Both the position numbers and the translations under genes were made by a program. The notes under the pieces are model-generated. The model did no database searches. It was not told the DNA's origin and saw nothing but the letters and a program-made list of their open reading frames with translations. Positions 1-64,000 of a stretch of 64,000 bases of DNA are shown here, in pieces (within the stretch, counting starts at the first letter, position 1; every line of letters begins with the position of its first letter). The DNA lies in the IMG/VR virus record IMGVR_UViG_3300017605_000245, positions 1-64,000 of that record; one strand, written 5' to 3'. The DNA is from a virus (taxonomy: Duplodnaviria; Heunggongvirae; Uroviricota; Caudoviricetes; Crassvirales).

Positions 1-445
1 CATCTCTAATAGTTGTAGCAGTATCAGAACCAATAACTTCACCTGTTACATAATAACCTACTATCTGTTCAAAGTTTTCAGGAGACAATTGATTCTCTAC
101 ACGAATTTCAACTTCATAGGTTCTTTGAGCAGCAACTGTTCCAGCTACAGCAAAACCATCAACTTTCATTGATTTCATTACATCTGCCGCATATGCTTTA
201 CATGTAATTTTCTCAACATAACGAGGGTTGATTTTATCCGAGAATTCGTAATTTAAGTTTTTACTTGAATCTCCTGCAGTTTTTTGCAGAAAGTAAAAAG
301 GTTTGCCTTCTGCTGGTGCGGAGCCATCTTTAGACAAAAGTTTAATTTCCTTATCACTCGCTCCAGTGATAAAAGTTGGAACTGTAGTTTCTGTCGCAAC
401 AGCATTACCTACAATAAGTTCGCCTACTTGATTCGGTCCAAACAT
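1..445 (-). CDS. Partial CDS (N-terminus in window, ATG at 445, frame open to position 2) of unknown virion-module protein
   Basis: Reverse-strand ATG at 443-445. I checked every in-frame triplet down to position 2 and found no stop. Translation begins MFGPNQVGELIVGNAVATETT... It lies downstream of the capsid genes in the same orientation. It is missing from the ORF track only because it runs off the window. Confidence 0.45.
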   Translation of the reverse strand, partial: MFGPNQVGELIVGNAVATETTVPTFITGASDKEIKLLSKDGSAPAEGKPFYFLQKTAGDSSKNLNYEFSDKINPRYVEKITCKAYAADVMKSMKVDGFAVAGTVAAQRTYEVEIRVENQLSPENFEQIVGYYVTGEVIGSDTATTIRD

Positions 446-482
446 AATTTAATTTAATTTTAGTTAATAAAAATTTTTAAGT

Positions 483-1229
483 TTATTCGTTTCTTTGATC
501 CAATTGAATCTTAGATTCTAAATTTTGAGGTTTGTAATCTCTTAGTGCAAGTTCCACCGCACGATCTAAAATCTCACGATGTATTTCTTTATTTAACTCA
601 CAGGCTGTTTCTGTAAAGATTCCGTCGATAGTTAAATCTTCATTAGGGAATAACACCTTAAGGTCTGTTAAAATAATTGGTTTAGGGTTTTTTAAATACC
701 TTAGCTTATAGGTTAAACTTCCAGTAATATTATATGGTGATAATATTTCAACAACTTTACTATTATTAAGTGTTGAATAATCAATTCGCCAAGCTATAGA
801 ACTGTCAGGTGTTTTAAATGGATTCTTAATTTGAATGTTAAACTCATCATGAGTGACAGGTTTAACATTAATCAAGGTGTTGTTAAAACAATCTGTAGAA
901 GTTATCTTAGCTTGCTCATTAATAATTAAAAATACATCTGCAGGGATATTAAAGAACCTTGCAGATGGATATATATTTAAAGAATTTGTAAACGAAGTCG
1001 AATTGTTATAGTTCTTAATTAACTCTTTTAAATCTTGTCTTCGTTTTTCAGAACTTTCAAATCCTTTCTGTTTACGATTACTTTGAGCATCATAATAATC
1101 TTTAACGATTTCCAATTGGGCTTTCGTAAGATAAACTGACTTTTCATACAGATCGATACCTGGAGCAGACTGTCCTGCAATAGAGTTATATAGAATGTCA
1201 AACTCGTGACTCATTTCTAAATTAGTCAT
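483..1229 (-). CDS. Hypothetical protein, head/neck module by position
   Basis: 248-aa ORF tightly packed after the MCP-proximal genes in the same orientation. No recognisable motif. Confidence 0.4.
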   Translation of the reverse strand: MTNLEMSHEFDILYNSIAGQSAPGIDLYEKSVYLTKAQLEIVKDYYDAQSNRKQKGFESSEKRRQDLKELIKNYNNSTSFTNSLNIYPSARFFNIPADVFLIINEQAKITSTDCFNNTLINVKPVTHDEFNIQIKNPFKTPDSSIAWRIDYSTLNNSKVVEILSPYNITGSLTYKLRYLKNPKPIILTDLKVLFPNEDLTIDGIFTETACELNKEIHREILDRAVELALRDYKPQNLESKIQLDQRNE

Positions 1230-1231
1230 AT

Positions 1232-2089
1232 TTATTTAGCTTTATTAATTTTAGCTTCAATAATTGAACGTACTTCTTGATTTCTAGGTTCATCTAAATA
1301 TTTGATAGCATTATCTAATGTAGCAATTTCTCCTGCGTTACATAAATCTAAACCGTCAGCAGTTGAATATTTATTAGATTTTCTAATAATAACTTTAGCT
1401 TCGATAGCTTCATTAACTAAAAGTCTAGTATGGAAAGAAACGTCTTTCATTACAGATACAAACCTTGCAGGTTCTTTATCTAGAATTTTAAGAATCTCTT
1501 GTTGTAACCAATCTTTAGTTGTATCTTTAGATATTAATTTATTTGATAACAATTTCAATACACCAATAAGTTGTTCTTGGTTCTCTTCAATTTTACCATA
1601 TAATTTAAATGCTTCAAATTTAACATCAAATTTCTTTTTATCTTCAAGCATTTCTTCATTATCTCTCGTAATAGCAAACTGATATGATTGATTTGAATGA
1701 CGATCTTTCCATGAAGGAGCAACATCATCTTTACAATATAACAGAATTTTATACGAGATATAATCCATAGGATTACTTAAATCAAAATTATTTGCAGTAT
1801 CTTCTTTAAATAAAGACACATAATAGTTAGTCCAGAAATCTCCATATACTGATAGATTTAAACCTGTCGCTTTTTCAAGATAAAGTTTCTCATCTTCTGT
1901 CAATACATTCTTAATTGCACCGTTTCTTTGTAGTGGTGCTGAGAATTTTTTAACTGAGTTGGTAAGCATACCACCAGAAATAACGTGGTTCTTTTCAACA
2001 TTTGCAGCCATTCCTCTATTACGAGGAATAAATTTTACAATAATTGTTTCGTTAGGTAATGTAAAACTACCTTTTAATACTTCTTCCAT
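1232..2089 (-). CDS. Hypothetical protein, head module by position (downstream of major capsid gene)
   Basis: 285-aa ORF, 3-nt gap to the next gene. Sits immediately after the putative MCP in transcription order. No motif recognised. Confidence 0.4.
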   Translation of the reverse strand: MEEVLKGSFTLPNETIIVKFIPRNRGMAANVEKNHVISGGMLTNSVKKFSAPLQRNGAIKNVLTEDEKLYLEKATGLNLSVYGDFWTNYYVSLFKEDTANNFDLSNPMDYISYKILLYCKDDVAPSWKDRHSNQSYQFAITRDNEEMLEDKKKFDVKFEAFKLYGKIEENQEQLIGVLKLLSNKLISKDTTKDWLQQEILKILDKEPARFVSVMKDVSFHTRLLVNEAIEAKVIIRKSNKYSTADGLDLCNAGEIATLDNAIKYLDEPRNQEVRSIIEAKINKAK

Positions 2090-2213
2090 TTTTCTTCTTC
2101 TCTTAATATTTTAAAAAAGGGAGTTTTTGAGGAACTCCCGATTAAAACCTTTATTTATTATTTTAAAGTGCAACTCTAAAGCAAATGAATAGAGGGACAC
2201 TATATGATTATAT

Positions 2214-3725
2214 TTAGTCTATAATCGATGGTTTCAAAGTTGCAGTTCTTCCTGCATCTTTAACCATTGCACCATAACCTTCACATAAAGCAGTCATAGT
2301 TGCAGAATCTTCCATCAACTGCATCTCACCACCTCTACGTCCAGTAAATGGATTTCTAATACCTGCGATATAACCACGAAGTTCGTCAGAACCTTGTACT
2401 TTTACTTTTTGGATATTAGGCTCTTCCATTGAACCAATGTAAAGAATATCATAACGATAAGATTCAGCTACACCACCATCAGGGTGAAGTACTTTATTTC
2501 TTACTTTATCGTCATACATTGGATCTACTTCCAACATAACGTGAATGTTGTTAGGAGCTCTCCATTCTGTGAATTGGAATCCTGCAACATAAGCGTTAGC
2601 GTGGAATTTAGAAGTTGTTTTGTTGATTGAGTTAGTACCAGTGTTATCAAATGGTAAATTCATCCAACCTGAAGCTTCTGCTGTTACAGCTCTATGGAAC
2701 TGAGCAGCTCCTCTTTCACCTGTACGTAACATGAATTTTCTTTCAGCCCAATCAAGTTTACCTTCACATAATTCAGAAAGTAAATCTTCTAATAGACGAA
2801 TAGAGAATCTGTTATAAGTAACCGTGTTAGAAACTTCCATTTGCTCACGGATTCCAGAACCAGCTTTAATTTCAATATTAGCATTACCTTTATTCAAATA
2901 TCTACCATTTTCATCACGGTTGGTTTTACCAAACATAACGGTTTTAGATTTAATTCTAGATAAAGCTTTTTCAAACTGCCAATATACTTCCTGCATCCAA
3001 GTTGCAGATTTGTGTACTTTTCCTGTGTTAGGGTCACGAGTTTCAATCCCTGCAAAATAAACAGGTTCAACTTTACAATCAATCATCTTACCAGAAACTT
3101 TATGCTCCATACGAATAGACGTAAGAGAGTTTCTCATTAAGTAAGGAGATGTAAATTGAATACCCGCACCTTGAATAGACAACTCGTCCTCAACAGGAGC
3201 ACCCTCAATTGAGAACTTCATTCCTGCTAATAGCTCATCACCTGGAATACCTGCTAATGATTCTTGACCACCCCATGCTTCACAAGTGTAAACATAATTT
3301 TGTCCTTCTTCATATGGCTCTTCAAGAATTCTCATTTGATAAACGTCTGGTCTATGACCAACAATCAAATGCATTTTAGTAAACCATTTTTCAGGGAATA
3401 CTAATTCGAAGGTTGCACGAGCGGCACCAACGCCAGTTGTAGCACCAGTAACAACAGCACCATTATAACGAGCTTCCACAAGTGGAATATTTCTATCATC
3501 ACTTCCAACTACTTTCCATACGAAATCATCCGATGTAGGTAATACTTTTTCAGGAAATAAAGATAATGTTGTATCCAGGTTTTTCATACCTGAATTTTGT
3601 AAAAGCACAGTAGTTAGTGGAGTGATAAGCTGAGGCTTACTTCCAAATATAGCACCAATGTGGTTTTTTAAGGTTAATCCTGACCAGGCTTTACCTTTAG
3701 TCATGACAAATTTTCCGATACTCAT
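2214..3725 (-). CDS. Putative major capsid protein (~55 kDa)
   Basis: 503-aa ORF directly downstream of an acidic scaffold-like gene and the portal/terminase genes (canonical TerL-portal-scaffold-MCP order). Size and Gly/Thr-rich composition fit large HK97/T4-type capsid proteins. No direct sequence match could be run. Confidence 0.5.
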   Translation of the reverse strand: MSIGKFVMTKGKAWSGLTLKNHIGAIFGSKPQLITPLTTVLLQNSGMKNLDTTLSLFPEKVLPTSDDFVWKVVGSDDRNIPLVEARYNGAVVTGATTGVGAARATFELVFPEKWFTKMHLIVGHRPDVYQMRILEEPYEEGQNYVYTCEAWGGQESLAGIPGDELLAGMKFSIEGAPVEDELSIQGAGIQFTSPYLMRNSLTSIRMEHKVSGKMIDCKVEPVYFAGIETRDPNTGKVHKSATWMQEVYWQFEKALSRIKSKTVMFGKTNRDENGRYLNKGNANIEIKAGSGIREQMEVSNTVTYNRFSIRLLEDLLSELCEGKLDWAERKFMLRTGERGAAQFHRAVTAEASGWMNLPFDNTGTNSINKTTSKFHANAYVAGFQFTEWRAPNNIHVMLEVDPMYDDKVRNKVLHPDGGVAESYRYDILYIGSMEEPNIQKVKVQGSDELRGYIAGIRNPFTGRRGGEMQLMEDSATMTALCEGYGAMVKDAGRTATLKPSIID

Positions 3726-3753
3726 AGTTAATAATTATTTAAATTTAATTGTA

Positions 3754-4836
3754 TTATAGGTTTAGTTCGTCACCAATTCCAATGTCATAACTATTCTTGT
3801 CAGACATCCAGGCAGGTGTACCTGAATCTTTGTAAGCGCCTTTCTTAACAATTGCTTCTAAATCATTAATTGCTTTAGATTTTGCAGAAGTTGCTACTTT
3901 ATTATAATCTTTAAAACCGTTAGTAAGTTCATAGAAGTAATACATTCGAGCTTCAAAGTCAATTGGATTCTCACGTCTTTCTTTCATAAACTTATTTTCA
4001 AAACTTCCATCAACAGGTGATTTACCTACAATCTCGTTTATAGATTTATAAACTTTATCTTGAATTGCTTTTGTTGGGGTATAACCGTTAATTAAATCTT
4101 TACGATCAAAAATTGTTTCTTTAAGAATCTTCTCACTTTTCTCATTAGCCTCTTTTTCAAGTCTTACGTTTTCTTCATAAGCATCTTTCTGCTCTTGAAT
4201 TTTTCGAGAATTAAATTCTTTTAATGAACTAGTGGATTCAAGTGCGTCTTCAATAATCGCATCTTCACCTAAATCTACTAATCTACTTAATAATCTACCA
4301 GCTTTCTTTTCATCTAATCCTTGATTTAAATAATCTTGATAGATAATCTGTTTAGCAGTTTCAATATTTGTTTTTAAATATTCCTCATCTATATTTTCTA
4401 GATCTTTAATCTCTGCCTGACTACGAGCAATTGCTTCAATATCTAATTTAGATAAATAATCTTCAGCTAAAATTCTAGATTGAGTTGTAACTTCATTCTT
4501 TAGAGCATCTGCAAATTCTTCTGCAGTTTTAATCTCTGTCTTTTCAATGTCCAGTGAAGGTAGCAACCCTTGTTCATGAATAAAAGTAGCTAGAGAAGAA
4601 TATATGTTGGAAGAAGAATCGCCACTCTCATCATCTTCGTCACTACCTTCATCTTGGTCATCTTCACTATCTACTTCCTCTGGATCTTCATCCTCGACAG
4701 CACTATTTGGTTTTTGTGGTTCTTGACCACCATTATTTTCATTGTCTTCGTTCGACTCTTCGTCTTGAGGAAAATCATCAAAATTAAACTCAAAATTATC
4801 GTCAAACAAATTCATTCCTAAATCTTCTTCTTCCAT
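3754..4836 (-). CDS. Putative scaffolding protein
   Basis: 360 aa with an extremely acidic N-terminal ~90 residues (EEEDL...DEDPEEVDSEDDQDEGSDEDDESGD). The remainder is predicted helical/coiled-coil and K/E-rich. Located between portal and MCP genes. Confidence 0.5.
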   Translation of the reverse strand: MEEEDLGMNLFDDNFEFNFDDFPQDEESNEDNENNGGQEPQKPNSAVEDEDPEEVDSEDDQDEGSDEDDESGDSSSNIYSSLATFIHEQGLLPSLDIEKTEIKTAEEFADALKNEVTTQSRILAEDYLSKLDIEAIARSQAEIKDLENIDEEYLKTNIETAKQIIYQDYLNQGLDEKKAGRLLSRLVDLGEDAIIEDALESTSSLKEFNSRKIQEQKDAYEENVRLEKEANEKSEKILKETIFDRKDLINGYTPTKAIQDKVYKSINEIVGKSPVDGSFENKFMKERRENPIDFEARMYYFYELTNGFKDYNKVATSAKSKAINDLEAIVKKGAYKDSGTPAWMSDKNSYDIGIGDELNL

Positions 4837-4946
4837 CGTTGATTTATATTAAATTTATTTAAAGTTGCAAATATAATGTATTTTATGAAAAATTCCAAAT
4901 AATTAGATTGTTATATATAACTATTTGGAAAATTTCAATAGCCTTT

Positions 4947-7343
4947 TTACACGCTTTTCTTTTTAATTCTAGCAATACTCTGGTCTACTTTCTTCGCATC
5001 CATAGTATCTTTATGTTTCTGCATATCATCGTTCAGACTTTTCATCTTTAAAAGATAATCATTCTTACTCTTCTCAACGTCTAGATTAAATTTATCTCTA
5101 TCTAGAGGAGATTCAATACCGTCATCTATAGTTTCTACTTCGGAACCTTTCATTTGCATTTCAAGTTCTTTAATATAAACTTTAGTTTCATTATCACGTT
5201 GATTCATGATATCTTGAAGATTAAGTTTATCTTTTTCTTGTTGAGCTTGTTGTTGCATTTGTTGTTCTTGAACTTTAGCTTGTTGTTGAGATTGTTCTGA
5301 ATTACGCTGATGCATCTCTTCTTCTGCAGTTTCAAGTTTTCTACGCATATCCATAAGTGAAGGACTAAAATAAATATCCATAATAGTCGACATAGATCCA
5401 CCATTCTGAATGAAAGCTTGAGCATATTGCTTAATAGCTTGTTCAAGTTCCATAGTCTTAGGTGTATTCGTAATAAGAATACCATAATCAGATTCTGCAA
5501 ATTCTTCGCCTTCTAAATTTAAAAGTTGAATAGTTTGATCGTCTAAAATATACTGTACTTTCTTATTCTCTTTACCTCTTAATGCAACTTTAGCTGTTTC
5601 TAAGAACGCTTCTAATACTCTAAGTTTACATGATTCATGTAACATAAACCAATATTCCGTAATATGTGAAGATTGATTTACTGCGCGTTCTACACCACCT
5701 AGTGTTTCACGATTTGAAATCTGACCTTCTCTTTGTTGAGATACTCCACAAAGCTCACCCATTTCCATTTTAATGAATTCAAGTAGTTGTATGTGTTGTT
5801 GAATATAACTACCCGTTTCCATATCAATAGAACGTCCACCAACAGTGTTCATAGAACCTGCTAATTTACCTGTGGATGCTCCATGATTACCTTCTTTAAA
5901 AGAATCTGTTACTGCGATCTTATTGACTACTGCAAAGTGTAACCATTTCTCTACTTCCCAATTAGCAGGAATCTTAGCTAAATCTAGTTCTAAGATTTTA
6001 CCGTAGTTTGTAGAGATTGCTTTATTTAATCTGTCATAAAGAGCATCGTACATATATTGATGATTCTTTGCTCTATCAACTAGTGATACCGCACGACCTT
6101 GATTTGTATTATAGATTTGTCCAATAATACCTAAATGTCCTTTAGAAGGATTATTAGACTTAGTATATTGAACTGGTAAAGGACGCATTTTAAGATAGAT
6201 ATCTTTACCTAATTTAACTCCTTCCCAACCTTCAGTAATCCAAAAGTCAGTTGTCTCTTCACCCATATTCTTATCTGCAATATATTCTTCAGATTCAAAT
6301 CTATATTGAACTTCACCATACTCATCATAGAACTTAACTTTTTTAACTCTACGTAAAGATTTCCATCTTACTTTAAGTTCTCTAAGGTTTCCATTTTCAT
6401 CTGTAAAATTAGAACCAAAGTGATGTCCATTTAATTCTGCAATATTGAATATAGAATCAACCATACCTGCATTAGTAGTTGAATCCCTAAATAAAGTATG
6501 ATTATCATTATCTTCAGAATAAGAACCATTACTACTTGTTGTAGTATATTCCATTAGATAATCAATATCTTCAGGTTTTAATTCATCAAAGTATTCATCT
6601 ACTAATTGATTTGCAGATTTATAATCTTCCATTATAATAATAGAAGCATCTTCAAATCTATCAGAATTACCACTTCTAATGGCATGTACTTTTAAAGGAT
6701 TAAGTTTAGTTAAACGTGGTTCATCAAATAATATATCTACAAGATATATTTCTTCAGCCATAATTAAGGCATCTTTGAATCCTTTACTAAATTTTTGTGC
6801 AAATTCTCCTTCTTGAAAATAATATTTTAGAATTTGATTTGCCATTTTCTCACGAAGGTCTTGATAACTATATTTCATATATTTATCTAGTTCCTTCAAT
6901 TTACCTTGTAATTCTTCATCTGAATAATTAGCTTGAAAGAATTGAGCAAGTTGTTCAGTTAAATATTTCTTTTTATCTTCTTCCTTTTTTGTAATTGCGT
7001 CAGAATCGGTAACTACAACAGACCAATCAAATCTTCTCTTTATCTCCTCACCTACAAGTAAATCTACTTTAGGTACAATAATAGGATAATGTGGGATATT
7101 ATCAGGAATATAAGAAGCATCGATCTGATTAGGATTAACTGTATTAGTTAAATCTCGAATATCTACAATACCATTATAAAGATTTAAATTAATAATCTTA
7201 TTTTGTAATGTTTGACGAACTTCTTCATTATGATAAAAAGAGTGTGTATCAGCATAATCCAAATTATCTTTACGCCATTCCTTATTTTTCTTTGAAAAAG
7301 GAAGACGTTGTCTAGGAAGTTGCACATTATTAATTCTACTCAT
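4947..7343 (-). CDS. Putative portal protein
   Basis: 798-aa ORF immediately downstream of the terminase large subunit and upstream of scaffold/MCP. Q-rich coiled-coil C-terminal tail. The assignment is positional. Confidence 0.5.
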   Translation of the reverse strand: MSRINNVQLPRQRLPFSKKNKEWRKDNLDYADTHSFYHNEEVRQTLQNKIINLNLYNGIVDIRDLTNTVNPNQIDASYIPDNIPHYPIIVPKVDLLVGEEIKRRFDWSVVVTDSDAITKKEEDKKKYLTEQLAQFFQANYSDEELQGKLKELDKYMKYSYQDLREKMANQILKYYFQEGEFAQKFSKGFKDALIMAEEIYLVDILFDEPRLTKLNPLKVHAIRSGNSDRFEDASIIIMEDYKSANQLVDEYFDELKPEDIDYLMEYTTTSSNGSYSEDNDNHTLFRDSTTNAGMVDSIFNIAELNGHHFGSNFTDENGNLRELKVRWKSLRRVKKVKFYDEYGEVQYRFESEEYIADKNMGEETTDFWITEGWEGVKLGKDIYLKMRPLPVQYTKSNNPSKGHLGIIGQIYNTNQGRAVSLVDRAKNHQYMYDALYDRLNKAISTNYGKILELDLAKIPANWEVEKWLHFAVVNKIAVTDSFKEGNHGASTGKLAGSMNTVGGRSIDMETGSYIQQHIQLLEFIKMEMGELCGVSQQREGQISNRETLGGVERAVNQSSHITEYWFMLHESCKLRVLEAFLETAKVALRGKENKKVQYILDDQTIQLLNLEGEEFAESDYGILITNTPKTMELEQAIKQYAQAFIQNGGSMSTIMDIYFSPSLMDMRRKLETAEEEMHQRNSEQSQQQAKVQEQQMQQQAQQEKDKLNLQDIMNQRDNETKVYIKELEMQMKGSEVETIDDGIESPLDRDKFNLDVEKSKNDYLLKMKSLNDDMQKHKDTMDAKKVDQSIARIKKKSV

Positions 7344-7414
7344 AATTTATATGTTTGTAAGATGTGTTATTAAACTCCACAATATACGAAATTTATTTTA
7401 ATATTCAAAGTATT

Positions 7415-9676
7415 TTAATCAGTATTAAAGAATATATCTTTGTTTCCAATAGCCGTTTGCTTCTTATAGTTTTTAGTAAAGAAGTTGTCGTTCGATATAT
7501 GTTTATAATTAGTATCTTGATTCGCCTTAGCCGTTTGGGTTCTCTTGTAACGTTCTTCACGTAAGATCATTAACATACCCATTGCAGATACACGGTCAAA
7601 GTTACCATCACTATTCCACTTAATACACTCCTCAAGATAAGCGATACTTCTAATAGTATGTAGGTTTAATTTATCATCCTCATCATCTCCACTAGATGCT
7701 TTAGATAACATCCAGTCAGCTTGAAGTTTTCTACCCCACTTATTAAGTTCTGCATTAGCGTGTGTACCTTTAGCATTATTACCATAAGCAGCTAACGCTT
7801 TAGTAAGACCCATGTCTTTTACAATCTGAGGTGTATCACATAATCTATGTGTAGCATTCTGTTTATCAAAGTAACTAAATAGACCTTTTAAGTTTTTCTC
7901 ATAGTTAGCTTCTCCATTATAAAACTCAATTGTACGTAATGCAATTTCATAAGCTTCTTCTGCTAATCTTGGACGAGCAGAGTATTCACATACAATTCTA
8001 TCTGTAAATGTATCTAGTCCTTGAATACTAAATAATGATGTACCTGTATCAGCATCAACAGGGTCAATACCAAAGATATATCTACCTCTAGGTATTTCAC
8101 CATTAGCATTACGTTTAGGCATTTCAAATATTTCTAAACATCCTGTCTTATTAGAATCTTTATCATAACTTCTAATAGGATATAAATCGTCATTAGGTTT
8201 CCATTCAATACCTTGTGCAGTACGAACTAATTCTCCTACATAATGTTCGGCTAAGAACTTCTCACGTTGAGGTGCAATACTTTCTAGATATTCCTTTAAA
8301 TCAGATACAGGAAATAAAGTACCTTCAGTACGCATAACTGCTTCCTGTGGAGTAATAGGCAACTCAGCTTTCTTCTGCGTAATTGCATTTGGATCTTGAG
8401 AGTTATATTTAACTACATATCTCTCAGATAGAATTTCTATTAATGATTTAATTACATCAGGTTCTCCGTTTATAGGATCATAACAAGCATTACGATTTAA
8501 ATAGGCTCCCCAGAAATGACCACAAGTCGTATCTCCTGTTGTACCTTTATCAAATACATTTGGAATACCGTAAATGTTATATGCAGAACAATTGTAAAAT
8601 AATTTCTCAGATCCTTCAAAAGATCCTCCTTCAACTCCACCTGTACCTGCAGCAAGCATTAAACCTACAGCAATTCCACCATCTTCAAAACCTGGTCTAT
8701 TTACGTTCCAGGCTTTCTCTAGATTATCAAAGATTCCGTCTTCCTCATAATGACAGAAGACTCCCCTCGCACCCCTCGCTTTATCAGGATTATCCTTTAA
8801 TGATATTGCGTGTACAGAAGACATTAGTCCTTTACGTACACCATACTCATCAGTAAATCCTAACTGTACAACCATCTCACGCTTACCATCAATTAATCTG
8901 GTTTTAGCTAACGGAGTAGTTTCTGCAATATGATCTAGTACCTCTAATATTTTACCAAACAAACCTTTATCTCCTTGAAGATAAGATTTCTCATTTGCTA
9001 AGTGAAAATTAACGTTACCTGCTCCTGGATATACAAACATGTTTCTAGGAGACATTGCAGCGTTCTTAAATGACATACCTACACCCCTTGACTTTAAGTT
9101 CTTAGCATGTTTACCATTACATCTACATTGGTCTAAGTAATGGAAGAATAGATAATCACCTAACCATGGTTTAGGGAATCGTTTAACACGGTCTCCAGAC
9201 TTAGCACCTTCTTTAGTTTGTACTAACCAGATTGGACTATAGTTCCAATAGAAATATAAATATCCAGGTATCCATTCACCATCTGATTCACGAATCATTC
9301 CGTACTTCCACTTATGTAATTCATCTTTCCAGAATTGAGCAAAAGCAGATTTAGGATTAGGATTAACAGTTAAGTTAGTATATCTACCATGTTTCTCATA
9401 AAACATTGCTCGTTCTCTAAAGAAATCCATATCCTCAAGAATATGAGGATTTGTTATATCGACATCAATTCTACCATCATTGTAGAATTCGTTTTCCTTA
9501 GGTCTATCTTTAGCAAATCCTCGTATGTCTTCGGGTTGAATTAATCGTTTAATAAACTCAACATGTGTTATATAATCAAGTAGGTCTAACCATACTTCTT
9601 TTGGTAGCGAATCTTTTAATTCTTGTGTAAATGGTGTTTGGAATTTATTGAATTTATAATATTCTAATTCTTCCAT
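7415..9676 (-). CDS. terL: Terminase large subunit
   Basis: 753 aa. The C-terminal region has the RNaseH-like nuclease signature IFGIDPVDADTGTSLFSIQG (G-x-D-P ... S pattern of terminase nuclease domains). An upstream hydrophobic stretch ending in DE (MVVQLGFTDE) looks Walker-B-like. Sits at the head of the portal/scaffold/MCP operon. Confidence 0.7.
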   Translation of the reverse strand: MEELEYYKFNKFQTPFTQELKDSLPKEVWLDLLDYITHVEFIKRLIQPEDIRGFAKDRPKENEFYNDGRIDVDITNPHILEDMDFFRERAMFYEKHGRYTNLTVNPNPKSAFAQFWKDELHKWKYGMIRESDGEWIPGYLYFYWNYSPIWLVQTKEGAKSGDRVKRFPKPWLGDYLFFHYLDQCRCNGKHAKNLKSRGVGMSFKNAAMSPRNMFVYPGAGNVNFHLANEKSYLQGDKGLFGKILEVLDHIAETTPLAKTRLIDGKREMVVQLGFTDEYGVRKGLMSSVHAISLKDNPDKARGARGVFCHYEEDGIFDNLEKAWNVNRPGFEDGGIAVGLMLAAGTGGVEGGSFEGSEKLFYNCSAYNIYGIPNVFDKGTTGDTTCGHFWGAYLNRNACYDPINGEPDVIKSLIEILSERYVVKYNSQDPNAITQKKAELPITPQEAVMRTEGTLFPVSDLKEYLESIAPQREKFLAEHYVGELVRTAQGIEWKPNDDLYPIRSYDKDSNKTGCLEIFEMPKRNANGEIPRGRYIFGIDPVDADTGTSLFSIQGLDTFTDRIVCEYSARPRLAEEAYEIALRTIEFYNGEANYEKNLKGLFSYFDKQNATHRLCDTPQIVKDMGLTKALAAYGNNAKGTHANAELNKWGRKLQADWMLSKASSGDDEDDKLNLHTIRSIAYLEECIKWNSDGNFDRVSAMGMLMILREERYKRTQTAKANQDTNYKHISNDNFFTKNYKKQTAIGNKDIFFNTD

Positions 9677-11163
9677 TCTGACTGGTGGATTACGATTACA
9701 TTTGTTGATAAAATAATTTTAGCTACAGATACTGCATTTTCTAATGCACATCTAGTAACTTTAAGTGGGTCTACGATATTATCATTGAACATGTTTCTAC
9801 TTAAATCAAAAGTATATATTTCAACACCATCTTCTATCACTAGATTATTTTCTTTAAAAATAGTACAATATGGTTTCTGTAAACTATCTAAAATTGTTTC
9901 TTCAATTGCAGTAGAACTAACGGTCCTAAATGGGATAGTAGCTTTAATTAAAGCGTAACCTCCACCTTCAACAATACCTTCTTCTAATGCACATTGTGTA
10001 GCTTTGATAGCATCATCGTATCTATCAAATCTTTCTTTCATTTCTAATTCAGATTTACCACCAACTTTAATGATTGCTATTTTACCTGTTAGGTTTTCAA
10101 TACGTTGTTGTAGTAATTCTTTATCATATTCTTCTAGTTCAGGAGAAGTAAGTAACTCTTTAAAATTCTCTATAATCTCATCTACATTAACATCAGGATG
10201 ACGTAATAATACAGACACTGATTTAGAGACCTTACAAGACTTTAATTTACCTGTGACAGATAAAGTATAGTTTTTAGATAGATCGTTGATTACAGTGGAT
10301 CCTGTGAAGTCAGAGATATCTCTTAATAAGTCTTTACGATGTGTAGAAAATCCTGGTGATTTAATTACTGCTAATTTAATAGCTCCTGACAGTACGTTTG
10401 TTTCTAATAAACGTAACACATTTTCATGCACATGTTCTGTAATAATAAGAAGTGATTCATTATTCTCAGCACATGATTTAAAGATATATTCAAATGATTT
10501 TAGATTGTCTAGTTTTCCATCTAATATTAGAACTCTAGGATCTTCTAGTTCACATTCACCTTTTTTAGGATTAGTAATAAAATGTTTGGAAATATAAGAA
10601 GTCTGTAGTGACATTCCGTCAATTAATTCCAACTTATCTTCTAGATTATTACTCTCTTCAACTTTAACTATATCAGCAAAATCAAAAGCCTGTTGAATAG
10701 TATTCCCAATTTGTACATCGTTATTAGCAGATATACTAGCAACGTGTTTAATGTCTTCACGTTTTAATGACTTAGAGTTATTTTTAAGTTCTAATAAAAC
10801 CTTTGGTATAATCTCGTCAAAAGCTTTATTAATATCGTTTGATGGAAAGTCTTTTAAATTTTCAATAAAGGCTGTTGCCAATACTGTAGCGGTGGTAGTT
10901 CCATCACCTGCTTCCTCTACTGTTTTCTCTGCAGCTTGTTTTACAAGTTCAGCACCAATGTTCTCAACTACATCTTCGAAGTGAATAGTTTTAGCAACAG
11001 ATACACCATCTTTAGTGATAATGTATTTACCAAACTCTTTATCACTAGGAATAATAACTGTTGAACCATTAGGTCCCATCGTGCTTCCGACAGCTTTACC
11101 TAGAGTAGATATACCTCGGTATAATCTTTCTCTAGCTTCTTTATCAAATACTATTTCTTTCAT
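9664..11163 (-). CDS. groEL: GroEL-like group I chaperonin (Cpn60), phage-encoded, lacks C-terminal GGM tail
   Basis: The N-terminus aligns with GroEL along its length: KEIVFDKEAR...TLGPNG...ITKDGVSVAK, then the invariant nucleotide-binding motif EEAGDGTTTATVLA, and a C-terminal VEGGGYAL that matches GroEL (I)VAGGGVAL. 499 aa versus ~548 for bacterial GroEL. Confidence 0.85.
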   Translation of the reverse strand: MKEIVFDKEARERLYRGISTLGKAVGSTMGPNGSTVIIPSDKEFGKYIITKDGVSVAKTIHFEDVVENIGAELVKQAAEKTVEEAGDGTTTATVLATAFIENLKDFPSNDINKAFDEIIPKVLLELKNNSKSLKREDIKHVASISANNDVQIGNTIQQAFDFADIVKVEESNNLEDKLELIDGMSLQTSYISKHFITNPKKGECELEDPRVLILDGKLDNLKSFEYIFKSCAENNESLLIITEHVHENVLRLLETNVLSGAIKLAVIKSPGFSTHRKDLLRDISDFTGSTVINDLSKNYTLSVTGKLKSCKVSKSVSVLLRHPDVNVDEIIENFKELLTSPELEEYDKELLQQRIENLTGKIAIIKVGGKSELEMKERFDRYDDAIKATQCALEEGIVEGGGYALIKATIPFRTVSSTAIEETILDSLQKPYCTIFKENNLVIEDGVEIYTFDLSRNMFNDNIVDPLKVTRCALENAVSVAKIILSTNVIVIHQSEWKN

Positions 11164-11165
11164 CT

Positions 11166-11732
11166 TTATATTTCTCCAAAACCTTCTTCAAAAACGTTTA
11201 AGGTTTTACTACCTTTAGTACGTCCTTCCATTTCTTGTTTCTCTTTTAAAATCTCTTTTTCAGCAGCTTTTAAGTTCTGCATAATCTTAGGTAATTTTTC
11301 TTGTGCAGCAACAATCATTGGTAATGTTGTAACTGTACCACCTTTATCTGTACGTTCTCTTAATAGTACATCTGTCATTCTTAGATATTCACCTACGTCA
11401 TTTGCGGACTTTAATGCATCTTTATATAGTTTCTCTAGAACTGTCTCTGAACGTCTAGTATAAAAATCTATGGCATCCTGTATACGTTGATCTATCTTCC
11501 AATCATAAGGTAAGTCAATGTCTCTAATGATCTCTTGTTTACGCTCCTCATCTTCTGCAATAATTAAATAATCTGATTTAATATCACAATAATAATAGAC
11601 AAATAACATTTCTTTTAAAGCTGTAGCCTTATCTCTACTTTTATCTTTCTTTAAGATTGCTTTAAATGGAAGAAGTCCCCAACATTCTTCGCGAACATTG
11701 AGAACCCCATCTTTAAATTCAAATAATCTCAT
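11166..11732 (-). CDS. Hypothetical protein (terminase small subunit possible by position only)
   Basis: 188-aa ORF upstream of the chaperonin and TerL genes. No motif recognised. Confidence 0.3.
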   Translation of the reverse strand: MRLFEFKDGVLNVREECWGLLPFKAILKKDKSRDKATALKEMLFVYYYCDIKSDYLIIAEDEERKQEIIRDIDLPYDWKIDQRIQDAIDFYTRRSETVLEKLYKDALKSANDVGEYLRMTDVLLRERTDKGGTVTTLPMIVAAQEKLPKIMQNLKAAEKEILKEKQEMEGRTKGSKTLNVFEEGFGEI

Positions 11733-12121
11733 TATTTCTTTCTAGTTCTAGTTTTCTTAACAGGAGTTTCTTCAACTTGTTTTTCAGAATCTAAACCGTT
11801 TCTAAGATTTTCAGTTGCTGTTCGATATGCTTGAAGTTCTGTATCATATTTATGTTCTAATTCTCTATATCTTTCAATATAGTTATTTAAATTTGTATAC
11901 AAACCATTAATTTCTGTTTCTGAACGATTTAGTTTATCTTCTAATTCTAGCTTTTCAGTAACAACATCTTCTTTAAGAACTTTCTGATACCAACCATACA
12001 ATAGGGGTAGTATAATACCATTAATTAATCCTACCTGTTCTAAGGTAATCATATTAAAAATTACAGCTACTGCTGTTGAAAGGATAACTGCTGACCCTAT
12101 GTAAAAAATTGTGTTCTTCAT
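11732..12121 (-). CDS. Membrane-anchored coiled-coil protein
   Basis: N-terminal hydrophobic helix (IFYIGSAVILSTAVAVIFNMI ... GIILPLLYGWY), followed by a coiled-coil and a basic tail (KKTRTRKK). Start overlaps the upstream gene stop by 1 nt. Confidence 0.35.
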   Translation of the reverse strand: MKNTIFYIGSAVILSTAVAVIFNMITLEQVGLINGIILPLLYGWYQKVLKEDVVTEKLELEDKLNRSETEINGLYTNLNNYIERYRELEHKYDTELQAYRTATENLRNGLDSEKQVEETPVKKTRTRKK

Positions 12122-12122
12122 A

Positions 12123-12482
12123 TTATTGTTTATATTTAGCTTTAATCATTCTATCTTCTACTATTGCAAATGTATATGTTTCAAATGTAATAGGGTCTAA
12201 CTTAATTCTCTGAATGTATTCATGTGAGTTCTCGGGATTAATTTCCTTAATCATCATCTTTTCTAAGTCTAGAATTACTCTTTGACCTACTTCAACATCT
12301 TTAACCATACTACCTTTAGCAAGGATATATTGTGTTTCAGACATTACATTATCAGATAAAATTAAATTGTTATCTGGGTTTTCTCTATTTAAAGTAATGA
12401 TTACTTTATTAAACATTGGTTCCTTATCTAGTAATGGAATAACTAATTCTACTTCTTCTCTATTCAGATTATTCTCTGTCAT
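12123..12482 (-). CDS. Possible GroES/gp31-like co-chaperonin (weak)
   Basis: 119 aa, two genes upstream of the GroEL-like gene. A beta-rich segment ILAKGSMVKDVEVGQRVILD resembles GroES VLAVGNG...VKVGDIVIF, and phage T4 encodes the co-chaperonin gp31 for its capsid. The resemblance was judged by eye only. Confidence 0.3.
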   Translation of the reverse strand: MTENNLNREEVELVIPLLDKEPMFNKVIITLNRENPDNNLILSDNVMSETQYILAKGSMVKDVEVGQRVILDLEKMMIKEINPENSHEYIQRIKLDPITFETYTFAIVEDRMIKAKYKQ

Positions 12483-12726
12483 CTTCTTTTAATTTAAATG
12501 TATTTTTATTAATATACAACTTCCCTATATATTTAAAATAGAAAGTTGTTTTCATTTCTTCTAACTCTTCTCTGGTTAGACCAGTTAATTCTAATTCTCT
12601 TATTTTCTCTTGTGCAAACTTAAATTGAGATTCTATAATCTCTCTTATTTCAACATCTCTTAAATTGTATTTTAATCCTAAACTATGAATTAATTGATTT
12701 ACTTTCTCTTCGTGGATTTTCTTCAT
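12469..12726 (-). CDS. Hypothetical protein
   Basis: 85-aa ORF in a tightly overlapping minus-strand series. K/E-rich. Confidence 0.3.
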   Translation of the reverse strand: MKKIHEEKVNQLIHSLGLKYNLRDVEIREIIESQFKFAQEKIRELELTGLTREELEEMKTTFYFKYIGKLYINKNTFKLKEDDRE

Positions 12727-13102
12727 ATATAAGTCTAAAATTAAATATTAATTTAAACTGTTTTGTCTTCTTATCAATATCAGGAACATAGTTTTTATTA
12801 ATCTGATTATCCATAATCACTTTAGACTTTCTTAATGACGATAATAAATTCTCAATAGAACCTATCTGAATACCCATCTCGTCAGATATAAGTACCTTCG
12901 TATCATAATCAAATACCTCCTTCCATAATATCTTATTATTTGTAATCTCTTTACTTAATTCATAGTGACGATATAATAGCAAAGATAATAAGACTTGTTG
13001 TTGTTTATTAAGTTTATGTAGAGGTCTTGTGAACTCTATCCACTTAAAGAAGAAGTCTTTAATTCTAATATTAATATTTGCTATCTTTTCATCTTTATTC
13101 AT
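12683..13102 (-). CDS. Hypothetical protein
   Basis: 139-aa ORF in the same operon series. Confidence 0.3.
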   Translation of the reverse strand: MNKDEKIANINIRIKDFFFKWIEFTRPLHKLNKQQQVLLSLLLYRHYELSKEITNNKILWKEVFDYDTKVLISDEMGIQIGSIENLLSSLRKSKVIMDNQINKNYVPDIDKKTKQFKLIFNFRLIYEENPRRESKSINS

Positions 13103-13766
13103 TTTCTAAATAGTTAATAATGTCTGTTAATATTAGATTTCTATGATTAGCTGTTAATGTTTTAAATCCTACTAATCCTGAATCCTGTAATTTAAGAATT
13201 CTGTGTAAACAACTATTACCATTGATAGATTTGTCTATTTGTTCTTTAGAACCACAGAAAATCATTTTACTACCTTTACCAAGTCTAGTAAGAATAGTTC
13301 TAAAATCGCTATAATCCATATCTTGAAATTCATCTACAATAACTACAGACTTAATGAATGTAACTCCTTTAGCAACTTCAATAGGCATAATCTTAATATC
13401 TCCTTCTTTCAACATCTTATCTGTTTGTTCTTTACCTTGACAAACCTCTAAGTTCTGTATAATAGGAAAGGTATAAGGAGCCATCTTTTCTTCCAGTGTT
13501 CCAGGAAGAGCAGCTAAGTTATTCTTTAACATAGGACGTGTAATCCATATATTATCAATACTAAACTCTTTACTTCTCTTTCTATACGCTTTTAATGCAG
13601 TATGTACTGCAGCTAATGATTTACCTGAACCAAAGTCTCCTAATAAGAAGTTTACATCGTACTGATAAAATAAAGCTACAAACTCTTTTTGTTCTTCGTT
13701 TAATTCAACTTTCAATTTAGGTTCTGTTTTCAGTTCCTGTTTCTCACTATTTAGAGTCTTTGCCAT
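13095..13766 (-). CDS. phoH: PhoH-like ATPase
   Basis: Walker A GDFGSGKS. PhoH-family blocks ITRPMLKNNLAALPGTLEEKMAPYTFP and VVIVDEFQDM...ILTRLGKGSKMIFCGSKEQID. The ORF track starts at 13841, but the MAKTLNS start at 13766 avoids overlap with the upstream gene. PhoH is common in large phages. Confidence 0.75.
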   Translation of the reverse strand: MAKTLNSEKQELKTEPKLKVELNEEQKEFVALFYQYDVNFLLGDFGSGKSLAAVHTALKAYRKRSKEFSIDNIWITRPMLKNNLAALPGTLEEKMAPYTFPIIQNLEVCQGKEQTDKMLKEGDIKIMPIEVAKGVTFIKSVVIVDEFQDMDYSDFRTILTRLGKGSKMIFCGSKEQIDKSINGNSCLHRILKLQDSGLVGFKTLTANHRNLILTDIINYLENE

Positions 13767-14064
13767 TGATAAATTTATTATATTCGTAAATATTTTCAAA
13801 TTCTTGCAATTCATTTTTAGATCCACATCTAAAACACACATCGTTATCTACATCATCTGTGATAATATGTAAGCTTTTACAGTATTTACATGCTACAACT
13901 GGTTCACTGTCATAGTCTTTTTTATCTTCTTTCATAATCTTAATTCTATTTTCTAAATCAGTTACCCACTCAGTATCATATACTGGAAATGGAGCCATAC
14001 TATTGTAATAGTTAACGTGGACCAGTAATTTCTCTAGATGTTTGAGTGTTATATTCCTTTTCAT
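13747..14064 (-). CDS. Small zinc-ribbon protein
   Basis: 105 aa with CKYC...CFRC (two CxxC pairs). Confidence 0.35.
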   Translation of the reverse strand: MKRNITLKHLEKLLVHVNYYNSMAPFPVYDTEWVTDLENRIKIMKEDKKDYDSEPVVACKYCKSLHIITDDVDNDVCFRCGSKNELQEFENIYEYNKFINGKDSK

Positions 14065-14272
14065 TATTAATCGTTATTTCAATTTTCCATCTATCCTCTA
14101 TTTGATTTAAATCTAATTTGTATCTACAACTAGAGTGTCTTTGTTTAAATCTCTCTATTCGCTCCTCAAATTCTATAATATAATCTAATGAGTCATTCAG
14201 TGATTCTTTATATACCGTGTATGTTTTATTTAACATCATTAGTTTCTTTAAAGTTACACCAATCTTCCTCAT
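14012..14272 (-). CDS. Hypothetical protein
   Basis: 86-aa ORF in the overlapping operon series. Confidence 0.3.
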   Translation of the reverse strand: MRKIGVTLKKLMMLNKTYTVYKESLNDSLDYIIEFEERIERFKQRHSSCRYKLDLNQIEDRWKIEITINNEKEYNTQTSREITGPR

Positions 14273-14525
14273 TCATTAAATCAGGAAACTTATCAGGATT
14301 ACATGATTGACTAACATACAGCTTACCAGGTACTGAACAACCACATTTCTCACATGCACCAGCTATTAAACAACCTTTACATAACAGCATTCTATAAGCA
14401 ATCTGTTCTTGTATATGTTCACCAACTAAACCTACATTATCTAACATCATTCTAGAATTACCTTCTAGATATTGTCTAATATTCTTAAGTGTTATCTTCC
14501 CCATCTTCTTTATGTAGTTTAGCAA
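14226..14525 (-). CDS. Cys-rich hypothetical protein
   Basis: 99 aa with a CKGCLIAGACEKCGC cluster, a possible metal-binding knot. Confidence 0.3.
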   Translation of the reverse strand: MLNYIKKMGKITLKNIRQYLEGNSRMMLDNVGLVGEHIQEQIAYRMLLCKGCLIAGACEKCGCSVPGKLYVSQSCNPDKFPDLMNEEDWCNFKETNDVK

Positions 14526-14751
14526 GTACTAAAAACATTTCCATATTATCTAAATCTCTACCATAAATAGGTTGAGTATATTCATTTAGATTCTCTTCTG
14601 TAAATTCTATATCAGGATAACTTAATCTTAGTTCCTGAGAGAGACTTTCCATCTCTCCCATTATACTATAAAACCCTTTAATATGTTTCTTTATCTTCTT
14701 ATCTTCTTGGAGTTTCATTTGTCTAACTCCTTGCTTCATAAAGTTACTCAT
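14485..14751 (-). CDS. Hypothetical protein
   Basis: 88-aa ORF. Confidence 0.3.
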   Translation of the reverse strand: MSNFMKQGVRQMKLQEDKKIKKHIKGFYSIMGEMESLSQELRLSYPDIEFTEENLNEYTQPIYGRDLDNMEMFLVLAKLHKEDGEDNT

Positions 14752-15002
14752 TATTTACCGTGTGTCATTAAATAGTTATATTCATCTCTTGTTAATATAA
14801 CACAATCTAGTTCTAATTCAATGTCCATTAAATCATCTTTAGGATAATGTTTTGTATGCTTAACATATTCTGTGTGATTTCTAATTGCATCAAATAACAT
14901 TGTATTCTTCTCAAACATTAGATTAGATTCATTTAATCCATCGTTATATAAGTTCTGAGTAATTGTTTTCTTAATATATAAATTGTCCATCTTCTTAATC
15001 AT
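14751..15002 (-). CDS. Hypothetical protein
   Basis: 83-aa ORF. Stop/start overlaps with its neighbours. Confidence 0.3.
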   Translation of the reverse strand: MIKKMDNLYIKKTITQNLYNDGLNESNLMFEKNTMLFDAIRNHTEYVKHTKHYPKDDLMDIELELDCVILTRDEYNYLMTHGK

Positions 15003-15288
15003 TCATTTTGTAATTTAAACGTTGTTCACCTACTATTTTATTTCCTTCTCTATTAAACATTAACTTCTCTTTAATGTAACCAGTCTTGTTTCTAACAAAG
15101 ATTTGAGCAACTAATACATTACCTTCATCAAGGTAAAGACCTACATTAACATCGTTTAATCTATCACCCATATACTTCTTTGAGAAGTAATTGTATCTTA
15201 AGAATACATCTGCTTGATTTACTGTAAGGTCTTCTTTAATCTCATTGAACTTTTGCTCAACATCTAGAAATAATTTATTTTGATTCAT
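14995..15288 (-). CDS. Hypothetical protein
   Basis: 97-aa ORF. Confidence 0.3.
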   Translation of the reverse strand: MNQNKLFLDVEQKFNEIKEDLTVNQADVFLRYNYFSKKYMGDRLNDVNVGLYLDEGNVLVAQIFVRNKTGYIKEKLMFNREGNKIVGEQRLNYKMND

Positions 15289-15408
15289 TATATTGTCTGA
15301 TTTGTTCTAAGGTTATTTTAATTTGTTCTTGAAGGTCTTTCTTCATATAAGCTTCTAATTCTTCTTTAGAAATATTCCATTCTTCATTAAAAAATATTTG
15401 TTCTTCCA

Positions 15409-15639
15409 TTATAGTGTTTCATTATATCTATTAACTAGATATTGTGTGAATGCTCCATTATCAAAGTTCTTACTCATATCTAGATAAATTCTAATATCAA
15501 TTGAACTACCATCTGGTAAAGTAACTCTACACTTCTCAAACTTACATGTAGCTACCCAGTCTTCAAATCCTACTGGTTGCTGGTCTGTATAAACTACATT
15601 TATCTCAAAACAACATTCTGTATCTAATCCTATTTTCAT
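15409..15639 (-). CDS. Hypothetical protein
   Basis: 76-aa ORF. Confidence 0.3.
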   Translation of the reverse strand: MKIGLDTECCFEINVVYTDQQPVGFEDWVATCKFEKCRVTLPDGSSIDIRIYLDMSKNFDNGAFTQYLVNRYNETL

Positions 15640-15711
15640 ATCTCATTATTTATAGTACAAAGATAAGGAATGTTTTTGACATATGCAAGTAAAAAGTGAA
15701 TTATTTTTAAA

Positions 15712-16254
15712 TTATTTTTTCTTATCCATATTTAACGATTCCACACCCCATTGTTGGTCTTGAATTAATCTGAAAGTACGTGCAATAGCAAAACTTGTTA
15801 TCTTAAAGTATTCAAATTTCAATCCATAATCTAAAGAGTTTAATTTATTCAAAACTGTTCCTTCTATATCAGAAGGATTTATTTCATTAGAATTTTTAGT
15901 GAAAATAAATGAAGCTACTTCACTTGAAGCAATATTACTAATTGTTGTTTCAGGATGATATAGTGTGTCATATAATTTTTGAATATCTACAATAGAATAA
16001 CCAATAGCTGAAGAAATAGTAATAGTTTTACTGTCTTTAGTGGTCACTGTTTGTGTAGGTGTGTCACCAATTCTCAATCTTGATTCTTGAATATAAACAC
16101 TGTCAAAATATGGTATTTTAAAATAAATACCTTTTTCTAATAGTTTTGTCTTATTGCCATTTCTAACTCTTATTCCTTGTTGCCAAGGTTGAATTATCAC
16201 CCAAATTTTAAATACATCAAAAATGTATTCGAAGAACTCTTTTATTTGTAACAT
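15712..16254 (-). CDS. SPFH/band-7 (stomatin/HflC-like) domain protein
   Basis: The N-terminal block VIIQPWQQGIRVRNGNKTKLLEKGIYFKIPYFDSVYIQESRL matches the SPFH pattern (V.QGE.GVV.RFGK...L.PGLHF.IPFID.V..V.LR). Start overlaps the upstream protease gene stop by 1 nt, which points to translational coupling. Confidence 0.6.
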   Translation of the reverse strand: MLQIKEFFEYIFDVFKIWVIIQPWQQGIRVRNGNKTKLLEKGIYFKIPYFDSVYIQESRLRIGDTPTQTVTTKDSKTITISSAIGYSIVDIQKLYDTLYHPETTISNIASSEVASFIFTKNSNEINPSDIEGTVLNKLNSLDYGLKFEYFKITSFAIARTFRLIQDQQWGVESLNMDKKK

Positions 16255-16787
16255 TATTTCTTACCTACTTTAAGTCTACCAAAATCCTTTCTATAAATAA
16301 CTACATCGTCTCCTGCAAAATACTGTTTAATTTCTTTAGATGTTAACCCAAGTTTCTTAAATTTAGTAGCAAGTCTCTCATTAATTTCTTTTAGTTGTTT
16401 ATACTCTTCCTCTTTATTGAAAGGTGTCTTTCTAAATTTACCACCAAACTCCATATCACCCATATGAAATAGAATCCATAATAAATCATCTGTTACATAT
16501 ACTGGTGCAGTACAATCTGTTAATAAGAAAGTACCTGCGGAAGCAATACCGCCAACTAAATGTACATTACAATCTGGATGACCGTTGATGAAATGAATAA
16601 GTGCATTCATAGAAACCATACATCCACCTGGTGTTGTTATAAATAAATCTACTGAAGGTACTCCTACAAGTACATCTATTAACTCTTGCACTGTCTCTGG
16701 TGTAATCTCGTCATTAAAGATACGGACATATCTTACGAACTCTGCTTCTTGTTCAAACATATTATTAGTTTTAAATTTGTAGTACAA
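16254..16787 (-). CDS. ClpP/NfeD-like serine protease (S14/S49-type fold)
   Basis: ITTPGGCMVSMNALIHFI...VGGIASAGTFLL parallels ClpP INSPGG...AIYDTM...GQAASMGAFLL, including the catalytic Ser position. It could be the prohead protease or an NfeD partner of the adjacent SPFH gene. Confidence 0.6.
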   Translation of the reverse strand: MYYKFKTNNMFEQEAEFVRYVRIFNDEITPETVQELIDVLVGVPSVDLFITTPGGCMVSMNALIHFINGHPDCNVHLVGGIASAGTFLLTDCTAPVYVTDDLLWILFHMGDMEFGGKFRKTPFNKEEEYKQLKEINERLATKFKKLGLTSKEIKQYFAGDDVVIYRKDFGRLKVGKK

Positions 16788-16855
16788 AGATAATGAATTA
16801 ATTTCACATATCCAAATTTATTTGCAATTATTTTCAACTTATTTCACAATTAGAC

Positions 16856-16888
16856 ATAAAAAAACCCGCTACAATTAAGTAGCAGGTT
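16856..16888 (-). terminator. Rho-independent terminator-like hairpin (minus strand)
   Basis: Minus-strand read: CTGCTAC-TTAATT-GTAGCGG followed by TTTTTTT. The stop codon of the upstream gene lies in the loop. Confidence 0.45.
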
Positions 16889-17096
16889 CAAAATCCTTAT
16901 TATATTTGAGTATTCGTTTCAATAACTTATCTGGTTCTAATATTTTTAGAAGTTGAGTCTTATTCAGACCATACACGTCTGTGTAATCATGCAATTCTAT
17001 ATAACCCATCTTAAACTGCATTCTATATTCCAATACTTTTATCAGTTCTTTAATCTTATTTTCGTAATTGTTACGAGGACTGTTTCTTTTTGCCAT
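16875..17096 (-). CDS. Hypothetical protein
   Basis: 73 aa. First gene of the minus-strand block, followed by a terminator-like hairpin. Confidence 0.3.
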   Translation of the reverse strand: MAKRNSPRNNYENKIKELIKVLEYRMQFKMGYIELHDYTDVYGLNKTQLLKILEPDKLLKRILKYNKDFEPAT

Positions 17097-17601
17097 GACT
17101 TCAATTTAAATTAGATATAAAAATCCCCTAAGCCGACGTTTAAGTCAGTTAACGAGATATCACTATTCGCTTCAACTTATAAACCTTATATGATTGCCGT
17201 ACGTATGCTTAATAGCTTCACCCTCATGATACCCCAATGTTATATCACCCAATCAATTTCAATTCCATCTCTCGATGTTTAAAGTCCTTTTCACAACTAC
17301 CGGAGAAACCTCATCCACTATGTCGTATATTATTCCAATACTGCAGATTACTACCCGATGTCTTTAGGTCTAATACTTTCGCCTCAACCTCGATACTCTT
17401 TTGGAGTGTTGTTCACATTAATTACTGCAAATATACAAAATAAGTTTGACAATTCCTAATTTTTTTGCAACTATTTTATATGAAAAACTCATTATTTTTG
17501 TGAGTACCTGTATTTACTGGGATTTTAACCTTAAAAATATTTTTTTGGTAATTTTACAAATGATTTTCATTAACGTATGTGTAGACTAATTAGAATCATC
17601 A

Positions 17602-17683
17602 CCCCACCTTCATCGAACTTTGGGGATATACCCCGTAGTAAATTAGAAGTTTCAGTCCACTTAGGTCGAACTTCGGGGAAATA
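17602..17683 (+). promoter_or_regulatory. Two 27-nt imperfect direct repeats (R1 17602-17630, R2 17655-17683) upstream of the isolated GC-rich gene
   Basis: cCaCcTtcaTCGAACTTtGGGGAtATA versus cCaCtTaggTCGAACTTcGGGGAaATA: 21 of 27 positions identical, spaced 53 nt apart. R1 can also fold as ccccA(14)Tgggg. Candidate operator or promoter element; function unproven. Confidence 0.35.
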
Positions 17684-17752
17684 GTTTCCTTTTATGTTTA
17701 ACCAGAGCTACTGATGTCATGTATCGACCTTAGCTCACAATACTCACACACT

Positions 17753-18205
17753 ATGAATAAATTACACCTTACCACAGCACCAAGACTTGCAATGAATCGT
17801 AATGCAGCAGGTGAATTAGTTCCTTCCATTGACACTGTTAGTGGATTACAGGACATCAATGTTGCAGGATACTTAGTGTCTATCAAGCCTTCACCTATCG
17901 AGTACACACGTGCTGATGGTACTACAGGTACAGCCTACCAAGGTGTGTCCTTAGTAGCTAACGACAAAGGCGTTGAGACTACTGTAACAGTGTTAATCAA
18001 TGGTTCTGCTATTGAGAACGTTGAAGCAGGACAGACTTATTGGTTGACAGAACGTGTATCTAAAGACGGTCAGTACACTAACTACACACAAGGTGACTTG
18101 TTAGTAATGACTGCTGTTGACGCATCTGTTGCTACTAACAGACGTGCTGCATTACTTGCTAAAGCTGCTGAGGCTACTGCACCAGCTGTTGCTATTGCAC
18201 AGTAG
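17753..18205 (+). CDS. Stand-alone gene with atypical GC-richer, 'highly expressed' codon usage; function unknown (Ala-rich C-terminus)
   Basis: ORF 17714-18205. The more plausible start is MNKLHLTTAPRL at 17753. Codons are almost exclusively the gct/ggt/act/gtt/cgt/gac/aac type (Arg = cgt, whereas other genes use aga). Local GC is well above its surroundings. Flanked by a 600-nt ORF-free leader and its own terminator. Confidence 0.5.
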   Translation: MNKLHLTTAPRLAMNRNAAGELVPSIDTVSGLQDINVAGYLVSIKPSPIEYTRADGTTGTAYQGVSLVANDKGVETTVTVLINGSAIENVEAGQTYWLTERVSKDGQYTNYTQGDLLVMTAVDASVATNRRAALLAKAAEATAPAVAIAQ

Positions 18206-18224
18206 TGATTTAACACCTAGAATA

Positions 18225-18258
18225 ATAGGGACGACTTAACCGTTGTCCTTATTATTTT
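18225..18258 (+). terminator. Rho-independent terminator
   Basis: GGGACGAC-TTAACC-GTTGTCC (7-8 bp stem with one G·U pair) followed by TTATTATTTTA, 20 nt after the stop at 18205. Confidence 0.6.
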
Positions 18259-18870
18259 ACCTATTAATTAGAGGCATCACTCAACAATTTCTTTCGTGGT
18301 AGAATTTTTAACACTCAATCATTATATGTTGCATAAATCTTTTACACCTATATATATTATGTGTGATGAGAGATGAGGTTGTGTGCTGTTTATCAATTCC
18401 CTAATCTCAACATATTCCCATATACTCATTAATTTGAGTCTCAACTATATCAAATATAGCCTTTATACATCATTTTACAATCACTAGTATAATCACATTT
18501 TACTACATATGTCGTGTTCAATCGGAACATTATGGTGTATAAATTGCTATTATCTTTACAATTCTAACTACAAATTACTAACTAAAACTACAATATTATG
18601 ATTAAATTAGCATACATTGTTGTACTTATGAATATCTTAATTGCAATTATACACAACAACGTTCATTCAATGATGGGTTGGATGTGCTGTATAATTTACA
18701 TTAGAGCATATGAACAACAATATTAAAACTGACTCCTAGCCTAAGGGTGGACATAGAAGGCATATTATTTACAATATAACCTATTATATATTGTATCTTA
18801 CATAAACTCTGTTTAGTAATTTATAGAGGAAAACTGGGATAGGCAGGAATAATTACACAATCTTTTTAAT

Positions 18871-18905
18871 AAGACTACAATGTAATGTTGTAGTCTTATT
18901 TTATT
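18871..18905 (+). terminator. Rho-independent terminator inside ORF-free region
   Basis: Perfect 10-bp stem AAGACTACAA / TTGTAGTCTT with 7-nt loop TGTAATG, followed by ATTTTATTATT. Confidence 0.65.
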
Positions 18906-19109
18906 ATTAACCATTAATCTTATATAACCATGGAACATTATTATATTGTTAAAGACTCACAACACAATGTTATTGTGCAGTCATCAATGCATGAACTAAC
19001 TATAGGTGGATTATATCACACAGATAATGGTTCAATGATACCACTTCAACTAATTTGTTTAAACTAACTAAATATACATTATATATTATACTTATAAATT
19101 ATATCAAAA

Positions 19110-19138
19110 GAATGCTGTCATTGTATAGCATTCTTTTT
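19110..19138 (+). terminator. Rho-independent terminator inside ORF-free region
   Basis: GAATGCT-GTCATTGTAT-AGCATTC (7-bp stem) followed by TTTTTAA. Confidence 0.55.
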
Positions 19139-19449
19139 AATGCATCATTTCACATTCCCAAGGTGTGACTATTATAAGTTACTGTCCAGTCAGTATTTAC
19201 AGAGTAAGAACTGCTTATAATAGAATGCAGAGGGTTTACATTTTAATAACCAGAGATGATAGAAGGTGTGCTGGCTCACCGTGAACATTACACAAAAATA
19301 ACTTTATAATGAAATCCCATATTACCTTTGGATGTAGTTTGTACTACTAGTTATACACAACAAAAATGTCAAGTTATCTCTAACCTCACTTAAATGTGCA
19401 ATAGAGTTTTTATAGACATTTACTTTTTAACCAACAAATAAAAATAATT

Positions 19450-19782
19450 ATGAACACAAAAACATTTTATGGACTATGTGCAGTTATCTCATCATTTGTA
19501 TTATTTTGTGTAGCATTCACAATATATACAATATGTACTGCACCTTCAAATGATAATTTAAATGTATCGTTACCTGAAGAAATTAAAGTAGCTGAACAAA
19601 ATGATAAGCTAATAGTATTAAGTGTATCAGATTCTATATATTTAGGATATGATAACAAAACAGAATATGATTTAGAATTAATTAACAATGATTCTATTCG
19701 TGTATACTCCGTTGTAAGTGATACAACATATTATTGTCATCCAAATGACCTATTACAGGTATTAGTAGATGATAATCAATAA
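19450..19782 (+). CDS. Membrane-anchored hypothetical protein
   Basis: 110 aa with N-terminal TM helix (FYGLCAVISSFVLFCVAFTIYTIC). First gene of the plus-strand block. Confidence 0.35.
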   Translation: MNTKTFYGLCAVISSFVLFCVAFTIYTICTAPSNDNLNVSLPEEIKVAEQNDKLIVLSVSDSIYLGYDNKTEYDLELINNDSIRVYSVVSDTTYYCHPNDLLQVLVDDNQ

Positions 19783-19997
19783 ATAATAAAGTTATGAGCC
19801 CTTTGTGGTACTGTGTAATTCATATCTAATGTCATGACAGTGTAGACATTTATTTAATAATATAAAATACCACATTTATATGATTATTATCTTAGGTATA
19901 ATATTACTATGGGTAGTAATAATACCAATATATATTGTATTTAACTTAATTAGACAATCAATTATTAATTGGAACAAATAACAAAACTAAAAACATT

Positions 19998-20561
19998 ATG
20001 AAAAAACTATTATCAATTGCATTAATTGTTATCAGTATGGTAACATATGCTCAGACAGAAAAAGAAAGCTATTTCTCATTATCATCTAAGTTTGATGTGA
20101 AGAATGCTATCGTTGGTAGCGAACCAACAAATAATAAATCAGCATTAGATTTGCATTTAAATGCTAATATGGTTAAAAACAATTTTGAATTATCTATGGG
20201 TTATGAAACATTTCATACAATTGGATTTGAGAAATATTCTGTAGATTTTGGATGGCACTTTCCAAGATATATACCAATCTTTAATAAAGAGATTGATATT
20301 ACTATTGTACCATCTATAGGATTTAGTATGATTAATCGATATGATTTAGGTATTAAATCTATTACAGGTGAAACATTAAATAGAATGGGATTTGTAGCAA
20401 TACAAGGAAATCTTTCTTTTAGAGTTCCATTAACAGATACTATATTATTAGATTATACCATTGAAGCACAAGGAAGACCTGATAGAGAATTTCTATATCC
20501 TGAAACTACAAAATCTTCAGTTATATTTAGTAATTTAGTAGGAATACATTATAAATTTTAA
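19998..20561 (+). CDS. Secreted outer-membrane beta-barrel-like protein (OmpX/Lom-like size class)
   Basis: Bacteroidetes-style signal peptide MKKLLSIALIVISMVTYAQ. Alternating hydrophobic beta-strand pattern. C-terminal ...GIHYKF ends in an aromatic residue (the OMP C-terminal signature). 187 aa fits an 8-strand barrel. Confidence 0.5.
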   Translation: MKKLLSIALIVISMVTYAQTEKESYFSLSSKFDVKNAIVGSEPTNNKSALDLHLNANMVKNNFELSMGYETFHTIGFEKYSVDFGWHFPRYIPIFNKEIDITIVPSIGFSMINRYDLGIKSITGETLNRMGFVAIQGNLSFRVPLTDTILLDYTIEAQGRPDREFLYPETTKSSVIFSNLVGIHYKF

Positions 20562-20562
20562 T

Positions 20563-20826
20563 ATGTTTGTAATACATAATGGTCGTTGGGTGAATAATAG
20601 TAGCCCAACAACACCATTAACTGCGATGGAACAACATGCAGTAGCTAGACATATTAAAACTACAATGTCATCACTATTTGGTACATTTGAAGCTACACCA
20701 AATAAGATTAATGCTATTAATCAAATTGTACAATCAGACGAAACTAAATCATTATTAATTAACAGAATTTTAAACTCTACACCTAAAAAGCTAAAAGAAA
20801 TTAAATTGTTTTTAGGTGTTAAATAA
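20563..20826 (+). CDS. Hypothetical protein
   Basis: 87-aa ORF, 2-nt spacing from the upstream gene. Confidence 0.3.
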   Translation: MFVIHNGRWVNNSSPTTPLTAMEQHAVARHIKTTMSSLFGTFEATPNKINAINQIVQSDETKSLLINRILNSTPKKLKEIKLFLGVK

Positions 20827-21208
20827 TAATATTATGAAAAATATAATTGTAATTGTTAAAAAACAAAAAGAATTAGATATTCCTTCTAAAGGTACATTGG
20901 GTGGTTCGGTTCCATTGTTACGAATAGGAAGAATAAATAATCCTAAAATAAAAAGTTAAACATTGAATTTGTAAATAAAAGGTAAAATTAAGACTGAAAG
21001 GTAGCCGAGGTTGTAATCTCCTCATCTAATTTACAAAAAGATACTAAGCCTGAATTGACAGGATGTTAGAGATATTGGGGCAGCACCAATACTTGTTAGA
21101 CTAACAGTAAAGTCGCTAACGGAGTAATCCTAATATTTTCAATGTTTTTAAAACAGTTTTAATACTTTCTGTAAAAAAGTATTATTTTTAACTAATTAAT
21201 CTATAATT

Positions 21209-21463
21209 ATGAGTAATTTACAAAGATTAACAAATAATGCTTTTGGTATAAGAAAGTATTTAGCTAAAAAAGGTTTTGATGTTGGAGGTAAAGGTAGAAA
21301 ACCAAATGAAATATTAATTAAATTCTTAAAAGAACATAATTTAAAATATGAAAAATGGAATTCTAGATATAAAGGTTTCTTTACTGCAGAATTATCAAAT
21401 GCAATAACAGTTTCGGATAATTGGGAACTATTTAAAATTTGGATTAATAATCAAACAAAATAA
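21209..21463 (+). CDS. Hypothetical basic protein
   Basis: 84-aa ORF, K/R-rich. Confidence 0.35.
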   Translation: MSNLQRLTNNAFGIRKYLAKKGFDVGGKGRKPNEILIKFLKEHNLKYEKWNSRYKGFFTAELSNAITVSDNWELFKIWINNQTK

Positions 21464-21469
21464 TAATTT

Positions 21470-21788
21470 GGGCTCGACTGGTTTTGACCTGATACGTGGA
21501 AAATATAATTCAGCACTGAGAGATAACAGTATAAAACTAAGGTGAATTTTATTAAATGGCAAAAATCAAGTTTCAGCTAATATGGCTAAAGTTATGACAT
21601 TAATTAACTCTGACATCATCGCGAATGAGCCAGAAATGTTAATGGCTGCCTAGTTGCCTTTCTTGCATGGTATAATGCAAGTGGTGGAGAATTAAGTCAA
21701 ACACCAATTGAATTTAATTCCTTAAAAGCTGTATAAAATTATATTAAAAGTTTATTGGGATACGGCGGTTCGACTCCGCCCGAGTCCA
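21470..21788 (+). ncRNA. ssrA: tmRNA-like gene (SsrA-like), with candidate tag reading frame 21619-21651 (ANEPEMLMAA-stop)
   Basis: 5' end GGGCUCG-A-CUGGUUUUGAC resembles the tmRNA 5' motif (E. coli GGGGCUG-A-UUCUGGAUUCGAC). 3' end has a canonical T-arm GGCGG-TTCGACT-CCGCC, then CGAGUCC plus discriminator A. These pair with the 5' GGGCUCG, including a G3·U70 wobble (the tRNA-Ala identity element that tmRNAs keep). The internal short frame GCG AAT GAG CCA GAA ATG TTA ATG GCT GCC TAG encodes ANEPEMLMAA (compare E. coli ANDENYALAA). CCA is not encoded. Confidence 0.55.
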
Positions 21789-21815
21789 CTTGTCAATCGT
21801 GTAAAGTTGATTGTA

Positions 21816-21856
21816 AGTCGTTGAGGGTACGACTATAAATAATAACCCTCATTTTA
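21816..21856 (+). terminator. Terminator-like hairpins after the tmRNA-like gene
   Basis: AGTCG-TTGAGGGTA-CGACT and an outer TGAGGG...CCCTCA, followed by TTTTA. Weaker than the other terminators. Confidence 0.35.
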
Positions 21857-21883
21857 CTAACTAAACTAAATTAATTAAATATT

Positions 21884-22210
21884 ATGGAAAACTCAACAGT
21901 ATTACAACAGGCAGGTTATAAAGGTGTAAAGATTACATCTATAATTAATGCAATTAAATCTAAAGAAATCTATGACAATCTAAGATTAGTACAACAAGAT
22001 GAATTTAGAAGAATTGAAAACAGATATAATAAACTTGGTTATTTAACACAACCATATTTTACATATCTTTGGTCACTATATTGGAACTTTGTATTAAATG
22101 ATTTTAGATTTGAAGATAAAACTAAAACATGGTCTATTCCAAGTAAAATTAAAAACTTTAAAAGAGAACATATTGGTATGACAATATTAAAATCACTACA
22201 AAATGAATAA
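21884..22210 (+). CDS. Hypothetical protein
   Basis: 108-aa ORF. Confidence 0.35.
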   Translation: MENSTVLQQAGYKGVKITSIINAIKSKEIYDNLRLVQQDEFRRIENRYNKLGYLTQPYFTYLWSLYWNFVLNDFRFEDKTKTWSIPSKIKNFKREHIGMTILKSLQNE

Positions 22211-22451
22211 AGAAATTAACTTTAAATTCATATATATTATATTGTTGATAATTATATGTGGAATTATTTATGGTGATTATCTCATATATTTATGGAGTAT
22301 TAAAAATAACAGAATGTCTGATTTTATATGTGGAAATTGTTTAGCAATATCTTTAATATTAGGATTTTTGTTAATTGCTACAGATATTCTTGATAATATT
22401 ATTGAAAATACTTATAAATTTCTAACTAAAAAACGAACTATTAGATTTTAA
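22203..22451 (+). CDS. Small 2-TM membrane protein (distant member of the tandem family)
   Basis: 82 aa, two hydrophobic helices, basic C-terminus TKKRTIRF. Confidence 0.35.
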   Translation: MNKEINFKFIYIILLIIICGIIYGDYLIYLWSIKNNRMSDFICGNCLAISLILGFLLIATDILDNIIENTYKFLTKKRTIRF

Positions 22452-22453
22452 TT

Positions 22454-22735
22454 ATGAAAAATACAACTATTAATAAATTAGGGTTAATGTTATTAGCCCT
22501 AATTGGTTTACTATTATCAATCTCGTGTAAAGAAAATATACCTCGAGATAAAACTATATGTATTCCGAGATTTAGTCTTGGTCAAACAGCTTATATGAAA
22601 CCTGATTCATTAAAAGTTATCATTGATGACGTTAATGATAAAATGGATAAAGGTTATTCATATGGTGTTGTATGGTATACTAAAAACAGAGAACCTCAAT
22701 ATGATTCATATGTATATGAATACATGTTTTATTAA
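22454..22735 (+). CDS. Putative lipoprotein
   Basis: Signal peptide with a lipobox-like LLSISC (Cys about 24 residues in). 93 aa. Confidence 0.4.
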   Translation: MKNTTINKLGLMLLALIGLLLSISCKENIPRDKTICIPRFSLGQTAYMKPDSLKVIIDDVNDKMDKGYSYGVVWYTKNREPQYDSYVYEYMFY

Positions 22736-22746
22736 ATTATAATATT

Positions 22747-23004
22747 ATGAAATATACATTTATTGTTATATGGTTGTTAATACAATCTATAGCATGGTCA
22801 ATTTACATTAGTGTAATGCATTCAGCTTATTTTATATGGAATTTTAAACGATTAAATCATAATTTTACATATAGAACATCAATATCAGACCATGAAATAA
22901 ATCATGGATTTGGTGGTTTATCTACACATCCTTCATATTTTCATTATTTATGGAATATTAAAAAAGATACATTTAACTTTAAATTTAGAAAATATGAGAA
23001 TTAA
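22747..23004 (+). CDS. Small 2-TM membrane protein, family member (C-terminal FNFKFRK motif)
   Basis: 85 aa, two TM helices, C-terminus ...FNFKFRKYEN. Confidence 0.35.
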   Translation: MKYTFIVIWLLIQSIAWSIYISVMHSAYFIWNFKRLNHNFTYRTSISDHEINHGFGGLSTHPSYFHYLWNIKKDTFNFKFRKYEN

Positions 23005-23224
23005 AGGTAAAACAATTATTCAGATAATAGCTTTTATACTTAGTATTATAGGTATTTGGTCTGCTATTAATATCTTTAATAATCCAAATGTGGCAGAAGG
23101 ATTAAAAGTATTAGGTGCTTTTATTGTTGCATTTTCTGCAGTATGTCTTATTGGACTAATAATAGTATTTATTAGTAATATTTGGGATGAGACTTATTAT
23201 ATTAATCTTAAATTTAGGAAATAA
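22994..23224 (+). CDS. Small 2-TM membrane protein, tandem paralog (C-terminal INLKFRK)
   Basis: The ORF track gives 22904-23224. The internal start MRIKGKTIIQ at 22994 avoids overlap with the upstream gene. 76 aa, two TM helices, C-terminus WDETYYINLKFRK. Confidence 0.35.
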   Translation: MRIKGKTIIQIIAFILSIIGIWSAINIFNNPNVAEGLKVLGAFIVAFSAVCLIGLIIVFISNIWDETYYINLKFRK

Positions 23225-23457
23225 TGAAAATAACTATTGGAGATATTGTAACATATCTCATAATTTCAGCATGGATTGGTATTACGGGATATGGTGGTTA
23301 TCTTTTAATTATAAGTAAAACTAAACTTACTGATTTTGAATCGTTTTGTGTTGCTGCTATATGTTTCACAGGATTTTTAGCAGTTATATTTGTAGTAGTA
23401 ATCATTCACCAAAATTGGGATAAAAAATTAACAATTAACTTTAAATTACGTAAATAA
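23224..23457 (+). CDS. Small 2-TM membrane protein, tandem paralog (C-terminal INFKLRK)
   Basis: 77 aa, two TM helices, C-terminus WDKKLTINFKLRK. This closely parallels the preceding gene. Confidence 0.35.
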   Translation: MKITIGDIVTYLIISAWIGITGYGGYLLIISKTKLTDFESFCVAAICFTGFLAVIFVVVIIHQNWDKKLTINFKLRK

Positions 23458-23459
23458 AA

Positions 23460-24047
23460 ATGAAAAACATTTTTACAATTGTAGCTGTAGCAAGCATGAT
23501 GTTTGCCTCTACACAATCTTTTGCACAAACATCTAAGGATGTTACAGGAACTGTTAATAATACAGTAAATCAAGTTAGCGGTCAAGCTACAAATATTGTT
23601 GATAAAACATCAAACGGTATTGGTGTATTGCACGATGATGTTAAAGATCTTTTAGGTGTTGCTCATGAAGATCTAAAAGTAATTGCACCAAAGATTGAAT
23701 CTGCTATCACAGAGATTGCTAAAGGTCTTAAAACAGGTGCAGCTAATGTTTGGGAGATATTAGTCAAACAACAATTAGTGTGGTCACTATGTTATCTATT
23801 AATATTTATATTAGCTATTGCATCATGGATTCATTTCTATTACAGATTTAATAAAGGTTCTCGTGAAGTAAACGAAGACGGTGAATGGCGTGCTGCGAAT
23901 ATTGCAATTGCAGCTATTACGTGTATATTATCAATTGCAATATCTATTGCTGCAGTACAAAATCTTGAACCAATGATGACAGGTTTCTTTAACCCAGAAT
24001 TTGGTGCTATGCGTAACATTATTCAATTTGCTACACAGTTTAAATAA
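23460..24047 (+). CDS. Secreted/membrane protein
   Basis: Signal peptide MKNIFTIVAVASMMFASTQSFAQ, plus two later TM helices. Confidence 0.4.
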   Translation: MKNIFTIVAVASMMFASTQSFAQTSKDVTGTVNNTVNQVSGQATNIVDKTSNGIGVLHDDVKDLLGVAHEDLKVIAPKIESAITEIAKGLKTGAANVWEILVKQQLVWSLCYLLIFILAIASWIHFYYRFNKGSREVNEDGEWRAANIAIAAITCILSIAISIAAVQNLEPMMTGFFNPEFGAMRNIIQFATQFK

Positions 24048-24769
24048 TGAGTAATAAGCTTGAAAGAGAGTTAATCAAACTCCAACAGAAGGAAGAAAGT
24101 AATTCTGTTAAAATTGAAGATCAAGCTCAATTACTATTAGCTGCACCAAAAGAAGATATTGCGATTCTTGAACGTGTAAATATGGATTATCAAATTCATA
24201 AAAATCGTAACATTGTTGCAAAACGAGATAAAATTAACGCTTTTAAGACATTATTTAATAGTCAAGTATATACTGGTGCTCAATTAAGAGATATGTGTGA
24301 TCATTATGATTTAAAATGCTTAAAAGTATCTGAATACAAAGGTAAATTAGATGCTCAACTTGCATCTAAATTAAAAGTTTTTGAAACGGAGAAAAATGTT
24401 ACATTAAATTCTCGTAATCTATTCATACTCGCAGCAGCTGAATCATTTAATAAAAATAATGATAATTCAAATTTAAATTGTATTGTATTATACAGTGAAC
24501 ACGAAAAAGATTATAAAGGAAAATTAGAGGTTGAAGATGTGTTAACAGTAATACATTCTTGGGGTGATAATTTTAAATCTATACGTAAATATAGATTTTT
24601 AATGAATGCTGCAATATTAACAGCAATCTTATTCTTTGGAGTATCTCTTATTGGTCATTCAATGATAGCAACAACAATCTTTGCAGTAATATCTGCATTA
24701 TGTGTCTTATTAGGATGTTTAACAGAAACAACAGAAAGTAAATTATGGAACGTTTTAGAAACAGAATAG
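24047..24769 (+). CDS. Membrane-anchored hypothetical protein
   Basis: 240 aa with a soluble N-terminus and two C-terminal TM helices. Confidence 0.35.
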   Translation: MSNKLERELIKLQQKEESNSVKIEDQAQLLLAAPKEDIAILERVNMDYQIHKNRNIVAKRDKINAFKTLFNSQVYTGAQLRDMCDHYDLKCLKVSEYKGKLDAQLASKLKVFETEKNVTLNSRNLFILAAAESFNKNNDNSNLNCIVLYSEHEKDYKGKLEVEDVLTVIHSWGDNFKSIRKYRFLMNAAILTAILFFGVSLIGHSMIATTIFAVISALCVLLGCLTETTESKLWNVLETE

Positions 24770-25035
24770 CGCTCTTCGCAATTGCGTGGATTATATTACT
24801 ACCAATTGCCGTTAAATGGTATGGTAATTTAGATTACAAAAGAGTATATACTGATGAATATAAAAATTATTTATCAGATACTGAAAAAATTCAAAGATTT
24901 GGACCTTCAAATATTGACAACTATAATGCATATTATAGTCAAACTAAAACAATTGAAGAAACTAGAACAAATATTCCATTTGTATGGAATTATAAAGTTT
25001 TAGAAAAAACTCCAATGAAAGTATTTACAGAATAA
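24745..25035 (+). CDS. Hypothetical protein with N-terminal TM helix
   Basis: 96-aa ORF. Confidence 0.3.
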   Translation: MERFRNRIALFAIAWIILLPIAVKWYGNLDYKRVYTDEYKNYLSDTEKIQRFGPSNIDNYNAYYSQTKTIEETRTNIPFVWNYKVLEKTPMKVFTE

Positions 25036-25043
25036 ATAATGGT

Positions 25044-25114
25044 AGGTGTATATTGTAATGGTAGCATGTGGTGGTCACGTCACTTCGGTACAGGTTCGAT
25101 TCCTGTTATACCTT
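25044..25114 (+). tRNA. tRNA-like gene (anticodon tentatively CAC, Val; D and anticodon stems imperfect)
   Basis: Canonical T-arm ACAGG-TTCGATT-CCTGT. 7-bp acceptor stem AGGTGTA / TATACCT with one G·U pair. D-loop contains GG. Putative anticodon loop gU-CAC-gt. The first pair of both the D and anticodon stems is a T·T mismatch. 70 nt plus discriminator. Confidence 0.5.
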
Positions 25115-25156
25115 CAAATCATTTTTCATAATAGTGATTTTTAGTTAGTTAGTAGA

Positions 25157-25190
25157 AAGTGGGTGAAGATAGTAGCCCACTTTTTTTTTT
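25157..25190 (+). terminator. Rho-independent terminator
   Basis: AGTGGG-TGAAGATAGTA-CCCACT followed by a T10 run. Confidence 0.7.
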
Positions 25191-25241
25191 AAAATCAATT
25201 ATGAATATAAAATTAGTAAATAATAAATTAAAATAATTATT

Positions 25242-26207
25242 ATGACAAAAGAAGAATTATTAGTTAAGGCTAAAAAAGATTATCCTATTGGTACAGCATT
25301 TAAATCTGTATATGGTTATCCTGGAATAGTAACAAGTGAACCTATTCTTGTAGCAGCTCAAGATCATATTTATGTAGAATGTAGAGATGGTGTAAAAAGA
25401 CTTATTTATCAAAATGGTGATTGGGCTATAATAAATCCAGGACCTAGACGTTCTGCAATGTTAAATATAAATACAGAATCACAACGATTTGTGCTACCTG
25501 AGAAATGGTGTGTTAAAGGTTTAGATAATATTGAAATTGTAAATTATTTTAAACAAAATAGTAAAAATAATTTTATATATTCACAAAATCAACAATATTT
25601 TCATTCTGAAAATTTAATAAGAGGAGCGATGTGGATTCTTTCAGTAAGACCTCATCATTCACATACTGAAATAACATTTGCAGAATTTAAAAAACATGTA
25701 CTAAAAATAAAAGATAAACCTATTATGGAAACAAAAGTTAAAGTATTAAAACATGAGATTACTGAAGTTCAAAATGAAGATGGTAGTATTCTTAGATTAG
25801 GTGATGAAGTTATTCATAATAATCTAAAACAAGCTCGTAAACATTTTATAGAACCTTCTAAGATTACGTCATTTATGAAAGATGATGATAAAATCTTAGC
25901 TACTACTACTTATCGTGATGGTAAATTAGGTATTAATATTAATAAATTAGAACTTCATATTGATTCGTTCGTATTACCTATCAACTGGTATGTAAAAATT
26001 ACTGCAGAAAATAGACAGATTGTTAGAGTTTGGTTTGAAGATGTTAAAAATTACGGTCGTCAGTATGTGTTTAGTAATGGTGCCTATTATGGTGAAAAAG
26101 TTCTTACTAATAATTTAAAAGCAGGTCAAGCCAATGATAATATCTCTAATATGCTAGGTGACTTAATTACATTTGAAGAATTTCAAAAATACGTTTTAAA
26201 TCAATAA
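25242..26207 (+). CDS. Hypothetical protein with internal repeat (FVLPxxW(C/Y)VK...)
   Basis: 321 aa. Two copies of a ~25-aa segment: FVLPEKWCVKGLDNIEIVNYF and FVLPINWYVKITAENRQIVRVWF. Confidence 0.4.
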   Translation: MTKEELLVKAKKDYPIGTAFKSVYGYPGIVTSEPILVAAQDHIYVECRDGVKRLIYQNGDWAIINPGPRRSAMLNINTESQRFVLPEKWCVKGLDNIEIVNYFKQNSKNNFIYSQNQQYFHSENLIRGAMWILSVRPHHSHTEITFAEFKKHVLKIKDKPIMETKVKVLKHEITEVQNEDGSILRLGDEVIHNNLKQARKHFIEPSKITSFMKDDDKILATTTYRDGKLGININKLELHIDSFVLPINWYVKITAENRQIVRVWFEDVKNYGRQYVFSNGAYYGEKVLTNNLKAGQANDNISNMLGDLITFEEFQKYVLNQ

Positions 26208-26446
26208 ATTATGAAAAGTTATTGGAATTTAGTATGTGTTACATACTTTCAAATTGGTGTAAACATTATTGGTTTACCTGAAATTATTACCCACAATCAG
26301 TATGAACCTGATAAGCAATATCAAAACGAATCTGCTTATCATAATTAAATAAATTATGAAACAATATGAAAAACACTATCTTGACATTCTTGATGAAGAT
26401 GGTTGGATGGATTGCAGTGGAACTGCATCTTAATTAAATTAAAACT

Positions 26447-26647
26447 ATGTACAAACAACTCTCACAAATACGTGAAACAGGACAAGGTTCTGTAACGTAT
26501 AATTTTGCAGATGGGACTAAACAAGTCGCCACAATTAACTCACAAGTCTTTTACGATGAAAAAGGTCGTAAAAAGGATTTGAATGTAGTAGTAAGTATCT
26601 TTCAATCTACGGCTCATGATTTGAAAGCTATCTCATTTGAATTTTAA
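26447..26647 (+). CDS. Hypothetical protein
   Basis: 66-aa ORF. Confidence 0.3.
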   Translation: MYKQLSQIRETGQGSVTYNFADGTKQVATINSQVFYDEKGRKKDLNVVVSIFQSTAHDLKAISFEF

Positions 26648-26705
26648 TTAATTAACAATATAGAGTATAATTGAAATATATTATACTCTATTTAAAATTA
26701 TTATT

Positions 26706-27470
26706 ATGGAACCAAGAGATTTTGAAAATGGTGGATATTATACACACCAAAACGGAGCAATTCTTAAATATAATGGTGATTTAAGAAACTTACATTATAT
26801 TAGATCTACACAAACTGCCTTTTTACTAAATGCAAATGGTGGTTGGACAGGTAATGGATTTAGAAAATCTACACCTGAAGAAACACATTGGTTAAATGTA
26901 TGTATTCAAAAACGTAGGTTTATTAATAAAGATATTGCGTTGAGAGCATTTAACCCTAAACATCCATCTAGATTTCTTAATGGACTTGATTCTGTCTTAA
27001 GTTCAGAAGGTGAAATGTTTCATATTGGTGATACTATTCCATATAATAAAATATGTGAATTTGAATTAAGAAATAATGTTTTGAGAATTTGGCATTGTGA
27101 CCCATCTTTTAGTACACCAATGAAAGAAGGTCCTTCTAAACAGCCAGGAAATTGTTTTTGGATTGAAAATATTAACAGTATTAAAAAATTCAAACAACCA
27201 TTATTCACAACTGAAGACGGTGTAGATATTTTTGAAGGTGATACTGTTCATATGGTCGATAGATTTGACTATTCAATAACAGATGGAATTGTAAATAATA
27301 AAGATTTTGGTTGTAATAAAACAAGATTTTCATCAAAAGAAAATGCTGAAGATTATGTTGTTTTAAATAAACCTTGTTTAACTTACGGTGATATTCAAGA
27401 ATTTTTAAAAGTTGAGAATTGTGAGAAAGTATATGACTTAGCTGCTGCTAAAATAAAAACACAAGGATAA
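26706..27470 (+). CDS. Hypothetical protein
   Basis: 254-aa ORF. No motif recognised. Confidence 0.4.
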   Translation: MEPRDFENGGYYTHQNGAILKYNGDLRNLHYIRSTQTAFLLNANGGWTGNGFRKSTPEETHWLNVCIQKRRFINKDIALRAFNPKHPSRFLNGLDSVLSSEGEMFHIGDTIPYNKICEFELRNNVLRIWHCDPSFSTPMKEGPSKQPGNCFWIENINSIKKFKQPLFTTEDGVDIFEGDTVHMVDRFDYSITDGIVNNKDFGCNKTRFSSKENAEDYVVLNKPCLTYGDIQEFLKVENCEKVYDLAAAKIKTQG

Positions 27471-27943
27471 TGAAAATATATTTAAAATTAGACAAAAAAC
27501 CTAAAACAGTAAGAGAATTACTTAAGATTTTATTTAGTAGTTATTTTAGTACACAACAAACTCATAATGTTGCTACTTATTTTGATGAACAATGTACTAA
27601 AACACAATGTACTAGTAACAGATTGAGGAGTTTTGATGACATTTTTGATATTGTACACACATATTTTCCAACAGTATCAGATAAAACTATTTTTAAATAT
27701 TTGTTAACATTAGATGTCAAATCTAAAGTTGGTACAACTAGTAATTTACATATTGGTTCTTGCGGAGGTATTAAACGTATAAGAGTTTTATATTATACAG
27801 GTACAAGTGATAATTGTACAAGTTTAGATAGAATTTTAAATCAAACTAAATATGATTCTAAATATTCTATGAGAGAACTATTCAATATGATTAATATTAA
27901 AACTCAAGAAGAATTTACAGCGTTAATTAGTGTTAAAAAATAA
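27470..27943 (+). CDS. Hypothetical protein
   Basis: 157-aa ORF. Start overlaps the upstream stop. Confidence 0.35.
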   Translation: MKIYLKLDKKPKTVRELLKILFSSYFSTQQTHNVATYFDEQCTKTQCTSNRLRSFDDIFDIVHTYFPTVSDKTIFKYLLTLDVKSKVGTTSNLHIGSCGGIKRIRVLYYTGTSDNCTSLDRILNQTKYDSKYSMRELFNMINIKTQEEFTALISVKK

Positions 27944-28042
27944 TGCATTGGTATCTATTTATGTTAAACTTTAAATTTCAAAATAAGAAAACTGTTACAA
28001 ATTAAACTATGACTCAGTTTAATTTAAAAAGTAATAGTATGA

Positions 28043-29905
28043 ATGAAGAAAAGTAAAGTATTATATGATATTGAAGTATTTAAGAACTTCTTTTGTGTAG
28101 GTCTAAAAGATTATGTTACTAAAAAGATTACCTTCTATGAAATATCTGAAGAAAGAAATGATTTAGATTTAATCTATAAATGGTTTAAAACCTATGACGG
28201 ATTTCTAATATCATTTAATGGAGTTTGGTACGACAATATGATTATTAAGTATTTACTAGAGAACTATAGTAAATATCAACATCTTGATTGGATTAATATT
28301 ACATTAGATTTAAAATATTTCTCAGATAAAGTAATTAATGATGAATTTGATGACCAAGATATTAAACGTATTAAATGGACTAAAACAAATTGGATCGATA
28401 TAGATTTATTCTGCTATTGGTCTAAGATGTTACGTATGTCTAAAAAGATTAGCTTAAAATCATTAGGAATTCAATTAGCATACCCTGTAGTTCAAGAACT
28501 TCCTTACAAACCTGATACAGTGTTGACTAAAGAAGATTTACCTAAGCTTCGGTATTATAACTATACCCACGATTTAGGTATTCTTGAATTACTATTGGAT
28601 AACATGGAAGGTGATGTTAAATTACGTGCAAATATTAATCAACAATATAATCTTGATTGCTGGTCATGGGATGCACCTAAAATAGCATCAGAATCTCTTT
28701 TAAGCGACTATTGCAGTAAGACACGTAAAAAGACCTTTGAAGTTCGTAAAGAACGATTTGAGAAGCCTTTTATACCTTTAGTAGATTGTCTTAAAGGATT
28801 TGACCCAGGATTTAAATTACCTATCTTTCAAAAGTTATGGGTTGACATCTTAAATTCTAATAATAGTTTTAGTAAAGAGATTCTTGTTACACACGGAAAT
28901 ACTAATATAAGATTGACATATGGAATTGGTGGATTACATTCTATTAATGAGAATGAAGTCTATGAAACTACAGAAGATGAACAAGTCGTCACATCTGATG
29001 TAGCTTCACTATATCCTAATCTTATTATTAACTATTTATGTATTAGATTTCCAGAGGTATTAGAACGCTACAAAGAGGTTAAATTTGAAAGACTTGAAGC
29101 TAAAAAGAATAAGGATAAAGCTAAAGACACATTTCTTAAACTTATTCTTAACAGTACTTCAGGTTTATTAGACAATAGTCATTCGTGGTTGTATTATCCT
29201 GAAGGTGCAATGAGATTAAGATTGATTGGTCAACTAATATTGACTAAATGTATCGAACAATGTGTAATTAACAATTGGAAAGTTGTCTCAGCTAATACAG
29301 ATGGTATTGAAGTTATTGTTCCAAAACACATGTTGCGACAATATCAAGATATATTAGATATGACTTGTAGAAAATTTGGTTTAGATTTAGAACATGAGTT
29401 TTATAGTAAAATTATTTATAAAAATGTAAATAATTATACAGCTATTACTAATGATGGTAAATTGAAACAAAAAGGTTTATTTATACATAATCCAATATTA
29501 GGTAATTCAACAGATGAATTAGTGATTGCTAAAGCTTTAGAAGCTTACTACACTAAAGACATTCAACCTAGAGAATTTATATCTAATCCTGATAAGTATA
29601 ATCTACATATCTTTGACTTTTGTAAATCAAATAAGATTGGTAAAGATTTTAAAGTAATCTGGAATAATCAGGAACAACAACAGCTTAATCGCTACTACTT
29701 TAGTAAAAATGCTCCATTTCTCTTTAAACAGAAGCATGGTACAGGAACTTTACAACATGTTAACGTAGGTCAAGGAGTGCAACTATATAATGAACACAAA
29801 GACTTTTCTTGGGATAAACGAGAGATTAATTATGCTTATTATATTAGTGCTATACAAAAGATTATTGACGAAATTGCAAATTATAATCAACTAACTTTAT
29901 TTTAA
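28043..29905 (+). CDS. Family B DNA polymerase (compact, 620 aa) with 3'-5' exonuclease domain
   Basis: Exo I LYDIEVF (D-x-E). Exo II SFNGVWYDNMII. Pol motif A DVASLYPNLII (DxxSLYPS). Motif B KLILNSTSGLL (KxxxNSxYG). Motif C ANTDGIEVIV (DTD). Confidence 0.7.
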   Translation: MKKSKVLYDIEVFKNFFCVGLKDYVTKKITFYEISEERNDLDLIYKWFKTYDGFLISFNGVWYDNMIIKYLLENYSKYQHLDWINITLDLKYFSDKVINDEFDDQDIKRIKWTKTNWIDIDLFCYWSKMLRMSKKISLKSLGIQLAYPVVQELPYKPDTVLTKEDLPKLRYYNYTHDLGILELLLDNMEGDVKLRANINQQYNLDCWSWDAPKIASESLLSDYCSKTRKKTFEVRKERFEKPFIPLVDCLKGFDPGFKLPIFQKLWVDILNSNNSFSKEILVTHGNTNIRLTYGIGGLHSINENEVYETTEDEQVVTSDVASLYPNLIINYLCIRFPEVLERYKEVKFERLEAKKNKDKAKDTFLKLILNSTSGLLDNSHSWLYYPEGAMRLRLIGQLILTKCIEQCVINNWKVVSANTDGIEVIVPKHMLRQYQDILDMTCRKFGLDLEHEFYSKIIYKNVNNYTAITNDGKLKQKGLFIHNPILGNSTDELVIAKALEAYYTKDIQPREFISNPDKYNLHIFDFCKSNKIGKDFKVIWNNQEQQQLNRYYFSKNAPFLFKQKHGTGTLQHVNVGQGVQLYNEHKDFSWDKREINYAYYISAIQKIIDEIANYNQLTLF

Positions 29906-29906
29906 A

Positions 29907-30113
29907 ATGGAGAGAAATAATTCTGAGATTAGTGTTTATATTGATTTAATAATGGATTATTATAATATATCTAATCCGATTAAAATTGCTGAATTGATTG
30001 AAGAAGAATTTGATATTTTTATATCGATTCACCAAATATCTGATTATTTAGATATTAATAAAAAAGAAGATTATGAGAAGGAATCTTTAAAAATGTATAA
30101 CCAATATTATTAA
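29907..30113 (+). CDS. Hypothetical acidic protein
   Basis: 68-aa ORF. Confidence 0.3.
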   Translation: MERNNSEISVYIDLIMDYYNISNPIKIAELIEEEFDIFISIHQISDYLDINKKEDYEKESLKMYNQYY

Positions 30114-30124
30114 ATAAATAAATT

Positions 30125-31687
30125 ATGAATCCATTATTATATGTAGATTTTTATAAACCTCATCATCAGGATATGTACCCTGAAAATATGACAAAACTTT
30201 ATTCTAATTTTACACCACGTAAAAGTAGATTAAAAGGAATTGACAATGTTGTTGTATTCGGTATTCAACATTTCGTATTAGAATATCTTATTAAAAAGTT
30301 TAATAATGATTTTTTTGGAAAACCTAAATTTAATACAAATCATTATGGTACTATTTTACCAGGAGTTATTGAAGAATATCGTCGTCATGTGTCAATTGAT
30401 ACAAAACGAATTGAAGCATTATGGGATTTAGGTTATTTACCTATTGAAATTAAAGCTTTAGATGAAGGTACTTTATGTCCTATTGGTGTACCAATGATGA
30501 CTATTACAAATACTCATCCTGATTTTGCATGGTTAGTTAACTATTTAGAAACTTTAATTAGTTGTCAATTATGGCAACCAGTTACTTCAGCAACAATTGC
30601 TTATGAATATAAAAAGATTCTTAATAAATATGCTATTGAAACTACAGGTTCAACTGAAGGAGTACAATGGCAAGCTCATGATTTTTCAATGCGTGGTATG
30701 TCTTCTGTTGAGTCTGCCATTCTTTCTGGTATGGGTCATCTTACATCTTTTACAGGAACTGATGTTATACCTGCAATTTATGCACTTGAAACATCTTATC
30801 AAGCGACTGGATTAATTGGTGCTTCTGTACCTGCTACTGAGCATTCTGTTATGTGTATGGGTACTAAAGAAAGTGAAATTGAAACTTTTCAAAGACTTTT
30901 AAATACATATCCAACAGGAATTCTATCTGTAGTATCTGATACTTGGGATTTATGGAAAGTTTGTACAGAATATTTACCAGCTTTAAAAGATCAAATCTTA
31001 GCTAGAGATGGTAAATTAGTTATTCGTCCTGACTCAGGAGATCCAGTAGATATTATTTGTGGTAATGGTGGTTTCTATACAAATGAAATAGGTTTAAACT
31101 TTGATGTAAAATTCCAAGAACAATCTAATGAAAGTAAAGGAGTAATTGAATTACTTTGGAATGCTTTCGGAGGAACTGTTAATGAACAAGGTTATAAAGT
31201 ATTAGATTCACATATTGGAGCTATTTATGGTGATAGTATTACTATGGACAGAGCTATTCAGATCTGTGAGAGACTTAAAGCTAAAGGTTTTGCAAGTACT
31301 AATATTGTATTAGGTATAGGAAGTTATACTTATCAATACAATACTCGTGATACATTTGGATTTGCAATGAAAGCAACGTACGGGGAAACATTAGAATTTG
31401 ATAATGATTACAGTGTTAATGGAGATAGTATTTACAAGTCTGTAGGGAGAGAAATATTTAAAGATCCAATTACAGATGATGGCACTAAGAAATCTAAAAA
31501 AGGTTTATTATGTGTTGTCAACGATACATTAGTTGCGGGATTAAAAGAAGGGGAAATTGCGGTACTTGATCAGTGTAGTAGTTATCAAGAATCACTTGGT
31601 TTACTTACAACAGTATTTAAAGACGGTAAACTTATTAAAGAAACTACTTTGGATGAGATTAGAGAACGTTTAAATTCTACATTATAA
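30125..31687 (+). CDS. Nicotinamide phosphoribosyltransferase-like (NAMPT/NadV family; alternatively a NARP1 Namat-type enzyme)
   Basis: LLYVDFYKPHHQDMYPENMTKLYSNFTPRKSR matches the NAMPT N-terminal block (TDSYK.THY.QYP......Y...R). HDFSMRGMSS and IRPDSGDPVD match the NAMPT GFGxRG and (V/I)RPDSG(D/N)P blocks. 520 aa. Confidence 0.8.
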   Translation: MNPLLYVDFYKPHHQDMYPENMTKLYSNFTPRKSRLKGIDNVVVFGIQHFVLEYLIKKFNNDFFGKPKFNTNHYGTILPGVIEEYRRHVSIDTKRIEALWDLGYLPIEIKALDEGTLCPIGVPMMTITNTHPDFAWLVNYLETLISCQLWQPVTSATIAYEYKKILNKYAIETTGSTEGVQWQAHDFSMRGMSSVESAILSGMGHLTSFTGTDVIPAIYALETSYQATGLIGASVPATEHSVMCMGTKESEIETFQRLLNTYPTGILSVVSDTWDLWKVCTEYLPALKDQILARDGKLVIRPDSGDPVDIICGNGGFYTNEIGLNFDVKFQEQSNESKGVIELLWNAFGGTVNEQGYKVLDSHIGAIYGDSITMDRAIQICERLKAKGFASTNIVLGIGSYTYQYNTRDTFGFAMKATYGETLEFDNDYSVNGDSIYKSVGREIFKDPITDDGTKKSKKGLLCVVNDTLVAGLKEGEIAVLDQCSSYQESLGLLTTVFKDGKLIKETTLDEIRERLNSTL

Positions 31688-32637
31688 TGAAAGTATTAAA
31701 TTTAACAAATAACGAAACCTCAGATATTAAATTTGAGGTTTCTAACTTTCCAGATGGTCAACAACAGGTTAAAATATTAGATTTTAATTATGTATTAAAA
31801 GGTAATTATTCACCAGAATATAAGATTGAATGTTCTAAAATATTTAATAATCCGATTCAAATTAAAGCAAGATTAAATAACTTTCAAGATTTAGAGTTAC
31901 TTATTTGTGTAACTAAATCTTTAAGAGGATTAGGTGTTAAAGAAATTCATTTATATGCACCATATTTCTTAGGAAGTAGAAGTGATAGAAAATTTGAAAC
32001 AGGTTCTAATAATTATCTTAAAGATGTTATATGTCCTATTATAAATTCTCTTAACTTTGAATCTGTAATAGTAATTGACCCTCATAGTGATGTACTTGAA
32101 GCTTGTTTAAACAACTTTAAAAAGTTTAGTAATTTAGATTTAGTAAAATGGATAATTAGTAATAATCCTCAAAATACTAAACCTTTATCTGATTTTATTC
32201 TAATATCACCTGATGCAGGTGCAAATAAGAAAATCTTTAAAGTTGCTGAACAAATTGGTTATACTGGAGATATTATTACTTGTAGTAAATCTAGAGATAT
32301 TGATGGTAAATTAACTAAAACTGAAGTTCCTATTAAAGCTCCTCATTTTGGTAAAGATATGATTATTATAGATGATATTTGTGATGGAGGGGCTACTTTT
32401 CTAAATATAGCTAAAGAATTTCATAAAAAATATGAAGAAGCTTATGATTGGAAAGGAATTAAACCTAAAATCTATTTAATAGTAACTCATGGAATCTTTT
32501 CTAAAGGTTTTAAAGAACTCAATCAATATTTTGATGGTATATACTGTACTAACAGTTATAGTGATTTAAATAGTCCTGAAATGTCTTTAAAATATGATAA
32601 CACATTATATAAAGTTAAACAATTAAATGTATTTTAA
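31687..32637 (+). CDS. Ribose-phosphate pyrophosphokinase (Prs) family protein (PRPP synthetase or NARP1 Adps-type)
   Basis: PRPP-binding loop MIIIDDICDGGATF (Prs VDDMIDTGGT). ILISPDAGANKK (Prs VVSPDxGGV). 316 aa. Start overlaps the NAMPT-like stop (TAATG). Confidence 0.75.
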   Translation: MKVLNLTNNETSDIKFEVSNFPDGQQQVKILDFNYVLKGNYSPEYKIECSKIFNNPIQIKARLNNFQDLELLICVTKSLRGLGVKEIHLYAPYFLGSRSDRKFETGSNNYLKDVICPIINSLNFESVIVIDPHSDVLEACLNNFKKFSNLDLVKWIISNNPQNTKPLSDFILISPDAGANKKIFKVAEQIGYTGDIITCSKSRDIDGKLTKTEVPIKAPHFGKDMIIIDDICDGGATFLNIAKEFHKKYEEAYDWKGIKPKIYLIVTHGIFSKGFKELNQYFDGIYCTNSYSDLNSPEMSLKYDNTLYKVKQLNVF

Positions 32638-32829
32638 ATGAAAAACAAAGTAGAATGCCCGTGTTGTTTAGGTACGGGTCAGCATATGGAGGCTAAGGAA
32701 ACTAAAGGTTTTAAGTATGAAGACTGTACACTATGTAATAAGACAGGTGTTGTAGAACAACAAATTGCAGATGACTATGTCTTTGCAAATTCAGGTGAAG
32801 AGAATTTTGAATCAAACGAGGATTGGTAA
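32638..32829 (+). CDS. Small DnaJ-type zinc-finger protein
   Basis: 63 aa with CPCCLGTGQH and CTLCNKTGVV (CxxCxGxG repeats). Acidic C-terminus. Confidence 0.4.
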   Translation: MKNKVECPCCLGTGQHMEAKETKGFKYEDCTLCNKTGVVEQQIADDYVFANSGEENFESNEDW

Positions 32830-32923
32830 TGAAACATGAAGTAAGAGTTATTCCTAAAGAGGAAATTTTAGCTGACAGATGTAACCAATATCAATTTATT
32901 AACTTTTTTGAAGAAGAATAATA

Positions 32924-33529
32924 ATGATAAACGCTTTTATATTAGATCTAAATCTTTTATCAGAGCACAATCTTTCAGTTGAAGAATTTATTACGTTATG
33001 TAAAGTGAATGATAGAAATCTTAACTATCATATAGAACTTAAACAAGATGTATTAAATTCATTAGAGACAAAACTATTCATTAAACAAATAATTGAAGAA
33101 AATGAAAAAATAATATTAGTTAGAGAGAAAGGTAAAATCTTAATTGATTTACTTTCTATTGAAGGAGTGGACTCTTTTAAAAACAAAAAAATTATTAAAC
33201 GGTCATCTAGAGCAGTAAATAATGAAATCGAAGATTTTGTTGAAACTTATCGTAATCTATGGAAAGGTCTCAAACCTGGCGCTGCAGGTTCTAGTAAAAC
33301 TTGTACTGAAAAGTTACAGCGATGGATGTTTGAAAATCCTACATATGATAAGAAAGACATATTGAGCGCAGCAAAACGATATATTAATTCGTTAGATAAT
33401 TATAAATATTTACAATCTGCTGATTATTTTGTATTTAAAAAAGATGGAAAAGAAGAATCATCACGGTTATCTACATTTATTGACGATGTAGATGCAATGG
33501 AAGATGGTTGGACAAGTAATCTACAGTAA
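32924..33529 (+). CDS. Hypothetical protein
   Basis: 201-aa ORF. Confidence 0.35.
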   Translation: MINAFILDLNLLSEHNLSVEEFITLCKVNDRNLNYHIELKQDVLNSLETKLFIKQIIEENEKIILVREKGKILIDLLSIEGVDSFKNKKIIKRSSRAVNNEIEDFVETYRNLWKGLKPGAAGSSKTCTEKLQRWMFENPTYDKKDILSAAKRYINSLDNYKYLQSADYFVFKKDGKEESSRLSTFIDDVDAMEDGWTSNLQ

Positions 33530-33531
33530 AT

Positions 33532-34056
33532 ATGGAAGAAGAAATATGGAAAGATGTTGTTGGATTTGAAAATCTTTATCAAATTAGTAATTTAGGACAA
33601 GTTAAAAGTTTAGAACGAACTATTAAAAATAGAAAAATTAAAAGTAAAATAATAAAAACATTTCTTATTAATAATAAGTATTTAAAATGTACTTTGCATA
33701 AAGAAAATAAATCTTTTAAATTTTTTATACATAGATTAGTTTGTTTACACTTTTTACCAATTATTGAAAATAAGAATCAAGTCAATCATATTGATAAAAA
33801 TTCTTTAAATAATAATTTGAATAACTTAGAATGGGTATCTCGTATTGAAAACATGTGTCATGCATACAAAACAATAAAAACATCTTCAAAATATACAGGT
33901 GTTTATTGGAAGAATAGGGAACAAAAATGGTTTTCTGAAATAAGTATTAATAATAAAAATATTTATTTAGGTAGATTTGACAATGAAGAAGATGCATACC
34001 AAGCTCGAGTAAATTACGAAATTGAGAATAATATTAATAATAAATATTTATGGTAA
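33532..34056 (+). CDS. HNH homing endonuclease (NUMOD4-like N-terminus + HNH + AP2-like C-terminus)
   Basis: WKDVVGFENLYQISNLGQVKSL (NUMOD4-like). HIDKNSLNNNLNNLEW (HNH H-N-N). YTGVYWKNREQKWFSEISINNKNIYLGRFDNEEDA (AP2/ERF-like DNA-binding domain). Confidence 0.6.
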   Translation: MEEEIWKDVVGFENLYQISNLGQVKSLERTIKNRKIKSKIIKTFLINNKYLKCTLHKENKSFKFFIHRLVCLHFLPIIENKNQVNHIDKNSLNNNLNNLEWVSRIENMCHAYKTIKTSSKYTGVYWKNREQKWFSEISINNKNIYLGRFDNEEDAYQARVNYEIENNINNKYLW

Positions 34057-34228
34057 CATTTGAAGAGTTCGAGAAGACTGTATACTATACAGCAACGAAA
34101 ATAGTAGTACCACTACTACATATAAGACTTGATAAAGTTGATTATATGAAAAATGGTAAATATTTACCTGATAAAGTAAAAGGTAAATTATTAGAGTTAT
34201 ATGAGACAAACTTTAAAAAATAAATAAT

Positions 34229-34780
34229 ATGAATGATACAATAACACATACTTCAACACAGGTGCCTGCAAGTACTAACTTCCAACATATTCATTTAAAA
34301 GATGAACAAAATATTAAGGTTGGTTCGTTTTACTATTACTCAAATGTAAATAATTGTAAACTTATTACAATTGATATGTTAGGTAATGTAATTCGTTCAA
34401 ACAGAAATGCGTTAGCAGGATTTAAAGCATTTATGGACAGAAGTTCATATGTGATGTTTAACTGTAATTTATTGAATCTTAATGAAGTTCAGGAATTACA
34501 AAAATTGTTTAAAACAGCATATATTCAAAAAGTACCTCTTGGTTATGGTGCAGGATTCCAATATCATTGTGGATTCTTTACACCACAAGGTGCTAATAGT
34601 ACATATGCTCGTCGTTTTGATAATCAAGCTAAAGAAGTAGGTACTATTGTTTCAGTTATAGAAAGACCTATTGTAAATAGAAATCTGTTATTAAAACTTA
34701 CACCTGAACAATTGGTTAAATATCAAGGTTATAAATATCCAGGTAATGCTGCTAAATATCTAAATTCAATTTTAAAATAA
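34229..34780 (+). CDS. Hypothetical protein
   Basis: 183-aa ORF. Confidence 0.35.
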   Translation: MNDTITHTSTQVPASTNFQHIHLKDEQNIKVGSFYYYSNVNNCKLITIDMLGNVIRSNRNALAGFKAFMDRSSYVMFNCNLLNLNEVQELQKLFKTAYIQKVPLGYGAGFQYHCGFFTPQGANSTYARRFDNQAKEVGTIVSVIERPIVNRNLLLKLTPEQLVKYQGYKYPGNAAKYLNSILK

Positions 34781-34781
34781 T

Positions 34782-35204
34782 ATGGAGACTAAGCTTTATG
34801 TAAAACTAGAAGATGTTCCTAAAACTAAATTCCGTAAAGACTTTATTAAAAAGTTTTTAAAAGGAAAAGTTATTAATAGTTATTCAGATGCTGATTGTAA
34901 TATCCTTCAATGTGAAGGTGGTAGATTCCGTAGTATTACAGAACTTCATCAAATGTGTCAAGCAAGATTTCCAAAAACTTCATTTGAAGCTATTGTGAGA
35001 ATTGTTAAGGAACTTATTGATGAAGATGCTTGTGTGTCTATGGTATGGTGTACACAAATCAACAAAGTAGTTCTAAAATATTTTGATAGAGCTACTAAAT
35101 CTTACATGACTAAAATGAGTCGTGAAAACTATTATAACTCTAAAGGAGTTGATGGATATTCTTTATCTGATTACGAACAAATTATTGACAAACTAAATAA
35201 ATAA
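34782..35204 (+). CDS. Hypothetical protein
   Basis: 140-aa ORF. Confidence 0.35.
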   Translation: METKLYVKLEDVPKTKFRKDFIKKFLKGKVINSYSDADCNILQCEGGRFRSITELHQMCQARFPKTSFEAIVRIVKELIDEDACVSMVWCTQINKVVLKYFDRATKSYMTKMSRENYYNSKGVDGYSLSDYEQIIDKLNK

Positions 35205-35220
35205 ACTAAATAAATAAAAA

Positions 35221-35820
35221 ATGAAAGAAGTTAAATGTACTAATACAGGTGGTTATAGATTAACAGAAAATAATCTATATAATGTTTTACGTGAAGAAGG
35301 TAATTTTTATATTCTGCGAAACGATGCAGGAAAAACTGTAAGATATTCTAATGAATTCTTTACAGAAGAAGTGGAAGAAGCTGTAGTTGCAGCAAGAACT
35401 GAAGAAGATGTTATTGCAAGTATTCGTGTTACGGACGGTGTAGTTGAGTTTACAGATTTCAACAACGAAACTAGACGTGTACCTAATACTTTTATTACCA
35501 ATATAAGAGTAGATGCTTCATGTGGTATTAAAGATGTTGTAGGTGTAGATGAGTTTGGACAACAAATTGACACAATTGTTGATGAATTTGAAGACAATGA
35601 TTATCTTGATTTAAGAAAAGCAATCTTCAAAAAAGGTATTCAAACTTATATTCAAAACTCACCAAGTAATGCCGCATTGTACTTATTAAGTACAGCAGTA
35701 GGTAATATTATTGATGAATATGAAGCAGTTTTAACAGAACTTGCAGATACTACATCAAGTAGACTGAGAAATCCTAACTCAGGAAATGATATTACTGCGT
35801 GGCTGATTGCTAGAGAATAA
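35221..35820 (+). CDS. Hypothetical protein
   Basis: 199-aa ORF. Confidence 0.35.
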   Translation: MKEVKCTNTGGYRLTENNLYNVLREEGNFYILRNDAGKTVRYSNEFFTEEVEEAVVAARTEEDVIASIRVTDGVVEFTDFNNETRRVPNTFITNIRVDASCGIKDVVGVDEFGQQIDTIVDEFEDNDYLDLRKAIFKKGIQTYIQNSPSNAALYLLSTAVGNIIDEYEAVLTELADTTSSRLRNPNSGNDITAWLIARE

Positions 35821-35840
35821 TATTAATTTTAAAACTTGGA

Positions 35841-36965
35841 ATGATAGAAAATGAAGGAGAACAAGGAAATAGTTTATTCCAAAGAGTTTATGACAACATT
35901 GAGAACCGTAGAGAACGTGTTCTAAGTGGTAAAATTAACTGTATACCATGGAATCTTCCTCGATTTGAGGAAGAATCTCCAGGTATCGAACAGGGTAAAT
36001 ATTATTTACCAACAGCCAATAGTAAAGTAGGTAAAACTCAAGTTACAGATTGGTTATTTGTCTACAATCCAATACAACAGATTATTGACAAAGGTCTGAA
36101 TATAAGATTAAAGATATTTTACTTTTCATTAGAGATGTCAAAAGAGGAAAAGATGTTAGCTTGTTTTGCTAATATCTTGTACATTAAAGAGGGAATAAGA
36201 ATCAGTCCCGTTGATTTAAAGTCGACCAAATCTTCTAAAGTACTTGATGAAAAGACTCTAGCTATAATCCAAAAATACAGACCTTACTTCGATAAGATTG
36301 AAGAGGTTGTAGAATTCATTGACGACATTCGTCATCCTTTCGGAATGTATGACTTAGTCCGAAGATACGCATTAGCAAATGGTAAAGTACACACTCGTCA
36401 AATTAATATAGACGGTGTTATTACAGAAGTAGAGGATTATTATGAACCAAATGACCCCGACGAGTATGTAATGGTAATTATTGACCATATTAGTTTAATT
36501 TCCACTGAAAAAAGAAAAGGTGTACAATTGAATTTACACGAGAGTATCTCAGTATTATCTTCAGATTATTTAATTAAATTGAGAAATCGATTTAAATATA
36601 TTCCAGTTGTTATTCAACAACAAAGTGCCGCTCAAGAGTCAGTAGAGAATAAGAAAGCTAATCGTTTAAAACCTACAATGGACGGTTTGGCTGACAACAA
36701 GCTTACTGCAAGAGATGCAAATGTAATTATCGGACTATTTAGTCCGTTTAGACATGAAATTGAGAAATATCAAGGTTACGATATAACTTTCTTTCGTGAC
36801 AATATTCGCTTTTTAGAAATTTTAGGAGGTCGTGAAGGTGGTGGTGGAACAATATGTCCACTCTATTTCGATGGTGCTGTAAATTATTTTAAAGAACTTC
36901 CATTACCAAATGACCCACGTTTAGAGCAAGCTAAAGACCTTGTTCGTAAAATTAGAGATAAATAA
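35841..36965 (+). CDS. DnaB/gp41-like replicative DNA helicase (RecA-fold domain only)
   Basis: Walker A TANSKVGKT. DnaB H1a signature FSLEMS. Walker B VIIDHISLI. C-terminal block RLKPTMDGLADNKLTARDANVIIGLF resembles the DnaB R...SDLRESG.IEQDAD region. Confidence 0.7.
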   Translation: MIENEGEQGNSLFQRVYDNIENRRERVLSGKINCIPWNLPRFEEESPGIEQGKYYLPTANSKVGKTQVTDWLFVYNPIQQIIDKGLNIRLKIFYFSLEMSKEEKMLACFANILYIKEGIRISPVDLKSTKSSKVLDEKTLAIIQKYRPYFDKIEEVVEFIDDIRHPFGMYDLVRRYALANGKVHTRQINIDGVITEVEDYYEPNDPDEYVMVIIDHISLISTEKRKGVQLNLHESISVLSSDYLIKLRNRFKYIPVVIQQQSAAQESVENKKANRLKPTMDGLADNKLTARDANVIIGLFSPFRHEIEKYQGYDITFFRDNIRFLEILGGREGGGGTICPLYFDGAVNYFKELPLPNDPRLEQAKDLVRKIRDK

Positions 36966-36996
36966 TTTAATAGTGGAGGTATAGGTCGGATGAAAA

Positions 36997-37764
36997 ATGA
37001 TGTTTGAGTTACCAAAAGAAGTAAGTAAAGCTACTAGAGTAAATCCTAAAAAATTAATTCTATTTAGTAAGCCAAAGGTTGGCAAAACAGAAATGCTCAG
37101 TAAATTACCTAATTGTTTGTTATTAGACTTAGAAGACGGTTCCAATTTCGTAGATGCTTTGAAAATCAACGTCCTTGATATAGCACGAAAAAATGAAATC
37201 AGTCCTATTGCCGCTCTAAAACAAGTGATTGATAAGCTTAAACAAGCAAACAAAGAGAAAGGTGGATTTGTTTATAAATATGGTGCTATCGATACCGTTA
37301 CAGCGTTAGAAGATATTGTACTATTATTAGCAAACAAAATGTATAGAGATACACCCATGGGTCGAAATTGGCAAGGTGATGACGTAACAACATTACCTAA
37401 TGGTGCAGGATATCAATATACAAGAAAAGCATTATGGTTAGTTTTAGAAGAGCTTGAAGAATGTTTTGATACATTAATCATCCTTGGACATCTAAAAGAT
37501 AAAATGATTGAAAAAGAAGGTAAGGAAATGACTGAAAGAGGTCTTGACCTTATTGGAAAATCAGCAGCAATCTTATGTTCACAGGTAGATGCTATCGGAT
37601 ATGTTTATCGAGAAGAGAATGAAACTATTGTAAATTTTGCACCATCTGAATCTATGATTTGTGGTTCAAGAAGTGAGCATTTAAAGAATAAGAAGATTAC
37701 TGTAATTACATCTGATGAGCAAGGAAAACTCACAGTAGATTGGAGTCAGATTTTTATTGACTAA
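36997..37764 (+). CDS. RecA-like NTPase of the AAA_24/Sak4-like type
   Basis: Walker A LILFSKPKVGKT. Walker B-like LLLDLEDG. Its size and placement beside helicase and primase genes are typical of phage Sak4-like ATPases. Confidence 0.5.
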   Translation: MMFELPKEVSKATRVNPKKLILFSKPKVGKTEMLSKLPNCLLLDLEDGSNFVDALKINVLDIARKNEISPIAALKQVIDKLKQANKEKGGFVYKYGAIDTVTALEDIVLLLANKMYRDTPMGRNWQGDDVTTLPNGAGYQYTRKALWLVLEELEECFDTLIILGHLKDKMIEKEGKEMTERGLDLIGKSAAILCSQVDAIGYVYREENETIVNFAPSESMICGSRSEHLKNKKITVITSDEQGKLTVDWSQIFID

Positions 37765-37846
37765 TTAATATTAACAGATGTTGGGTGATAACGTTAAGCA
37801 CAAATTTTTAATATATATAATCCAGATAAAATAAAATATAAGCCTT

Positions 37847-38431
37847 ATGAAATTTAATTTAAATGATAATTCGTTAACAAGTGGTGGGTCAAAAGTATTT
37901 AACAATGGTATTGCAGGTCTTACTAAAAATGTAAGTGTCTCTGTAAGCAGAAAAACAGCAGAAGAACAAGATACTGCTCCTGATTATAAAGTGCTAATCA
38001 CAGATGACTCAGGTGCACAAATCAATCAAGGATTCTACTATCCAACAACTAATCCACAACTTACTGATGATGAGAATCAAAAGAAAGCGGGTTATTTAAT
38101 TGGTAGAATTCTATCTGTCTCAAATGCCGTTGTACCAGAAGGATATGAATATCCAGATGTAAATGGAAAATCTCCAAAAGAGATTGTTGATTTATTATTT
38201 AAGACAATTAAGGAAAATGCCGATGGTCAGAAAGTAAATGTGTTCACTACTTATGGTAGAAAGACACAACCTTCACAATATATGGGTCTAAGATTCTTCG
38301 ACTTTATAGAACGAGCTACTGATAACAGTAGACTTCGTGCTAAAGGAGACGATATGTTAGAACGTCTTGTAGAGGATGCTCCTGCAAATTCAGGCGAGAG
38401 TAAAACATCAGGTACAGGAGATATTTGGTAA
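37847..38431 (+). CDS. Hypothetical protein (ssDNA-binding role possible from position only)
   Basis: 194 aa with an acidic C-terminal tail. Located between the recombination ATPase and primase genes. No OB-fold motif recognised by eye. Confidence 0.3.
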   Translation: MKFNLNDNSLTSGGSKVFNNGIAGLTKNVSVSVSRKTAEEQDTAPDYKVLITDDSGAQINQGFYYPTTNPQLTDDENQKKAGYLIGRILSVSNAVVPEGYEYPDVNGKSPKEIVDLLFKTIKENADGQKVNVFTTYGRKTQPSQYMGLRFFDFIERATDNSRLRAKGDDMLERLVEDAPANSGESKTSGTGDIW

Positions 38432-38442
38432 TAATAATGGTG

Positions 38443-38516
38443 AGTTAAGTAACTAAAGTGGTAAAGTCCCTCTTCGAAAGTTGGGGAGTCTGGGGGTTCG
38501 AATCCCCCCTTAACTG
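38443..38516 (+). tRNA. tRNA-like gene (anticodon ambiguous; GAA, Phe, if a standard 7-nt loop)
   Basis: Perfect 7-bp acceptor AGTTAAG / CTTAACT. Canonical T-arm GGGGG-TTCGAAT-CCCCC. D-loop contains GG. The anticodon stem pairs poorly under standard numbering; a 4-bp stem with a 9-nt loop is the alternative fold. Confidence 0.5.
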
Positions 38517-38809
38517 CAAATTAATAACTAAAATTGTATTATAATGAAAATAGCAACAATAGATTTAAGTAAATATGAAAAAGGAATTAATCCTTTCATT
38601 GAATTAGTTTGGAGAGAAGCTATTAATGAGGAAATAACTGAAGTATTTGAAGTACTTTCTAAAATTAAATAAAATATGAAAAGTAAAGAAAAGATTATAA
38701 ACAAGATTTTGGATGAAATTAAAAGTTATCCTATAATAGATTTTATTGCTTCACCTATTACAGAAGAAGTAAGAATAGACAATCACATTTATTATGTGCA
38801 ACATTAACT

Positions 38810-39847
38810 ATGACAATAAATTTAAATCAATCGAAGGAATTAATATCTAAACGTGCTATATTACGAGAATATACAGATTTAGATATCTTTAGAAAGTATT
38901 TAGATGTTGGTCAAGATGCTATTCCAGGTACAGTTATGCTGTCTCCATTACGGAAAGAAACAAGACCTTCATTTGGATTCTTTTTAGGTGAAAGTGGTGA
39001 AATATGCTTTAAAGACCATCTCTTAGGTGGTGGTGATTTTGTACGATTTGTACAAATGAAATATGGATTAACATATTTTGAGGCTTTAAGTAAAATAGCA
39101 ATTGATTTTGAAATTTCAGATAATTATATCTGTAAAAACTTTGCAAAGACTAAGTTTAATAATACTAGAACTGATTATCCTACAAGAGAAGAATTATTGA
39201 GTAAAGTTACATCATTACGTTTAGGTAAAAATAGACGTAGATGGGCTTCACACGATAAAGAATTTTGGACTAGTTTTGGAATTACTCTTGAAGTTCTAGA
39301 ATTATATAGAGTTGAACCTATATCTTACATCCACATTAACGGTAAAATCTTTAAAGCAGATAAACATGCTTATTGTTTCACAGAAGTAAAAGACGGCGTT
39401 GAAACATATAAAATTTATCAACCATTTAGTGAAAACTTTAAATGGATTAACGGACATAACGATTCCGTATGGCAAGGTTGGGAACAATTACCTAATAGTG
39501 AACACGATTTAATCATTACTAAATCGTTAAAAGATGTAATGGCTTTAAAAGGTGTTTTAGACGTCTCTGCTGTATCTTTACAGTCAGAGAATATAATTCC
39601 AAAGAAACATGTTTTTGACCAATTAGCAAAGAGATTTAAGGTTATTTATGCTCTATATGATAATGACTTCGATAAGGATGTTAACTGGGGTAAACAATTT
39701 GGAGATAAAATATCTTCAGAATTAGGATTAATTCCTTTATATATTCCTGATGAATATAAATCTAAGGATTTTAGTGATTTAGTTAAAAATGTAGGAGAAA
39801 TAAAAGCAAAAGAAATACTAACAGAAAAAATGATGTTACCTTTTTAA
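38810..39847 (+). CDS. DnaG-like DNA primase with degenerate (Cys-less) zinc-ribbon and TOPRIM domain
   Basis: SPLRKETRPSFGFFLGESGEICFKDHLLGGGDFVRFV aligns with the DnaG zinc-binding block CPFHDEKTPSFSV...FHCFGCGAHGNAIDFL, but the Cys/His ligands are replaced. TOPRIM-like DLIITKSLKDVMAL and YALYDNDFDKDVNWGKQ. Confidence 0.6.
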   Translation: MTINLNQSKELISKRAILREYTDLDIFRKYLDVGQDAIPGTVMLSPLRKETRPSFGFFLGESGEICFKDHLLGGGDFVRFVQMKYGLTYFEALSKIAIDFEISDNYICKNFAKTKFNNTRTDYPTREELLSKVTSLRLGKNRRRWASHDKEFWTSFGITLEVLELYRVEPISYIHINGKIFKADKHAYCFTEVKDGVETYKIYQPFSENFKWINGHNDSVWQGWEQLPNSEHDLIITKSLKDVMALKGVLDVSAVSLQSENIIPKKHVFDQLAKRFKVIYALYDNDFDKDVNWGKQFGDKISSELGLIPLYIPDEYKSKDFSDLVKNVGEIKAKEILTEKMMLPF

Positions 39848-39848
39848 T

Positions 39849-40091
39849 ATGACGAATGATGAAATTATAACAAAGATTAGAGAATATCTGAAGTGGTCTC
39901 ACAATAGTGACAAAGAGATTACAATTACAGATAGATTAAAAGAAGACCTTGAGTTAGATAGTATAGATATTATAGAACTAACTCTTGAAATTGAACAAGC
40001 TTTCAATATGAGAATACCTGATAACGAAATAGAATATTGTAAAACAGTTAAAGACCTTTTAAATTCAATACACAAATATGAAAGAACTTGA
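39849..40091 (+). CDS. Acyl carrier protein-like
   Basis: 80 aa. DLELDSIDIIELTLEIEQAFNMRIPDNE matches the ACP phosphopantetheine-attachment block ([28 protein letters not shown]), with the Ser in DSID. Confidence 0.6.
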   Translation: MTNDEIITKIREYLKWSHNSDKEITITDRLKEDLELDSIDIIELTLEIEQAFNMRIPDNEIEYCKTVKDLLNSIHKYERT

Positions 40092-40509
40092 AGATAAAAT
40101 TTTAAATTATTTAAACCAAAAACCACCTCTTGTTCCAAGAATGAGACTTGACATACATGGAAATCTCAGTAGAGATAGTAATCGTAAAATTATTTATGAT
40201 TTACATCCGTTTAAAACAGGACTACATGTTTTAGATAATCGTTATCGAAAATACTATACAGGTGTAACATTGAACTACATTACTTACGATTTGTTAAAAG
40301 CAAAGTATCGTAAAAGTGATGTAGCTAAATGTTTAAAAGAATTACATTTAAACGGTAAAATTAAGTCATTAAGATGTCCTGACATTAAACAAGTGGTATT
40401 TGAAAATAATCAGTCTATGCATGTAAATTATGTAAGAGGTGGTTATGGGAGCACAAACATTGAAGTATTACACGAATATTTAAATCAATTTATAAAAGAT
40501 GAACAATAA
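40078..40509 (+). CDS. Hypothetical basic protein
   Basis: 143-aa ORF. Start overlaps the ACP gene's end. Confidence 0.3.
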   Translation: MKELEDKILNYLNQKPPLVPRMRLDIHGNLSRDSNRKIIYDLHPFKTGLHVLDNRYRKYYTGVTLNYITYDLLKAKYRKSDVAKCLKELHLNGKIKSLRCPDIKQVVFENNQSMHVNYVRGGYGSTNIEVLHEYLNQFIKDEQ

Positions 40510-40897
40510 ACATTTAGTTGCCGTATACGGTTCTTTAAGAGCTGGATTACACAATCACAGATTATTAGACAATGAAGAATCAACACAGCTTGGTACATTT
40601 AAAACACCACCAATTTACAAACTATTTAGTTTAGGTGGATTTCCAGGGTTACATAAAGATGGTACAACAGAAGTTACTGTAGAGGTATATGAAGTATCTG
40701 AAGATGTATTTAAATCTTTAGATAGATTAGAAGGTTATTATCCTGACAGACTTGACTATTCAATGTATGTTAGAGAACAAATTGAAACACCATTTGGTGA
40801 TGCTTGGATTTATTTTTACAACTCTGATAGATACAGTCAAAATAAGATGGTAGAATCAGGTGATTGGACAGAATATATGAATTTAAAATCAGCTTAA
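40499..40897 (+). CDS. Gamma-glutamyl cyclotransferase-like (AIG2/GGCT fold)
   Basis: LVAVYGSLRAGLHNHRLL...LGGFPGL...VEVYEVSEDVFKSLDRLEGYYP follows the GGCT pattern (YGTL..G..N...L...YP.L......V.G.L..V....LD..EG). Confidence 0.6.
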   Translation: MNNKHLVAVYGSLRAGLHNHRLLDNEESTQLGTFKTPPIYKLFSLGGFPGLHKDGTTEVTVEVYEVSEDVFKSLDRLEGYYPDRLDYSMYVREQIETPFGDAWIYFYNSDRYSQNKMVESGDWTEYMNLKSA

Positions 40898-40898
40898 T

Positions 40899-41138
40899 AT
40901 GTTACCAACAGCAGAAGAATTTTTAAGTAATACATCTATGTTAAATAAAAAACTTTTTCCTAAAAAAGAAAGAGATTTTGACCAAGCAGTAGATAGGATG
41001 AAGGAGTTCGCAAAACTTCATGTTGAAGCAGCTTTGAATAAAGCAAGCAAAGAAGCTCAATTAACAGGAGATGGTCTGTATGAATGGGTAGATGAAGACT
41101 CTATATTAAATGCATATCCATTAACAAATATTAAATAA
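40899..41138 (+). CDS. Hypothetical protein
   Basis: 79-aa ORF. Confidence 0.3.
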   Translation: MLPTAEEFLSNTSMLNKKLFPKKERDFDQAVDRMKEFAKLHVEAALNKASKEAQLTGDGLYEWVDEDSILNAYPLTNIK

Positions 41139-41141
41139 ATT

Positions 41142-41528
41142 ATGAAAAAATTATTATTATTATTCTTAATGCTATTCACATTTAGTGGATTTGCACAAGA
41201 TAAACAGTTTATTAAAAACTACAATTCTGCAATTCTTATTAACGCAGATGGTAGTAATAGTGATTGGCAAGTTTTAGACACAAGACTTATCTTCAATTAT
41301 GGTGGAGATAATACTAAAATTAAAATGTATGCTAATTCTAAAGTATTTAATTTTACAAGAATTGGTGAAACAACTAAAGGTACTACACCTGGAGGTATGA
41401 AACACTATAATTTAAAATTAATGGACGATGAAACAGGTGAAACAGTATTGTTACAAATGTTCGTAGATGAAAAATATGGTTGTAGGTTTGTAGATAATAA
41501 CGGAGATATGCTCCAATTAAGTAATTAA
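41142..41528 (+). CDS. Secreted hypothetical protein
   Basis: Signal peptide MKKLLLLFLMLFTFSGFAQ. 128 aa. Confidence 0.35.
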   Translation: MKKLLLLFLMLFTFSGFAQDKQFIKNYNSAILINADGSNSDWQVLDTRLIFNYGGDNTKIKMYANSKVFNFTRIGETTKGTTPGGMKHYNLKLMDDETGETVLLQMFVDEKYGCRFVDNNGDMLQLSN

Positions 41529-41948
41529 ATGAATAAAGAATTTATACCTTATGAAGAAACTTTAGTTCTATTAAATTTAGGATTTGATGAAGATTGTGTA
41601 GCTTCTTATCGTACACACAATAAGTATAAAGGAGAATTAGACTTTCAATATACAAGTTCTTCATATTTAGAAGAAGAAAATAAAATAAAGTGGATAAAAT
41701 GTATTAAAGCACCTCTTTATCAACAAGCCTTTAGATGGTTTAGAGAGAAATATGACTTACATCCTTCATTTACTCGTTGGCAAGAATTTAACGTTAAGTT
41801 TAAGTCTGATATATTTCCTACATTATATAAAGTACTAATAATTGATGAAAATATTAAAAATACAAAAAATGTAGGTAACTATAATATTTATGAAGAAGCA
41901 GAATTAGCTTGTCTAAGAAAATTAATTGAAATAGTAAAAAATAAATAA
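41529..41948 (+). CDS. Hypothetical protein
   Basis: 139-aa ORF. Confidence 0.3.
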   Translation: MNKEFIPYEETLVLLNLGFDEDCVASYRTHNKYKGELDFQYTSSSYLEEENKIKWIKCIKAPLYQQAFRWFREKYDLHPSFTRWQEFNVKFKSDIFPTLYKVLIIDENIKNTKNVGNYNIYEEAELACLRKLIEIVKNK

Positions 41949-41958
41949 ATTTAACAAA

Positions 41959-42657
41959 ATGAAAAAAATTGGAATCGTAGCTTGGGGAACAAGTGTAAAC
42001 ACTTTCGGAGTAACAACAATGTATGCAGACTTTTTTAGTAAATTTGGTGTAGTTGAAATGATTATGCCTAATGAGACAGAAGCTCGTGATTTAGACTTAT
42101 TAGTATTACCTGGTGGTCCAGATGTAGATACAAGAAGATATCTTGAGAAAGGTGATAAACTATCTTATTGGACACAAAAACCATGTCCTTATAAAGAAAG
42201 ATTTGATGCTGAATTATTACCTTTATATATGGAAAAAAATACTCCTATATTTGGTATCTGTAGAGGTCATCAGACACTATACGTAGAACTTGGAGGTAAA
42301 TTGTTTCAAGACTTATGGGAAGAAGGTTACGACCATCCAACAAATGGTGAGAATCGTAAAACTAAAGTACACTTTGTTAAAACAAACGCAAGAGCTGCGC
42401 AAGGTTTAGCCTTACAATTACCTGCTAAATTTGAAGTGAATTCTATTCACCACCAAGCGGTAGACCACAGACATATGCCTCAGATAGGAACGGTATTAGC
42501 TTGTCATACAAGTAAAGCAGGTAATATTGATGGTATCATTGAAGCAATGACATACTTTCCTGATTATCCTGCACATACAGTACAGTGGCATCCAGAAGAA
42601 ATTAGAGATGATTTCTCAATAGCTTTGATTGAACAATTATTAACTTTAAATGACTAA
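41959..42657 (+). CDS. Class I glutamine amidotransferase-like / peptidase C26 (gamma-glutamyl hydrolase, PuuD-like)
   Basis: LVLPGGPD. Nucleophile elbow GICRGHQ. Later HHQ and W...HPE blocks. Confidence 0.65.
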   Translation: MKKIGIVAWGTSVNTFGVTTMYADFFSKFGVVEMIMPNETEARDLDLLVLPGGPDVDTRRYLEKGDKLSYWTQKPCPYKERFDAELLPLYMEKNTPIFGICRGHQTLYVELGGKLFQDLWEEGYDHPTNGENRKTKVHFVKTNARAAQGLALQLPAKFEVNSIHHQAVDHRHMPQIGTVLACHTSKAGNIDGIIEAMTYFPDYPAHTVQWHPEEIRDDFSIALIEQLLTLND

Positions 42658-42659
42658 TT

Positions 42660-42887
42660 ATGCACGCTACTGCTACAGAACAAAAAAAGTTTAATCCTAT
42701 TACTTTAGAACTTACATTTGAAACGCAAGCAGAATTAGACAACATTAAAAAATTCATTAGAAATGTATCTGCAGATTCACTAAAAGAAGCAGTAGCAATA
42801 CATTCTATTCCTGTGTCAAAACAATTAGATATTCAAACTATTGTAAATTTTATTAATGTTGTAAACACTGCTTTAAAAAATACTTAA
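42660..42887 (+). CDS. Hypothetical protein
   Basis: 75-aa ORF. Confidence 0.3.
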   Translation: MHATATEQKKFNPITLELTFETQAELDNIKKFIRNVSADSLKEAVAIHSIPVSKQLDIQTIVNFINVVNTALKNT

Positions 42888-42889
42888 AT

Positions 42890-43804
42890 ATGCAAACGCT
42901 AAGAAAAAAGAAAATTACTTTATTTAGACCTACAATTTATAGTCGTCATCCATCTCACGATATTCTACGATTAAAACATCGTAAAATTCAAGTATTACCT
43001 TATCGTTCTGTAATTCGTTTTGGCTCAACGACAGAATGTAACGATACTATTGATAAAGGTGGTCAAAGAATTGAAATTAATTCTATTCAGTCTATTAAGA
43101 ATTCAGCCTCTAAACTTCTAATGAAACAGAAATTTATGGAGGCTGAAGTTAAAACTGCAAAATGGTGTAAATATGAACAAATTAATAATGTAGCTGAAGG
43201 TGGTATTGGATTTACTATCAACAATACTACTACTGACCAAATCGAATTTCCAATTGTAGCTAAAGCACATCATGGTTCTAAAGGTCGCGGTAATACGTTA
43301 ATTAAATCTCTTGAAGAATTTGAAGCTTGGAAAGTTGGTAAAACACTTAACCATTATATCTTTGAGAAATTTATGAACTTTGGTCATGAATTCAGATTAC
43401 ATGTAACTGAACAAGGTTGTTTCTACACTTGTAGAAAAGCTTTAAAGGCAGATGTACCTGAAGACCAAAAATGGAGACGTCATGACGATATCTGTGTGTG
43501 GTTCTTAGAAGATTCTGAACATTTTCATAAACCTAATTCATGGGATGATATTGTAGCGGATTGTGTGAAAGCTTTAAAAGCTATTGGTGCAGATATTCTT
43601 TCATTTGACGTAAGAGTTCAAACTCCTACCGATAGTAAAGGTAATAGACGTGAATATCAAGATTTCATTTTACTAGAATGTAATAGTGCTAGTTCAATGG
43701 ATAATGGTAGAGACGAAGTTTCTGTATGTGCTCAGAAATATATTGATGAAATTCCTAAAGTAATTATTGAAAAAGCTAAGAAACATGGTTTATACAGTAG
43801 ATAA
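42890..43804 (+). CDS. ATP-grasp ligase (RimK/GshB-like)
   Basis: KLLMKQKF...FPIVAKAHHGSKGRGNTLIKSLEEFEAW...YIFEKFMNFGHEFRLHV follows the RimK/ATP-grasp pattern (K..q..l....g...P.v.KP..Gs.G.Gv......E.......y..QEfI....dyRv.v). Confidence 0.6.
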   Translation: MQTLRKKKITLFRPTIYSRHPSHDILRLKHRKIQVLPYRSVIRFGSTTECNDTIDKGGQRIEINSIQSIKNSASKLLMKQKFMEAEVKTAKWCKYEQINNVAEGGIGFTINNTTTDQIEFPIVAKAHHGSKGRGNTLIKSLEEFEAWKVGKTLNHYIFEKFMNFGHEFRLHVTEQGCFYTCRKALKADVPEDQKWRRHDDICVWFLEDSEHFHKPNSWDDIVADCVKALKAIGADILSFDVRVQTPTDSKGNRREYQDFILLECNSASSMDNGRDEVSVCAQKYIDEIPKVIIEKAKKHGLYSR

Positions 43805-43825
43805 GTTTAAAAGAATTTAAATAAA

Positions 43826-44878
43826 ATGAAAAAAAGAAAAAATTTAGTTATAATGTATGCTGATGGTAGAGTAAATGACTCCATCAGCGACTTACTTAAG
43901 AATTTAGCGGAAGAAGTTACTGTTGTAAATCATCGTAATCCTACATCAAGACCTGACTTACTTATATTTACAGGAGGTGAAGATGTACATCCTTCTTTCT
44001 ATAATGAACAGACAGGTGCTTATACACAATGTAATATTAAAAGAGATAATGTTGAAAGAGACACTTTTGATATGTATTATGATGTACCTAAATTAGGTAT
44101 TTGTAGAGGATCACAATTCTTAACTGTAATGAGTGGAGGTAAACTTGCTCAACATGTTGAAAATCATGGTAATTCTCATACTATTGAGAATATCTTCGGT
44201 GGTAAAATGACAGTTACATCAACACACCATCAAATGATGTACCCATTTAATATTAAAGATAAATCTAACTATGAGTTAATAGCGTGGTCTGAATACTTTA
44301 GAAGTAAAGCTTACTTAAACGGAGACAATAAAGAAATTGATACACCTAATGATTTCTTAGAACCTGAGGTAGTATATTATAAACCAAGTCAATCATTATG
44401 TATTCAAGGTCATCCTGAGTTTAATACAGCATCTGAAGAATTTGTAGATTTCACATTAAATCTTATTAAAAAGTATATCTTTAACGAAGTAGGTCAATTT
44501 AAGAATGATGAAGTTCAAGACGTATTAGATGCTATTGAACAAGCTCAATTTATTCCTCTTAATAAGAAAGTAACTACTACGGAGAGTTTAGGTTGGCATA
44601 CATTTAATCCTAATCCAGGAATTGAAGCACAATCTTTTAAAGTTAGAACATCGCCACCTAAAATCATTGATTTACTACGTAGACAATACGAAGAAGAATT
44701 GAAACATGAAAGACATGAAACAATTCCACAAATGAAGCAATCAGAGACTATTCGTCGTTTTCTAGATTCAACTGAAGATCTTAATAAAACAGATAATGTT
44801 TCTGAAACCGAATCAACTGAAAATAAACGTAGTGTTTCAAGTTATTATTTCAAAGGTATCAATAATTATAAAAAATAA
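43826..44878 (+). CDS. Second class I glutamine amidotransferase-like / C26 hydrolase with C-terminal extension
   Basis: LLIFTGGEDV. GICRGSQFL. STHHQM. CIQGHPEF. 350 aa. Confidence 0.6.
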   Translation: MKKRKNLVIMYADGRVNDSISDLLKNLAEEVTVVNHRNPTSRPDLLIFTGGEDVHPSFYNEQTGAYTQCNIKRDNVERDTFDMYYDVPKLGICRGSQFLTVMSGGKLAQHVENHGNSHTIENIFGGKMTVTSTHHQMMYPFNIKDKSNYELIAWSEYFRSKAYLNGDNKEIDTPNDFLEPEVVYYKPSQSLCIQGHPEFNTASEEFVDFTLNLIKKYIFNEVGQFKNDEVQDVLDAIEQAQFIPLNKKVTTTESLGWHTFNPNPGIEAQSFKVRTSPPKIIDLLRRQYEEELKHERHETIPQMKQSETIRRFLDSTEDLNKTDNVSETESTENKRSVSSYYFKGINNYKK

Positions 44879-44883
44879 ACAAA

Positions 44884-45696
44884 ATGAATAAATATAATAT
44901 TACAATCGGCTCTGACCCTGAAGTGTTTTTAGAAAAAAATGGTGAAATCGTATCTGCAATTGATTTAATTCCAGGTACTAAATGGGAACCTCATCCAATT
45001 ACAGATAAAGGTCATTTCATTCAAACTGACAATATTGCTTTCGAATTCAACATTCCACCTTCTAAAACGGAAGGTGAGTTTGTAGAGAATATTAATTTTG
45101 TCATGAATTATCTAGACGTAATTGCAAAAGCAAATGGTGGTGAATTATCGAAAAAGTCGAGTGGTTTAATTGCTGAAGAACATTTGGTTCATCCTCAAGC
45201 AATGGAATTTGGTTGTGAACCTGATTTCAATCCTTACATTCAAGATGTAAACCCTCGACCTGAAGCAGTAGATACAAATCTTAGATGTGTTGGTGGTCAT
45301 ATCCATATCGGATATCCTAATCCAAGTCAAGAAACATCTGAGAAAATTGTAAAAGCTTTCGACATGTTTGTAGCATTACCTGCGTTATTGATTGATACAG
45401 ATGAACGTAGACGTGAACTGTATGGTAAAGCAGGCGCTTTTAGATTTAAAGACCCATGGGGTGTAGAATGTCGTGTATTATCCAATTTCTGGATTCACTC
45501 TGATGAATTGATGAGTTGGGTTTACAGAAATACAATCAAAGCAGTGAACGCTGTTTTAGATGGTGAAATTGATGATTTACTTGAAAAATACTCAGCAAGA
45601 GTAGTAGATGCTATTAACACTAATGATAAATCGTTAGCTAAAGAACTAATAAGAGATATTTTTCAAAAAGAAGTAGAAGAAGTATTAACAAAATAA
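44884..45696 (+). CDS. GS/GCS2-like carboxylate-amine ligase (amidoligase)
   Basis: N-terminal ITIGSDPEVFL (G-x-[DE]-x-E-hhh, as in YbdK/GCS2 TLGVEEEFLLVD). GGHIHIG (the HVHVG block of GS-like ligases). Nearly the same gene set was noted in phage amidoligase operons in published comparative-genomic work. Confidence 0.5.
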   Translation: MNKYNITIGSDPEVFLEKNGEIVSAIDLIPGTKWEPHPITDKGHFIQTDNIAFEFNIPPSKTEGEFVENINFVMNYLDVIAKANGGELSKKSSGLIAEEHLVHPQAMEFGCEPDFNPYIQDVNPRPEAVDTNLRCVGGHIHIGYPNPSQETSEKIVKAFDMFVALPALLIDTDERRRELYGKAGAFRFKDPWGVECRVLSNFWIHSDELMSWVYRNTIKAVNAVLDGEIDDLLEKYSARVVDAINTNDKSLAKELIRDIFQKEVEEVLTK

Positions 45697-45712
45697 CAAA
45701 ATAACAAAGCCA

Positions 45713-47638
45713 ATGTGTGGAATTTTTGGTCAAGCAACGAACAATCCTAATAAAATTAATCAGTCTAATATTAAAATATTAGGTATGGCAAATGAAACAA
45801 GAGGTCGAAACTCTTGTGGAATAACCTATGACGGTGAAATATATCTAGGATTAGATAAAGATAAATTATTTACAGACTTTGCAAAAGGTAAAACTTTTAA
45901 AGCAAAGAAATATCCTGTAATGTTTGGTCATACCAGACAAGCAAGTGTAGGAGTTATTAATCATCATAATGCTCATCCATTTGGTTTTGGTGACCATAAT
46001 GAAGGTTATGAATTTATTGCAGTACATAACGGTACATTATTGAATCATGACGAATTAGCGAAGAAATATGAAATTGATACATTTCCTTCTTATTTAAACG
46101 ATAACAATATAAAATCGTATCGTACAAAAATTGATAGTGAAATTCTGTTAGAAATTATTCATAAAACAAATAGTTTAAAGGTTTTATCTGAATACAATGG
46201 TAGAGCGGCTTTAGTTTGGACAGATACTAAGAATCCTAATACAATTTATTTGTATAGTGGTAAAAGTGTACCTAGTGAAGGTGACGGACCAAACTTAGCA
46301 GTTGAAGAAAGACCTTTAAATGTATGGGTTGAAAATAAAAACAGTTTCTATTTCTCATCATTACCTGAAAGTTTGTATATAATAGGTGGTGATGCGAATA
46401 ATGTATTTCAAATCGATTACAACACTGTATATGCTGTTAAAAATGGTGATTTTAAACACGCTAGTAAAATTCTTATTAGTAGAAAGAAATGTTATCATGA
46501 ACGGAAGACGGTTTACGGGAGTACAACACATACAACAACGAATTCCAGCGTGGGGAACTCGTTTAGAAATCCTAATGCGTGTGGTTATGACCTCAATCGC
46601 AAAAGAACTATAGACACATCTGCGGTTGCTGATTATAGTTTTCAGAAAATTCACATTTTAGATGACAAATCTATCTTACAAGGTAAAACTAAAGATGGAA
46701 CTTACATTCAATCTTTTAGATATTATAGAAATGGTCATTTACTAAATGGAATTTGGATGTACATTCCTGAATATGGTTTCTATCCTGTAGCACAAACTGA
46801 AACACAAATGCATGATTTTATAAATCGTCATATGGGTGAAAAGTTTGATACTGTTACTGGTGAGTTTGATGTATTTAAGAAAATGAAAGTAGGTGAAGGA
46901 ATTATTGCTTTTAGTACTGTACCTGAAGGACTTGAAATGTGTAAATATTTTGTAGAAGGTGTAAGATTGGAAGACCTTATTGACTATAAAGTAATGGTTA
47001 ATCATAAAGCTCAAGGACTTAGAGATTTCTTTGACCCAATGAAAATGAGTCATATGGCTACAGACCCTGTTGTAAGTCTTTGTAGAGGTGCTCTTGACGC
47101 ACAAGGAATTTATTTCAATGGTGTATTATTTACAGGTATTTATGAAGGTTTAGACTATGATAAGAAATATTATTGTAGACACGGTAATTTATGGAAAACT
47201 AAATCTTTAGTTGAAACAGACGAACCTTTAGTAATTCAATTATCTTACGAAAAGAAACCTGACCCTACATTTTCAGCTAAAACATTGGATGCAACTATCC
47301 ATACATTAGCTACAATGGAATCTGATTACATTCGTGAACAAGTTCAAACTAAAATTGATTTTGATTTAAAAAAGAAATCTGATTTAGAAACGGAGGTTAA
47401 TGAAGTTGATGAAACATATTTTGATAATGAAAATAAAGAAGTTGTGACTAAAGCACAAATTGCTGAATTCTTATCAGAATCAATTGTTGAGTCGTTCGAA
47501 ACCATGGGAAACGAAATAGAAAGTTTAGAGATAGACTTAGAAAGATTTCCAGACCACGAATATACAAAAGCCGTAAAAAGTACGGTAATTGATATCAAAC
47601 TGTTATTAAGTGAATATACTAGAAAGTTAAAAAATTAA
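45713..47638 (+). CDS. Class II (Ntn) glutamine amidotransferase domain protein with long C-terminal extension
   Basis: Starts MCGIFGQ (N-terminal nucleophile Cys, as in GlmS/PurF/AsnB MCGI). 641 aa. I found no PP-loop SGGxDS in the C-terminal part, so it is not an AsnB/QueC-type synthetase by this test. Confidence 0.6.
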   Translation: MCGIFGQATNNPNKINQSNIKILGMANETRGRNSCGITYDGEIYLGLDKDKLFTDFAKGKTFKAKKYPVMFGHTRQASVGVINHHNAHPFGFGDHNEGYEFIAVHNGTLLNHDELAKKYEIDTFPSYLNDNNIKSYRTKIDSEILLEIIHKTNSLKVLSEYNGRAALVWTDTKNPNTIYLYSGKSVPSEGDGPNLAVEERPLNVWVENKNSFYFSSLPESLYIIGGDANNVFQIDYNTVYAVKNGDFKHASKILISRKKCYHERKTVYGSTTHTTTNSSVGNSFRNPNACGYDLNRKRTIDTSAVADYSFQKIHILDDKSILQGKTKDGTYIQSFRYYRNGHLLNGIWMYIPEYGFYPVAQTETQMHDFINRHMGEKFDTVTGEFDVFKKMKVGEGIIAFSTVPEGLEMCKYFVEGVRLEDLIDYKVMVNHKAQGLRDFFDPMKMSHMATDPVVSLCRGALDAQGIYFNGVLFTGIYEGLDYDKKYYCRHGNLWKTKSLVETDEPLVIQLSYEKKPDPTFSAKTLDATIHTLATMESDYIREQVQTKIDFDLKKKSDLETEVNEVDETYFDNENKEVVTKAQIAEFLSESIVESFETMGNEIESLEIDLERFPDHEYTKAVKSTVIDIKLLLSEYTRKLKN

Positions 47639-47642
47639 TCAA

Positions 47643-49355
47643 ATGAAAGAAAAAATTGTTGTTACAATAAATAATGAGAGTCTACCTCAATCACAATGTA
47701 GAAAATTTGACGCAGGTTGGTATAAAATTGGAGATATAAATGTTCAAAATTCAGGAGGATGTTACTTTATAGGAGACCAATTCTATAGAGAGGAAACAGG
47801 TAGAGTTGTTTTCGATTTAAGAAAAGGTAGTTATGTATTGAAAAATCAAGATGTTGTTGAAGGTATCATTACCTTTGACAACGCTGGTTACAATTTAGGA
47901 CATTTCACTTATTCTGATGCAGATATTGTAGTAAATACTGTTTCAGGTAATAAATATCCTCTTATTTCTGAAGAAATCATTCTTGATAATAAGAAATATA
48001 AAGAGAGATTATCTAATGGTGAATATTATGACATTGAGTTATTACCTTCATCTCAATTTAATAAGATAACTCCACCTACTAACGATTACAAAACAAGTTT
48101 ACCTTATGACTCAAAAGGTATTACTGACGTTTATTTAGATAAACATGTAAAATCAGATGTTAAAATTCACCCAAAAGTAGAAGATTATTCTAAAATCTTA
48201 GAAGGTCTTTCTTTCGGTCTTGAATTTGAAACTGTGGCAGGTGTGTTACCTACAAGAATTTTAGATAAAACAGCTTTAATTCCATTGAGAGATGGTTCTA
48301 TTGCAGGTATTGAATACGTTACAGTTCCTTTAGAGGGTGCGAAAGGTATTCAAACGTTATTGACAACTGTTGAAGAACTTAATAAAAGAACTAAGTTTGA
48401 TGACACTTGTTCAATGCATTTACATTTAGGTAACGTACCAAGAACTAAAGAATTTATTTTAGCATTTTTCAAATTAAGTTTGAAATTTCAGAATGATATC
48501 TTTGAAATGTTCCCATTATACAAAAAGTATAATTTTGGTGTAAAACGTAAAAACTATAGTAAACCTTACGATAGATATCAATTCTTATCTCAAATGGATA
48601 AGTCGATTAATTCTAATAATATTAACGATAATTTTGACGTACTATATTCGTATTTATCACAAGGAGAACCTTTTGGTGTGGTAAATAATGATTTGAAAAA
48701 CGTTGATAGTCATCCTGCAGATAGAAATGGTACTCAAAAATGGAATATCGCAAATCGTTACTATTTCCATAATTTCATTCCATTAATCTTTGGTAATAAA
48801 CAAACGATTGAGTTTAGAATTCATACCCCAACGTATGATGCTAATAAAATATTATTCTTCTTATATTTTAATTCAATCTTAGTTAATTTTACTAAGAAAT
48901 ATGAACGTGAAATTCTACAAGACCCATATTTTCTTTCTCAATTTAAAGGTTTAAAATCTCTAGTAATTTACTATATTGAAAACAACGTTAAATCTGTTAG
49001 TCGTATAAGATTTAGAGATTTTATTATAGATTCTATTGATAAAAGAAAAGGTGAAATTGCAAATCAATCTGCAAAAGGAGATATTGTAGGTAAAGAAAAT
49101 AATGTTAGATGTTCTACATATATCAATTGGAAGTCATATATGAAGATAACTGATTCTACAATAAGTGGTAACTTAATTCATTCACTTTCTGAATTAGATA
49201 TGTGTTATCAAGAAAGAAGACAACTTATCTTAGACACATATCATGCTAATAAAATCAGTCTTACTCAAGCTAGAGTTGAGAGTGATGCTTTAGAGAAAGA
49301 TTACAGAACAAGAAGAGATATTATTAGTAAAACTAACGAACCTGTAGAATGGTAG
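47643..49355 (+). CDS. Second GS/GCS2-like amidoligase candidate (large)
   Basis: GLEFETVAG (G-x-E-x-E) and SMHLHLG parallel the motifs of the 44884-45696 protein. 570 aa. Confidence 0.4.
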   Translation: MKEKIVVTINNESLPQSQCRKFDAGWYKIGDINVQNSGGCYFIGDQFYREETGRVVFDLRKGSYVLKNQDVVEGIITFDNAGYNLGHFTYSDADIVVNTVSGNKYPLISEEIILDNKKYKERLSNGEYYDIELLPSSQFNKITPPTNDYKTSLPYDSKGITDVYLDKHVKSDVKIHPKVEDYSKILEGLSFGLEFETVAGVLPTRILDKTALIPLRDGSIAGIEYVTVPLEGAKGIQTLLTTVEELNKRTKFDDTCSMHLHLGNVPRTKEFILAFFKLSLKFQNDIFEMFPLYKKYNFGVKRKNYSKPYDRYQFLSQMDKSINSNNINDNFDVLYSYLSQGEPFGVVNNDLKNVDSHPADRNGTQKWNIANRYYFHNFIPLIFGNKQTIEFRIHTPTYDANKILFFLYFNSILVNFTKKYEREILQDPYFLSQFKGLKSLVIYYIENNVKSVSRIRFRDFIIDSIDKRKGEIANQSAKGDIVGKENNVRCSTYINWKSYMKITDSTISGNLIHSLSELDMCYQERRQLILDTYHANKISLTQARVESDALEKDYRTRRDIISKTNEPVEW

Positions 49356-50053
49356 TACAACATTATATTAAAGAAACCCGTTATGGGTTACATGCAGATT
49401 ATTCTAAATTATTAGGACCAGATTGGTCAATCTTTTTGAAAGATATGTTAGAGTCGGACTATGCTTCATATTTAGCACATATGCTTGACCAGATTTACCT
49501 TTCAGGTGATAAAGTATATCCTACTAAAAAAGAAGATCTATTTAAGGCATTTACAGCTACCAATTTTGACGAGATTAAAGTCGTCATTATTGGTTCTGAG
49601 CCTAAAAATGAATTATCTAATGGTTTAGCCTTTGGTACATACGGTGCAGTAAAAGACCCCATTAAATGTCCTCATTTGAATTTAATTCAAGATAACTTAA
49701 AGTTTAATAAACTCGTATCTGAACATAGATTCTTTGACCGTTCAATGGTAAGTTGGACACAACAAGGTGTGATGATGTTAAATTCCTCATTGGTTGCAGA
49801 TAGTACACTTCCAAATAAATATTCTCTGTATTTCAGAAATTTTACAAGAGAAGTAATAAAAGCACTATCTGAAGAAAAAGCAGGAATTGTATTTGCTTTC
49901 ACAAGTACAGAATTATATAACTTGTATAAAGATAGTATTGATGACGCATATCATTATATCTTTCATTATCCAGTTGTAGACATGTCTTGTGATATCTTTG
50001 ATGATATTAATGAAAAATTAAAAGACACGCGTGAAATACCTATTATATGGTAA
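49349..50053 (+). CDS. Uracil-DNA glycosylase family-1 homolog with substituted catalytic residues
   Basis: [41 protein letters not shown] aligns with UNG [57 protein letters not shown] matches [23 protein letters not shown] aligns with HPSPLS. The water-activating GQDPYH is GSEPKN here (D to E, Y to K, H to N). Confidence 0.6.
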   Translation: [234 protein letters not shown]

Positions 50054-50523
50054 ATAAGGAACTCATTTTTATACCAGAAAATGTTCCAAGTTTAAAAAAC
50101 AGTAAAGTTAAAACCTCGAGAGGTATTTTCTCATCTACAACGGTGAAGAAGTACCTCTCTTCTTTAGGAATCCAAAGATATTCTACTAGACGTAAAGAAG
50201 TGATTGGTTATAAGACAAGACCTAATCACATCGAATCTTTACGTGGACAATTCGAAGAAGCTTTGAAGAATAAAGGAGAGCCTATACTATTATCGTTTCA
50301 TTTTGTAAGAAATACTAAAAGATTATTTGATTTTGGAAATGCTACTGAGTTAATCTTTGATTTACTTACCGCACATGACATTATTTCAGATGATAATATT
50401 AGTATTGTAATACCGTCAGTTATGACAATTGATGGTACATTACCTAATGAAGATAATATAAGACATCTACAATGGTATAGTGTAGATAAAGAAAAACCTG
50501 GAGTATTTCTTAAAATAAGTTAA
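50047..50523 (+). CDS. Hypothetical protein
   Basis: 158-aa ORF. Confidence 0.3.
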   Translation: MVNKELIFIPENVPSLKNSKVKTSRGIFSSTTVKKYLSSLGIQRYSTRRKEVIGYKTRPNHIESLRGQFEEALKNKGEPILLSFHFVRNTKRLFDFGNATELIFDLLTAHDIISDDNISIVIPSVMTIDGTLPNEDNIRHLQWYSVDKEKPGVFLKIS

Positions 50524-50542
50524 TACGATTATAAACAAAAAT

Positions 50543-50836
50543 ATGAAAAAAGAAACGTTACAAAAAATAATCTCTTTAGCTTCATTCGTATTTGAAGACA
50601 AAGATTATAATAAATTTGTAAAGTTAATCGTTAGCGATGAGTATACCTCCGCAAGGTTGATTTTAGAAGATAAAATGGAAGAATTTGATATAATTCTTTT
50701 ATTAGAAGAACAAGATGAAGTAATCTTATCTCAATACAAAATGACTAAAGAATTAGAGGACACTGTAATGAATCTAATTGAAGAGGAAAATAATGTCGAG
50801 AGAAAAGAAATTAGAGAATTTATTGAGCGATGTTGA
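50543..50836 (+). CDS. Hypothetical acidic protein
   Basis: 97-aa ORF. Confidence 0.3.
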   Translation: MKKETLQKIISLASFVFEDKDYNKFVKLIVSDEYTSARLILEDKMEEFDIILLLEEQDEVILSQYKMTKELEDTVMNLIEEENNVERKEIREFIERC

Positions 50837-51800
50837 GAACATAGACTTAACGTTAAGCTATAGTCGAGTATCTGACTTCGATAGGAACGGTCCAAAAGCC
50901 TTACTAGAGAAGTCTAGACTTGACAATCAAGGTGTTAAAATGGGTTCTATTATTGACGATATGTTGTTTAGTCCTGACGACTTTAAGACTAGATACTACA
51001 TATCTGAATTTAATGAACCAACTGCAACATTAGGTACATTGGCTGAGATAATCATTAAAAATTATGAAGAAATCCCAGATGTACCTGAAATATTAAATAT
51101 TATTTCAAGAAGCGGACTATGGAAATCCGTGAAAAACCAAGATTTACTTATTAAGAATTTCAATACTCCTGAATTCTGGGGATATTTGACAGATATTTTT
51201 AATAGTAGAAATAAAATTTTAATTACTAATGAGGAAAAGAGCAAGGCGGAAGAAATTACCACAGTACTTGTAAATCATCCATTTAGTAAACATATCTTTA
51301 GTGCTGATTTAGAACATATTTATCAACATAAATTTGAAACTCAAATTGGGCAGTTTAAATTTAGAGGAATAATAGATATTGTATCAATTGACCACAAAAA
51401 GAAAAAGGTTTATTTTATAGATTTGAAAACTGGTGCAGGTTCAGCAAATGAATTTACATCAAGTTTTGTTAAATTTAGATATTATCTTCAAGAAGCAGTT
51501 TATCAATTAGCTTTTGAACAAGTATGTAAAGATTTAGAATTGACGGGCTATGAACAAGCTCCTTTCGAATTCTTATACATTGGTTTAAAAGAACGAATTC
51601 CTGTGAGGTTTGTCATAACTCAGAAGTGGCACGATAGTGCTTTAAATGGCTTTAAAACAACCTCAGGTTATGAATATAAAGGATTGTACCAACTAGTAGA
51701 TGAAATATATTTTCATTGGAGAAACAAAGTGTACGATTTACCTAAAAATATTTATGATGGGAACGGAATAATTGAAATTGAAGATAATTTTATAAATTAA
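50778..51800 (+). CDS. PD-(D/E)xK nuclease (RecB/Cas4-like exonuclease)
   Basis: GIIDIVSIDHKKKKVYFIDLKTGAGS ... YYLQEAVYQLAF matches the D...(E/I)DLKTG...QxxxY signature of RecB-family nucleases. The true start may be the internal Met at 50793. Confidence 0.55.
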   Translation: MKRKIMSREKKLENLLSDVENIDLTLSYSRVSDFDRNGPKALLEKSRLDNQGVKMGSIIDDMLFSPDDFKTRYYISEFNEPTATLGTLAEIIIKNYEEIPDVPEILNIISRSGLWKSVKNQDLLIKNFNTPEFWGYLTDIFNSRNKILITNEEKSKAEEITTVLVNHPFSKHIFSADLEHIYQHKFETQIGQFKFRGIIDIVSIDHKKKKVYFIDLKTGAGSANEFTSSFVKFRYYLQEAVYQLAFEQVCKDLELTGYEQAPFEFLYIGLKERIPVRFVITQKWHDSALNGFKTTSGYEYKGLYQLVDEIYFHWRNKVYDLPKNIYDGNGIIEIEDNFIN

Positions 51801-51803
51801 TAG

Positions 51804-52325
51804 ATGTATAATAAATCCAAAACATATTTATTACCACTTGTATCTGAATTAATACATTTTGAAAAGGACTTTATTAAGTACATACATAATACATTTATGT
51901 ATATTCAAAATGATAACACACCATATATCTGTTTATTACACGATTTCTCATTTAGGAATCCTGAGTTTACAGCATATGAACATCGCTTAACATCTAATGA
52001 TTTATTTGTTAAGCATATTGATTTAGACAATCAAGTACTATATGTATTTGAATTTCCAAAAGATTATATTCAGGAATACTACTCGTTAGCTGATTCTAAA
52101 TATTCAGAATTTGGTAACGATGCTAAAGAACTAATATTAAAATTTTGGTCAGATATATATAAGGGTAATCCCGAAGCAATTCCTGTTTTGGTTGGAATCA
52201 AGCAAATCTTGTATAAAGATAACAAATTAAGAGAAAAATTACAAAGAGAGTTAAAGGTTGAAATTGATGAAAATCAAGAGTTAGGTGAAAATGTAGATGT
52301 AGAAAAAGAAACTTTTAAAATGTAA
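51804..52325 (+). CDS. Hypothetical protein
   Basis: 173-aa ORF. Confidence 0.3.
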   Translation: MYNKSKTYLLPLVSELIHFEKDFIKYIHNTFMYIQNDNTPYICLLHDFSFRNPEFTAYEHRLTSNDLFVKHIDLDNQVLYVFEFPKDYIQEYYSLADSKYSEFGNDAKELILKFWSDIYKGNPEAIPVLVGIKQILYKDNKLREKLQRELKVEIDENQELGENVDVEKETFKM

Positions 52326-52335
52326 TTTTTAATTA

Positions 52336-54264
52336 ATGAATTTAAATAAATCAAAATTAAACGATATTAAAACTCCATGGGGAGAAATTGGTTATCCTGT
52401 ATTCAAAAGAACTTACGCAAGACGACTTCAAGAAGATAAAATAGACTCACCAACTGAAGAATTTGTAGATACTGTCACTCGAATTGTAGAAGCATCCAAT
52501 ATTCAGTTAAATGTAGGTTTTACTGAAGCAGAACAATATAGACTTGCCGAAATATTATTATCCTTAAAAGGTTCTGTTGCAGGAAGATTTTGGTGGCAAT
52601 TAGGTACACATACTGTAGATAAATTAGGATTATTGTCTTTACAGAATTGTGCATTTACCATTGTAAACGACCCAGTAAAACCTTTTACTTGGGCATTTGA
52701 TGCTCTAATGCTTGGATCTGGTGTAGGTTTTAATATTCAAAGACACAACGTTTATGAATTACCTCGAGTACAAGATAAAATTACAATCACAAGAGTAGAT
52801 AGTAAAGATGCTGATTTTATTGTACCTGATTCAAGAGAAGGGTGGGTTAAACTTTTAGCAAAAGTACTGAAAGCTCATTTTTATGGTAAAGAAGGTTTCA
52901 CTTATTCCACAATTAATATTAGAGGTAAAGGTGCACCGATTAAAAGTTTTGGTGGAACAGCATCTGGTCCAGAAGAATTATGTGCGGGTATTGCAGAAAT
53001 TCATAATTTATTAAACAAACGAGCAGGCAAAAAGGTTCGACCTATTGATTGTTTAGATATTATGAACATTATTGGACAAATTGTTGTATCTGGAAATGTG
53101 AGAAGAAGTGCTCAGATAGCAATTGGTGACCCTGATGACGTTGATTACTTAACTGCGAAGAGATGGGATTTAGGTACAATTCCTAATTGGAGAAATAATT
53201 CAAATAATTCTGTTGCTGTAAGTAATTTAAATGATTTACATCCTTTATTTTGGGAGACCTATAATCAAGGTGAACCATATGGAATGATAAATTTACATTC
53301 GTCACGAAAATACGGATTATTAGGTGATACTAGATATCCTGACCCTAGAGTAGAAGGCTATAATCCTTGTGCAGAACAATCGTTAGAAGACAAAGAAACA
53401 TGTTGTTTAGCTGAAGTATTTTTACCGAATATTAATTCTGCCGCAGAATTATTAGAAGTTTGTCAATATCTTTACAGAATAAATAAACATAGTCTCTCTT
53501 TACCTTGTCATTTAAAAGATACTGAAAAAATTGTAAATAAGAATATGCGAATGGGTATCGGTATTACGGGTACTTTTCAAGCCACGGAAGAACAGAGAAG
53601 TTGGTTGAGAGATTGTTATGAAAAACTTAGAGAATATGATAAGTATTATTCTAAAAAGAATGGTTTTCCAGAATCAATAAAATTAACAACATCTAAACCA
53701 AGTGGTACTTTAAGTTTACTGGCAGGTGTCACACCTGGCGCAAATGTAAATCCTGCAGGACCATTCTACTTACGAAGAGTTCGTATGGCAGTAGATAGTC
53801 CTTTATTGGTACAATGTGAAAAGAATGGATATCCTATTGAATGGCGTAGAAATTTTGATAAAAGTATTGACCATACTACAAAGGTAGTAACATTCCCTTG
53901 TTCTGTGCCCGAACATACTCCAATTGCCGCCACTACTACCGCAATTCAACAACTTGAATTTATTAAATGGGTTCAAGAGAATTGGTCAGATAATGCTGTT
54001 TCTGTGACTGTTACTTATAAGATGGATGAATTGGAAGGTATTAAAAAATGGTTAGCTGAGAATTATACTGAAAATGTAAAATCAGTATCTTTCTTACTGT
54101 ACGCTGGACACGGTTTTGACCAAGCTCCATACGAAACTATTAGTGAAGAAGAATATTTGGAATTAGTATCTAAAGTCACACCTATTACATATTTAGAAGT
54201 AATAGATGAATCCTCTATGGATGGAATGGATGAATGTAGTTCTGGAGCATGTCCTATAAAATAA
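52336..54264 (+). CDS. Ribonucleotide reductase, probably class II (NrdJ-like, monomeric)
   Basis: VFKRTYARR (RNR N-terminal Y.RTY.R). Active-site block NPCAEQSL...ETCCLAEVFL (RNR NPCGE...C.L.S.NL). C-terminal Cys pair CSSGACPIK. No NrdB-like gene nearby. Confidence 0.6.
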   Translation: MNLNKSKLNDIKTPWGEIGYPVFKRTYARRLQEDKIDSPTEEFVDTVTRIVEASNIQLNVGFTEAEQYRLAEILLSLKGSVAGRFWWQLGTHTVDKLGLLSLQNCAFTIVNDPVKPFTWAFDALMLGSGVGFNIQRHNVYELPRVQDKITITRVDSKDADFIVPDSREGWVKLLAKVLKAHFYGKEGFTYSTINIRGKGAPIKSFGGTASGPEELCAGIAEIHNLLNKRAGKKVRPIDCLDIMNIIGQIVVSGNVRRSAQIAIGDPDDVDYLTAKRWDLGTIPNWRNNSNNSVAVSNLNDLHPLFWETYNQGEPYGMINLHSSRKYGLLGDTRYPDPRVEGYNPCAEQSLEDKETCCLAEVFLPNINSAAELLEVCQYLYRINKHSLSLPCHLKDTEKIVNKNMRMGIGITGTFQATEEQRSWLRDCYEKLREYDKYYSKKNGFPESIKLTTSKPSGTLSLLAGVTPGANVNPAGPFYLRRVRMAVDSPLLVQCEKNGYPIEWRRNFDKSIDHTTKVVTFPCSVPEHTPIAATTTAIQQLEFIKWVQENWSDNAVSVTVTYKMDELEGIKKWLAENYTENVKSVSFLLYAGHGFDQAPYETISEEEYLELVSKVTPITYLEVIDESSMDGMDECSSGACPIK

Positions 54265-54325
54265 TTTACTTTTTGTTAGGTGGTCTCATATATTTTTTGT
54301 ATATTTGTAAAAATACAGCAAAAAT

Positions 54326-54832
54326 ATGTTAGATAAATTAAATGCAAAACTTGTAGAAACAAGATCTAGTAAATCAGGTAGCACTTACAAAGTGTTTACA
54401 TTTGAATGTGAAAATTGCGGATACGATATTAAAAGTCAATTATCTCAATTAAAAACTCATTCAGGTAAATGTCGAAAATGTGCTCAAAGAAAAAGACCTT
54501 ATGAACACATTTTAAATGAATTAATTCATACTTGTAATAGAAAAAACAGTCATGATGTCACAATTGAATATGATGATTTTATAGACTTAATAAAAGAATC
54601 TAAGTGTCACTATTGTGATAAAGAACTTGTTTTTAATCCCCATACAAGAGATGAGAATTCAAATTATGTTTCAAGAGCTTACCAGTTAGATCGAAAAGAT
54701 AACAGTTTAGGATATGTAAAAGAAAATTTAGTAACTTGTTGTTGGAATTGTAATAGAATGAAATCAGATATTTATACATATGAAGAATTTTCACTATTAA
54801 GTCCAATACTAAAACAAATACACAATAAGTGA
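54326..54832 (+). CDS. HNH endonuclease
   Basis: CHYCDKEL...AYQLDRKDNSLGYVKENLVTCCWNCNRMK (HNH C..C...H/R...D..N...N...C..CN..K). N-terminal zinc-ribbon CENCG...CRKC. Confidence 0.5.
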   Translation: MLDKLNAKLVETRSSKSGSTYKVFTFECENCGYDIKSQLSQLKTHSGKCRKCAQRKRPYEHILNELIHTCNRKNSHDVTIEYDDFIDLIKESKCHYCDKELVFNPHTRDENSNYVSRAYQLDRKDNSLGYVKENLVTCCWNCNRMKSDIYTYEEFSLLSPILKQIHNK

Positions 54833-54897
54833 TTTACAAATATTTAGGAATACCGTGTTGGGTATATAGTTTATATCTGACAGAGAATTAATAAATT

Positions 54898-55113
54898 ATG
54901 AAAAAATTTCTAATTAAAATAACAAATGTTACTACAACAACAGGTGGTGGTAAACGAAAACCTTTACGGTGGAGACAAAATCAAAATATAACTAAATATA
55001 CAACAGATTTAGAATATTATCAAAAAGATTTTGCAAGTTTTTATTATTGTGGGAGACCTTATTTTAAAACTACAACCTCTAAAGTTGTTATTTTAAAAGA
55101 GATTTCTTTATAA
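54898..55113 (+). CDS. Hypothetical protein
   Basis: 71-aa ORF. Confidence 0.25.
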   Translation: MKKFLIKITNVTTTTGGGKRKPLRWRQNQNITKYTTDLEYYQKDFASFYYCGRPYFKTTTSKVVILKEISL

Positions 55114-55216
55114 CAATTAATAATAAGCTGAAAAAGGGTTTGTAGTAGGCAAAAGAATCTCTCCCAGAAACCCTGAAATACCCATTAAGATCGACTGTAG
55201 GAGAGATTTTATTTAT

Positions 55217-56413
55217 ATGGATAGACATGAAATTCAACAAAAAGCTGTTGAAGAATGGTTAGGTAGTAACAAAATAGGTACATTAGCTGTCAGTACTGGC
55301 GTTGGTAAAACTTTTATGTCACTACATTGTCTTCACACAATGCCTAAAAATGATGGTAAGGTTCACCTCTTTTTAGCAGAACAAGTAGATAGAAAGCAAG
55401 ACCTAGAATCAGATATTGAGAAGTTTGATAAACTATTTAATACTAGAACTTTAAGAGACTACATTTTAAAATTTAAAACCTACCAAGCTGTTTATAAAGC
55501 AAAAGAATATGAATTTGGTTTAGTAATAGCGGATGAATTACACAATGCTTTAAGTCCTGAATATTCAAAATTCTTTTATAATAATAAATATGATGCTATT
55601 GTAGGTTTATCTGCCACTATTGACCGTAAAACAAGTTATGAGATTGATGGTCAAATAGTAACTAAAGGTAAAATGTTAGACGAAATAGCACCAATATGTT
55701 TTACATATACATTAGCTGAGGCTAAAAATGATGGTGTTGGACGTAATCTAAACGTTTACGTGATTTATCAAGAGTTAAATTCTGTTAATAAAACAGTTAG
55801 TGCAGGTAATGCAACTAAGAAATTCTTTCAGACTGAACTTGAAGCTTATTCTTATTGGGATAAGGAACATAAGAAGTCGTGGTTTCTATTAGATCCTGCA
55901 ATGAAAGATTTAAAAATTAGAATTACATCTACTAAAAGGAGTAATATCTTATTTAATTTACCTTCTAAAATTGAAACTGTTAAAAAGTTAGTAGATTATA
56001 TTGAAGGTAAAACTATACTATTTGGTAATAGTTTAGATAGTTTATTAAAAGTTACACCAAATGTTGTATCTTCTAGATATTCCGAAGATAAAAATAAGGA
56101 AATCAGAGATAATTTTGACAATGATAAAATTAGTTTAATTGGGTCATTTAAGAAATTAAGACAAGGTGCTAACTTAAAAGGTTTAGACAACTGTATTGTA
56201 ATGTCATATTATTCATCAGAAGGACATCAAATTCAACAATGGGGAAGACTTCGTAGAAATGGAGACAAAGTAGGTAATGTCTTTATTCTTCTTACAAAGA
56301 ACACTCAGGAAGAAATTTGGTATTCTAAAATGATGGAAAATATGCAAGATTTTAATATAATCTATTGTGATTCAGTTGATGATTGTATAACAAAATATAA
56401 AAATAATAAATGA
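55217..56413 (+). CDS. Superfamily II (DEAD/DEAH-like) helicase
   Basis: Walker A STGVGKTF. Motif II VIADELHN. Motif III GLSATI. C-terminal helicase-domain-like region (QWGRLRR). Confidence 0.6.
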   Translation: MDRHEIQQKAVEEWLGSNKIGTLAVSTGVGKTFMSLHCLHTMPKNDGKVHLFLAEQVDRKQDLESDIEKFDKLFNTRTLRDYILKFKTYQAVYKAKEYEFGLVIADELHNALSPEYSKFFYNNKYDAIVGLSATIDRKTSYEIDGQIVTKGKMLDEIAPICFTYTLAEAKNDGVGRNLNVYVIYQELNSVNKTVSAGNATKKFFQTELEAYSYWDKEHKKSWFLLDPAMKDLKIRITSTKRSNILFNLPSKIETVKKLVDYIEGKTILFGNSLDSLLKVTPNVVSSRYSEDKNKEIRDNFDNDKISLIGSFKKLRQGANLKGLDNCIVMSYYSSEGHQIQQWGRLRRNGDKVGNVFILLTKNTQEEIWYSKMMENMQDFNIIYCDSVDDCITKYKNNK

Positions 56414-56838
56414 TAAAAGAATATACTATTGGAGATGTTATTACACGAGCACCAGGAAAATACGACAGACAATTCGCTAGTTGGCATAAAACTTTAATAT
56501 ATACACTTCCAGGTACTGATGCTAAAATACAGATTTCGGATATGTTTGGAGGATGTGGTATGCAGCAAATACATAATTGGAGTGGTAGTCAAGATATAAA
56601 AGGTATTGAATTATGTTTATCTAAATTATTATTAGAATTAGATAAAGAAACTCTAGGTTGGAAACCAGGATTAATTATGTGTCAAATTGGGAATAGCTAT
56701 TACAATTCTCGATTAGAAAAAGCTTTAATTAATGAAGGCTTTGAATTACAGATTGAATATGATAATTTAGCACATATGGACGGAGACACTCAACGAATTT
56801 ATTTTTTAAAACGTGAAAGACAAACTGACAGTGAATAA
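56410..56838 (+). CDS. Hypothetical protein
   Basis: 142-aa ORF. Confidence 0.3.
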   Translation: MIKEYTIGDVITRAPGKYDRQFASWHKTLIYTLPGTDAKIQISDMFGGCGMQQIHNWSGSQDIKGIELCLSKLLLELDKETLGWKPGLIMCQIGNSYYNSRLEKALINEGFELQIEYDNLAHMDGDTQRIYFLKRERQTDSE

Positions 56839-57109
56839 TTTAACTGAATATTTAGTTAAAACAAACGAAAGACGTTACAATATACTTAAAGCGATTGAAG
56901 AGGCACAAGAGTTAGCACTCATACTTACACAATCTTTATCTAAAGGTGTACCTGAAGAAAAGATTACTGAAGAAATAGGTGACTTAAAATTTAGATTAGG
57001 TGTAATTGAAAGTTATTATAGTAAGAGAGCTGTTAGACAGAGAATCTTATATAAGAAAAGTAAATGTGTTAAATATATTGGACAAGGTCGATATAAAAAT
57101 AATGTGTAA
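56813..57109 (+). CDS. Hypothetical protein
   Basis: 98-aa ORF. Confidence 0.3.
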   Translation: MKDKLTVNNLTEYLVKTNERRYNILKAIEEAQELALILTQSLSKGVPEEKITEEIGDLKFRLGVIESYYSKRAVRQRILYKKSKCVKYIGQGRYKNNV

Positions 57110-57606
57110 TGAGTCAAGTTAGATATATTTCAGATACTCATTTTGGTCATTTAAATATGGCTTTAAGAAGAGGGTTTAAGACCGTTGAAGAACACGACGA
57201 ACATCTTGTATCTGAATGGAATAAAGTAGTATCTAAAAAGGATGTAACATGGATTCTTGGAGATATTACTATGGAAAAAGGTAATTATGAAATACTTGAT
57301 AAACTTAACGGAATTAAAAAAGTTATATTAGGTAATCATGATGAACCTCAACACGTTCCTAAATTATTGGAATATGTAAATAAAGTTTGTGCTGTACAGT
57401 ATGTTAAATCTAAAGAATTTGGAAACTTAATTTTTAGTCATATACCTATACATCCACAAGAATTAGAATATAGATTTAATATTAATATTCATGGACATGT
57501 ACATGAAAATACTTTACCAGATAAACGTTATATTAATGTATCTGCAGAAGTTATTAATTATCAACCACAATTATTAAAACAATTAATATTCAATGACAGA
57601 AACTAG
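57109..57606 (+). CDS. Metallophosphoesterase (calcineurin-like)
   Basis: SDTHFGH, ILGDIT, LGNHDE, IHGHVHE: the metallophosphoesterase motif series. Confidence 0.6.
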   Translation: MSQVRYISDTHFGHLNMALRRGFKTVEEHDEHLVSEWNKVVSKKDVTWILGDITMEKGNYEILDKLNGIKKVILGNHDEPQHVPKLLEYVNKVCAVQYVKSKEFGNLIFSHIPIHPQELEYRFNINIHGHVHENTLPDKRYINVSAEVINYQPQLLKQLIFNDRN

Positions 57607-57922
57607 ATTTGATGAAGTTGTAGAAACTGTTTTAAATAGTATTCGAGATACTCTTGTTATAAAAGGACGAGAGTATCGTCGAAACAATAATCCATTTCAT
57701 AATTTTGATGTAGGTTCACAACGAAGTGGTCTTATACGTGAAAAAGTTTTAGATGGATTTCTATTAAAACATGAAATATCTATTGCAGATATCACAAACG
57801 ATTTAGAGAAAGGGATATTACCTAAAATTTCAACAATTGATGAGAAATTTGGAGATAATATTGTTTATCTAATTATAAAAATGGCTTCTATTATTGATAA
57901 AATAGAACAACAAGATGAGTAG
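57593..57922 (+). CDS. Hypothetical protein
   Basis: 109-aa ORF. Confidence 0.3.
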   Translation: MTETRFDEVVETVLNSIRDTLVIKGREYRRNNNPFHNFDVGSQRSGLIREKVLDGFLLKHEISIADITNDLEKGILPKISTIDEKFGDNIVYLIIKMASIIDKIEQQDE

Positions 57923-58697
57923 GACATTAGTTATAGGAGATATTCATGGAAATTATAAAGGTTTTAGACAAGCACTAGAACGATGTAATTTTAACAATGA
58001 CCGAGATACTCTAATTTCATTAGGAGATGTTGTAGATGGTCATAATGAATCTTTTGAAGTAGTTGAAGAATTACTTAGAATAAAGAATTTAATTCCGATT
58101 AAAGGTAACCATGATGATTGGTTTAATACTTGGATTCAAACTGGAGATAATCCTTCAAATTGGCAACAAGGTCAGAAAGCTACAGGAATGAGTTATTTAG
58201 CACATTCTAGACCAGAACAACCTTGGTTTGAATTTAATTTTGATAAAACTGGATTTGATATTTCAATTAAACCTAATGATATTCCAGATAATCATATTGA
58301 ATTCTTTGCAAATCAACTACCTTATTATATCGATAAAGATAATAATTTATTTGTACATGGAGGATTTAATCGTCATTATCCGTTAAAAGAACAAGGAGAT
58401 ATCTTATGGTGGGATAGAGACTTATGGTCACAAGCATTATCTTATAAAGGAATGTCTGCTGTTGAAGGAATTAAACATCCTAAATTTAAAATGGTCGATG
58501 AATTCAATGAGATATTTATAGGTCATACTTCAACTCAATTTTGGGGAGAAGATAAACCTATGAATGCTGCAAATATTTGGAATCTTGATACAGGTGGTGG
58601 TTGGAATGGTAGAGTAACAATAATGGATATAGATACCAAAGAATTCTGGCAATCAGATTTAGGTAAAGAATTATATCCAGAATTTAAAGGTAGATAA
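57915..58697 (+). CDS. PPP-family Ser/Thr phosphatase / ApaH-like metallophosphoesterase
   Basis: VIGDIHGN, LGDVVDGH (GDxVDRG-like), IKGNHDD: lambda-phosphatase/PPP signature blocks. Confidence 0.65.
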   Translation: MSRTLVIGDIHGNYKGFRQALERCNFNNDRDTLISLGDVVDGHNESFEVVEELLRIKNLIPIKGNHDDWFNTWIQTGDNPSNWQQGQKATGMSYLAHSRPEQPWFEFNFDKTGFDISIKPNDIPDNHIEFFANQLPYYIDKDNNLFVHGGFNRHYPLKEQGDILWWDRDLWSQALSYKGMSAVEGIKHPKFKMVDEFNEIFIGHTSTQFWGEDKPMNAANIWNLDTGGGWNGRVTIMDIDTKEFWQSDLGKELYPEFKGR

Positions 58698-59390
58698 ATG
58701 AGTAAAAATACAGTAGTCCTATTAGGACATTATGGTTCAGATGAGGTGATAAGTTGTTCAGCTTGGACAAGCACCTCTCGTGAACTTACAGATGAAAAGA
58801 GGAGTAGAATTCCTAAATTAATTAACATGTTATGGTCAGAAGGTCATGAGACACCATTTGAGAAGGCTACAATCCACTTTCTCGTAGATTGTGACATAGC
58901 ATCCCACATTCATCTTTTAAAGCATAGAATCGCTTCTATTAATGCTGAAAGTGCTAGATATAAAGAATTGAAGGAAGATAAAATGTATATTCCTGAAGAT
59001 TGGTATAAACCTTATCAAAATGATGATGACTATAAAGGTATTGCAAATACAGGTATTGGTCATACTAAATCTTTAGCTGACGCATTAAAAGTTTATTCTG
59101 AATTAGGTAATAGACTTTATCATGAATCATTAGAACAGTTATCTAAATACGGTAATCGTAAAAGAGCTAAAGAGTCTGCACGATTCTTTAAAGGTTATAA
59201 CTCTCAAATTCAATCTGACATTAGTTTTAATATGAGAAGTTTTGCTAATTTTATTAAACTCAGAAATAGTGAACATGCTCAATTAGAGATTAGAGAAATT
59301 GCACAACAAATGTGGGATTTAGTAGAAGGAATTGAAGGACAACCTTTCAAATATAGTTTGGAAGCAATTAGTAATCGAATTAATAAATAA
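58698..59390 (+). CDS. thyX: Flavin-dependent thymidylate synthase ThyX
   Basis: ThyX signature LKHRIASINAESARY (RHRxxSxNExSxRY). 230 aa. Confidence 0.75.
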   Translation: MSKNTVVLLGHYGSDEVISCSAWTSTSRELTDEKRSRIPKLINMLWSEGHETPFEKATIHFLVDCDIASHIHLLKHRIASINAESARYKELKEDKMYIPEDWYKPYQNDDDYKGIANTGIGHTKSLADALKVYSELGNRLYHESLEQLSKYGNRKRAKESARFFKGYNSQIQSDISFNMRSFANFIKLRNSEHAQLEIREIAQQMWDLVEGIEGQPFKYSLEAISNRINK

Positions 59391-59392
59391 TT

Positions 59393-59647
59393 ATGAGTGA
59401 TTTTAAAAAGAGATTAGAAGAAGAACATTCACTTCTTTTAGATAAAATTGATAAATTAGAAGATTTTACAAATAATATTGAGTTTAAAGAGATACCTGTC
59501 TCACAACAAAATTTATTACAAATTCAACTTCCAATAATGTATTCTTATGCAAATTGTTTAGCTTCAAGAATAGAAGATTTAGAGTTCTATATTTTAAATG
59601 AAGAAGAAATTATCAAAATAACTGATAAATATTTAAAAGAAAAGTAA
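59393..59647 (+). CDS. Hypothetical protein
   Basis: 84-aa ORF. Confidence 0.3.
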   Translation: MSDFKKRLEEEHSLLLDKIDKLEDFTNNIEFKEIPVSQQNLLQIQLPIMYSYANCLASRIEDLEFYILNEEEIIKITDKYLKEK

Positions 59648-59968
59648 ATGAAAAATAGAGAACAACTACAATTAGACAAACATGTTTTAGCTTGTATAAT
59701 GGAATGGTCTCAAGAAGATAAAGCTACTCAAGAACAATCTTCAGAATCTAAAGATTATGAATTAATCCAAAATGATATTAACAGTGTTGATGAAGGAGAT
59801 GGTGGTTTTTCAGCAACTGCTATTATTAAAAACATAAAAACTAATAAGTTTTTTGCTTTAGATTATGAAGAATGGGATTATGATTGGGAAAAAGGTGATT
59901 TTGAAAATTATAAACCTGAATTAATAGAAGTTTTTCCGAAACAAATAACAACAACAATTTATGAGTAA
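59648..59968 (+). CDS. Hypothetical acidic protein
   Basis: 106-aa ORF. Confidence 0.3.
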   Translation: MKNREQLQLDKHVLACIMEWSQEDKATQEQSSESKDYELIQNDINSVDEGDGGFSATAIIKNIKTNKFFALDYEEWDYDWEKGDFENYKPELIEVFPKQITTTIYE

Positions 59969-60263
59969 TATTTTAGAAAGAAAATTCACTCCTGGAGAAA
60001 TATGTGACATACTTTATGAAGGAGGTATTTATACTGAAGAAGGTGAACAAGAATTTGAAACAGTAGATGAAGAATTAACTTATTCTGATTTAGGAAAAGC
60101 GTATCTTCGTAAAGATTATGTTATTAAAGATTTGAAAACAGGTCTTTTCTATAAAGCAAATCTTATGATTGCTGATGATTTATCTTACGTTGAAGATGAA
60201 AATTGTAGAACACAATGGAAGGAAGTTCAAGAATTTACACAAGTAATAAAAATATATAAATAA
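59961..60263 (+). CDS. Hypothetical protein
   Basis: 100-aa ORF. Confidence 0.3.
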   Translation: MSNILERKFTPGEICDILYEGGIYTEEGEQEFETVDEELTYSDLGKAYLRKDYVIKDLKTGLFYKANLMIADDLSYVEDENCRTQWKEVQEFTQVIKIYK

Positions 60264-60266
60264 AAT

Positions 60267-60494
60267 ATGAATAGTACAATTAACACACCTAAAAGCTCTG
60301 TAATTAAGAGTTTATCATATGATGAAAACAGAAAAGATTTAACTGTAAGTTTTAAATCAGGTAAGCTTTATGTTTACACACCTGTTTCACAACAGTTTTT
60401 TAATAAATTACAACATGCTGAAAGTAAAGGTAAATTCTTTAATTCTAATATTAAGAATAATGAAGCTTTAACTTGTTTAAAACTGATTAAATAA
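60267..60494 (+). CDS. KTSC-domain protein
   Basis: SVIKSLSYDENRKDLTVSFKSGKLYVYTPVSQQFFNKLQHAESKGKFFNSNI matches the KTSC pattern (I.S..YD.....L.V.F..G..Y.Y..VP...F..L..A.S.G.YFN..I). Confidence 0.45.
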   Translation: MNSTINTPKSSVIKSLSYDENRKDLTVSFKSGKLYVYTPVSQQFFNKLQHAESKGKFFNSNIKNNEALTCLKLIK

Positions 60495-60747
60495 ATGAAG
60501 ATATATTCAATGCCGAGATTAAAAGATTTTTATGATGAACATGACCCAAGAGGTATGTCTTCATCAGAACATGATGGTTATCAGAAAGCTGTAGATGAAT
60601 ATTATAAATTAGGTTATTGGAATAAGTAATTAAATTAAGTTAAATATGAAAAGAAAAGACGAAATCAGAGATGGGGAAAGCCAAGACTTTTGCTATCAAC
60701 ACCCAGAAACGTGTTCAAATCCATTTTGTACACAACATAATTAAAAC

Positions 60748-60780
60748 AAAAAAACCCTACCTATTTCTAGGAGGGGTTTA
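60748..60780. terminator. Bidirectional terminator-like hairpin (A-run / hairpin / T-run)
   Basis: AAAAAAA-CCCTACCTA-TTTC-TAGGAGGG-TTT. 8-bp stem with one mismatch. Lies between convergent transcription units. Confidence 0.45.
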
Positions 60781-60914
60781 AATTTATCTCTATAGTAACA
60801 TAAGTACTATAGAAAGATTAGAACTTGGTAAATTACAGAATATTACATTAATAACACTAATGAAATTTACTGTATTTTATGGTATCACATTATGTGAACT
60901 ATTTACATGAATGC

Positions 60915-60960
60915 AAAAAGGGCTCACATAACCGTAATTGGTCGTGTGAGCCCTTTTTTT
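60915..60960. terminator. Bidirectional rho-independent terminator
   Basis: AAAAA-GGGCTCACA-(16-nt loop)-TGTGAGCCC-TTTTTTT. Perfect 9-bp stem flanked by an A-run and a T-run. It terminates the plus-strand block and the minus-strand gene that ends at 60968. Confidence 0.7.
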
Positions 60961-60967
60961 ACACCCT

Positions 60968-63900
60968 TTATTCATTGACTAAGCGATAGAATAATCCTTC
61001 CTCATATGGAGCAAGTAATCCTCTATTCATTCCTTGTAAGATAGCTTTAGAATCTTTATCAGGTCTTAATGAAGTTGGAAGTAATACTTTCTCAAAAACT
61101 TTATAAGCTCTTGGTGTACCATCTTTTCTTTCAGAGAACCATAATCCTGGTGATATTGTAAATTTACCTACATCCAATAAATCTTCAATTAAGTTCATTG
61201 AAGCAATTGGATTCTTAGTAACTTTATATGCATCATTAGGGTCAGTATAGAACGAAAGTTCTTGTTCTGTACGTCTAGCTAGCATTGCAATATACATTAA
61301 TGCTTCATCATCATCATCACCTGCCATACCTACTAATAACGGTACTAACATTGCTTGTAACATCATCATTATAGCTAACTCAGTAATTCCCTTTTTAATA
61401 TTAGATTTTTCATACTCAGTTAAAGTGTTCCAATCTTTACTAATTGTATCAAATTTAAGTTTAACAAGATTTTGAACTAAACCTCTAGTGATATATCTGA
61501 AAGTTGTTGTATAAAAACCTTCTTCATATTGTTGTAAAGATTCATTCCAATGTTTATCTTCTTCTGATAAATTTTCACGTTTAGTAAACATTTGAGCAGC
61601 ACCACGGTATCTTGCAATACCTAATGGTATGATGAACTTTTTATACATCATTAATAACTGACCCCACCAATGTCTTTGAATATCAGTTTGGAAGTTCTTA
61701 TCATATTCACCCATTGAATCAAAGATTTTCTTCTTGATGAATAATCTAACATTTTCTAAACCACCTTCTTCCCATTTAGTAGCTGTACTTTTATCTGTAT
61801 ATGTAAACTTAGTATTAAAAGATACTTCTTTAGTTTCAGCATCTTGGTCAACCATATCGAAGATTGAAGCAGCTTCTTTCTCAGCAACAACAACACCTTC
61901 TTTATTAATGTACTGACCCTTATCATTCATTACTTTAATAGACTTAAGTAAAGCCATGTTTAACACTGACTGAACCATATGTTCACCACCTGTCTGCATT
62001 ATCTGCAACATCTGTGGGTCTGTAATACCTTTCAATATAGTATTCTTAATAAAGTCATTCTGGTCGTGAGTTAAACCACCAAATACATCTGTTAATAAAT
62101 TTAATTGATTTACAAACGAATGCTTATTAGGTCTTCCCGCATCAGCTAATATATTAGGTAAATCCTTAGCATAAGCTAAATGTGCAGAACGTAATGCACC
62201 ACTATTAATATCTCCACCAATCTTAATCATAAATGTCTGAAATTCTGCATTTATAACATTGACAGGAGCGTTGAAGTAGTTTAGTGACATACCTAAGAAC
62301 GAAGTATGTTTATTTATAGATTGTACAATCTTGTTAACATCTTTACCTTTAATTTTAAATGCTTCCTCATAGAAAGTATTATATAAAGATTGATTGATAA
62401 TAGACTGTAACCTTTTATATTCGTTAGATTCAACACCTTCAAACGTAACATACTTAGTTTTAATACCAAATACATTTGATACTAAGTTATTAGTACCAGG
62501 TTTAGTCTTCAAATATTGTTTATCTCTAGATACATCTATAAATGAATTAAGTAACATTTCATTTTTAGACTTAACTTCAAAGTTAGTCTGATTGTAATGT
62601 TCTAATCTCATTAATGTTAATAAATCGAAAGATTGTTCTTTAAGTAACTGAGCATGTTTTTCAGGCTCACTAAACTTATTAACATTATTACGATACATGA
62701 TAGGAATATTATGAATTAACGTACCATCTTGACGATACATCTCTTGACTGTTATTCTCTAAATCATCAATCTTCCAATCTGTAAAGTTGGAAATCTTTTG
62801 TTTAATTGTATCTTTAACATTAACTCTACCTGAAGTAACACGTTCTAAGTTAGAAACTGTAGCATAAGGTAATGTATAGAAATCTACACCAAAACTTCTT
62901 CTAACTAACGAATTGTTTTTACCAAAAGTCTTTTCACTATTTATAGCAAGTTTAACAAACTCATCGTAAATAGCTTGTTCAGCCTTACTAAAGTTTAACT
63001 TATTCTTATATTTAGGATTAGGTACTAATAGACGACCTTCTTTAACTAAATTATCTTTTCTCCATTTAGTCAACTTTCCATATACTTCTTGAACTTCTCT
63101 AGATTGATTAATCTGATATTCAATCTTACCTTGTTTTCTAAGTTCAGCTTTAATTTTATTAACGTCATCTAAATATTTAGAATATTCATTAATATATTTA
63201 TCTCTAAACTCAATACTATATTCACCTTTTAAGAATGTTTCACCATCTTTAGTTGTTTCATATAGATTAGTAATATCATATTTACCTTTCTCTCGAACTA
63301 AGTCTTGATAAAGTTTATCTAAATTGAAATCATTACTACGAACAGCATTGTCAACAGTTGTCTTCATTTTAGTAATAACCTTCATTACAATCTGAATTAA
63401 TCTAGATTTAGTGTTAACAGCCGTTAATAAATTCTTATCAAAACCGTCGATATCTGCAGAAGGTTTATCTACTACATCGTTAATATCTTTCTCAATTCGT
63501 TCATCTAACTCAGTTTGTCTTAAAACAATCTGTTCATTCACCCATTCTTTCTTAGATAGTGGACTATCTGTAGGATATTCTTTAGCGATCTCAGCTCTAA
63601 ATTCTTGAACAACTTTCTCAGAATAGTAAGAATGTTTTAATTCTTGACGTAAAGATTCAGTAGTATAAGCTCTAAATTTAGACTTAACATCTTCATGAGT
63701 ACCTGCAATCAATCTTAACTTACGTTGAATCTCTTTAACAACCGTTTGCTCTTCAGGGGTCAAATTCTTAGTTCTAGTATCATTTAAAGTATCCATAATA
63801 GGCTTTAGTAAATCACTAGCACCTAAATAAGATTTATATCTCTCTATAGTTTCAAGCTTCTCTAACTCGTTAGTACTACCTTCAATTAAATCAAATACGT

Positions 63901-64000
63901 GATTAATCTGAGTAATCATAAAGTTTGTATAGTTATTAATAGCCTCAAGTTTATTAGTCTGTGCAGCAGCTGCTACTTCAGCATCTAACAATTTAACTTG
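60968..64000 (-). CDS. Partial CDS (C-terminal >1000 aa in window; N-terminus beyond 64000) of a large virion-associated protein (tape-measure or other large structural protein possible)
   Basis: The frame stays open to the window edge. The track's 'start' at 63991 is a TTG and the frame continues upstream. Mostly helical/coiled-coil composition with one hydrophobic segment (ITELAIMMMLQAMLVPLLVGMAG) followed by DDDDE. Own terminator downstream. Confidence 0.4.
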   Translation of the reverse strand, partial: QVKLLDAEVAAAAQTNKLEAINNYTNFMITQINHVFDLIEGSTNELEKLETIERYKSYLGASDLLKPIMDTLNDTRTKNLTPEEQTVVKEIQRKLRLIAGTHEDVKSKFRAYTTESLRQELKHSYYSEKVVQEFRAEIAKEYPTDSPLSKKEWVNEQIVLRQTELDERIEKDINDVVDKPSADIDGFDKNLLTAVNTKSRLIQIVMKVITKMKTTVDNAVRSNDFNLDKLYQDLVREKGKYDITNLYETTKDGETFLKGEYSIEFRDKYINEYSKYLDDVNKIKAELRKQGKIEYQINQSREVQEVYGKLTKWRKDNLVKEGRLLVPNPKYKNKLNFSKAEQAIYDEFVKLAINSEKTFGKNNSLVRRSFGVDFYTLPYATVSNLERVTSGRVNVKDTIKQKISNFTDWKIDDLENNSQEMYRQDGTLIHNIPIMYRNNVNKFSEPEKHAQLLKEQSFDLLTLMRLEHYNQTNFEVKSKNEMLLNSFIDVSRDKQYLKTKPGTNNLVSNVFGIKTKYVTFEGVESNEYKRLQSIINQSLYNTFYEEAFKIKGKDVNKIVQSINKHTSFLGMSLNYFNAPVNVINAEFQTFMIKIGGDINSGALRSAHLAYAKDLPNILADAGRPNKHSFVNQLNLLTDVFGGLTHDQNDFIKNTILKGITDPQMLQIMQTGGEHMVQSVLNMALLKSIKVMNDKGQYINKEGVVVAEKEAASIFDMVDQDAETKEVSFNTKFTYTDKSTATKWEEGGLENVRLFIKKKIFDSMGEYDKNFQTDIQRHWWGQLLMMYKKFIIPLGIARYRGAAQMFTKRENLSEEDKHWNESLQQYEEGFYTTTFRYITRGLVQNLVKLKFDTISKDWNTLTEYEKSNIKKGITELAIMMMLQAMLVPLLVGMAGDDDDEALMYIAMLARRTEQELSFYTDPNDAYKVTKNPIASMNLIEDLLDVGKFTISPGLWFSERKDGTPRAYKVFEKVLLPTSLRPDKDSKAILQGMNRGLLAPYEEGLFYRLVNE

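Follow-up and report, generated by a model that had tools for sequence, protein, structure and literature searches.

A probable one-piece tmRNA gene with a long, conserved tag in a crAss-like phage

Introduction

Does a crAss-like phage encode its own tmRNA, and what kind of tag would such an RNA add? The question is raised by a short segment of the window, i.e. the whole 64,000-nt stretch of viral DNA analysed here, for which an earlier note had proposed a phage-encoded tmRNA-like gene. Phage tmRNAs have been described in cluster C mycobacteriophages (Bxz1 and others), in Bacillus phage G and in Cellulophaga phage Calle, with two-piece forms in Melnitz and pelagimyophages, and about 2.3% of sequenced phages carry a tmRNA according to ARAGORN (PMC4131195, PMC9004378, PMC8776804). 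They have been tallied in genome tables and hardly studied.

Identification of the gene

The Rfam covariance model RF00023 matched the window at 21470-21791(+) over the full model (1-374), with an E value of 8.5e-17 and a score of 50.1 bits, which exceeds the gathering score of 47 bits by only 3 bits. The other family members scored gave 21.9-72.8 bits. ARAGORN called no tmRNA in the window. Considering that the same program calls a tmRNA in 53 of 70 unique relatives, in the same frame every time, its miss in the window is taken as a false negative. As the Rfam margin is narrow and ARAGORN failed, confidence in the assignment comes mainly from the comparative evidence. For this, relatives were gathered by an exact-pattern search for a conserved 29-nt block and studied as three sets: 98 delimited elements, 70 unique members and an alignment of 24 compact members.

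The RF00023 match, the pairing of the two ends with compensatory change in relatives and the context of the resume codon bear out the proposal of a tmRNA-like gene, and the boundaries given in the earlier note were exact (Table 1). From the sequence comparisons, 21470-21788(+) is likely a working ssrA gene for a one-piece tmRNA, carried by a crAss-like phage and belonging to a phage-borne lineage from Bacteroidota-type tmRNA. The phage origin of the window is indicated by its ORFs, which include a Crassvirus major capsid protein (PF23898, 573 bits), a portal, a large terminase and a DNA polymerase. The CCA end is absent from the gene, where CUU directly follows the discriminator. A two-piece (circularly permuted) tmRNA was ruled out, the order being 5′ acceptor, tag, T-arm and 3′ acceptor.

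Table 1. Positions of the gene and of its predicted or observed parts in the window
Feature	Position	Strand	Remarks
Whole one-piece tmRNA gene (predicted)	21470..21788	+	319 nt; Rfam RF00023; ends delimited by acceptor and T-arm; aligned with 23 relatives
Acceptor stem, 5′ strand GGGCUCG	21470..21476	+	Pairs with 21781-21787; read from sequence
D-loop analogue ACUGGUUUUGA	21477..21487	+	Fits Rfam consensus GAucuGGaUUCGAC
P2a, 5′ strand CCUGAUA	21488..21494	+	Pairs with UAUUGGG, 21753-21759; register in the window judged by eye
P2b, 5′ strand AAUAUAAUU	21502..21510	+	Perfect 9-bp complement to AAUUAUAUU, 21737-21745
Probable P2c, 5′ strand CAGC	21511..21514	+	Would pair with GCUG, 21728-21731, in invariant AAGCUGUAU
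Short hairpin at the block	21515..21518 with 21527..21530	+	ACUG with CAGU; 3-4 bp
Conserved 29-nt block GAGAGAUAACAGUAUAAAACUAAGGUGAA	21518..21546	+	At PK1 position; at least 119 IMG/VR contigs
Frame-setting UAAAU, then predicted resume codon GGC (Gly, 21558-21560)	21553..21560	+	Comparison with family, Bacteroidota and Rfam
Tag frame GKNQVSANMAKVMTLINSDIIANEPEMLMAA	21558..21653	+	31 codons plus UAG stop (21651-21653); open in 70/70 members
Most conserved tag part ANMAKVMTLIN	21576..21608	+	Family consensus ANM-x-(K/V)-V-(F/H)-(S/N)-(L/I)-(L/I)-x
Hairpin A, CUUGCAU-GGUAUA-AUGCAAG	21662..21681	+	Directly after stop codon; also in single-sequence MFE fold
Helix B, GG.GG (21683-21687) with UUCC (21718-21721)	21683..21721	+	Encloses A/U-rich segment
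T-arm GGCGG-UUCGACU-CCGCC	21764..21780	+	100% paired; 4/5 pairs compensatory across relatives
Acceptor stem, 3′ strand CGAGUCC, and discriminator A (21788)	21781..21788	+	Read from sequence and relatives
Possible terminator-like hairpin UGAGGGU...ACCCUCA, then UUUU	21822..21855	+	34 nt past gene; ViennaRNA fold of 21789-21862; low confidence

tRNA-like domain and P2 helix

The two ends of the gene form a 7-bp acceptor stem with G1-C72, G2-C71 and G3·U70. These three pairs are present in 24 of 24 aligned members and in all 98 delimited elements, which came from a search that demanded GGG at positions 1-3; the tRNA-Ala-like G3·U70 acceptor noted earlier thus holds in the window and in every delimited relative. 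The discriminator is A in 98 of 98 delimited elements. Compensatory changes occur at acceptor positions 4-6 across relatives, and among the delimited elements covariation is seen at acceptor positions 4-7 and in the T stem, so that the pairing of acceptor and T-arm, to be expected if the 5′ and 3′ ends fold together, is observed with compensatory change. The domain also has a T-arm and a D-loop analogue, and no anticodon arm. The D-loop analogue, ACUGGUUUUGAC, agrees with the RF00023 consensus and is near-identical to the canonical Bacteroidota tmRNA stretch GACUGGUUUUGACAG; in known tmRNAs this region is the SmpB-binding part.

A P2 helix backed by covariation connects the tRNA-like domain to the mRNA-like domain. 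In P2a, both-sided changes were found in 7 of 8 pairs (RNAalifold and pair counts), and in P2b compensatory changes affect 7 of 10 pairs. P2c is probably, by analogy, the counterpart of the CAUGC/GCAUGUAG element in the Rfam consensus; both of its strands are invariant and covariation is therefore uninformative there. Over the whole structure of the 24 compact members, 95.7% of cells pair, compared with 45-54% when the strands are slid, and compensatory change is present at 27 of 41 pairs, values that none of 500 shuffles reached. P2 is missing from the single-sequence MFE fold of the window gene (z = −2.0), in which the acceptor stem and the T-arm do form, together with one internal hairpin.

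Tag reading frame

In the Rfam alignment the resume codon of the model falls on GGC 21558. This codon has the canonical U-5/A-4 context and lies about 89 nt into the gene, much as in canonical Bacteroidota tmRNAs, whose resume codon is likewise a GGC, near nt 96, with comparable nucleotides before it. In 70 of 70 unique members G(G/A)N follows (U/A)AA(A/U)(U/C), 9-13 nt past the block. The resume codon predicted from these alignments is GGC 21558.

The frame that opens there is free of stops in all 70 unique members and has a length of 26-45 codons. The earlier note had read ANEPEMLMAA-TAG as the tag: its frame and stop are real, but the 10-mer is only the C-terminal third of 31 residues. Differences between members number 3,751, 3,534 and 13,379 at codon positions 1, 2 and 3, respectively, and the synonymous fraction over the whole frame is 0.566 versus 0.233 expected. 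Taken by segment, it amounts to 0.39 in the N-terminal part, 0.82 in the core and 0.45 in the C-terminal part, with 0.16-0.22 in shifted frames. The N-terminal segment holds stops in 0/70 members in this frame versus 45/70 and 19/70 in the other two. The frame of the mRNA-like domain evolves under protein-level purifying selection.

The selection is strongest in the 11-residue core ANMxxVxxxxx, where 82% of single-base differences are synonymous. Its codon use in the 70 members is 55/8/6/1 for Ala GCT/GCA/GCC/GCG and 42/28 for Asn AAC/AAT, with ATG in 70/70. The last three tag residues are VAA, LAA, IAA, MAA or AAA in 63 of 70 members, and the window tag ends in ...LMAA. The tags fall into subtypes, among them a VFSLL type and a VVHNILN type.

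An alternative reading is an ordinary small ORF in a tRNA-like-flanked transcript, with initiation at the AUG of ANM (21582), a 23-residue peptide MAKVMTLINSDIIANEPEMLMAA and no trans-translation. This ATG, kept in every member, is always the first in-frame AUG, the strongest peptide conservation begins at ANM, and ARAGORN often begins its tag call in family members at that Ala. However, the selection extends upstream of the AUG: the two preceding codons vary synonymously (four codons for Ala, two for Asn), Gln at −3 is kept as CAA or CAG, and the 6-17 upstream codons, which are the stop-free N-terminal segment with its synonymous fraction of 0.39, show a third-position excess (3,967 vs 1,862 and 1,371). 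Moreover, the frame opens at G(G/A)N in a tmRNA frame-setting context, at the canonical distance from the 5′ end, and the ORF sits inside a complete tRNA-Ala-like scaffold. We therefore judge initiation at the ANM codon improbable, and keep to a tag that begins at GGC.

PK1 position and 3′ domain

The position of PK1 is occupied by the 29-nt block. Because the family was gathered with an exact pattern for this block, its invariance is a matter of ascertainment and not evidence, and for the same reason covariation cannot probe it. The short hairpin at the block shows a single U-A to A-U swap relative to relatives. A second PK1 stem was not found by manual inspection, RNAalifold or a covariation scan of all column pairs, in which the block is invariant by ascertainment. 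A candidate stem between AGAGAGAU of the block and AUUUCUCU just past the stop codon is not claimed here: it pairs over at least 7 bp in 50% of members versus 17% of control windows, it is missing in phi14:2, in FpV4 and in the nearest relatives of the window gene, and it competes with hairpin A.

For canonical PK2-4, RNAalifold and the covariation scan gave no supported crossing stems in the window or the other compact members, in which the 3′ domain consists of one well-supported hairpin and one further helix. The hairpin (A) occurs in relatives in the compensatory versions CUCUGUU/AACAGAG, CUCUAUU/AAUAGAG and CCCUAUU/AAUAGGG. In helix B, the weakest among the supported helices, 94.8% of cells pair, with a change on both sides at 1 pair. 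Several accepted tmRNA lineages have reduced PK2-4 or can do with replacements for them, which makes these pseudoknots typical of tmRNA and not strictly defining. The earlier note had looked for both pseudoknots and a resume codon; the resume codon is present, while canonical pseudoknots could not be demonstrated. As the other defining features of a tmRNA are found and pseudoknot reduction is known in other tmRNA lineages, the missing pseudoknots are not taken as refuting the assignment.

A molecule with reduced pseudoknots, from a window with no SmpB detected among its ORFs of at least 70 aa, might instead act as a decoy whose tRNA-like domain titrates host SmpB (and AlaRS or EF-Tu) and so shuts down host trans-translation; a TLD-only molecule of mycobacteriophage DS6A has been proposed as such an inhibitor (PMC4131195). 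A decoy would gain nothing from being translated. In 70/70 members, however, purifying selection clearly acts on the encoded peptide, the stop codon and the hydrophobic-AA C-terminus are kept, and the P2 helix and the resume context are conserved. A pure decoy is thus hardly to be expected, and a working tmRNA agrees better with these data.

The window copy could also be a decaying, non-functional relic of the family. Its Rfam score is among the lower ones in the member range, ARAGORN misses it, and it is among the shortest members, with the most A/U-rich 3′ domain. Nevertheless, all helices pair in its own sequence, its G3·U70 pair, discriminator A and T-loop show no damage, and the frame is open with a family-typical core and the ...LMAA end. 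Hairpin A, in particular, differs from the majority sequence by seven compensating substitutions and still pairs. Decay is very unlikely on this evidence, which favours a functional gene.

Family and distribution

The family is a large one in phages of Flavobacteria. The block pattern was found in at least 119 IMG/VR contigs, and further members occur in 29 records of phages of Flavobacterium psychrophilum (FpV4-type) as well as in Cellulophaga phage phi14:2. None of the 31 GenBank/RefSeq records that carry it annotates a tmRNA there. Among 185,579 species-representative genomes the block occurs in only one, on a 4.9-kb MAG contig. The tmRNA family is, as judged from this distribution, a phage lineage and not a host gene. 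No protein gene of the neighbourhood is common to more than about 20 of the 98 loci. Megablast of the window region against GenBank phages gave no match, and the 5′ 19-mer of the window gene is absent from IMG/VR; for its 3′ 25-mer the sole match was an unrelated GC-rich phage of 195 kb that has a canonical tmRNA. One member (L090) carries a group I intron in the T-loop; once the intron is removed, T-arm and acceptor are perfect again.

An origin from host DNA, as a recently captured host ssrA or an attP-type ssrA fragment left behind by integration and excision, with no phage-specific role, is extremely improbable. In its favour, prophages often integrate at tmRNA genes, many viral contigs have a canonical ssrA copy at one end, and Bacteroidota ssrA has a similar 5′ tRNA-like strand and the same GGC resume codon. 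Against it, the window gene is complete and not a 3′ fragment, its block is a viral signature nearly missing from host genomes, its tag has 26-45 codons in the family versus 9 in canonical copies, the family is kept in distinct groups of lytic phages whose gene neighbourhoods vary, and no integrase was detected among the window ORFs scanned. The complete gene, the viral signature and the lack of a detected integrase speak against an attP ssrA fragment in particular.

Comparison with known systems

The phage gene shares with Bacteroidota tmRNA (tag GENNYALAA) a tRNA-Ala-like domain with G3·U70 and discriminator A, a long P2 and an almost identical 5′ strand (GGGG.UGACUGGUUUUGACAG). Both have no start codon and resume at a Gly codon (GGC) that lies in A/U-rich surroundings some 90 nt into the RNA, and both tags end in a hydrophobic residue followed by Ala-Ala. 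The differences lie in the mRNA-like and 3′ parts. The phage tag, with 26-45 codons (31 in the window) versus 9, is three to five times longer and includes an internal core, conserved in the family and missing from the host tag; PK1 is replaced by the lineage-specific 29-nt block with one short hairpin; and the 3′ domain is reduced, giving 319 nt overall compared with 393-399 nt. Additionally, the long-tag gene is phage-borne, its block being found in only one of the species genomes, on a short MAG contig, and in no host chromosome.

Tags of unusual length are not restricted to phages. Mycoplasma tmRNA tags, studied by Gur and Sauer in 2008, are reportedly about 27 residues long and recognised by Lon rather than ClpXP. 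The phage tag is like them in its unusual length, spread determinants, polar N-terminal part (D/G-K-N...) and hydrophobic C-terminus; it has no sequence homology to them and stands on another scaffold lineage, so the likeness is a functional analogy only.

As in earlier phage tmRNAs, complete ssrA genes are present in lytic phages without smpB, the partners being presumed to come from the host. The window family differs from those in being a separate one-piece lineage, derived, as far as its sequence indicates, from Bacteroidota-type tmRNA. The TLD-only fragment of DS6A is likewise a phage-borne tRNA-like domain with alanine identity elements (PMC4131195), whereas the window gene has a complete, selected mRNA-like domain. 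Phage tmRNAs themselves are already known; the long-tag lineage appears to be undescribed, as the searchable literature describes no phage tmRNA with a long tag conserved at the peptide level.

Proposed function

We propose that the window tmRNA would be co-transcribed with a small ORF upstream, the stop codon of which precedes G1 by 7 nt, that its 5′ end would be cut by host RNase P and its 3′ end trimmed, and that, CCA not being encoded, the CCA would be added by a host enzyme. Charging with alanine by host AlaRS would proceed via G3·U70/A73. With host SmpB and EF-Tu, the RNA would then occupy the vacant A site where ribosomes have stalled on broken mRNAs, and translation would resume at the GGC codon, adding Ala and the encoded peptide, and terminate at UAG 21651. 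The hydrophobic-Ala-Ala C-terminus may serve as a ClpX-type degron. The core ANMxxVxxxxx, which is absent from the 9-residue host tag GENNYALAA, would most likely give an adaptor or a different protease an additional feature to recognise, by analogy with the Lon-directed mycoplasma tags. The likely benefit would be that ribosomes keep recycling during host mRNA decay and that the phage sets the fate of tagged chains.

A further step is to suppose a phage-specific trans-translation, in which the core docks a partner that the host tag does not engage (a protease, an adaptor or a phage factor), the phage controls both rescue and chain fate from the first minutes, and the tag is more than a generic degron. 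We put this forward tentatively, as a possible but rather doubtful extension.

Why should a lytic phage supply a ribosome-rescue RNA and a tag of its own, and with what gain? The family poses this question directly. The added tag is predicted to have been remodelled to 27-46 residues (Ala plus 26-45 encoded), with the core under stronger selection than the ends. The family is large and cultivable, in Cellulophaga baltica with phi14:2 and in Flavobacterium psychrophilum with FpV4-type phages. It also reveals an annotation gap, in that ARAGORN-based pipelines miss about a quarter of its members and mis-start most tags.

Genomic surroundings and expression of a homologue

A Pfam search of the window ORFs of at least 70 aa gave no SmpB, CCA-adding enzyme, ClpX or Lon. 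All tmRNA partners would therefore have to be supplied by the host. A ClpP-like ORF (16254-16787, minus strand) is not linked to the tmRNA, because it has an SPFH/Band-7 neighbour and looks like part of a stomatin/NfeD-type pair. A promoter and terminator scan around the window gene gave nothing over background; the possible terminator-like hairpin of Table 1 was skipped by the strict terminator scan since its loop is 16 nt.

In many relatives the tmRNA gene lies directly downstream of a second, unclassified structured RNA, here called element X. Element X had no Rfam match even at E up to 10, and in the window it is represented by its two 5′ blocks only, the core being absent.

The phi14:2 homologue of the tmRNA, whose predicted tag begins with GNDTDNTQLK, lies at 4031-4500 of its record (NC_021806), inside the gap between g004 and g006. 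The junctions of this gap were reported to be transcribed rightward from the earliest time point, at a level above most protein-coding genes, and to be stable late in infection, the intergenic region having been described as an abundant, stable "non-coding RNA" (bioRxiv 10.1101/2020.03.07.982082). From the sequence positions, one of the two "long non-coding RNAs" that are abundant in phi14:2 infection is probably a member of the tmRNA family, a match that depends on the presumed coordinates of "g005". Both intergenic regions, which hold the tmRNA homologue and element X, have been described as abundantly transcribed from early infection (bioRxiv 10.1101/2020.03.07.982082). There are hints that the tmRNA and element X form a dedicated non-coding RNA cassette.

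Identification of the tmRNA gene

The Rfam tmRNA model RF00023 matched the gene end to end (21470-21791, plus strand) with 50.1 bits, above its gathering score of 47 (E 8.5e-17). The acceptor stem with its G3·U70 wobble, the discriminator A and the T-arm, as read from the sequence, are all as the earlier note had described them. When the window tmRNA was folded alone, the acceptor stem, the T-arm and one hairpin were recovered in the minimum free energy structure (z = -2.0). ARAGORN, a check suggested in the same note, called only a tRNA-Val(cac) and a tRNA-Ser(cga) in the window and reported no tmRNA. Considering this miss and the borderline Rfam score, comparative evidence was therefore required. 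The window genome has a GC content of about 29% and encodes the Crassvirus major capsid protein (PF23898, 573 bits), portal, large terminase and DNA polymerase; it is a crAss-like phage.

Features of the tmRNA gene and of selected neighbouring genes in the window
Feature	Position	Strand	Remark
Acceptor stem	GGGCUCG 21470-76 with CGAGUCC 21781-87	+	includes G3·U70
Discriminator A	21788	+	read from sequence
T-arm GGCGG-UUCGACU-CCGCC	21764-80	+	read from sequence
D-loop analogue ACUGGUUUUGAC		+	in the window tmRNA, read from sequence
Small ORF	21209-21463	+	stop codon 7 nt before tmRNA start
Hairpin then UUUU	21822-55	+	fold downstream of tmRNA
PhoH	13095-13841	-	auxiliary metabolism gene
Nicotinamide phosphoribosyltransferase	30125-31687	+	auxiliary metabolism gene
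Predicted gene cluster, part 1	39849-49355	+	acyl-carrier-like PP-binding protein, gamma-glutamyl cyclotransferase (GGACT), two Peptidase_C26/GATase proteins
Predicted gene cluster, part 2	39849-49355	+	phiEco32-like COOH-NH2 ligase, GATase_6 protein, Amidoligase_2 protein
B12-dependent (class II-like) ribonucleotide reductase	52336-54264	+	auxiliary metabolism gene
ThyX	58698-59390	+	auxiliary metabolism gene

A phage-borne tmRNA family

By blastn, the 5' third of the window tmRNA was linked to phi14:2, a Cellulophaga phage (Crassvirales, Steigviridae), and to FpV4-type phages (Fipvunavirus) of Flavobacterium psychrophilum. The phi14:2 site is a tmRNA by Rfam (46.0 bits) and by ARAGORN, and the FpV4 and FPSV-S29 sites are tmRNAs by Rfam (58.2 bits); none of the 31 GenBank/RefSeq records carrying the family has a tmRNA annotated there. 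A conserved 29-nt block, GAGAGAUAAC.GU..AAACUAAGGUGAA (window 21518-21546), has matches in at least 119 IMG/VR contigs. Among 185,579 species-representative genomes it matched just one, a Flavobacteriales MAG, where it lies on a 4.9-kb contig. This distribution marks the family as a lineage of phages rather than host ssrA.

The 70 unique sequences are 301-474 nt long, and the closest to the window gene shares only about 72% identity with it. ARAGORN recognises 53 of them as tmRNAs, each time with a tag frame identical to the comparative one, its resume codon agreeing in only 9 members. Of 123 elements, 98 were delimited by a script that required GGG at the first three positions; C72, C71 and U70 stand opposite this preset G1-G3, with a discriminator A, in all 98, and there is free covariation at acceptor positions 4-7 and in the T stem. 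Of the undelimited elements, most are complete according to Rfam or carry a variant T-loop. CCA is encoded in only one of the 98, and not in the window's gene.

RNA structure

RNAalifold, applied to an alignment of 24 compact members including the window, returned six elements: the acceptor stem and T-arm, P2a and P2b, a hairpin directly after the stop codon (hairpin A) and one further helix. In these six elements 95.7% of cells are paired, versus 45-54% with partner columns slid, both sides have changed in 27 of 41 pairs, and none of 500 shuffles matched any observed pairing measure. Every helix is also paired in the window's own sequence, and the pairing of the 5' and 3' ends expected in the earlier note is borne out by both the fold and the pair counts.

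Canonical pseudoknots, whose absence that note had listed among its refuting conditions, were not demonstrable in the family by RNAalifold or by an all-pairs scan, the latter giving no family-wide crossing stem; the PK1 position is occupied by the conserved block with a single 3-4-bp hairpin (ACUG/CAGU in the window, CAG/CUG elsewhere). Additionally, the purine-rich part of the block (window 21517-21523) is complementary to a pyrimidine stretch after the stop codon (21659-21665; alignment columns 50-57/232-239). This complementarity, clade-specific, is 7 bp or longer in 50% of members versus 17% of control windows. The pairing would enclose the entire tag frame, competes with hairpin A and could be an alternative conformation.

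The tag

The Rfam-aligned resume codon of the window is GGC at 21558-60. Each of the 70 unique members has a G(G/A)N codon 9-13 nt 3' of the block, after (U/A)AA(A/U)(U/C), the U-5/A-4 resume context known from E. coli; this codon opens a frame of 26-45 codons ending in UAA or UAG. The window tag is GKNQVSANMAKVMTLINSDIIANEPEMLMAA, of 31 residues. ANEPEMLMAA, proposed earlier as the tag, makes up only its last third.

Single-base codon differences in this frame number 3,751, 3,534 and 13,379 at positions 1, 2 and 3, and 56.6% are synonymous versus 23.3% expected. The synonymous fraction is 0.39 in the N-terminal segment, 0.82 in the core (ANM and 10 residues) and 0.45 in the C-terminal segment; shifted frames give 0.16-0.22. 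The N-terminal segment has stop codons in none of the 70 members, versus 45 and 19 in the other two frames. The tag frame evolves as coding sequence. The AUG of the core is invariant and is the first in-frame AUG in every member; just before it, Ala is written with four codons (55/8/6/1) and Asn with two (42/28), and this variation speaks against a conventional translation start there. The tags end in VAA (37), LAA (10), IAA (6), MAA (6), AAA (4), MVA (4), and EAA, FAA and LVA (once each).

The gene has tmRNA architecture and a frame under selection, and the evidence best supports a working tmRNA that uses host partners. An ordinary small ORF, a decoy titrating SmpB, a captured host fragment and a decayed copy are all disfavoured by the coding selection, the completeness and the distribution of the family. 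We infer charging, rescue and proteolysis: the window tmRNA would rely on host AlaRS, SmpB, EF-Tu, RNase P and CCA-adding enzyme, stalled chains would receive Ala and the 31-residue tag with its ClpX-type C-terminus, and the conserved core may be an additional recognition determinant.

Relation to known tmRNAs

For comparison, canonical Bacteroidota-type tmRNAs were taken from viral contigs. Many lie at the end of a contig, the position to be expected if a prophage has integrated at ssrA. Their tag is GENNYALAA, most measure 393-399 nt, and translation resumes at a GGC close to nt 96. Their 5' strand, GGGG.UGACUGGUUUUGACAG, is nearly identical to that of the phage family, which therefore appears to be a Bacteroidota-type tmRNA that has diverged: its tag became three- to five-fold longer and gained a conserved core, the block took the place of PK1, and the 3' domain shrank in the compact members.

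Phage tmRNAs are already known as a kind: they occur in about 2.3% of phage genomes by ARAGORN (PMC9004378), are listed for mycobacteriophages and Bacillus phage G (PMC4131195), and Cellulophaga phage Calle has 'one tmRNA gene' (PMC8776804). Neither this lineage nor its long conserved tag was found to be described in the searchable literature. On an unrelated GC-rich large phage contig (IMGVR_UViG_3300017987_000003, 195 kb), several tRNA genes surround a canonical tmRNA (locus L001, 7236-7594, 106 bits, tag GENMPLQEAA) whose 25-nt T-arm and acceptor 3' string is identical to the window's.

Genomic context and expression

Among window ORFs of at least 70 aa, Pfam gave no SmpB, CCA-adding enzyme, ClpX or Lon, and any one protein gene is linked to the family tmRNA at about 20 of the 98 loci at most. 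Since the window tmRNA starts just past the stop of the upstream small ORF, the two are probably co-transcribed and the transcript then processed by RNase P. Scans for consensus promoters and terminators gave nothing above background.

Two long intergenic regions of phi14:2, at the g004-g005 and g005-g006 junctions, are reported to yield RNAs seen from the earliest time point on, without a later drop, and their 'functions ... remain to be determined' (bioRxiv 10.1101/2020.03.07.982082). In NC_021806, g004 ends at 2904, g006 starts at 4602, and the tmRNA homologue occupies 4031-4500 inside that gap, indirect evidence that it may be expressed.

Elsewhere in the window, a GroEL-like chaperonin (9664-11163, minus strand; phrog_5725 E 2e-123, Cpn60_TCP1 E 1.5e-42) adjoins the large terminase. 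An SPFH/Band-7 protein (15712-16254, minus) abuts a ClpP-like serine protease ORF (16254-16787, minus; phrog_1827 'ATP-dependent protease', E 2e-10), an arrangement resembling bacterial stomatin/NfeD pairs. The cluster in the table is predicted to serve small-molecule or peptide modification. A switch of transcription strand (17100-19450), with a GC skew sign change near 18-20 kb, coincides with about 1.2 kb (18205-19450) lacking ORFs of at least 50 aa, notable repeats and Rfam matches.

Element X and unusual family loci

A second conserved non-coding element, element X, with a core of about 270 nt, is present in 31 family loci (phi14:2 locus L002 388-1081, about 2905-3600 of the record). It lies on the tmRNA strand in 30 of the 31, its 3' end usually 0-90 nt upstream of the tmRNA, and contains the invariant motifs CCUUGAGAAAGG, AAUGAGUUCUCAGCAAGUAGUUA, AACUACGUGACCCUA and GGGUGCUAA, as well as a long-range helix in which 7 consecutive pairs show compensatory changes. 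It has no Rfam match, even at E up to 10, and coincides with the second abundant 'lncRNA' region of phi14:2. The window carries its two 5' blocks only (20955-20977 and 21026-21068), within the ORF-free gap 20826-21209.

In a 100-kb record (IMGVR_UViG_3300012909_000001; locus L012, 2791-7978), at least 18 tRNA genes follow the family tmRNA in an array, past which lie a second short tmRNA-model match (6900-6975, 29.7 bits) and a YrlA (Y RNA-like) match below threshold (7864-7978, 39 bits versus 69). In another locus (L090, 1231-2247), an insertion of some 690 nt with a match to the group I intron model (RF00028, 94.1 bits) splits the tmRNA gene within its T-loop (GUGGGUU / CGACUCCCAC); splicing to the 3' exon CGACUCCCACCACCUCCA at 2230-2247 would restore a perfect T-arm and acceptor.

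What the first reader, a model, noticed from the sequence alone, without database searches (positions are those of the whole stretch)
30125..32829. NAMPT-like + Prs-like gene pair (candidate NAD+ reconstitution / anti-defense module) followed by a DnaJ-type zinc-finger mini-protein
A nicotinamide phosphoribosyltransferase-family protein is immediately followed, with a TAATG overlap, by a PRPP-synthetase-family protein. Phage pairs of exactly this composition were long annotated as NadV plus Prs salvage. To my recollection they have more recently been shown in some phages to act as NARP1 (Adps/Namat), which rebuilds NAD+ from ADP-ribose and nicotinamide to defeat NAD-depleting defence systems. 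No NMNAT gene is visible in the window, which would favour the NARP1-type logic over classical NadV plus NMNAT salvage. The adjacent 63-aa CxxCxGxG protein is unexplained.
Basis: partly seen in the sequence, partly recalled or inferred. Interest (0 to 1): 0.6.

Follow-up and report, generated by a model that had tools for sequence, protein, structure and literature searches.

The report
Phage NAD+-rebuilding gene pair (NARP1)
A crAss-like phage carries an intact copy of the known two-enzyme NARP1 pathway, which rebuilds NAD+ after bacterial defences destroy it; the small zinc-finger gene next to it is an unrelated neighbour, so the finding is real but ordinary.

Summary
All three ORFs exist exactly as described: 30125-31687, 31687-32637 (TAATG overlap) and 32638-32829. 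The first-stage reading holds up.

The 520-aa protein is a Namat, not a housekeeping NadV/Nampt.
- Its best solved relative is SPbetaL1 Namat (9W5X, E 6e-156; human NAMPT 1e-65).
- It carries the Namat-only adenine clamp: R35 and GSYTYQYNTRD.
- It separates 300/300 from KVP40-type (NARP2) Nampts.

The 316-aa protein is an Adps, not a Prs.
- It falls below every NCBIfam Prs cut-off.
- It scores 175 bits on an Adps HMM and 71 on a cellular-Prs HMM.
- It groups with verified Adps in 200/200 replicates.
- It keeps the ICP1 Adps catalytic and ADPR/ATP-site residues (K201, F21, R98, F103, CDGGATF).
- It lacks the Prs C-terminal helices.

No Nmnat, NadR/PnuC, Macro or RyR domain was found in the 64 kb.

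The host genome is a crAss-like phage. The pair sits in a variable slot between the DNA polymerase and the zinc-ribbon gene. Relatives without NARP1 keep the zinc-ribbon gene in the same place, so it is a backbone gene, not a third component.

NARP1 in crAss-like phages is already catalogued. This is a new member of a known kind, with inverted gene order and no enzymology.

The parts
30125..31687 (+). namat: nicotinamide ADP-ribose transferase (Nampt-family), 520 aa
   Evidence: NF006629 567 bits and phrog_448 7e-190. Best PDB relative is SPbetaL1 Namat 9W5X/9W5W, E 6e-156, against human NAMPT 1e-65. 19 of 21 NAD+-contact/catalytic residues are identical; the other two (A362->S371, F392->Y401) are substitutions seen in other Namats. 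Adenine clamp: R35, Y401, Y405, T407, R408, D409, within GSYTYQYNTRD at 399-409. Separated from NARP2-type Nampts in 300/300 NJ bootstraps.
31687..32637 (+). adps: ADP-ribose pyrophosphokinase (PRPS-like), 316 aa
   Evidence: Below all NCBIfam Prs cut-offs (best 78 against 113). phrog_619 4e-61. Adps HMM built without its own lineage 175 bits; cellular Prs HMM 71 bits. Adps-like clade against 8 cellular Prs 200/200, nested among verified Adps. ICP1 Adps residues conserved: F21, R98, F103, H133, D176, K201, D229, D230, PP loop C232-D-G-G-A-T237, F238; no C-terminal alpha11-alpha12. PRPS fold by Foldseek, E 2e-13.
31685..31689 (+). TAATG stop/start overlap coupling namat to adps
   Evidence: Read directly from the sequence.
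32638..32829 (+). 63-aa single-zinc-centre ribbon with helix and acidic tail; neighbouring backbone gene, not part of NARP1
   Evidence: Invariant C7, C10, C30, C33 across 28 family members. AlphaFold pLDDT 82.7: beta-ribbon 4-40, helix 41-52, disordered tail. Best structural and profile matches are weak: DnaJA2 zinc finger and anti-TRAP. Homologues sit in the same syntenic position in L024 and L026, which lack Namat/Adps.
29907..30113 (+). 68-aa conserved ORF forming the upstream border of the variable slot
   Evidence: Homologues lie upstream of the slot in L007, L008 and L024. No family match.
28043..29905 (+). DNA polymerase, the upstream backbone anchor of the slot
   Evidence: phrog_1252 DNA polymerase 6e-111. 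49-69% identical homologues precede the slot in L008, L024 and L026.

Best explanation
The two overlapping genes are a minimal, two-gene NARP1 anti-defence cassette in a crAss-like phage. When a host NADase effector (SIR2, TIR or SEFIR type) cleaves NAD+ into ADP-ribose and nicotinamide, the 316-aa Adps uses ATP to pyrophosphorylate the terminal ribose of ADP-ribose, giving ADPR-PP. K201 is the catalytic lysine; F21', R98 and F103 hold the ADPR adenine; the CDGGATF loop holds the ATP phosphates. The 520-aa Namat then swaps the pyrophosphate for nicotinamide and makes NAD+ directly, selecting ADPR-PP over PRPP through its adenine clamp (R35 plus Y401/Y405 of GSYTYQYNTRD). No NMN intermediate and no Nmnat are needed. 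Shown here: intact genes, family membership by sequence, diagnostic residues, clade placement, and genomic context. Inferred: the two enzymatic reactions and the anti-defence phenotype, by homology to SPbetaL1, Bas63, FADO, ICP1 and Gary. The cassette occupies a variable slot between the DNA polymerase/68-aa gene and a conserved zinc-ribbon gene. The zinc-ribbon protein belongs to the replication-module backbone and is not a pathway component.
For: Namat. Top PDB hit is SPbetaL1 Namat 9W5X/9W5W, E 6e-156. The SCH motif GSYTYQYNTRD equals the published Namat consensus GSX-phi-X-phi-X-phi-TRD, whereas the NARP2-type Nampts of VH7D, RB43 and a Klebsiella phage read GGGLLQ..(D/T)RD. The R40-equivalent R35 is present. 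Identity is 55-61% to the SPbetaL1, FADO, GH15 and ctKR88 Namats (48-52% to Gary, pinkbiff and GuuelaD) and 31-32% to NARP2 Nampts, with a 300/300 split. Adps. It is below the Prs cut-offs. It scores 175 against 71 bits on Adps and Prs HMMs. NJ gives 200/200 for the Adps-like clade, with the window lineage nested among experimentally verified Adps from Gary, SPbetaL1 and FADO. All ICP1 Adps acceptor, donor and catalytic residues are conserved, and the alpha11-alpha12 module is missing. Pairing. Osterman et al. found a Namat homologue next to 97% of Adps-clade genes, and bacterial prs genes only very rarely next to one. The ORFs here overlap by TAATG. The sibling contig L006 carries Namat-Adps followed by a Macro protein 38% identical (E 2e-31) to the verified Adpp of phage Gary, that is a NARP1-AP operon in the same slot. 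No Nmnat, Macro, RyR, PnuC or NadR domains were found in 83 window ORFs.
Against: No enzyme or infection data exist for this lineage. The Adps subclade is only about 30-37% identical to verified Adps by tblastn. It carries a roughly 20-residue insertion (about aa 34-54, pLDDT 60-69) of unknown effect. One ATP-cap position differs (ICP1 F223 -> N240), although that position also varies among verified Adps. The trees are neighbour-joining on a small taxon sample. Gene order is inverted relative to all characterised operons. The window shows 64 kb of a genome likely near 100 kb, so an Nmnat elsewhere cannot be excluded. Namat enzymes retain NMN-forming activity in vitro.
Confidence: 0.85

Rival explanations
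1. Classical salvage, as long annotated. The Prs-like enzyme makes PRPP, the Nampt-like enzyme makes NMN, and a host (NadR/PncC route) or unseen phage Nmnat finishes NAD+. This would boost NAD+ supply regardless of defence.
For: Pfam, NCBIfam and PHROG names say nicotinamide/nicotinate phosphoribosyltransferase and ribose-phosphate pyrophosphokinase. Namat can still make NMN from PRPP in vitro. About a third of the presumed genome is unseen.
Against: The Prs-like protein fails every Prs equivalog or subfamily cut-off. It lacks the Prs N-terminal helix and the C-terminal alpha11-alpha12 module, and has the Adps-type donor loop with F238 and F103. SPbetaL1 Adps gave no measurable product in the PRPP-synthetase control assay but made ADPR-PP from ADPR and ATP. 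The Nampt-like protein has the full adenine clamp that NARP2 Nampts lack. No Nmnat was found in 64 kb, and Osterman et al. found no phage with both pathways.
Confidence: 0.06
2. A functionally shifted NARP1 variant. The divergent Adps subclade (N-domain insertion, inverted operon) accepts a different or broader acceptor, such as another NDP-ribose or a modified ADPR, so the pair rebuilds NAD+ from a different breakdown product.
For: The window lineage is a separate, 200/200-supported Adps subclade with a lineage-specific insertion. Its relatives recruit different accessory enzymes into the operon: a Macro Adpp in L006 and a phrog_1238 protein in L007/L008. This suggests selection on substrate input.
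Against: All residues that contact the ADPR adenine, distal ribose and ATP phosphates in ICP1 Adps are conserved. The partner Namat keeps the adenine clamp unchanged. The accessory enzymes known so far convert other molecules into plain ADPR rather than changing what Adps accepts.
Confidence: 0.07
3. The 63-aa zinc-ribbon protein is a third, lineage-specific component of the module, for example a regulator or chaperone of Adps/Namat.
For: Its ATG follows the adps stop codon with no spacer. It is found downstream of adps in L006, L007 and L008.
Against: Homologues occupy the same position relative to the polymerase and the 201-aa gene in L024 and L026, which have no Namat or Adps. In L006 and L007 two other genes lie between adps and it. 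It is absent from the other NARP1 loci examined: SPbetaL1, FADO, Gary, pinkbiff, GH15, GuuelaD, ctKR88 and Lbo-JY46. The whole + strand block is tightly packed, so zero spacing is not distinctive.
Confidence: 0.04

Closest known systems
NARP1 of Bacillus phage SPbetaL1, Escherichia phage Bas63 and Bacillus phage FADO (Adps + Namat; Osterman et al., bioRxiv 10.1101/2024.02.11.579819; Namat structures 9W5X/9W5W, PMC12774641)
   Same: Two adjacent, translationally coupled genes of the PRPS and Nampt families. Identical catalytic and NAD+-contact residues in Namat, including the SCH motif and the SCL arginine. Catalytic lysine conserved in Adps. No Nmnat.
   Different: Gene order is namat then adps, rather than adps then namat. 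Adps is 316 aa against 272-277 aa, with an N-domain insertion, and belongs to a separate subclade. Namat has two surface insertions (about aa 317-331 and 421-436) relative to SPbetaL1. No experimental data.
Vibrio phage ICP1 Adps (structures and mutagenesis, PMC13586617)
   Same: F18/R87/F92 adenine contacts, H121, D161, K185, D212-D213-I214, the PP loop and F221 are all conserved (window F21, R98, F103, H133, D176, K201, D229-D230-I231, C232-T237, F238). The PRPS alpha11-alpha12 helices are absent.
   Different: PP loop reads CDGGAT against CDGAAS. F223 is N240. I194/V195/C197 are L209/T210/T212. Extra helical insertion near residue 40.
NARP1-AP of Vibrio phage Gary (Adps-Adpp-Namat; bioRxiv 10.64898/2026.01.28.702374)
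   Same: Same core enzymes. The nearest sibling contig (L006) has a Gary-like Macro phosphatase directly after adps.
   Different: The window has no Macro/Adpp homologue (Pfam and tblastn). It should therefore not counter aRES-type ADPR-1''-phosphate-forming defence.
NARP2 of Vibrio phage KVP40 (Nampt + Nmnat)
   Same: Nampt-family enzyme; the end product is NAD+.
   Different: The window protein is only 31-32% identical to KVP40-type Nampts. It has the adenine clamp they lack, is paired with Adps, and no Nmnat is seen.
crAss-like phages cr85_1, cr111_1 and cr126_1, listed as NARP1 carriers in Osterman et al. supplementary tables
   Same: Crassvirales-type genomes carrying Adps plus Adps-associated Namat. 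The cr85_1 Adps N-terminus (MQVLNLIRPEKSSIKYKVIQFPDGE...) resembles the window's (MKVLNLTNNETSDIKFEVSNFPDGQ...).
   Different: Only about 28% identity by tblastn to cr85_1 Adps. The window phage has no close relative in the phage collection and its contig comes from a JGI metagenome.
Anti-TRAP (RtpA, 3LCZ/2BX9) and the DnaJ cysteine-rich domain, for the 63-aa protein only
   Same: CxxCxGxG-type knuckles forming a zinc ribbon. Anti-TRAP is likewise a stand-alone protein of about 53 aa. These are the best profile and fold matches.
   Different: The matches are weak (E 0.003 by profile, 0.04 by Foldseek). DnaJ has four repeats and two zinc centres; here there are two repeats and one centre, plus a helix and an acidic tail. 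No functional evidence.

Membership tests
Namat (NARP1 step 2) | Nampt-like catalytic core: NAM/NMN-contact residues D13', Y15', F189, R192, D215, A242, catalytic His, R306, D308 (SPbetaL1 numbering) | tested here: met
   Window D8, Y10, F187, R190, D213, A237, H240, R301, D303.
Namat (NARP1 step 2) | [quoted passage not shown] | tested here: met
   G399-SYTYQYNTRD-409, with Y401 and Y405 aromatic. The NARP2 Nampts compared read GGGLLQQLDRD or GGGLLQEVTRD.
Namat (NARP1 step 2) | SCL loop supplying an Arg/Lys/Tyr stacking residue (SPbetaL1 R40) | tested here: met
   PRKSR with R35 aligned to R40.
Namat (NARP1 step 2) | Falls in the Adps-associated clade, separate from KVP40-type Nampt | tested here: met
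   NJ split 300/300. 55-61% identity to the SPbetaL1, FADO, GH15 and ctKR88 Namats (48-52% to Gary, pinkbiff and GuuelaD) against 31-32% to NARP2 Nampts. Small taxon sample.
Namat (NARP1 step 2) | Prefers ADPR-PP over PRPP and forms NAD+ directly | not testable with these tools
   Needs a mixed-substrate enzyme assay.
Adps (NARP1 step 1) | PRPS-like two-domain fold, but not a bona fide Prs | tested here: met
   Foldseek to E. coli and human PRPS, E 2e-13. TIGR01251 78 bits against a 113 cut-off, and all Prs equivalogs far below cut-off.
Adps (NARP1 step 1) | Catalytic lysine (ICP1 K185, SPbetaL1 K162) | tested here: met
   K201 in CSKSRD aligns to both.
Adps (NARP1 step 1) | ADPR acceptor contacts F18', R87, F92, H121, D161, D212, D213 | tested here: met
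   F21, R98, F103, H133, D176, D229, D230. At the F92 position the five cellular Prs in the alignment have R/A/H/S/P.
Adps (NARP1 step 1) | Remodelled PP loop / donor site (C215-S220, F221) conserved across Adps | tested here: met
   C232-D-G-G-A-T237-F238. The five cellular Prs in the alignment have I/V-D/S-T/S-G/A-G-T-L/I. F223 is N240, a position that also varies among other Adps.
Adps (NARP1 step 1) | Loss of the PRPS C-terminal alpha11-alpha12 module | tested here: met
   The protein ends at ...KQLNVF, aligned to the strand that precedes the Prs helices. The AlphaFold model shows only a 4-residue helix and a short strand after residue 290.
Adps (NARP1 step 1) | Placement in the phage Adps clade, and adjacency to a Namat gene | tested here: met
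   200/200 NJ support against 8 cellular Prs, nested among verified Adps. Adps HMM 175 bits against Prs HMM 71. Overlaps namat by 1 nt.
Adps (NARP1 step 1) | Converts ADPR + ATP to ADPR-PP and does not make PRPP | not testable with these tools
   Needs an LC-MS assay.
NARP2 (Nampt + Nmnat) | Nmnat gene in the same genome and a Nampt of the KVP40 clade | tested here: not met
   No CTP_transf_like/Nmnat Pfam hit in 83 window ORFs. The Nampt-family protein is outside the KVP40 clade. Caveat: only 64 kb of the genome is visible.
NARP1-AP (NARP1 + Adpp) | Macro-domain ADPR-1''-phosphate phosphatase within two genes of the operon | tested here: not met
   No Macro hit in the window. tblastn with Gary Adpp and the L006 Macro protein finds nothing in the window. 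It is present in sibling L006.
NARP3 (PnuC + NadR) | PnuC-like transporter plus NadR-like bifunctional enzyme | tested here: not met
   Neither domain is among the Pfam hits of the window ORFs. Definition from PMC13464706.
DnaJ cysteine-rich domain (63-aa protein) | Four CxxCxGxG repeats forming two zinc centres; Pfam PF00684 at gathering score | tested here: not met
   Only two CxxC knuckles (C7/C10 and C30/C33) are present. PF00684 scores 14.8 bits against a 32.7 cut-off. The fold resemblance is weak: DnaJA2 TM 0.53, E 0.04.

The most novel reading that the evidence does not exclude
This crAss-like lineage carries a distinct NARP1 subtype: inverted namat-adps order and a separate Adps subclade with an N-domain insertion. 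It sits in a hypervariable slot that recruits different input-widening accessory enzymes: the known Macro Adpp in L006, and an uncharacterised phrog_1238/HAD-like protein in L007 and L008. If the insertion or those accessories change which NAD+ breakdown products can be recycled, this would be a new branch of the NAD+ arms race. The window itself would be the stripped-down form.
Probability: 0.1. Interest if true: 0.5.

Novelty: new member of a known kind. Interest (0 to 1): 0.25.

Why it matters
This phage most likely can override NAD+-depleting defences (SIR2-HerA/Nezha, type I Thoeris, DSR1/2, SEFIR), which is useful for reading host-range and defence pressure on uncultured crAss-like phages. 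It also gives a worked example of published residue-level rules separating Namat from Nampt and Adps from Prs in raw metagenomic sequence, where database names still say NadV and Prs. It does not open a new question: the pathway, its structures and its presence in crAss-like phages are already published.

Tried and rejected
1. Megablast of 24 kb around the locus against 50,697 phage records found only a 231-bp match, to Leptolyngbya phage Lbo-JY46, so no close reference genome is available.
2. Look-ups of three window proteins, meant to extend beyond the window and screen the rest of the contig for Nmnat, returned 'not on record'.
3. The word-indexed homologue search with the 63-aa protein found only one near-identical protein. 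The exhaustive phmmer search was needed to find the family.
4. The promoter/terminator scan gave counts no higher than shuffles and no terminator, so transcription-unit boundaries are undetermined.
5. Paper searches combining crAss terms with NAMPT or NARP1 found nothing relevant. The link to crAss-like phages came from Osterman's supplementary tables instead.
6. The ICP1 isolate first fetched (L012) has a truncated 211-aa Adps annotation and was dropped. L027 (280 aa) was used.
7. Pfam found nothing for most neighbours.
8. I considered the zinc-ribbon protein as a pathway member and rejected it on synteny.
9. I considered NARP3 and rejected it, because no PnuC or NadR is present.
10. Technical note: the minus-strand ORF references in alignment A1, and the single minus-strand ORF in A2 (60968-63988), were offset by one codon (start codon dropped, stop kept). 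This does not affect the domain scans.
Full report
**Observation.** The first junction reads TTATAATGAAAG, so the stop of gene 1 and the start of gene 2 share one base (TAATG). The stop of gene 2 is followed at once by the ATG of the 63-aa ORF. Gene 1 matches Pfam NAPRTase (3e-40) plus NAMPT_N, NCBIfam NF006629 (567 bits, cut-off 405) and phrog_448 (7e-190). Gene 2 matches Prs models only weakly: TIGR01251 scores 78 bits against a cut-off of 113, and all Prs equivalogs are far below cut-off. It does match phrog_619 at 4e-61.

**What is known.**
- Osterman et al. (bioRxiv 10.1101/2024.02.11.579819) showed that phage 'Prs + Nampt' operons are NARP1. Adps pyrophosphorylates ADP-ribose to ADPR-PP, and Namat joins ADPR-PP to nicotinamide to give NAD+. 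This defeats SIR2-HerA, type I Thoeris, DSR1/2 and SEFIR.
- A separate Nampt clade (KVP40) works with Nmnat as NARP2. No phage was found with both pathways.
- PMC13586617 gives ICP1 Adps structures and a residue-level rule: K185; F18'/R87/F92; the PP loop C215-S220 with F221; and loss of PRPS alpha11-alpha12.
- Extended forms add a Macro phosphatase Adpp (NARP1-AP) or a RyR-domain glycosidase. NARP3 is PnuC + NadR.

**Gene 1 is a Namat.**
- Its best solved relatives are 9W5X/9W5W (E 6e-156), which the depositors' paper identifies as SPbetaL1 Namat. Human NAMPT scores 1e-65.
- I aligned it with verified Namats (SPbetaL1, FADO, Gary), other Adps-linked homologues, and three Nampts from phages without an adjacent Adps gene (KVP40-like VH7D, RB43, a Klebsiella phage). 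Of the 21 SPbetaL1 NAD+-contact/catalytic positions, 19 are identical in the window protein. The other two are A362 to S371 and F392 to Y401, both seen in other Namats.
- The clamp is complete: R35 (= R40), then G399-S-Y-T-Y-Q-Y-N-T-R-D409. The NARP2-type proteins read GGGLLQQLDRD or GGGLLQEVTRD and differ at S190, A362, S391, F392 and Y396.
- A Kimura-distance NJ tree separates the NARP2-type proteins in 300/300 replicates. Identity is 55-61% to the SPbetaL1, FADO, GH15 and ctKR88 Namats and 48-52% to Gary, pinkbiff and GuuelaD, against 31-32% to NARP2 Nampts.

**Gene 2 is an Adps.**
- By tblastn it is 55% identical to the 'PrsA' of Leptolyngbya phage Lbo-JY46 and about 30-37% identical to phage 'Prs' proteins of ICP1, Felixounavirus and Thalassavirus.
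- I collected eight cellular Prs (E. coli, B. subtilis, Sphingomonas, Rhodococcus, Nostoc, Azospirillum, Rhizobium, Subdoligranulum) and verified or operon-linked Adps.
- NJ with BLOSUM62 distances puts all phage Adps-like proteins in one clade in 200/200 replicates. The window lineage is monophyletic (200/200) and nested among the verified Adps of Gary, SPbetaL1 and FADO.
- An HMM built from seven Adps that excludes the window lineage scores the window protein at 175 bits; cellular Prs score 53-106 on it. A cellular-Prs HMM scores the window protein at 71 bits, the same range as verified Adps (50-110).
- Mapped on ICP1 Adps, the window protein has F21, R98, F103, H133, D176, K201, D229, D230, I231, the PP loop C232-D-G-G-A-T237 and F238. 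Cellular Prs differ at the F92, I194, C215, G217 and F221 positions.
- The protein ends before the Prs alpha11-alpha12 helices and lacks the Prs N-terminal helix.
- An AlphaFold model (pLDDT 79) has the PRPS fold (Foldseek E 2e-13) and no C-terminal helical module. It shows a lineage-specific helical insertion at about aa 34-54 with lower confidence.

**Context.**
- The window is a crAss-like phage: Pfam Crass_capsid 6e-172, CrAss_Ring_3_4 8e-62, crAss001_48. Its contig is a 76,575-bp JGI record, and it has no close relative among 50,697 phage records.
- Eighty-three window ORFs were scanned with Pfam. None matches Nmnat/CTP_transf_like, NadR, PnuC, Macro, RyR or Nudix.
- The Adps has thousands of metagenomic relatives, with 60-75% identity on contigs of about 100 kb.
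- In three such contigs the order is polymerase, 68-aa gene, Namat, (optional small gene), Adps, (0-2 genes), zinc-ribbon gene, 200-aa gene, then DnaB and AAA_24. The namat-then-adps order is therefore a lineage trait.
- It is the reverse of SPbetaL1, FADO, ctKR88, Gary, Felixounavirus, GH15, GuuelaD and ICP1.
- Sibling L006 has a 152-aa Macro protein right after adps. It is 38% identical (E 2e-31) to the verified Adpp of phage Gary and matches phrog_335 'phosphatase' at 6.5e-54, so L006 carries NARP1-AP. The window has no homologue of it. It therefore carries the minimal pathway and is predicted to be blind to aRES-type ADPR-1''-phosphate products.

**The 63-aa protein.**
- An exhaustive phmmer search finds 34 representatives, of which about 30 are 45-68 aa and four are longer proteins matching only through the CxxC motif.
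- Across 28 aligned members C7, C10, C30 and C33 are invariant. The consensus is CPxCLGxG...CxLCxGxG followed by an acidic tail.
- The AlphaFold model (pLDDT 82.7) is a beta-ribbon (4-40), a helix (41-52) and a disordered tail.
- The best matches are weak and all DnaJ-CR-like: anti-TRAP at E 0.003 and DnaJ CR at 0.02 by profile; DnaJA2 zinc finger at TM 0.53, E 0.04 and anti-TRAP by Foldseek. Pfam DnaJ_CXXCXGXG scores 14.8 bits against a cut-off of 32.7.
- Synteny is decisive. In L024 (a 102-kb contig) the order is polymerase, 68-aa gene, Metallophos, zinc ribbon, 200-aa gene ... DnaB, AAA_24, with no Namat or Adps. In L026 the zinc-ribbon gene follows the polymerase directly.
- The protein is thus a backbone gene of the replication module, and NARP1 is a cassette dropped into the variable slot upstream of it. 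Its function remains unknown. My best guess is a small zinc-dependent protein-binding factor of the replication/early module, by analogy to anti-TRAP; this is inference only.

**Mechanism and confidence.** I put 0.85 on the pair being a working NARP1 that makes ADPR-PP and then NAD+ without an NMN intermediate. The genes, residues, clades and context are shown. The chemistry and phenotype are inferred from homologues that share only about 30-37% (Adps) and 48-61% (Namat) identity. The rivals are classical PRPP/NMN salvage (0.06), a substrate-shifted variant (0.07), and a three-component module that includes the zinc ribbon (0.04).

**Novelty.** Osterman's supplementary tables already list the crAss-like phages cr85_1, cr111_1 and cr126_1, and ctKR88, as NARP1 carriers. 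This is a new member of a known kind. The modestly new points are the inverted order, the distinct Adps subclade with an insertion, the slot architecture, and the uneven accessory content among siblings.

Noticed in passing
window 483-16787 (- strand block) and whole window: The window is a crAss-like (Crassvirales-type) phage. Pfam gives Crass_capsid 6e-172, CrAss_Ring_3_4 8e-62 (ORF 483-1229) and crAss001_48 2e-16. GC is about 29%. Strand blocks switch near 17 kb and 60.5 kb, in step with the sign of the GC skew.
   Followed up: partly
L006 5583-6041 (sibling contig, JGI 3300020045): A 152-aa Macro-domain protein lies directly after adps. It is 38% identical (E 2e-31) to the experimentally verified Adpp of Vibrio phage Gary, so the closest relative carries NARP1-AP while the window lacks it.
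   Followed up: yes
L008 5620-6000 and L007 6912-7319: Homologous 126/135-aa proteins (49.6% identical) sit inside or next to the NARP1 operon, between namat and adps in L008 and after adps in L007. They match phrog_1238 ('phosphoheptose isomerase', 1e-24) and give only faint HAD-hydrolase Pfam signals. They may be an uncharacterised NARP1 accessory enzyme.
   Followed up: partly
L001 (Lbo-JY46) 2817-7026; L007 4039-5745: Namat and Adps histories disagree. The Adps of the window, L006-L008 and Lbo-JY46 form one clade. The Namats of L007 and Lbo-JY46 form a different, more divergent subclade (300/300) than those of the window and L008. Lbo-JY46 also has two paralogous 247/252-aa genes of unknown function between namat and adps.
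   Followed up: partly
window 41959-49352: A run of amidoligase-type genes: two Peptidase_C26/GATase proteins, an ATP-grasp, a phiEco32-like COOH-NH2 ligase, a GATase_6/7 protein (641 aa) and an Amidoligase_2 protein (570 aa). GGACT and PP-binding domains also occur among the ORFs of 36997-63988. A similar set (SNO GATase, GGACT, ATP-grasp) follows adps in Lbo-JY46.
   Followed up: partly
window 57109-57603; L024 4510-5016: The 165-aa Metallophos gene of the window is 71% identical to the gene that fills the polymerase/zinc-ribbon slot in L024, where NARP1 is absent. The same gene therefore occupies different genome positions in related phages.
   Followed up: partly
window 33532-34056: An HNH homing endonuclease (NUMOD4 + HNH_3 + AP2) lies two genes downstream of the zinc-ribbon gene. 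It is absent at that position in L006, L007 and L024, consistent with a mobile insertion.
   Followed up: partly
window 32828-32920: A further 30-aa ORF (MKHEVRVIPKEEILADRCNQYQFINFFEEE) starts in a second TAATG overlap with the zinc-ribbon gene and ends just before the 201-aa gene. It is too short for the ORF list and was not examined further.
   Followed up: no
window 25044-25115 and 38443-38517: Two tRNA genes on the + strand: tRNA-Val(CAC) and tRNA-Ser(CGA).
   Followed up: no
window 17237-26644 (+ strand ORFs): Pfam hits among the ORFs of alignment A1 include a Cpn60/TCP-1 chaperonin (1.5e-42), PhoH (1.9e-38) and an SPFH/Band_7 protein (5.9e-16). The exact ORFs were not assigned.
   Followed up: no
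window 52336-54261 and 58698-59387: Nucleotide-metabolism genes: a class II (B12-dependent) ribonucleotide reductase-like protein and ThyX (Thy1, 1.7e-33).
   Followed up: no
L012 (ICP1 isolate 2019_Mat_B) 2114-2749 vs L027 (2017_DRC_55) 2372-3214: In one ICP1 isolate the Adps gene is annotated as only 211 aa and the Namat as 439 aa. In another isolate they are 280 aa and 488 aa. This could be a truncation or frameshift of NARP1 in that isolate, or an annotation artefact.
   Followed up: no

Follow-up and report, generated by a model that had tools for sequence, protein, structure and literature searches.

A seven-gene phage amidoligase cassette among the replication genes of an uncultured marine crAss-like phage

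The region at 39849-50053 of the window (the whole 64,000-nucleotide stretch of phage DNA that was analysed) is an already described seven-gene cassette and not a new 14-gene pathway. We put at roughly 70% the probability that this conserved phage amidoligase cassette serves a small gamma-glutamyl-type metabolite or precursor, with the ACP gene and the UDG-like gene lying outside the cassette, as judged from sequence. A preliminary description had read the region as gamma-glutamyl/amide-bond ligation and hydrolysis, and this general reading was borne out at family level. Its treatment of all 14 genes as one pathway was not, since only seven of them recur across 55 related loci, with ACP, g5 and g8 occurring in none (0/55).

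The 14 co-oriented, tightly packed genes are real; all are + strand ORFs at exactly the positions given in the preliminary description, with an intergenic spacing of -14 to +21 nt. Nearly all of its motif calls were upheld by HMM and structure checks, and its family assignments by HMM searches (e.g., PP-binding, GGACT, Peptidase_C26, COOH-NH2_lig and GATase_6). The dense packing extends beyond the region on both flanks and, therefore, does not delimit a pathway. The features are as follows.

39849-40091, + strand: g1, orphan ACP (PP-binding, 6.3e-11)
40078-40509, + strand: g2, 143-aa protein, occasional GGCT companion (no Pfam, NCBIfam or PHROG match)
40499-40897, + strand: g3, GGCT/GGACT-type gamma-glutamyl(amine) cyclotransferase, core (Pfam GGACT, 2.9e-20)
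40899-41948, + strand: g4, g5 and g6, small lineage-specific inserts splitting the cassette (no family match)
41959-42657, + strand: g7 (C26a), class-I GATase-fold gamma-glutamyl hydrolase, frequent member (Peptidase_C26, 4.3e-29)
42660-42887, + strand: g8, 75-aa lineage-specific insert (no family match; 0/55 related loci)
42890-43804, + strand: g9, divergent ATP-grasp ligase, cassette core (PHROG 2599, 1.2e-18)
43826-44878, + strand: g10 (C26b), second class-I GATase-fold hydrolase, frequent member (Peptidase_C26, 2.5e-16)
44884-45696, + strand: g11 (L2), phiEco32-type COOH-NH2 ligase type 2, core (PF14395, 2e-10)
45713-47638, + strand: g12, Ntn (class II) glutamine amidotransferase or gamma-glutamyl amidohydrolase (GATase_6, 1.2e-11; Cys2)
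47643-49355, + strand: AL2, Amidoligase_2 (PF12224) carboxylate-amine ligase, GCL/GS/PafA fold
49349-50053, + strand: g14, degenerate family-1 UDG homologue, replication-module neighbour (NCBIfam UNG, 2.6e-25)

The carrier is an uncultured marine crAss-like phage of low GC content, whose nearest cultured relative is Cellulophaga phage phi14:2. The cassette sits in the replication module, between the primase gene and genes for UDG-like, RusA-like and PD-(D/E)XK nuclease proteins. Its seven genes (GGCT, C26a, ATP-grasp, C26b, L2, Ntn and AL2) follow the order Pri-GGCT-C26a-AG-C26b-L2-Ntn-AL2, which is common to the 55 related loci and identical in phi14:2, cr108_1 and 50 viral contigs. The five core families were defined as the PF14395 ligase, the PF12224 ligase, the Ntn GATase, ATP-grasp and GGCT. 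All five are found in 42 of the 55 loci and all seven genes in 32; 9 of the 13 loci incomplete for the core are cut by contig ends. L2 is the best conserved member (55/55), followed by the ATP-grasp gene (53/55), GGCT (50/55, often duplicated), C26b (44/55) and C26a (37/55). This co-clustering is far beyond chance, and the gene-neighbourhood comparison revealed the homologues to be grouped and not scattered. The cassette is also present in Leptolyngbya phage Lbo-JY46 and in LUZ24-like and 7-11/GAP52-like podoviruses, and its neighbours are always replication or nucleotide genes, such as those for RNR, ThyX and dUTPase.

A phage amidoligase cassette was reportedly described by Iyer and Aravind in 2009. 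The cassette and its members are named in PMC5498523; Iyer 2009 is the source given for it in PMC10580990 and PMC11706807, in passages that carry a peptide-modification theme, and a phage 'peptidoglycan-modification' cassette is described by Duhaime 2017 (citing Hardies 2013). In phi14:2, the cassette is already annotated in RefSeq. The statement that such gene sets had been predicted computationally and are not known to have been characterised biochemically agrees with our literature search, in which no experimental or biochemical paper on the activity or product of the cassette, hypothesised to lie in peptidoglycan modification, was found. The present locus is, thus, a further example of a cassette known by genome comparison from hundreds of phages.

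This cassette, alternatively named 'amidoligase' or 'peptidoglycan-modification' cassette, was first typified by phiEco32, and the same five core families are clustered by the primase gene in the early/replication region of phiEco32, LUZ24/PaP3/tf, Salmonella 7-11/Cronobacter GAP52, Pseudoalteromonas RIO-1/PSA-HP1 and Cellulophaga phi14:2. The locus under study has its PF14395 and PF12224 domains, the N-terminal Cys of the Ntn enzyme, ATP-grasp and GGCT, all co-clustered. Compared with the phiEco32-type cassette, the present clade has two additional C26 hydrolases, an extra N-terminal beta domain on AL2 and a clade-specific C-terminal domain on the Ntn enzyme, whereas the ACP together with g4, g5, g6 and g8 is added within the cassette in this genome only.

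Three of the seven soluble cassette enzymes are predicted ATP-dependent carboxylate-amine ligases. L2 scores above the PF14395 gathering score, and tblastn with L2 matched 319 phage records, with 35-43% identity to the phage homologues among the matches listed. Its invariant residues are D11, E13, E54, H139 and several Arg, and a sequence-based search for a relative of solved structure found none. AL2 carries the PF12224 domain and matches GCL/GCS2 in fold comparison, so that a PF12224 ligase with the GCL/GS fold is present in the cassette; in addition, its first 110 or so residues form a beta domain with no recognisable relatives, and its C-terminal region is helical. The AL2 HMM of the clade fails to detect the podovirus versions of AL2. 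For g9, the Pfam ATP-grasp match (6.4e-5) is under the gathering score, the PHROG match is that listed above, labelled 'ribosomal protein S6 glutaminyl transferase', and a profile of 23 homologues matched PurD (6.4e-7) and also PurK, cyanophycin synthetase and Ddl in the PDB. The 'GshB-type' label given to g9 before goes too far, as the resemblance is at family level and under curated cutoffs. Divergence is too great for the ATP-grasp enzyme or either of the GCL-fold ligases to be assigned to a characterised subfamily.

The cleaving and transfer enzymes comprise one Ntn enzyme, two C26 enzymes and one GGCT, and the catalytic residues of the cassette enzymes are intact and conserved among relatives. 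GGCT has both the YGSL and the LEGY motif. In C26a, the Cys101/His211/Glu213 triad is kept in at least 95% of 36 homologues. Its best NCBIfam match is PuuD (7.6e-12), with 45 bits against a cutoff of 266; the earlier 'PuuD-type' designation is therefore reduced to family-level likeness. C26b retains Cys93 and the HPE motif among homologues, has a C-terminal tail of low complexity and matches gamma-glutamyl-CDP-amidate hydrolase best in NCBIfam (1.5e-6, under cutoff). In the Ntn enzyme, C2, R75, N106, G107 and D141 are invariant; aa 311-520 form a beta-rich domain specific to the family, and aa 522-640 a helical tail. Foldseek with its AF2 model (pLDDT 82) matched the GlmS glutaminase domain (4.5e-12), PurF, AsnS and EgtC (9e-9). 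Structure and sequence searches yielded no recognisable relatives of the C-terminal domain outside its own family, to which it is confined, at a constant position, with 105 of 1.84e9 representatives.

In the proposed scheme, the cassette would be expressed together with the replication genes and its enzymes would act in the cytoplasm; signal peptides were sought on all cassette enzymes and none was found. The ligases would form amide bonds via acyl-phosphate intermediates, most probably joining a gamma-glutamyl group to an amine. Gamma-glutamyl specificity is the most likely assignment, by family-level similarity under curated cutoffs. The Ntn enzyme may supply ammonia from glutamine or remove a terminal gamma-glutamyl group, while the C26 enzymes and GGCT would trim or recycle gamma-glutamyl groups, GGCT releasing 5-oxoproline. 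The GGCT, C26 and Ntn families require a glutamyl group whose alpha-amino and alpha-carboxyl functions are both free. Because four cleaving enzymes would need such a free-ended glutamyl, a small metabolite, either a gamma-glutamyl-amine or a peptide, or a precursor such as a peptidoglycan stem peptide is indicated, in preference to DNA or to a protein tag of the Pup kind.

As in PuuA/PuuD and EgtA/EgtC, a carboxylate-amine ligase goes together with a gamma-glutamyl amidohydrolase of the C26 or Ntn class. Those systems have one enzyme of each kind, whereas the cassette has three ligases and four cleaving enzymes; its ligases are not of GlnA type, and all similarities are under curated cutoffs. 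Puu-type gamma-glutamyl-amine catabolism was rejected for the lack of a GlnA-family ligase and the low PuuD score of C26a. Glutathione synthesis by GshA/GshB was rejected as well, since no GSH-synthetase or GCS2 match was obtained in Pfam or NCBIfam and the likeness is at fold level only.

An unlikely alternative is that the GCL/PafA-fold ligases and a RimK-like ATP-grasp add glutamate or a peptide to a protein, with the hydrolases as erasers. The RimK-type PHROG label of g9 would suit such tagging, as would the peptide-modification theme in the passages citing Iyer 2009, and the extra domains or helical tails of Ntn, AL2 and C26b could bind a macromolecule. However, the cassette has no conserved small companion protein ending in Glu or Gln; neither g8 nor the ACP occurs in the related loci, and g4 is met again only at other sites. 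An internal peptide tag also does not fit the free-ended glutamyl needed by GGCT, C26 and Ntn, the last with its Gln-binding R75, N106 and D141 conserved. Pupylation by PafA/Dop in particular was rejected: there is no Pup-like substrate gene, that is, no small protein ending in Gln or Glu by the ligase (g4 ends in K, g8 and ACP in T), nor a proteasome link, and the companion enzymes here suit free gamma-glutamyl compounds.

It is also rather improbable that the cassette, which lies beside replication genes in hundreds of phages, makes a phage-specific gamma-glutamylated amine, e.g., a modified polyamine or nucleotide-linked amine for replication, packaging or immune evasion, with an ACP-tethered intermediate in this phage.

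Less likely still is a single pathway of all 14 genes with an ACP-tethered intermediate, whose product might be a DNA-base hypermodification tied to UDG, ThyX and phosphoesterases. Tight packing and co-orientation favour it, but the packing runs on past both ends. The ACP has an intact Ser38, the phosphopantetheine-attachment residue, within LDSID, and matches the NCBIfam acyl carrier protein at 1.6e-15 (under cutoff). Its start codon lies 1 nt past the primase stop and its gene overlaps g2, which implies co-transcription, and the ACP may have a role in this particular phage. Against an integral role, not one of the 55 related loci was found to carry it, no relative turned up in viral contigs, and a word-indexed search of 5.8 billion proteins retrieved the ACP itself only, with no close relative. 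PPTase, adenylation, acyltransferase and decarboxylase genes were absent from the Pfam-scanned ORFs of the window, as were decarboxylase, acyltransferase and PPTase genes from the accessory ORFs of related cassettes. The ACP is, thus, probably a lineage-specific insert and not integral to the cassette.

In butirosin biosynthesis, the side chain depends on BtrI (ACP), BtrJ (ATP-grasp), BtrK, BtrH and BtrG (GGCT). The present cluster likewise unites an ACP, an ATP-grasp and an AIG2/GGCT-fold enzyme, which recalls BtrI/BtrJ/BtrG and speaks for a single pathway, and the logic of a gamma-glutamyl protecting group put on and later taken off is similar. In contrast to butirosin, a PLP decarboxylase, monooxygenase and acyltransferase are lacking, the ACP is not retained alongside the cassette and the ATP-grasp has no specific similarity to a characterised family.

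Lineage-specific inserts are the ACP, g4, g5, g6 and g8. No family match was obtained for the last four or for g2 in searches including Pfam, NCBIfam and PHROG. The N-terminus of g5 is signal-peptide-like (it starts MKKLLLLFLMLFTFSGFAQ), g5 was sought in the related loci and found in none, and the counterparts of g4 and g6 in other phages lie only at other positions. A homologue of g2 lies immediately upstream of GGCT in three loci (L004, L025 and L032); g2 and GGCT are not related.

The UDG-like gene with an altered active site, as first described, was corroborated, although its place as the end of the cluster was not. The protein scores 89.5 bits against the 162-bit UNG cutoff and lacks the water-activating GQDPY, replaced by GSEPK in motif A, and the Leu-loop His of HPSPLS, replaced by HYPVVD. 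With the catalytic Asp and the thymine-excluding Tyr lost, its pocket could be larger, a point in favour of the single-pathway reading. Motif A is degenerate throughout the marine clade, and relatives of g14 are even more degenerate. The gene adjoins AL2 in 29 of the 55 loci, and this adjacency could reflect more than shared ancestry. Yet it is missing at the AL2-g15 junction in 12 loci and located elsewhere in 5, so that at least 17 loci have an intact cassette without it or with it at another site; nor is it beside the cassette of locus L002 or in that of Lbo-JY46. We conclude that the UDG-like gene belongs to the crAss replication backbone, where it is decaying, and stands outside the cassette. 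A DNA-base modification product was likewise not supported, as no ThyA-type dUMP hydroxymethylase, 5-hmdU DNA kinase, nucleotide kinase or base-transfer enzyme was found among the ORFs scanned, which were the larger ones in the window, a stretch some 12 kb shorter than the contig. The phage ThyX is ordinary (Thy1/ThyX, 1.7e-33), ThyX being a normal dTMP synthase family.

Least likely is an auxiliary cofactor or nitrogen metabolism, in which folate-type polyglutamate tails are remodelled or Gln/Glu nitrogen is redirected for nucleotide synthesis: Peptidase_C26 includes folyl-poly-gamma-glutamate hydrolase, RimK-family ATP-grasps include cofactor glutamate ligases and the cassette always lies among replication and nucleotide genes, but neither a FolC/Mur-type ligase nor a folate enzyme besides ThyX was found among the scanned ORFs, three ligases plus Ntn exceed the needs of tail remodelling, and the replication-module position is weak evidence because unrelated host-takeover genes accumulate in early/middle regions (the NARP1 pair, an example, showed no general linkage to the cassette).

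The preferred reading remains that of a conserved cassette acting on a small gamma-glutamyl-type compound. Should its product prove to be a phage-made gamma-glutamylated amine, it would add a new class to the metabolites made by phages, and the ACP would have been recruited in this one phage, the intermediate being carrier-tethered as in butirosin biosynthesis.

Fourteen plus-strand open reading frames fill positions 39849-50053 exactly, with intergenic gaps of −14 to +21 nt, inside a long plus-strand block (about 19.4 kb to 60.3 kb of the window). The window itself comes from a tailed-phage genome of low GC content (about 30%) and has genes for a major head protein, portal, large terminase and DNA polymerase. 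HMM searches upheld nearly all motif calls of the preliminary description, and the family matches were as follows.

Family matches of the genes at 39849-50053 (all plus strand; match values in brackets)
g1: ACP, PP-binding family (6.3e-11)
g3: GGCT, GGACT-type (2.9e-20)
g7 and g10: C26a and C26b, Peptidase_C26/class-I GATase (4.3e-29 and 2.5e-16)
g9: ATP-grasp (Pfam 6.4e-5, sub-threshold; PHROG 1.2e-18)
g11: L2, phiEco32-type COOH-NH2 ligase, PF14395 (2e-10)
g12: Ntn GATase (1.2e-11)
AL2, 47643-49355: Amidoligase_2 (6.8e-7)
g14, 49349-50053: UDG-like, weak UDG match
g2, g4, g5, g6 and g8: small ORFs, zero family matches in the HMM searches

The five small ORFs were considered as decayed cassette enzymes, which was rejected because they have no similarity to the cassette families. 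Sequence comparison with solved structures gave nothing useful for AL2, L2 and ATP-grasp as single sequences, nor for an L2 profile; the profile of g9 homologues matched the structures of PurD, PurK, cyanophycin synthetase and Ddl. In the Ntn protein, an exhaustive HMMER search showed a beta-rich domain (aa 311-520) to be confined to its own family. It occurred in 105 of 1.84 billion cluster representatives and, except in four shorter matches, lay at aa ~300-560 of proteins ~520-710 aa long. No structural match of this domain stood out when the whole-protein model was compared with PDB and BFVD, the listed matches coming from the N-terminal domain, and the N-terminal beta domain of AL2 was equally uninformative.

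No DNA-level match to the region was found by megablast among 50,697 phage records. By protein similarity, the closest cultured relative is Cellulophaga phage phi14:2 (Crassvirales, Steigviridae; amidoligase 38% identity), followed by the human-gut crAss-like phage cr108_1 and Leptolyngbya phage Lbo-JY46. The gene order shared by phi14:2 and cr108_1, namely primase, cassette genes, UDG, RusA-like endonuclease, PD-(D/E)XK exonuclease and RNR, agrees with that of the window. The cr108_1 record bases its backbone annotations on similarity to crAss001 and its cassette annotations on similarity to phi14:2 and Pseudomonas/Citrobacter podoviruses; this difference in annotation sources suggests that the cassette was inserted into a conserved crAss replication backbone. 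Since the tight packing extends beyond the region on both sides and a promoter and terminator scan yielded chance-level results only, packing does not define the unit. Elsewhere in the window, a GroEL-like chaperonin gene (9664-11163, minus strand; PHROG 5725, 2.1e-123) adjoins the large terminase gene, and a NUMOD4/HNH/AP2 homing-endonuclease gene (33532-34056, plus strand) lies within the replication block.

All window proteins were mapped onto 55 loci, comprising 50 viral contigs encoding Ntn relatives and five other loci. L2 was present in 55/55 loci, ATP-grasp in 53/55, Ntn in 51/55, GGCT in 50/55, AL2 in 47/55, C26b in 44/55 and C26a in 37/55. The five core genes (GGCT, ATP-grasp, L2, Ntn and AL2) occurred together in 42 of the 55 loci and all seven in 32, and contig ends truncate nine of the 13 loci that lack the full core. 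The genes recurrently follow one another as Pri, GGCT (single or doubled), C26a, ATP-grasp, C26b, L2, Ntn and AL2, in some loci with UDG-like next, and then g15, g16, Exo, g18 and RNR. ACP, g5 and g8 were found in none of the 55 loci, g2 adjoins GGCT in three, and g4 and g6 recur solely outside related cassettes. From these recurrence counts and the ACP searches, the region comprises seven cassette genes, an occasional companion (g2), five inserts (ACP, g4, g5, g6 and g8) and one backbone gene. The single 14-gene pathway of the preliminary description is thus not supported.

Regarding the small genes, g6 (41529-41948, plus strand; 139 aa, no family match) recurs at 15058-15507 of L002, which is the Lbo-JY46 locus, and in the viral loci L094, L098, L100, L106 and L135; these carriers include several contigs bearing the NAD+ pathway NARP1, and g6 looks like a small mobile gene. 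Tandem GGCT paralogues, in two copies, are present in many relatives (L007-L017, L021, L023, L024, L036, L041 and L044), where the window has g2, which lacks similarity to GGCT, and one GGCT. The accessory ORFs of related cassettes are, for the most part, small proteins of unknown kind and endonuclease-like inserts, the latter, judged by eye, interrupting the cassette in several loci (e.g., L006 and L014); no informative partner enzyme, and with it no chemical clue, was found among them. Three related loci (L011 and two more) have, within the cassette, an ORF that weakly resembles the GNAT acetyltransferase fold (Pfam 0.005). This ORF may encode an alternative ligase; GNAT-fold peptide ligases are part of the theme of Iyer 2009, as named in the title of that paper.

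The ACP is the sole unusual element of the region. It had no relatives in IMG/VR viral contigs, and a word-indexed search of 5.8 billion proteins retrieved the query itself alone. A carrier-tethered intermediate, as proposed previously, receives no backing from conservation, and no PPTase or ACP-loading genes were found among the scanned ORFs; a role of the ACP in the cassette may be possible for this one genome.

The UDG-like g14 is a true family-1 UNG homologue (NCBIfam 2.6e-25, below cutoff) carrying GSEPK in place of the water-activating motif GQDPY, in line with the earlier view that it is catalytically altered. Across the marine crAss-like clade (L004-L046), the motif has degenerated, for example to GSEPK, DSEPT or DNRPV, and most copies lack the motif-B His. 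Canonical copies were found in cr108_1, as a second UDG gene in L005, and at other positions in four further loci (L045, L048, L054 and L055). The gene adjoins AL2 in 29 loci, is missing at the AL2-g15 junction in 12, lies elsewhere in five, and was found nowhere in the Lbo-JY46 locus. Its separability and degeneration indicate a decaying replication-module gene, possibly a pseudo-enzyme or one of changed specificity, rather than the final step of the cluster as which it had been presented.

The cassette encodes three ATP-dependent carboxylate-amine ligases, which represent two folds, together with four members of families acting on glutamine or terminal gamma-glutamyl groups, all with intact active sites, and a signal peptide is absent from all seven. 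GCL/GS-fold and ATP-grasp ligases both form acyl-phosphate intermediates. In class-II GATases, the counterparts of PurF R73, N101 and D127 hold glutamine or, as in EgtC, a gamma-glutamyl compound by its free alpha-amino-acid end, and both PuuD/gamma-glutamyl hydrolase-type C26 enzymes and GGACT-type cyclotransferases require a free glutamyl alpha-amine. Taken together, the ligase set, the four glutamine/gamma-glutamyl families and this family knowledge suggest that gamma-glutamyl-amine bonds on a small molecule or peptide precursor would be made and removed in the cytoplasm, with the ligases presumably acting via acyl-phosphate intermediates. For the substrate, the stem-peptide precursor of peptidoglycan is the current candidate.

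Pup-like tagging of proteins or peptides would be compatible with the AL2 fold, but it is unlikely given that a conserved substrate protein is absent and that the companion enzymes are suited to free gamma-glutamyl compounds. Lower still is the chance that the region serves DNA modification with the ACP as carrier, since the ACP lacks conservation, the UDG-like gene can be parted from the cassette and the window's ThyX belongs to the ordinary dTMP synthase family; no hydroxymethylase, kinase or transferase genes were found among the scanned ORFs either, which weakens the DNA-base modification suggested earlier as a product. Cofactor polyglutamate or nitrogen metabolism, for which there is no specific support, is the least probable of all. 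Two calcineurin-like metallophosphoesterase genes lie directly upstream of ThyX (57109-57606, 57915-58697 and 58698-59390, plus strand); phage phosphatases that counter RES-mediated NAD+ depletion are reported in a 2026 preprint.

Upstream of the cassette, the window carries a gene pair that constitutes the phage NAD+ reconstitution pathway NARP1 (bioRxiv 10.1101/2024.02.11.579819):

30125-31687, plus strand: Namat/NAMPT-like gene (PHROG 448, 6.7e-190)
31687-32637, plus strand: Adps/PRPP-synthetase-like gene (PHROG 619, 4.2e-61)

The pair directly adjoins the cassette in Lbo-JY46 and precedes it by a few kb in GAP52 and the window. A general link was rejected, as at least two cassette genes within 10 kb were found in 1 of 80 Namat-bearing viral loci.

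The cassette belongs to a known system, and cytoplasmic gamma-glutamyl-amine chemistry is its likely activity. Duhaime et al. 2017 (PMC5498523) described a seven-gene 'peptidoglycan modification cassette' of exactly these enzyme types in RIO-1, phiEco32, 7-11, PA11, tf, MR299-2, LUZ24, PaP3 and CW02, with the hypothesis of a cell-surface alteration preventing superinfection. The same core adjoins primase/helicase in LUZ24-like Pseudomonas phages (PMC3890496) and was also found in Cronobacter GAP52 and Proteus J3S. L2, whose Pfam family is named after phiEco32, has matches in 319 phage records, among them 121 Pseudomonas, 94 Escherichia and 22 Vibrio phages, and homologues of the crAss-type AL2 fall into 590 protein clusters, mostly from metagenomic contigs. 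A 2023 and a 2025 paper credit Iyer et al. 2009 with predicting the cassette and state its function as still to explore. No biochemical characterisation was found in the literature, where Iyer 2009 and Hardies 2013 were represented by papers citing them. The region is a somewhat expanded further example of this computationally described cassette in an uncultured marine crAss-like phage; of the preliminary description, the observed genes and motifs stand and the interpretation holds in part.

New from the window are the expanded seven-enzyme cassette in a marine crAss-like clade, the cross-locus comparison setting the true cassette apart from the ACP, the small ORFs and the UDG-like gene, and the loss of the active site in the UDG-like neighbour. 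The window opens no new route to the product, which is more practically pursued in cultured carriers such as phi14:2, LUZ24 and phiEco32. The cassette is among the more widespread phage enzyme sets without a known product, and finding its substrate would explain the repeated investment of five to seven genes by phages of Proteobacteria, Bacteroidota and Cyanobacteria.
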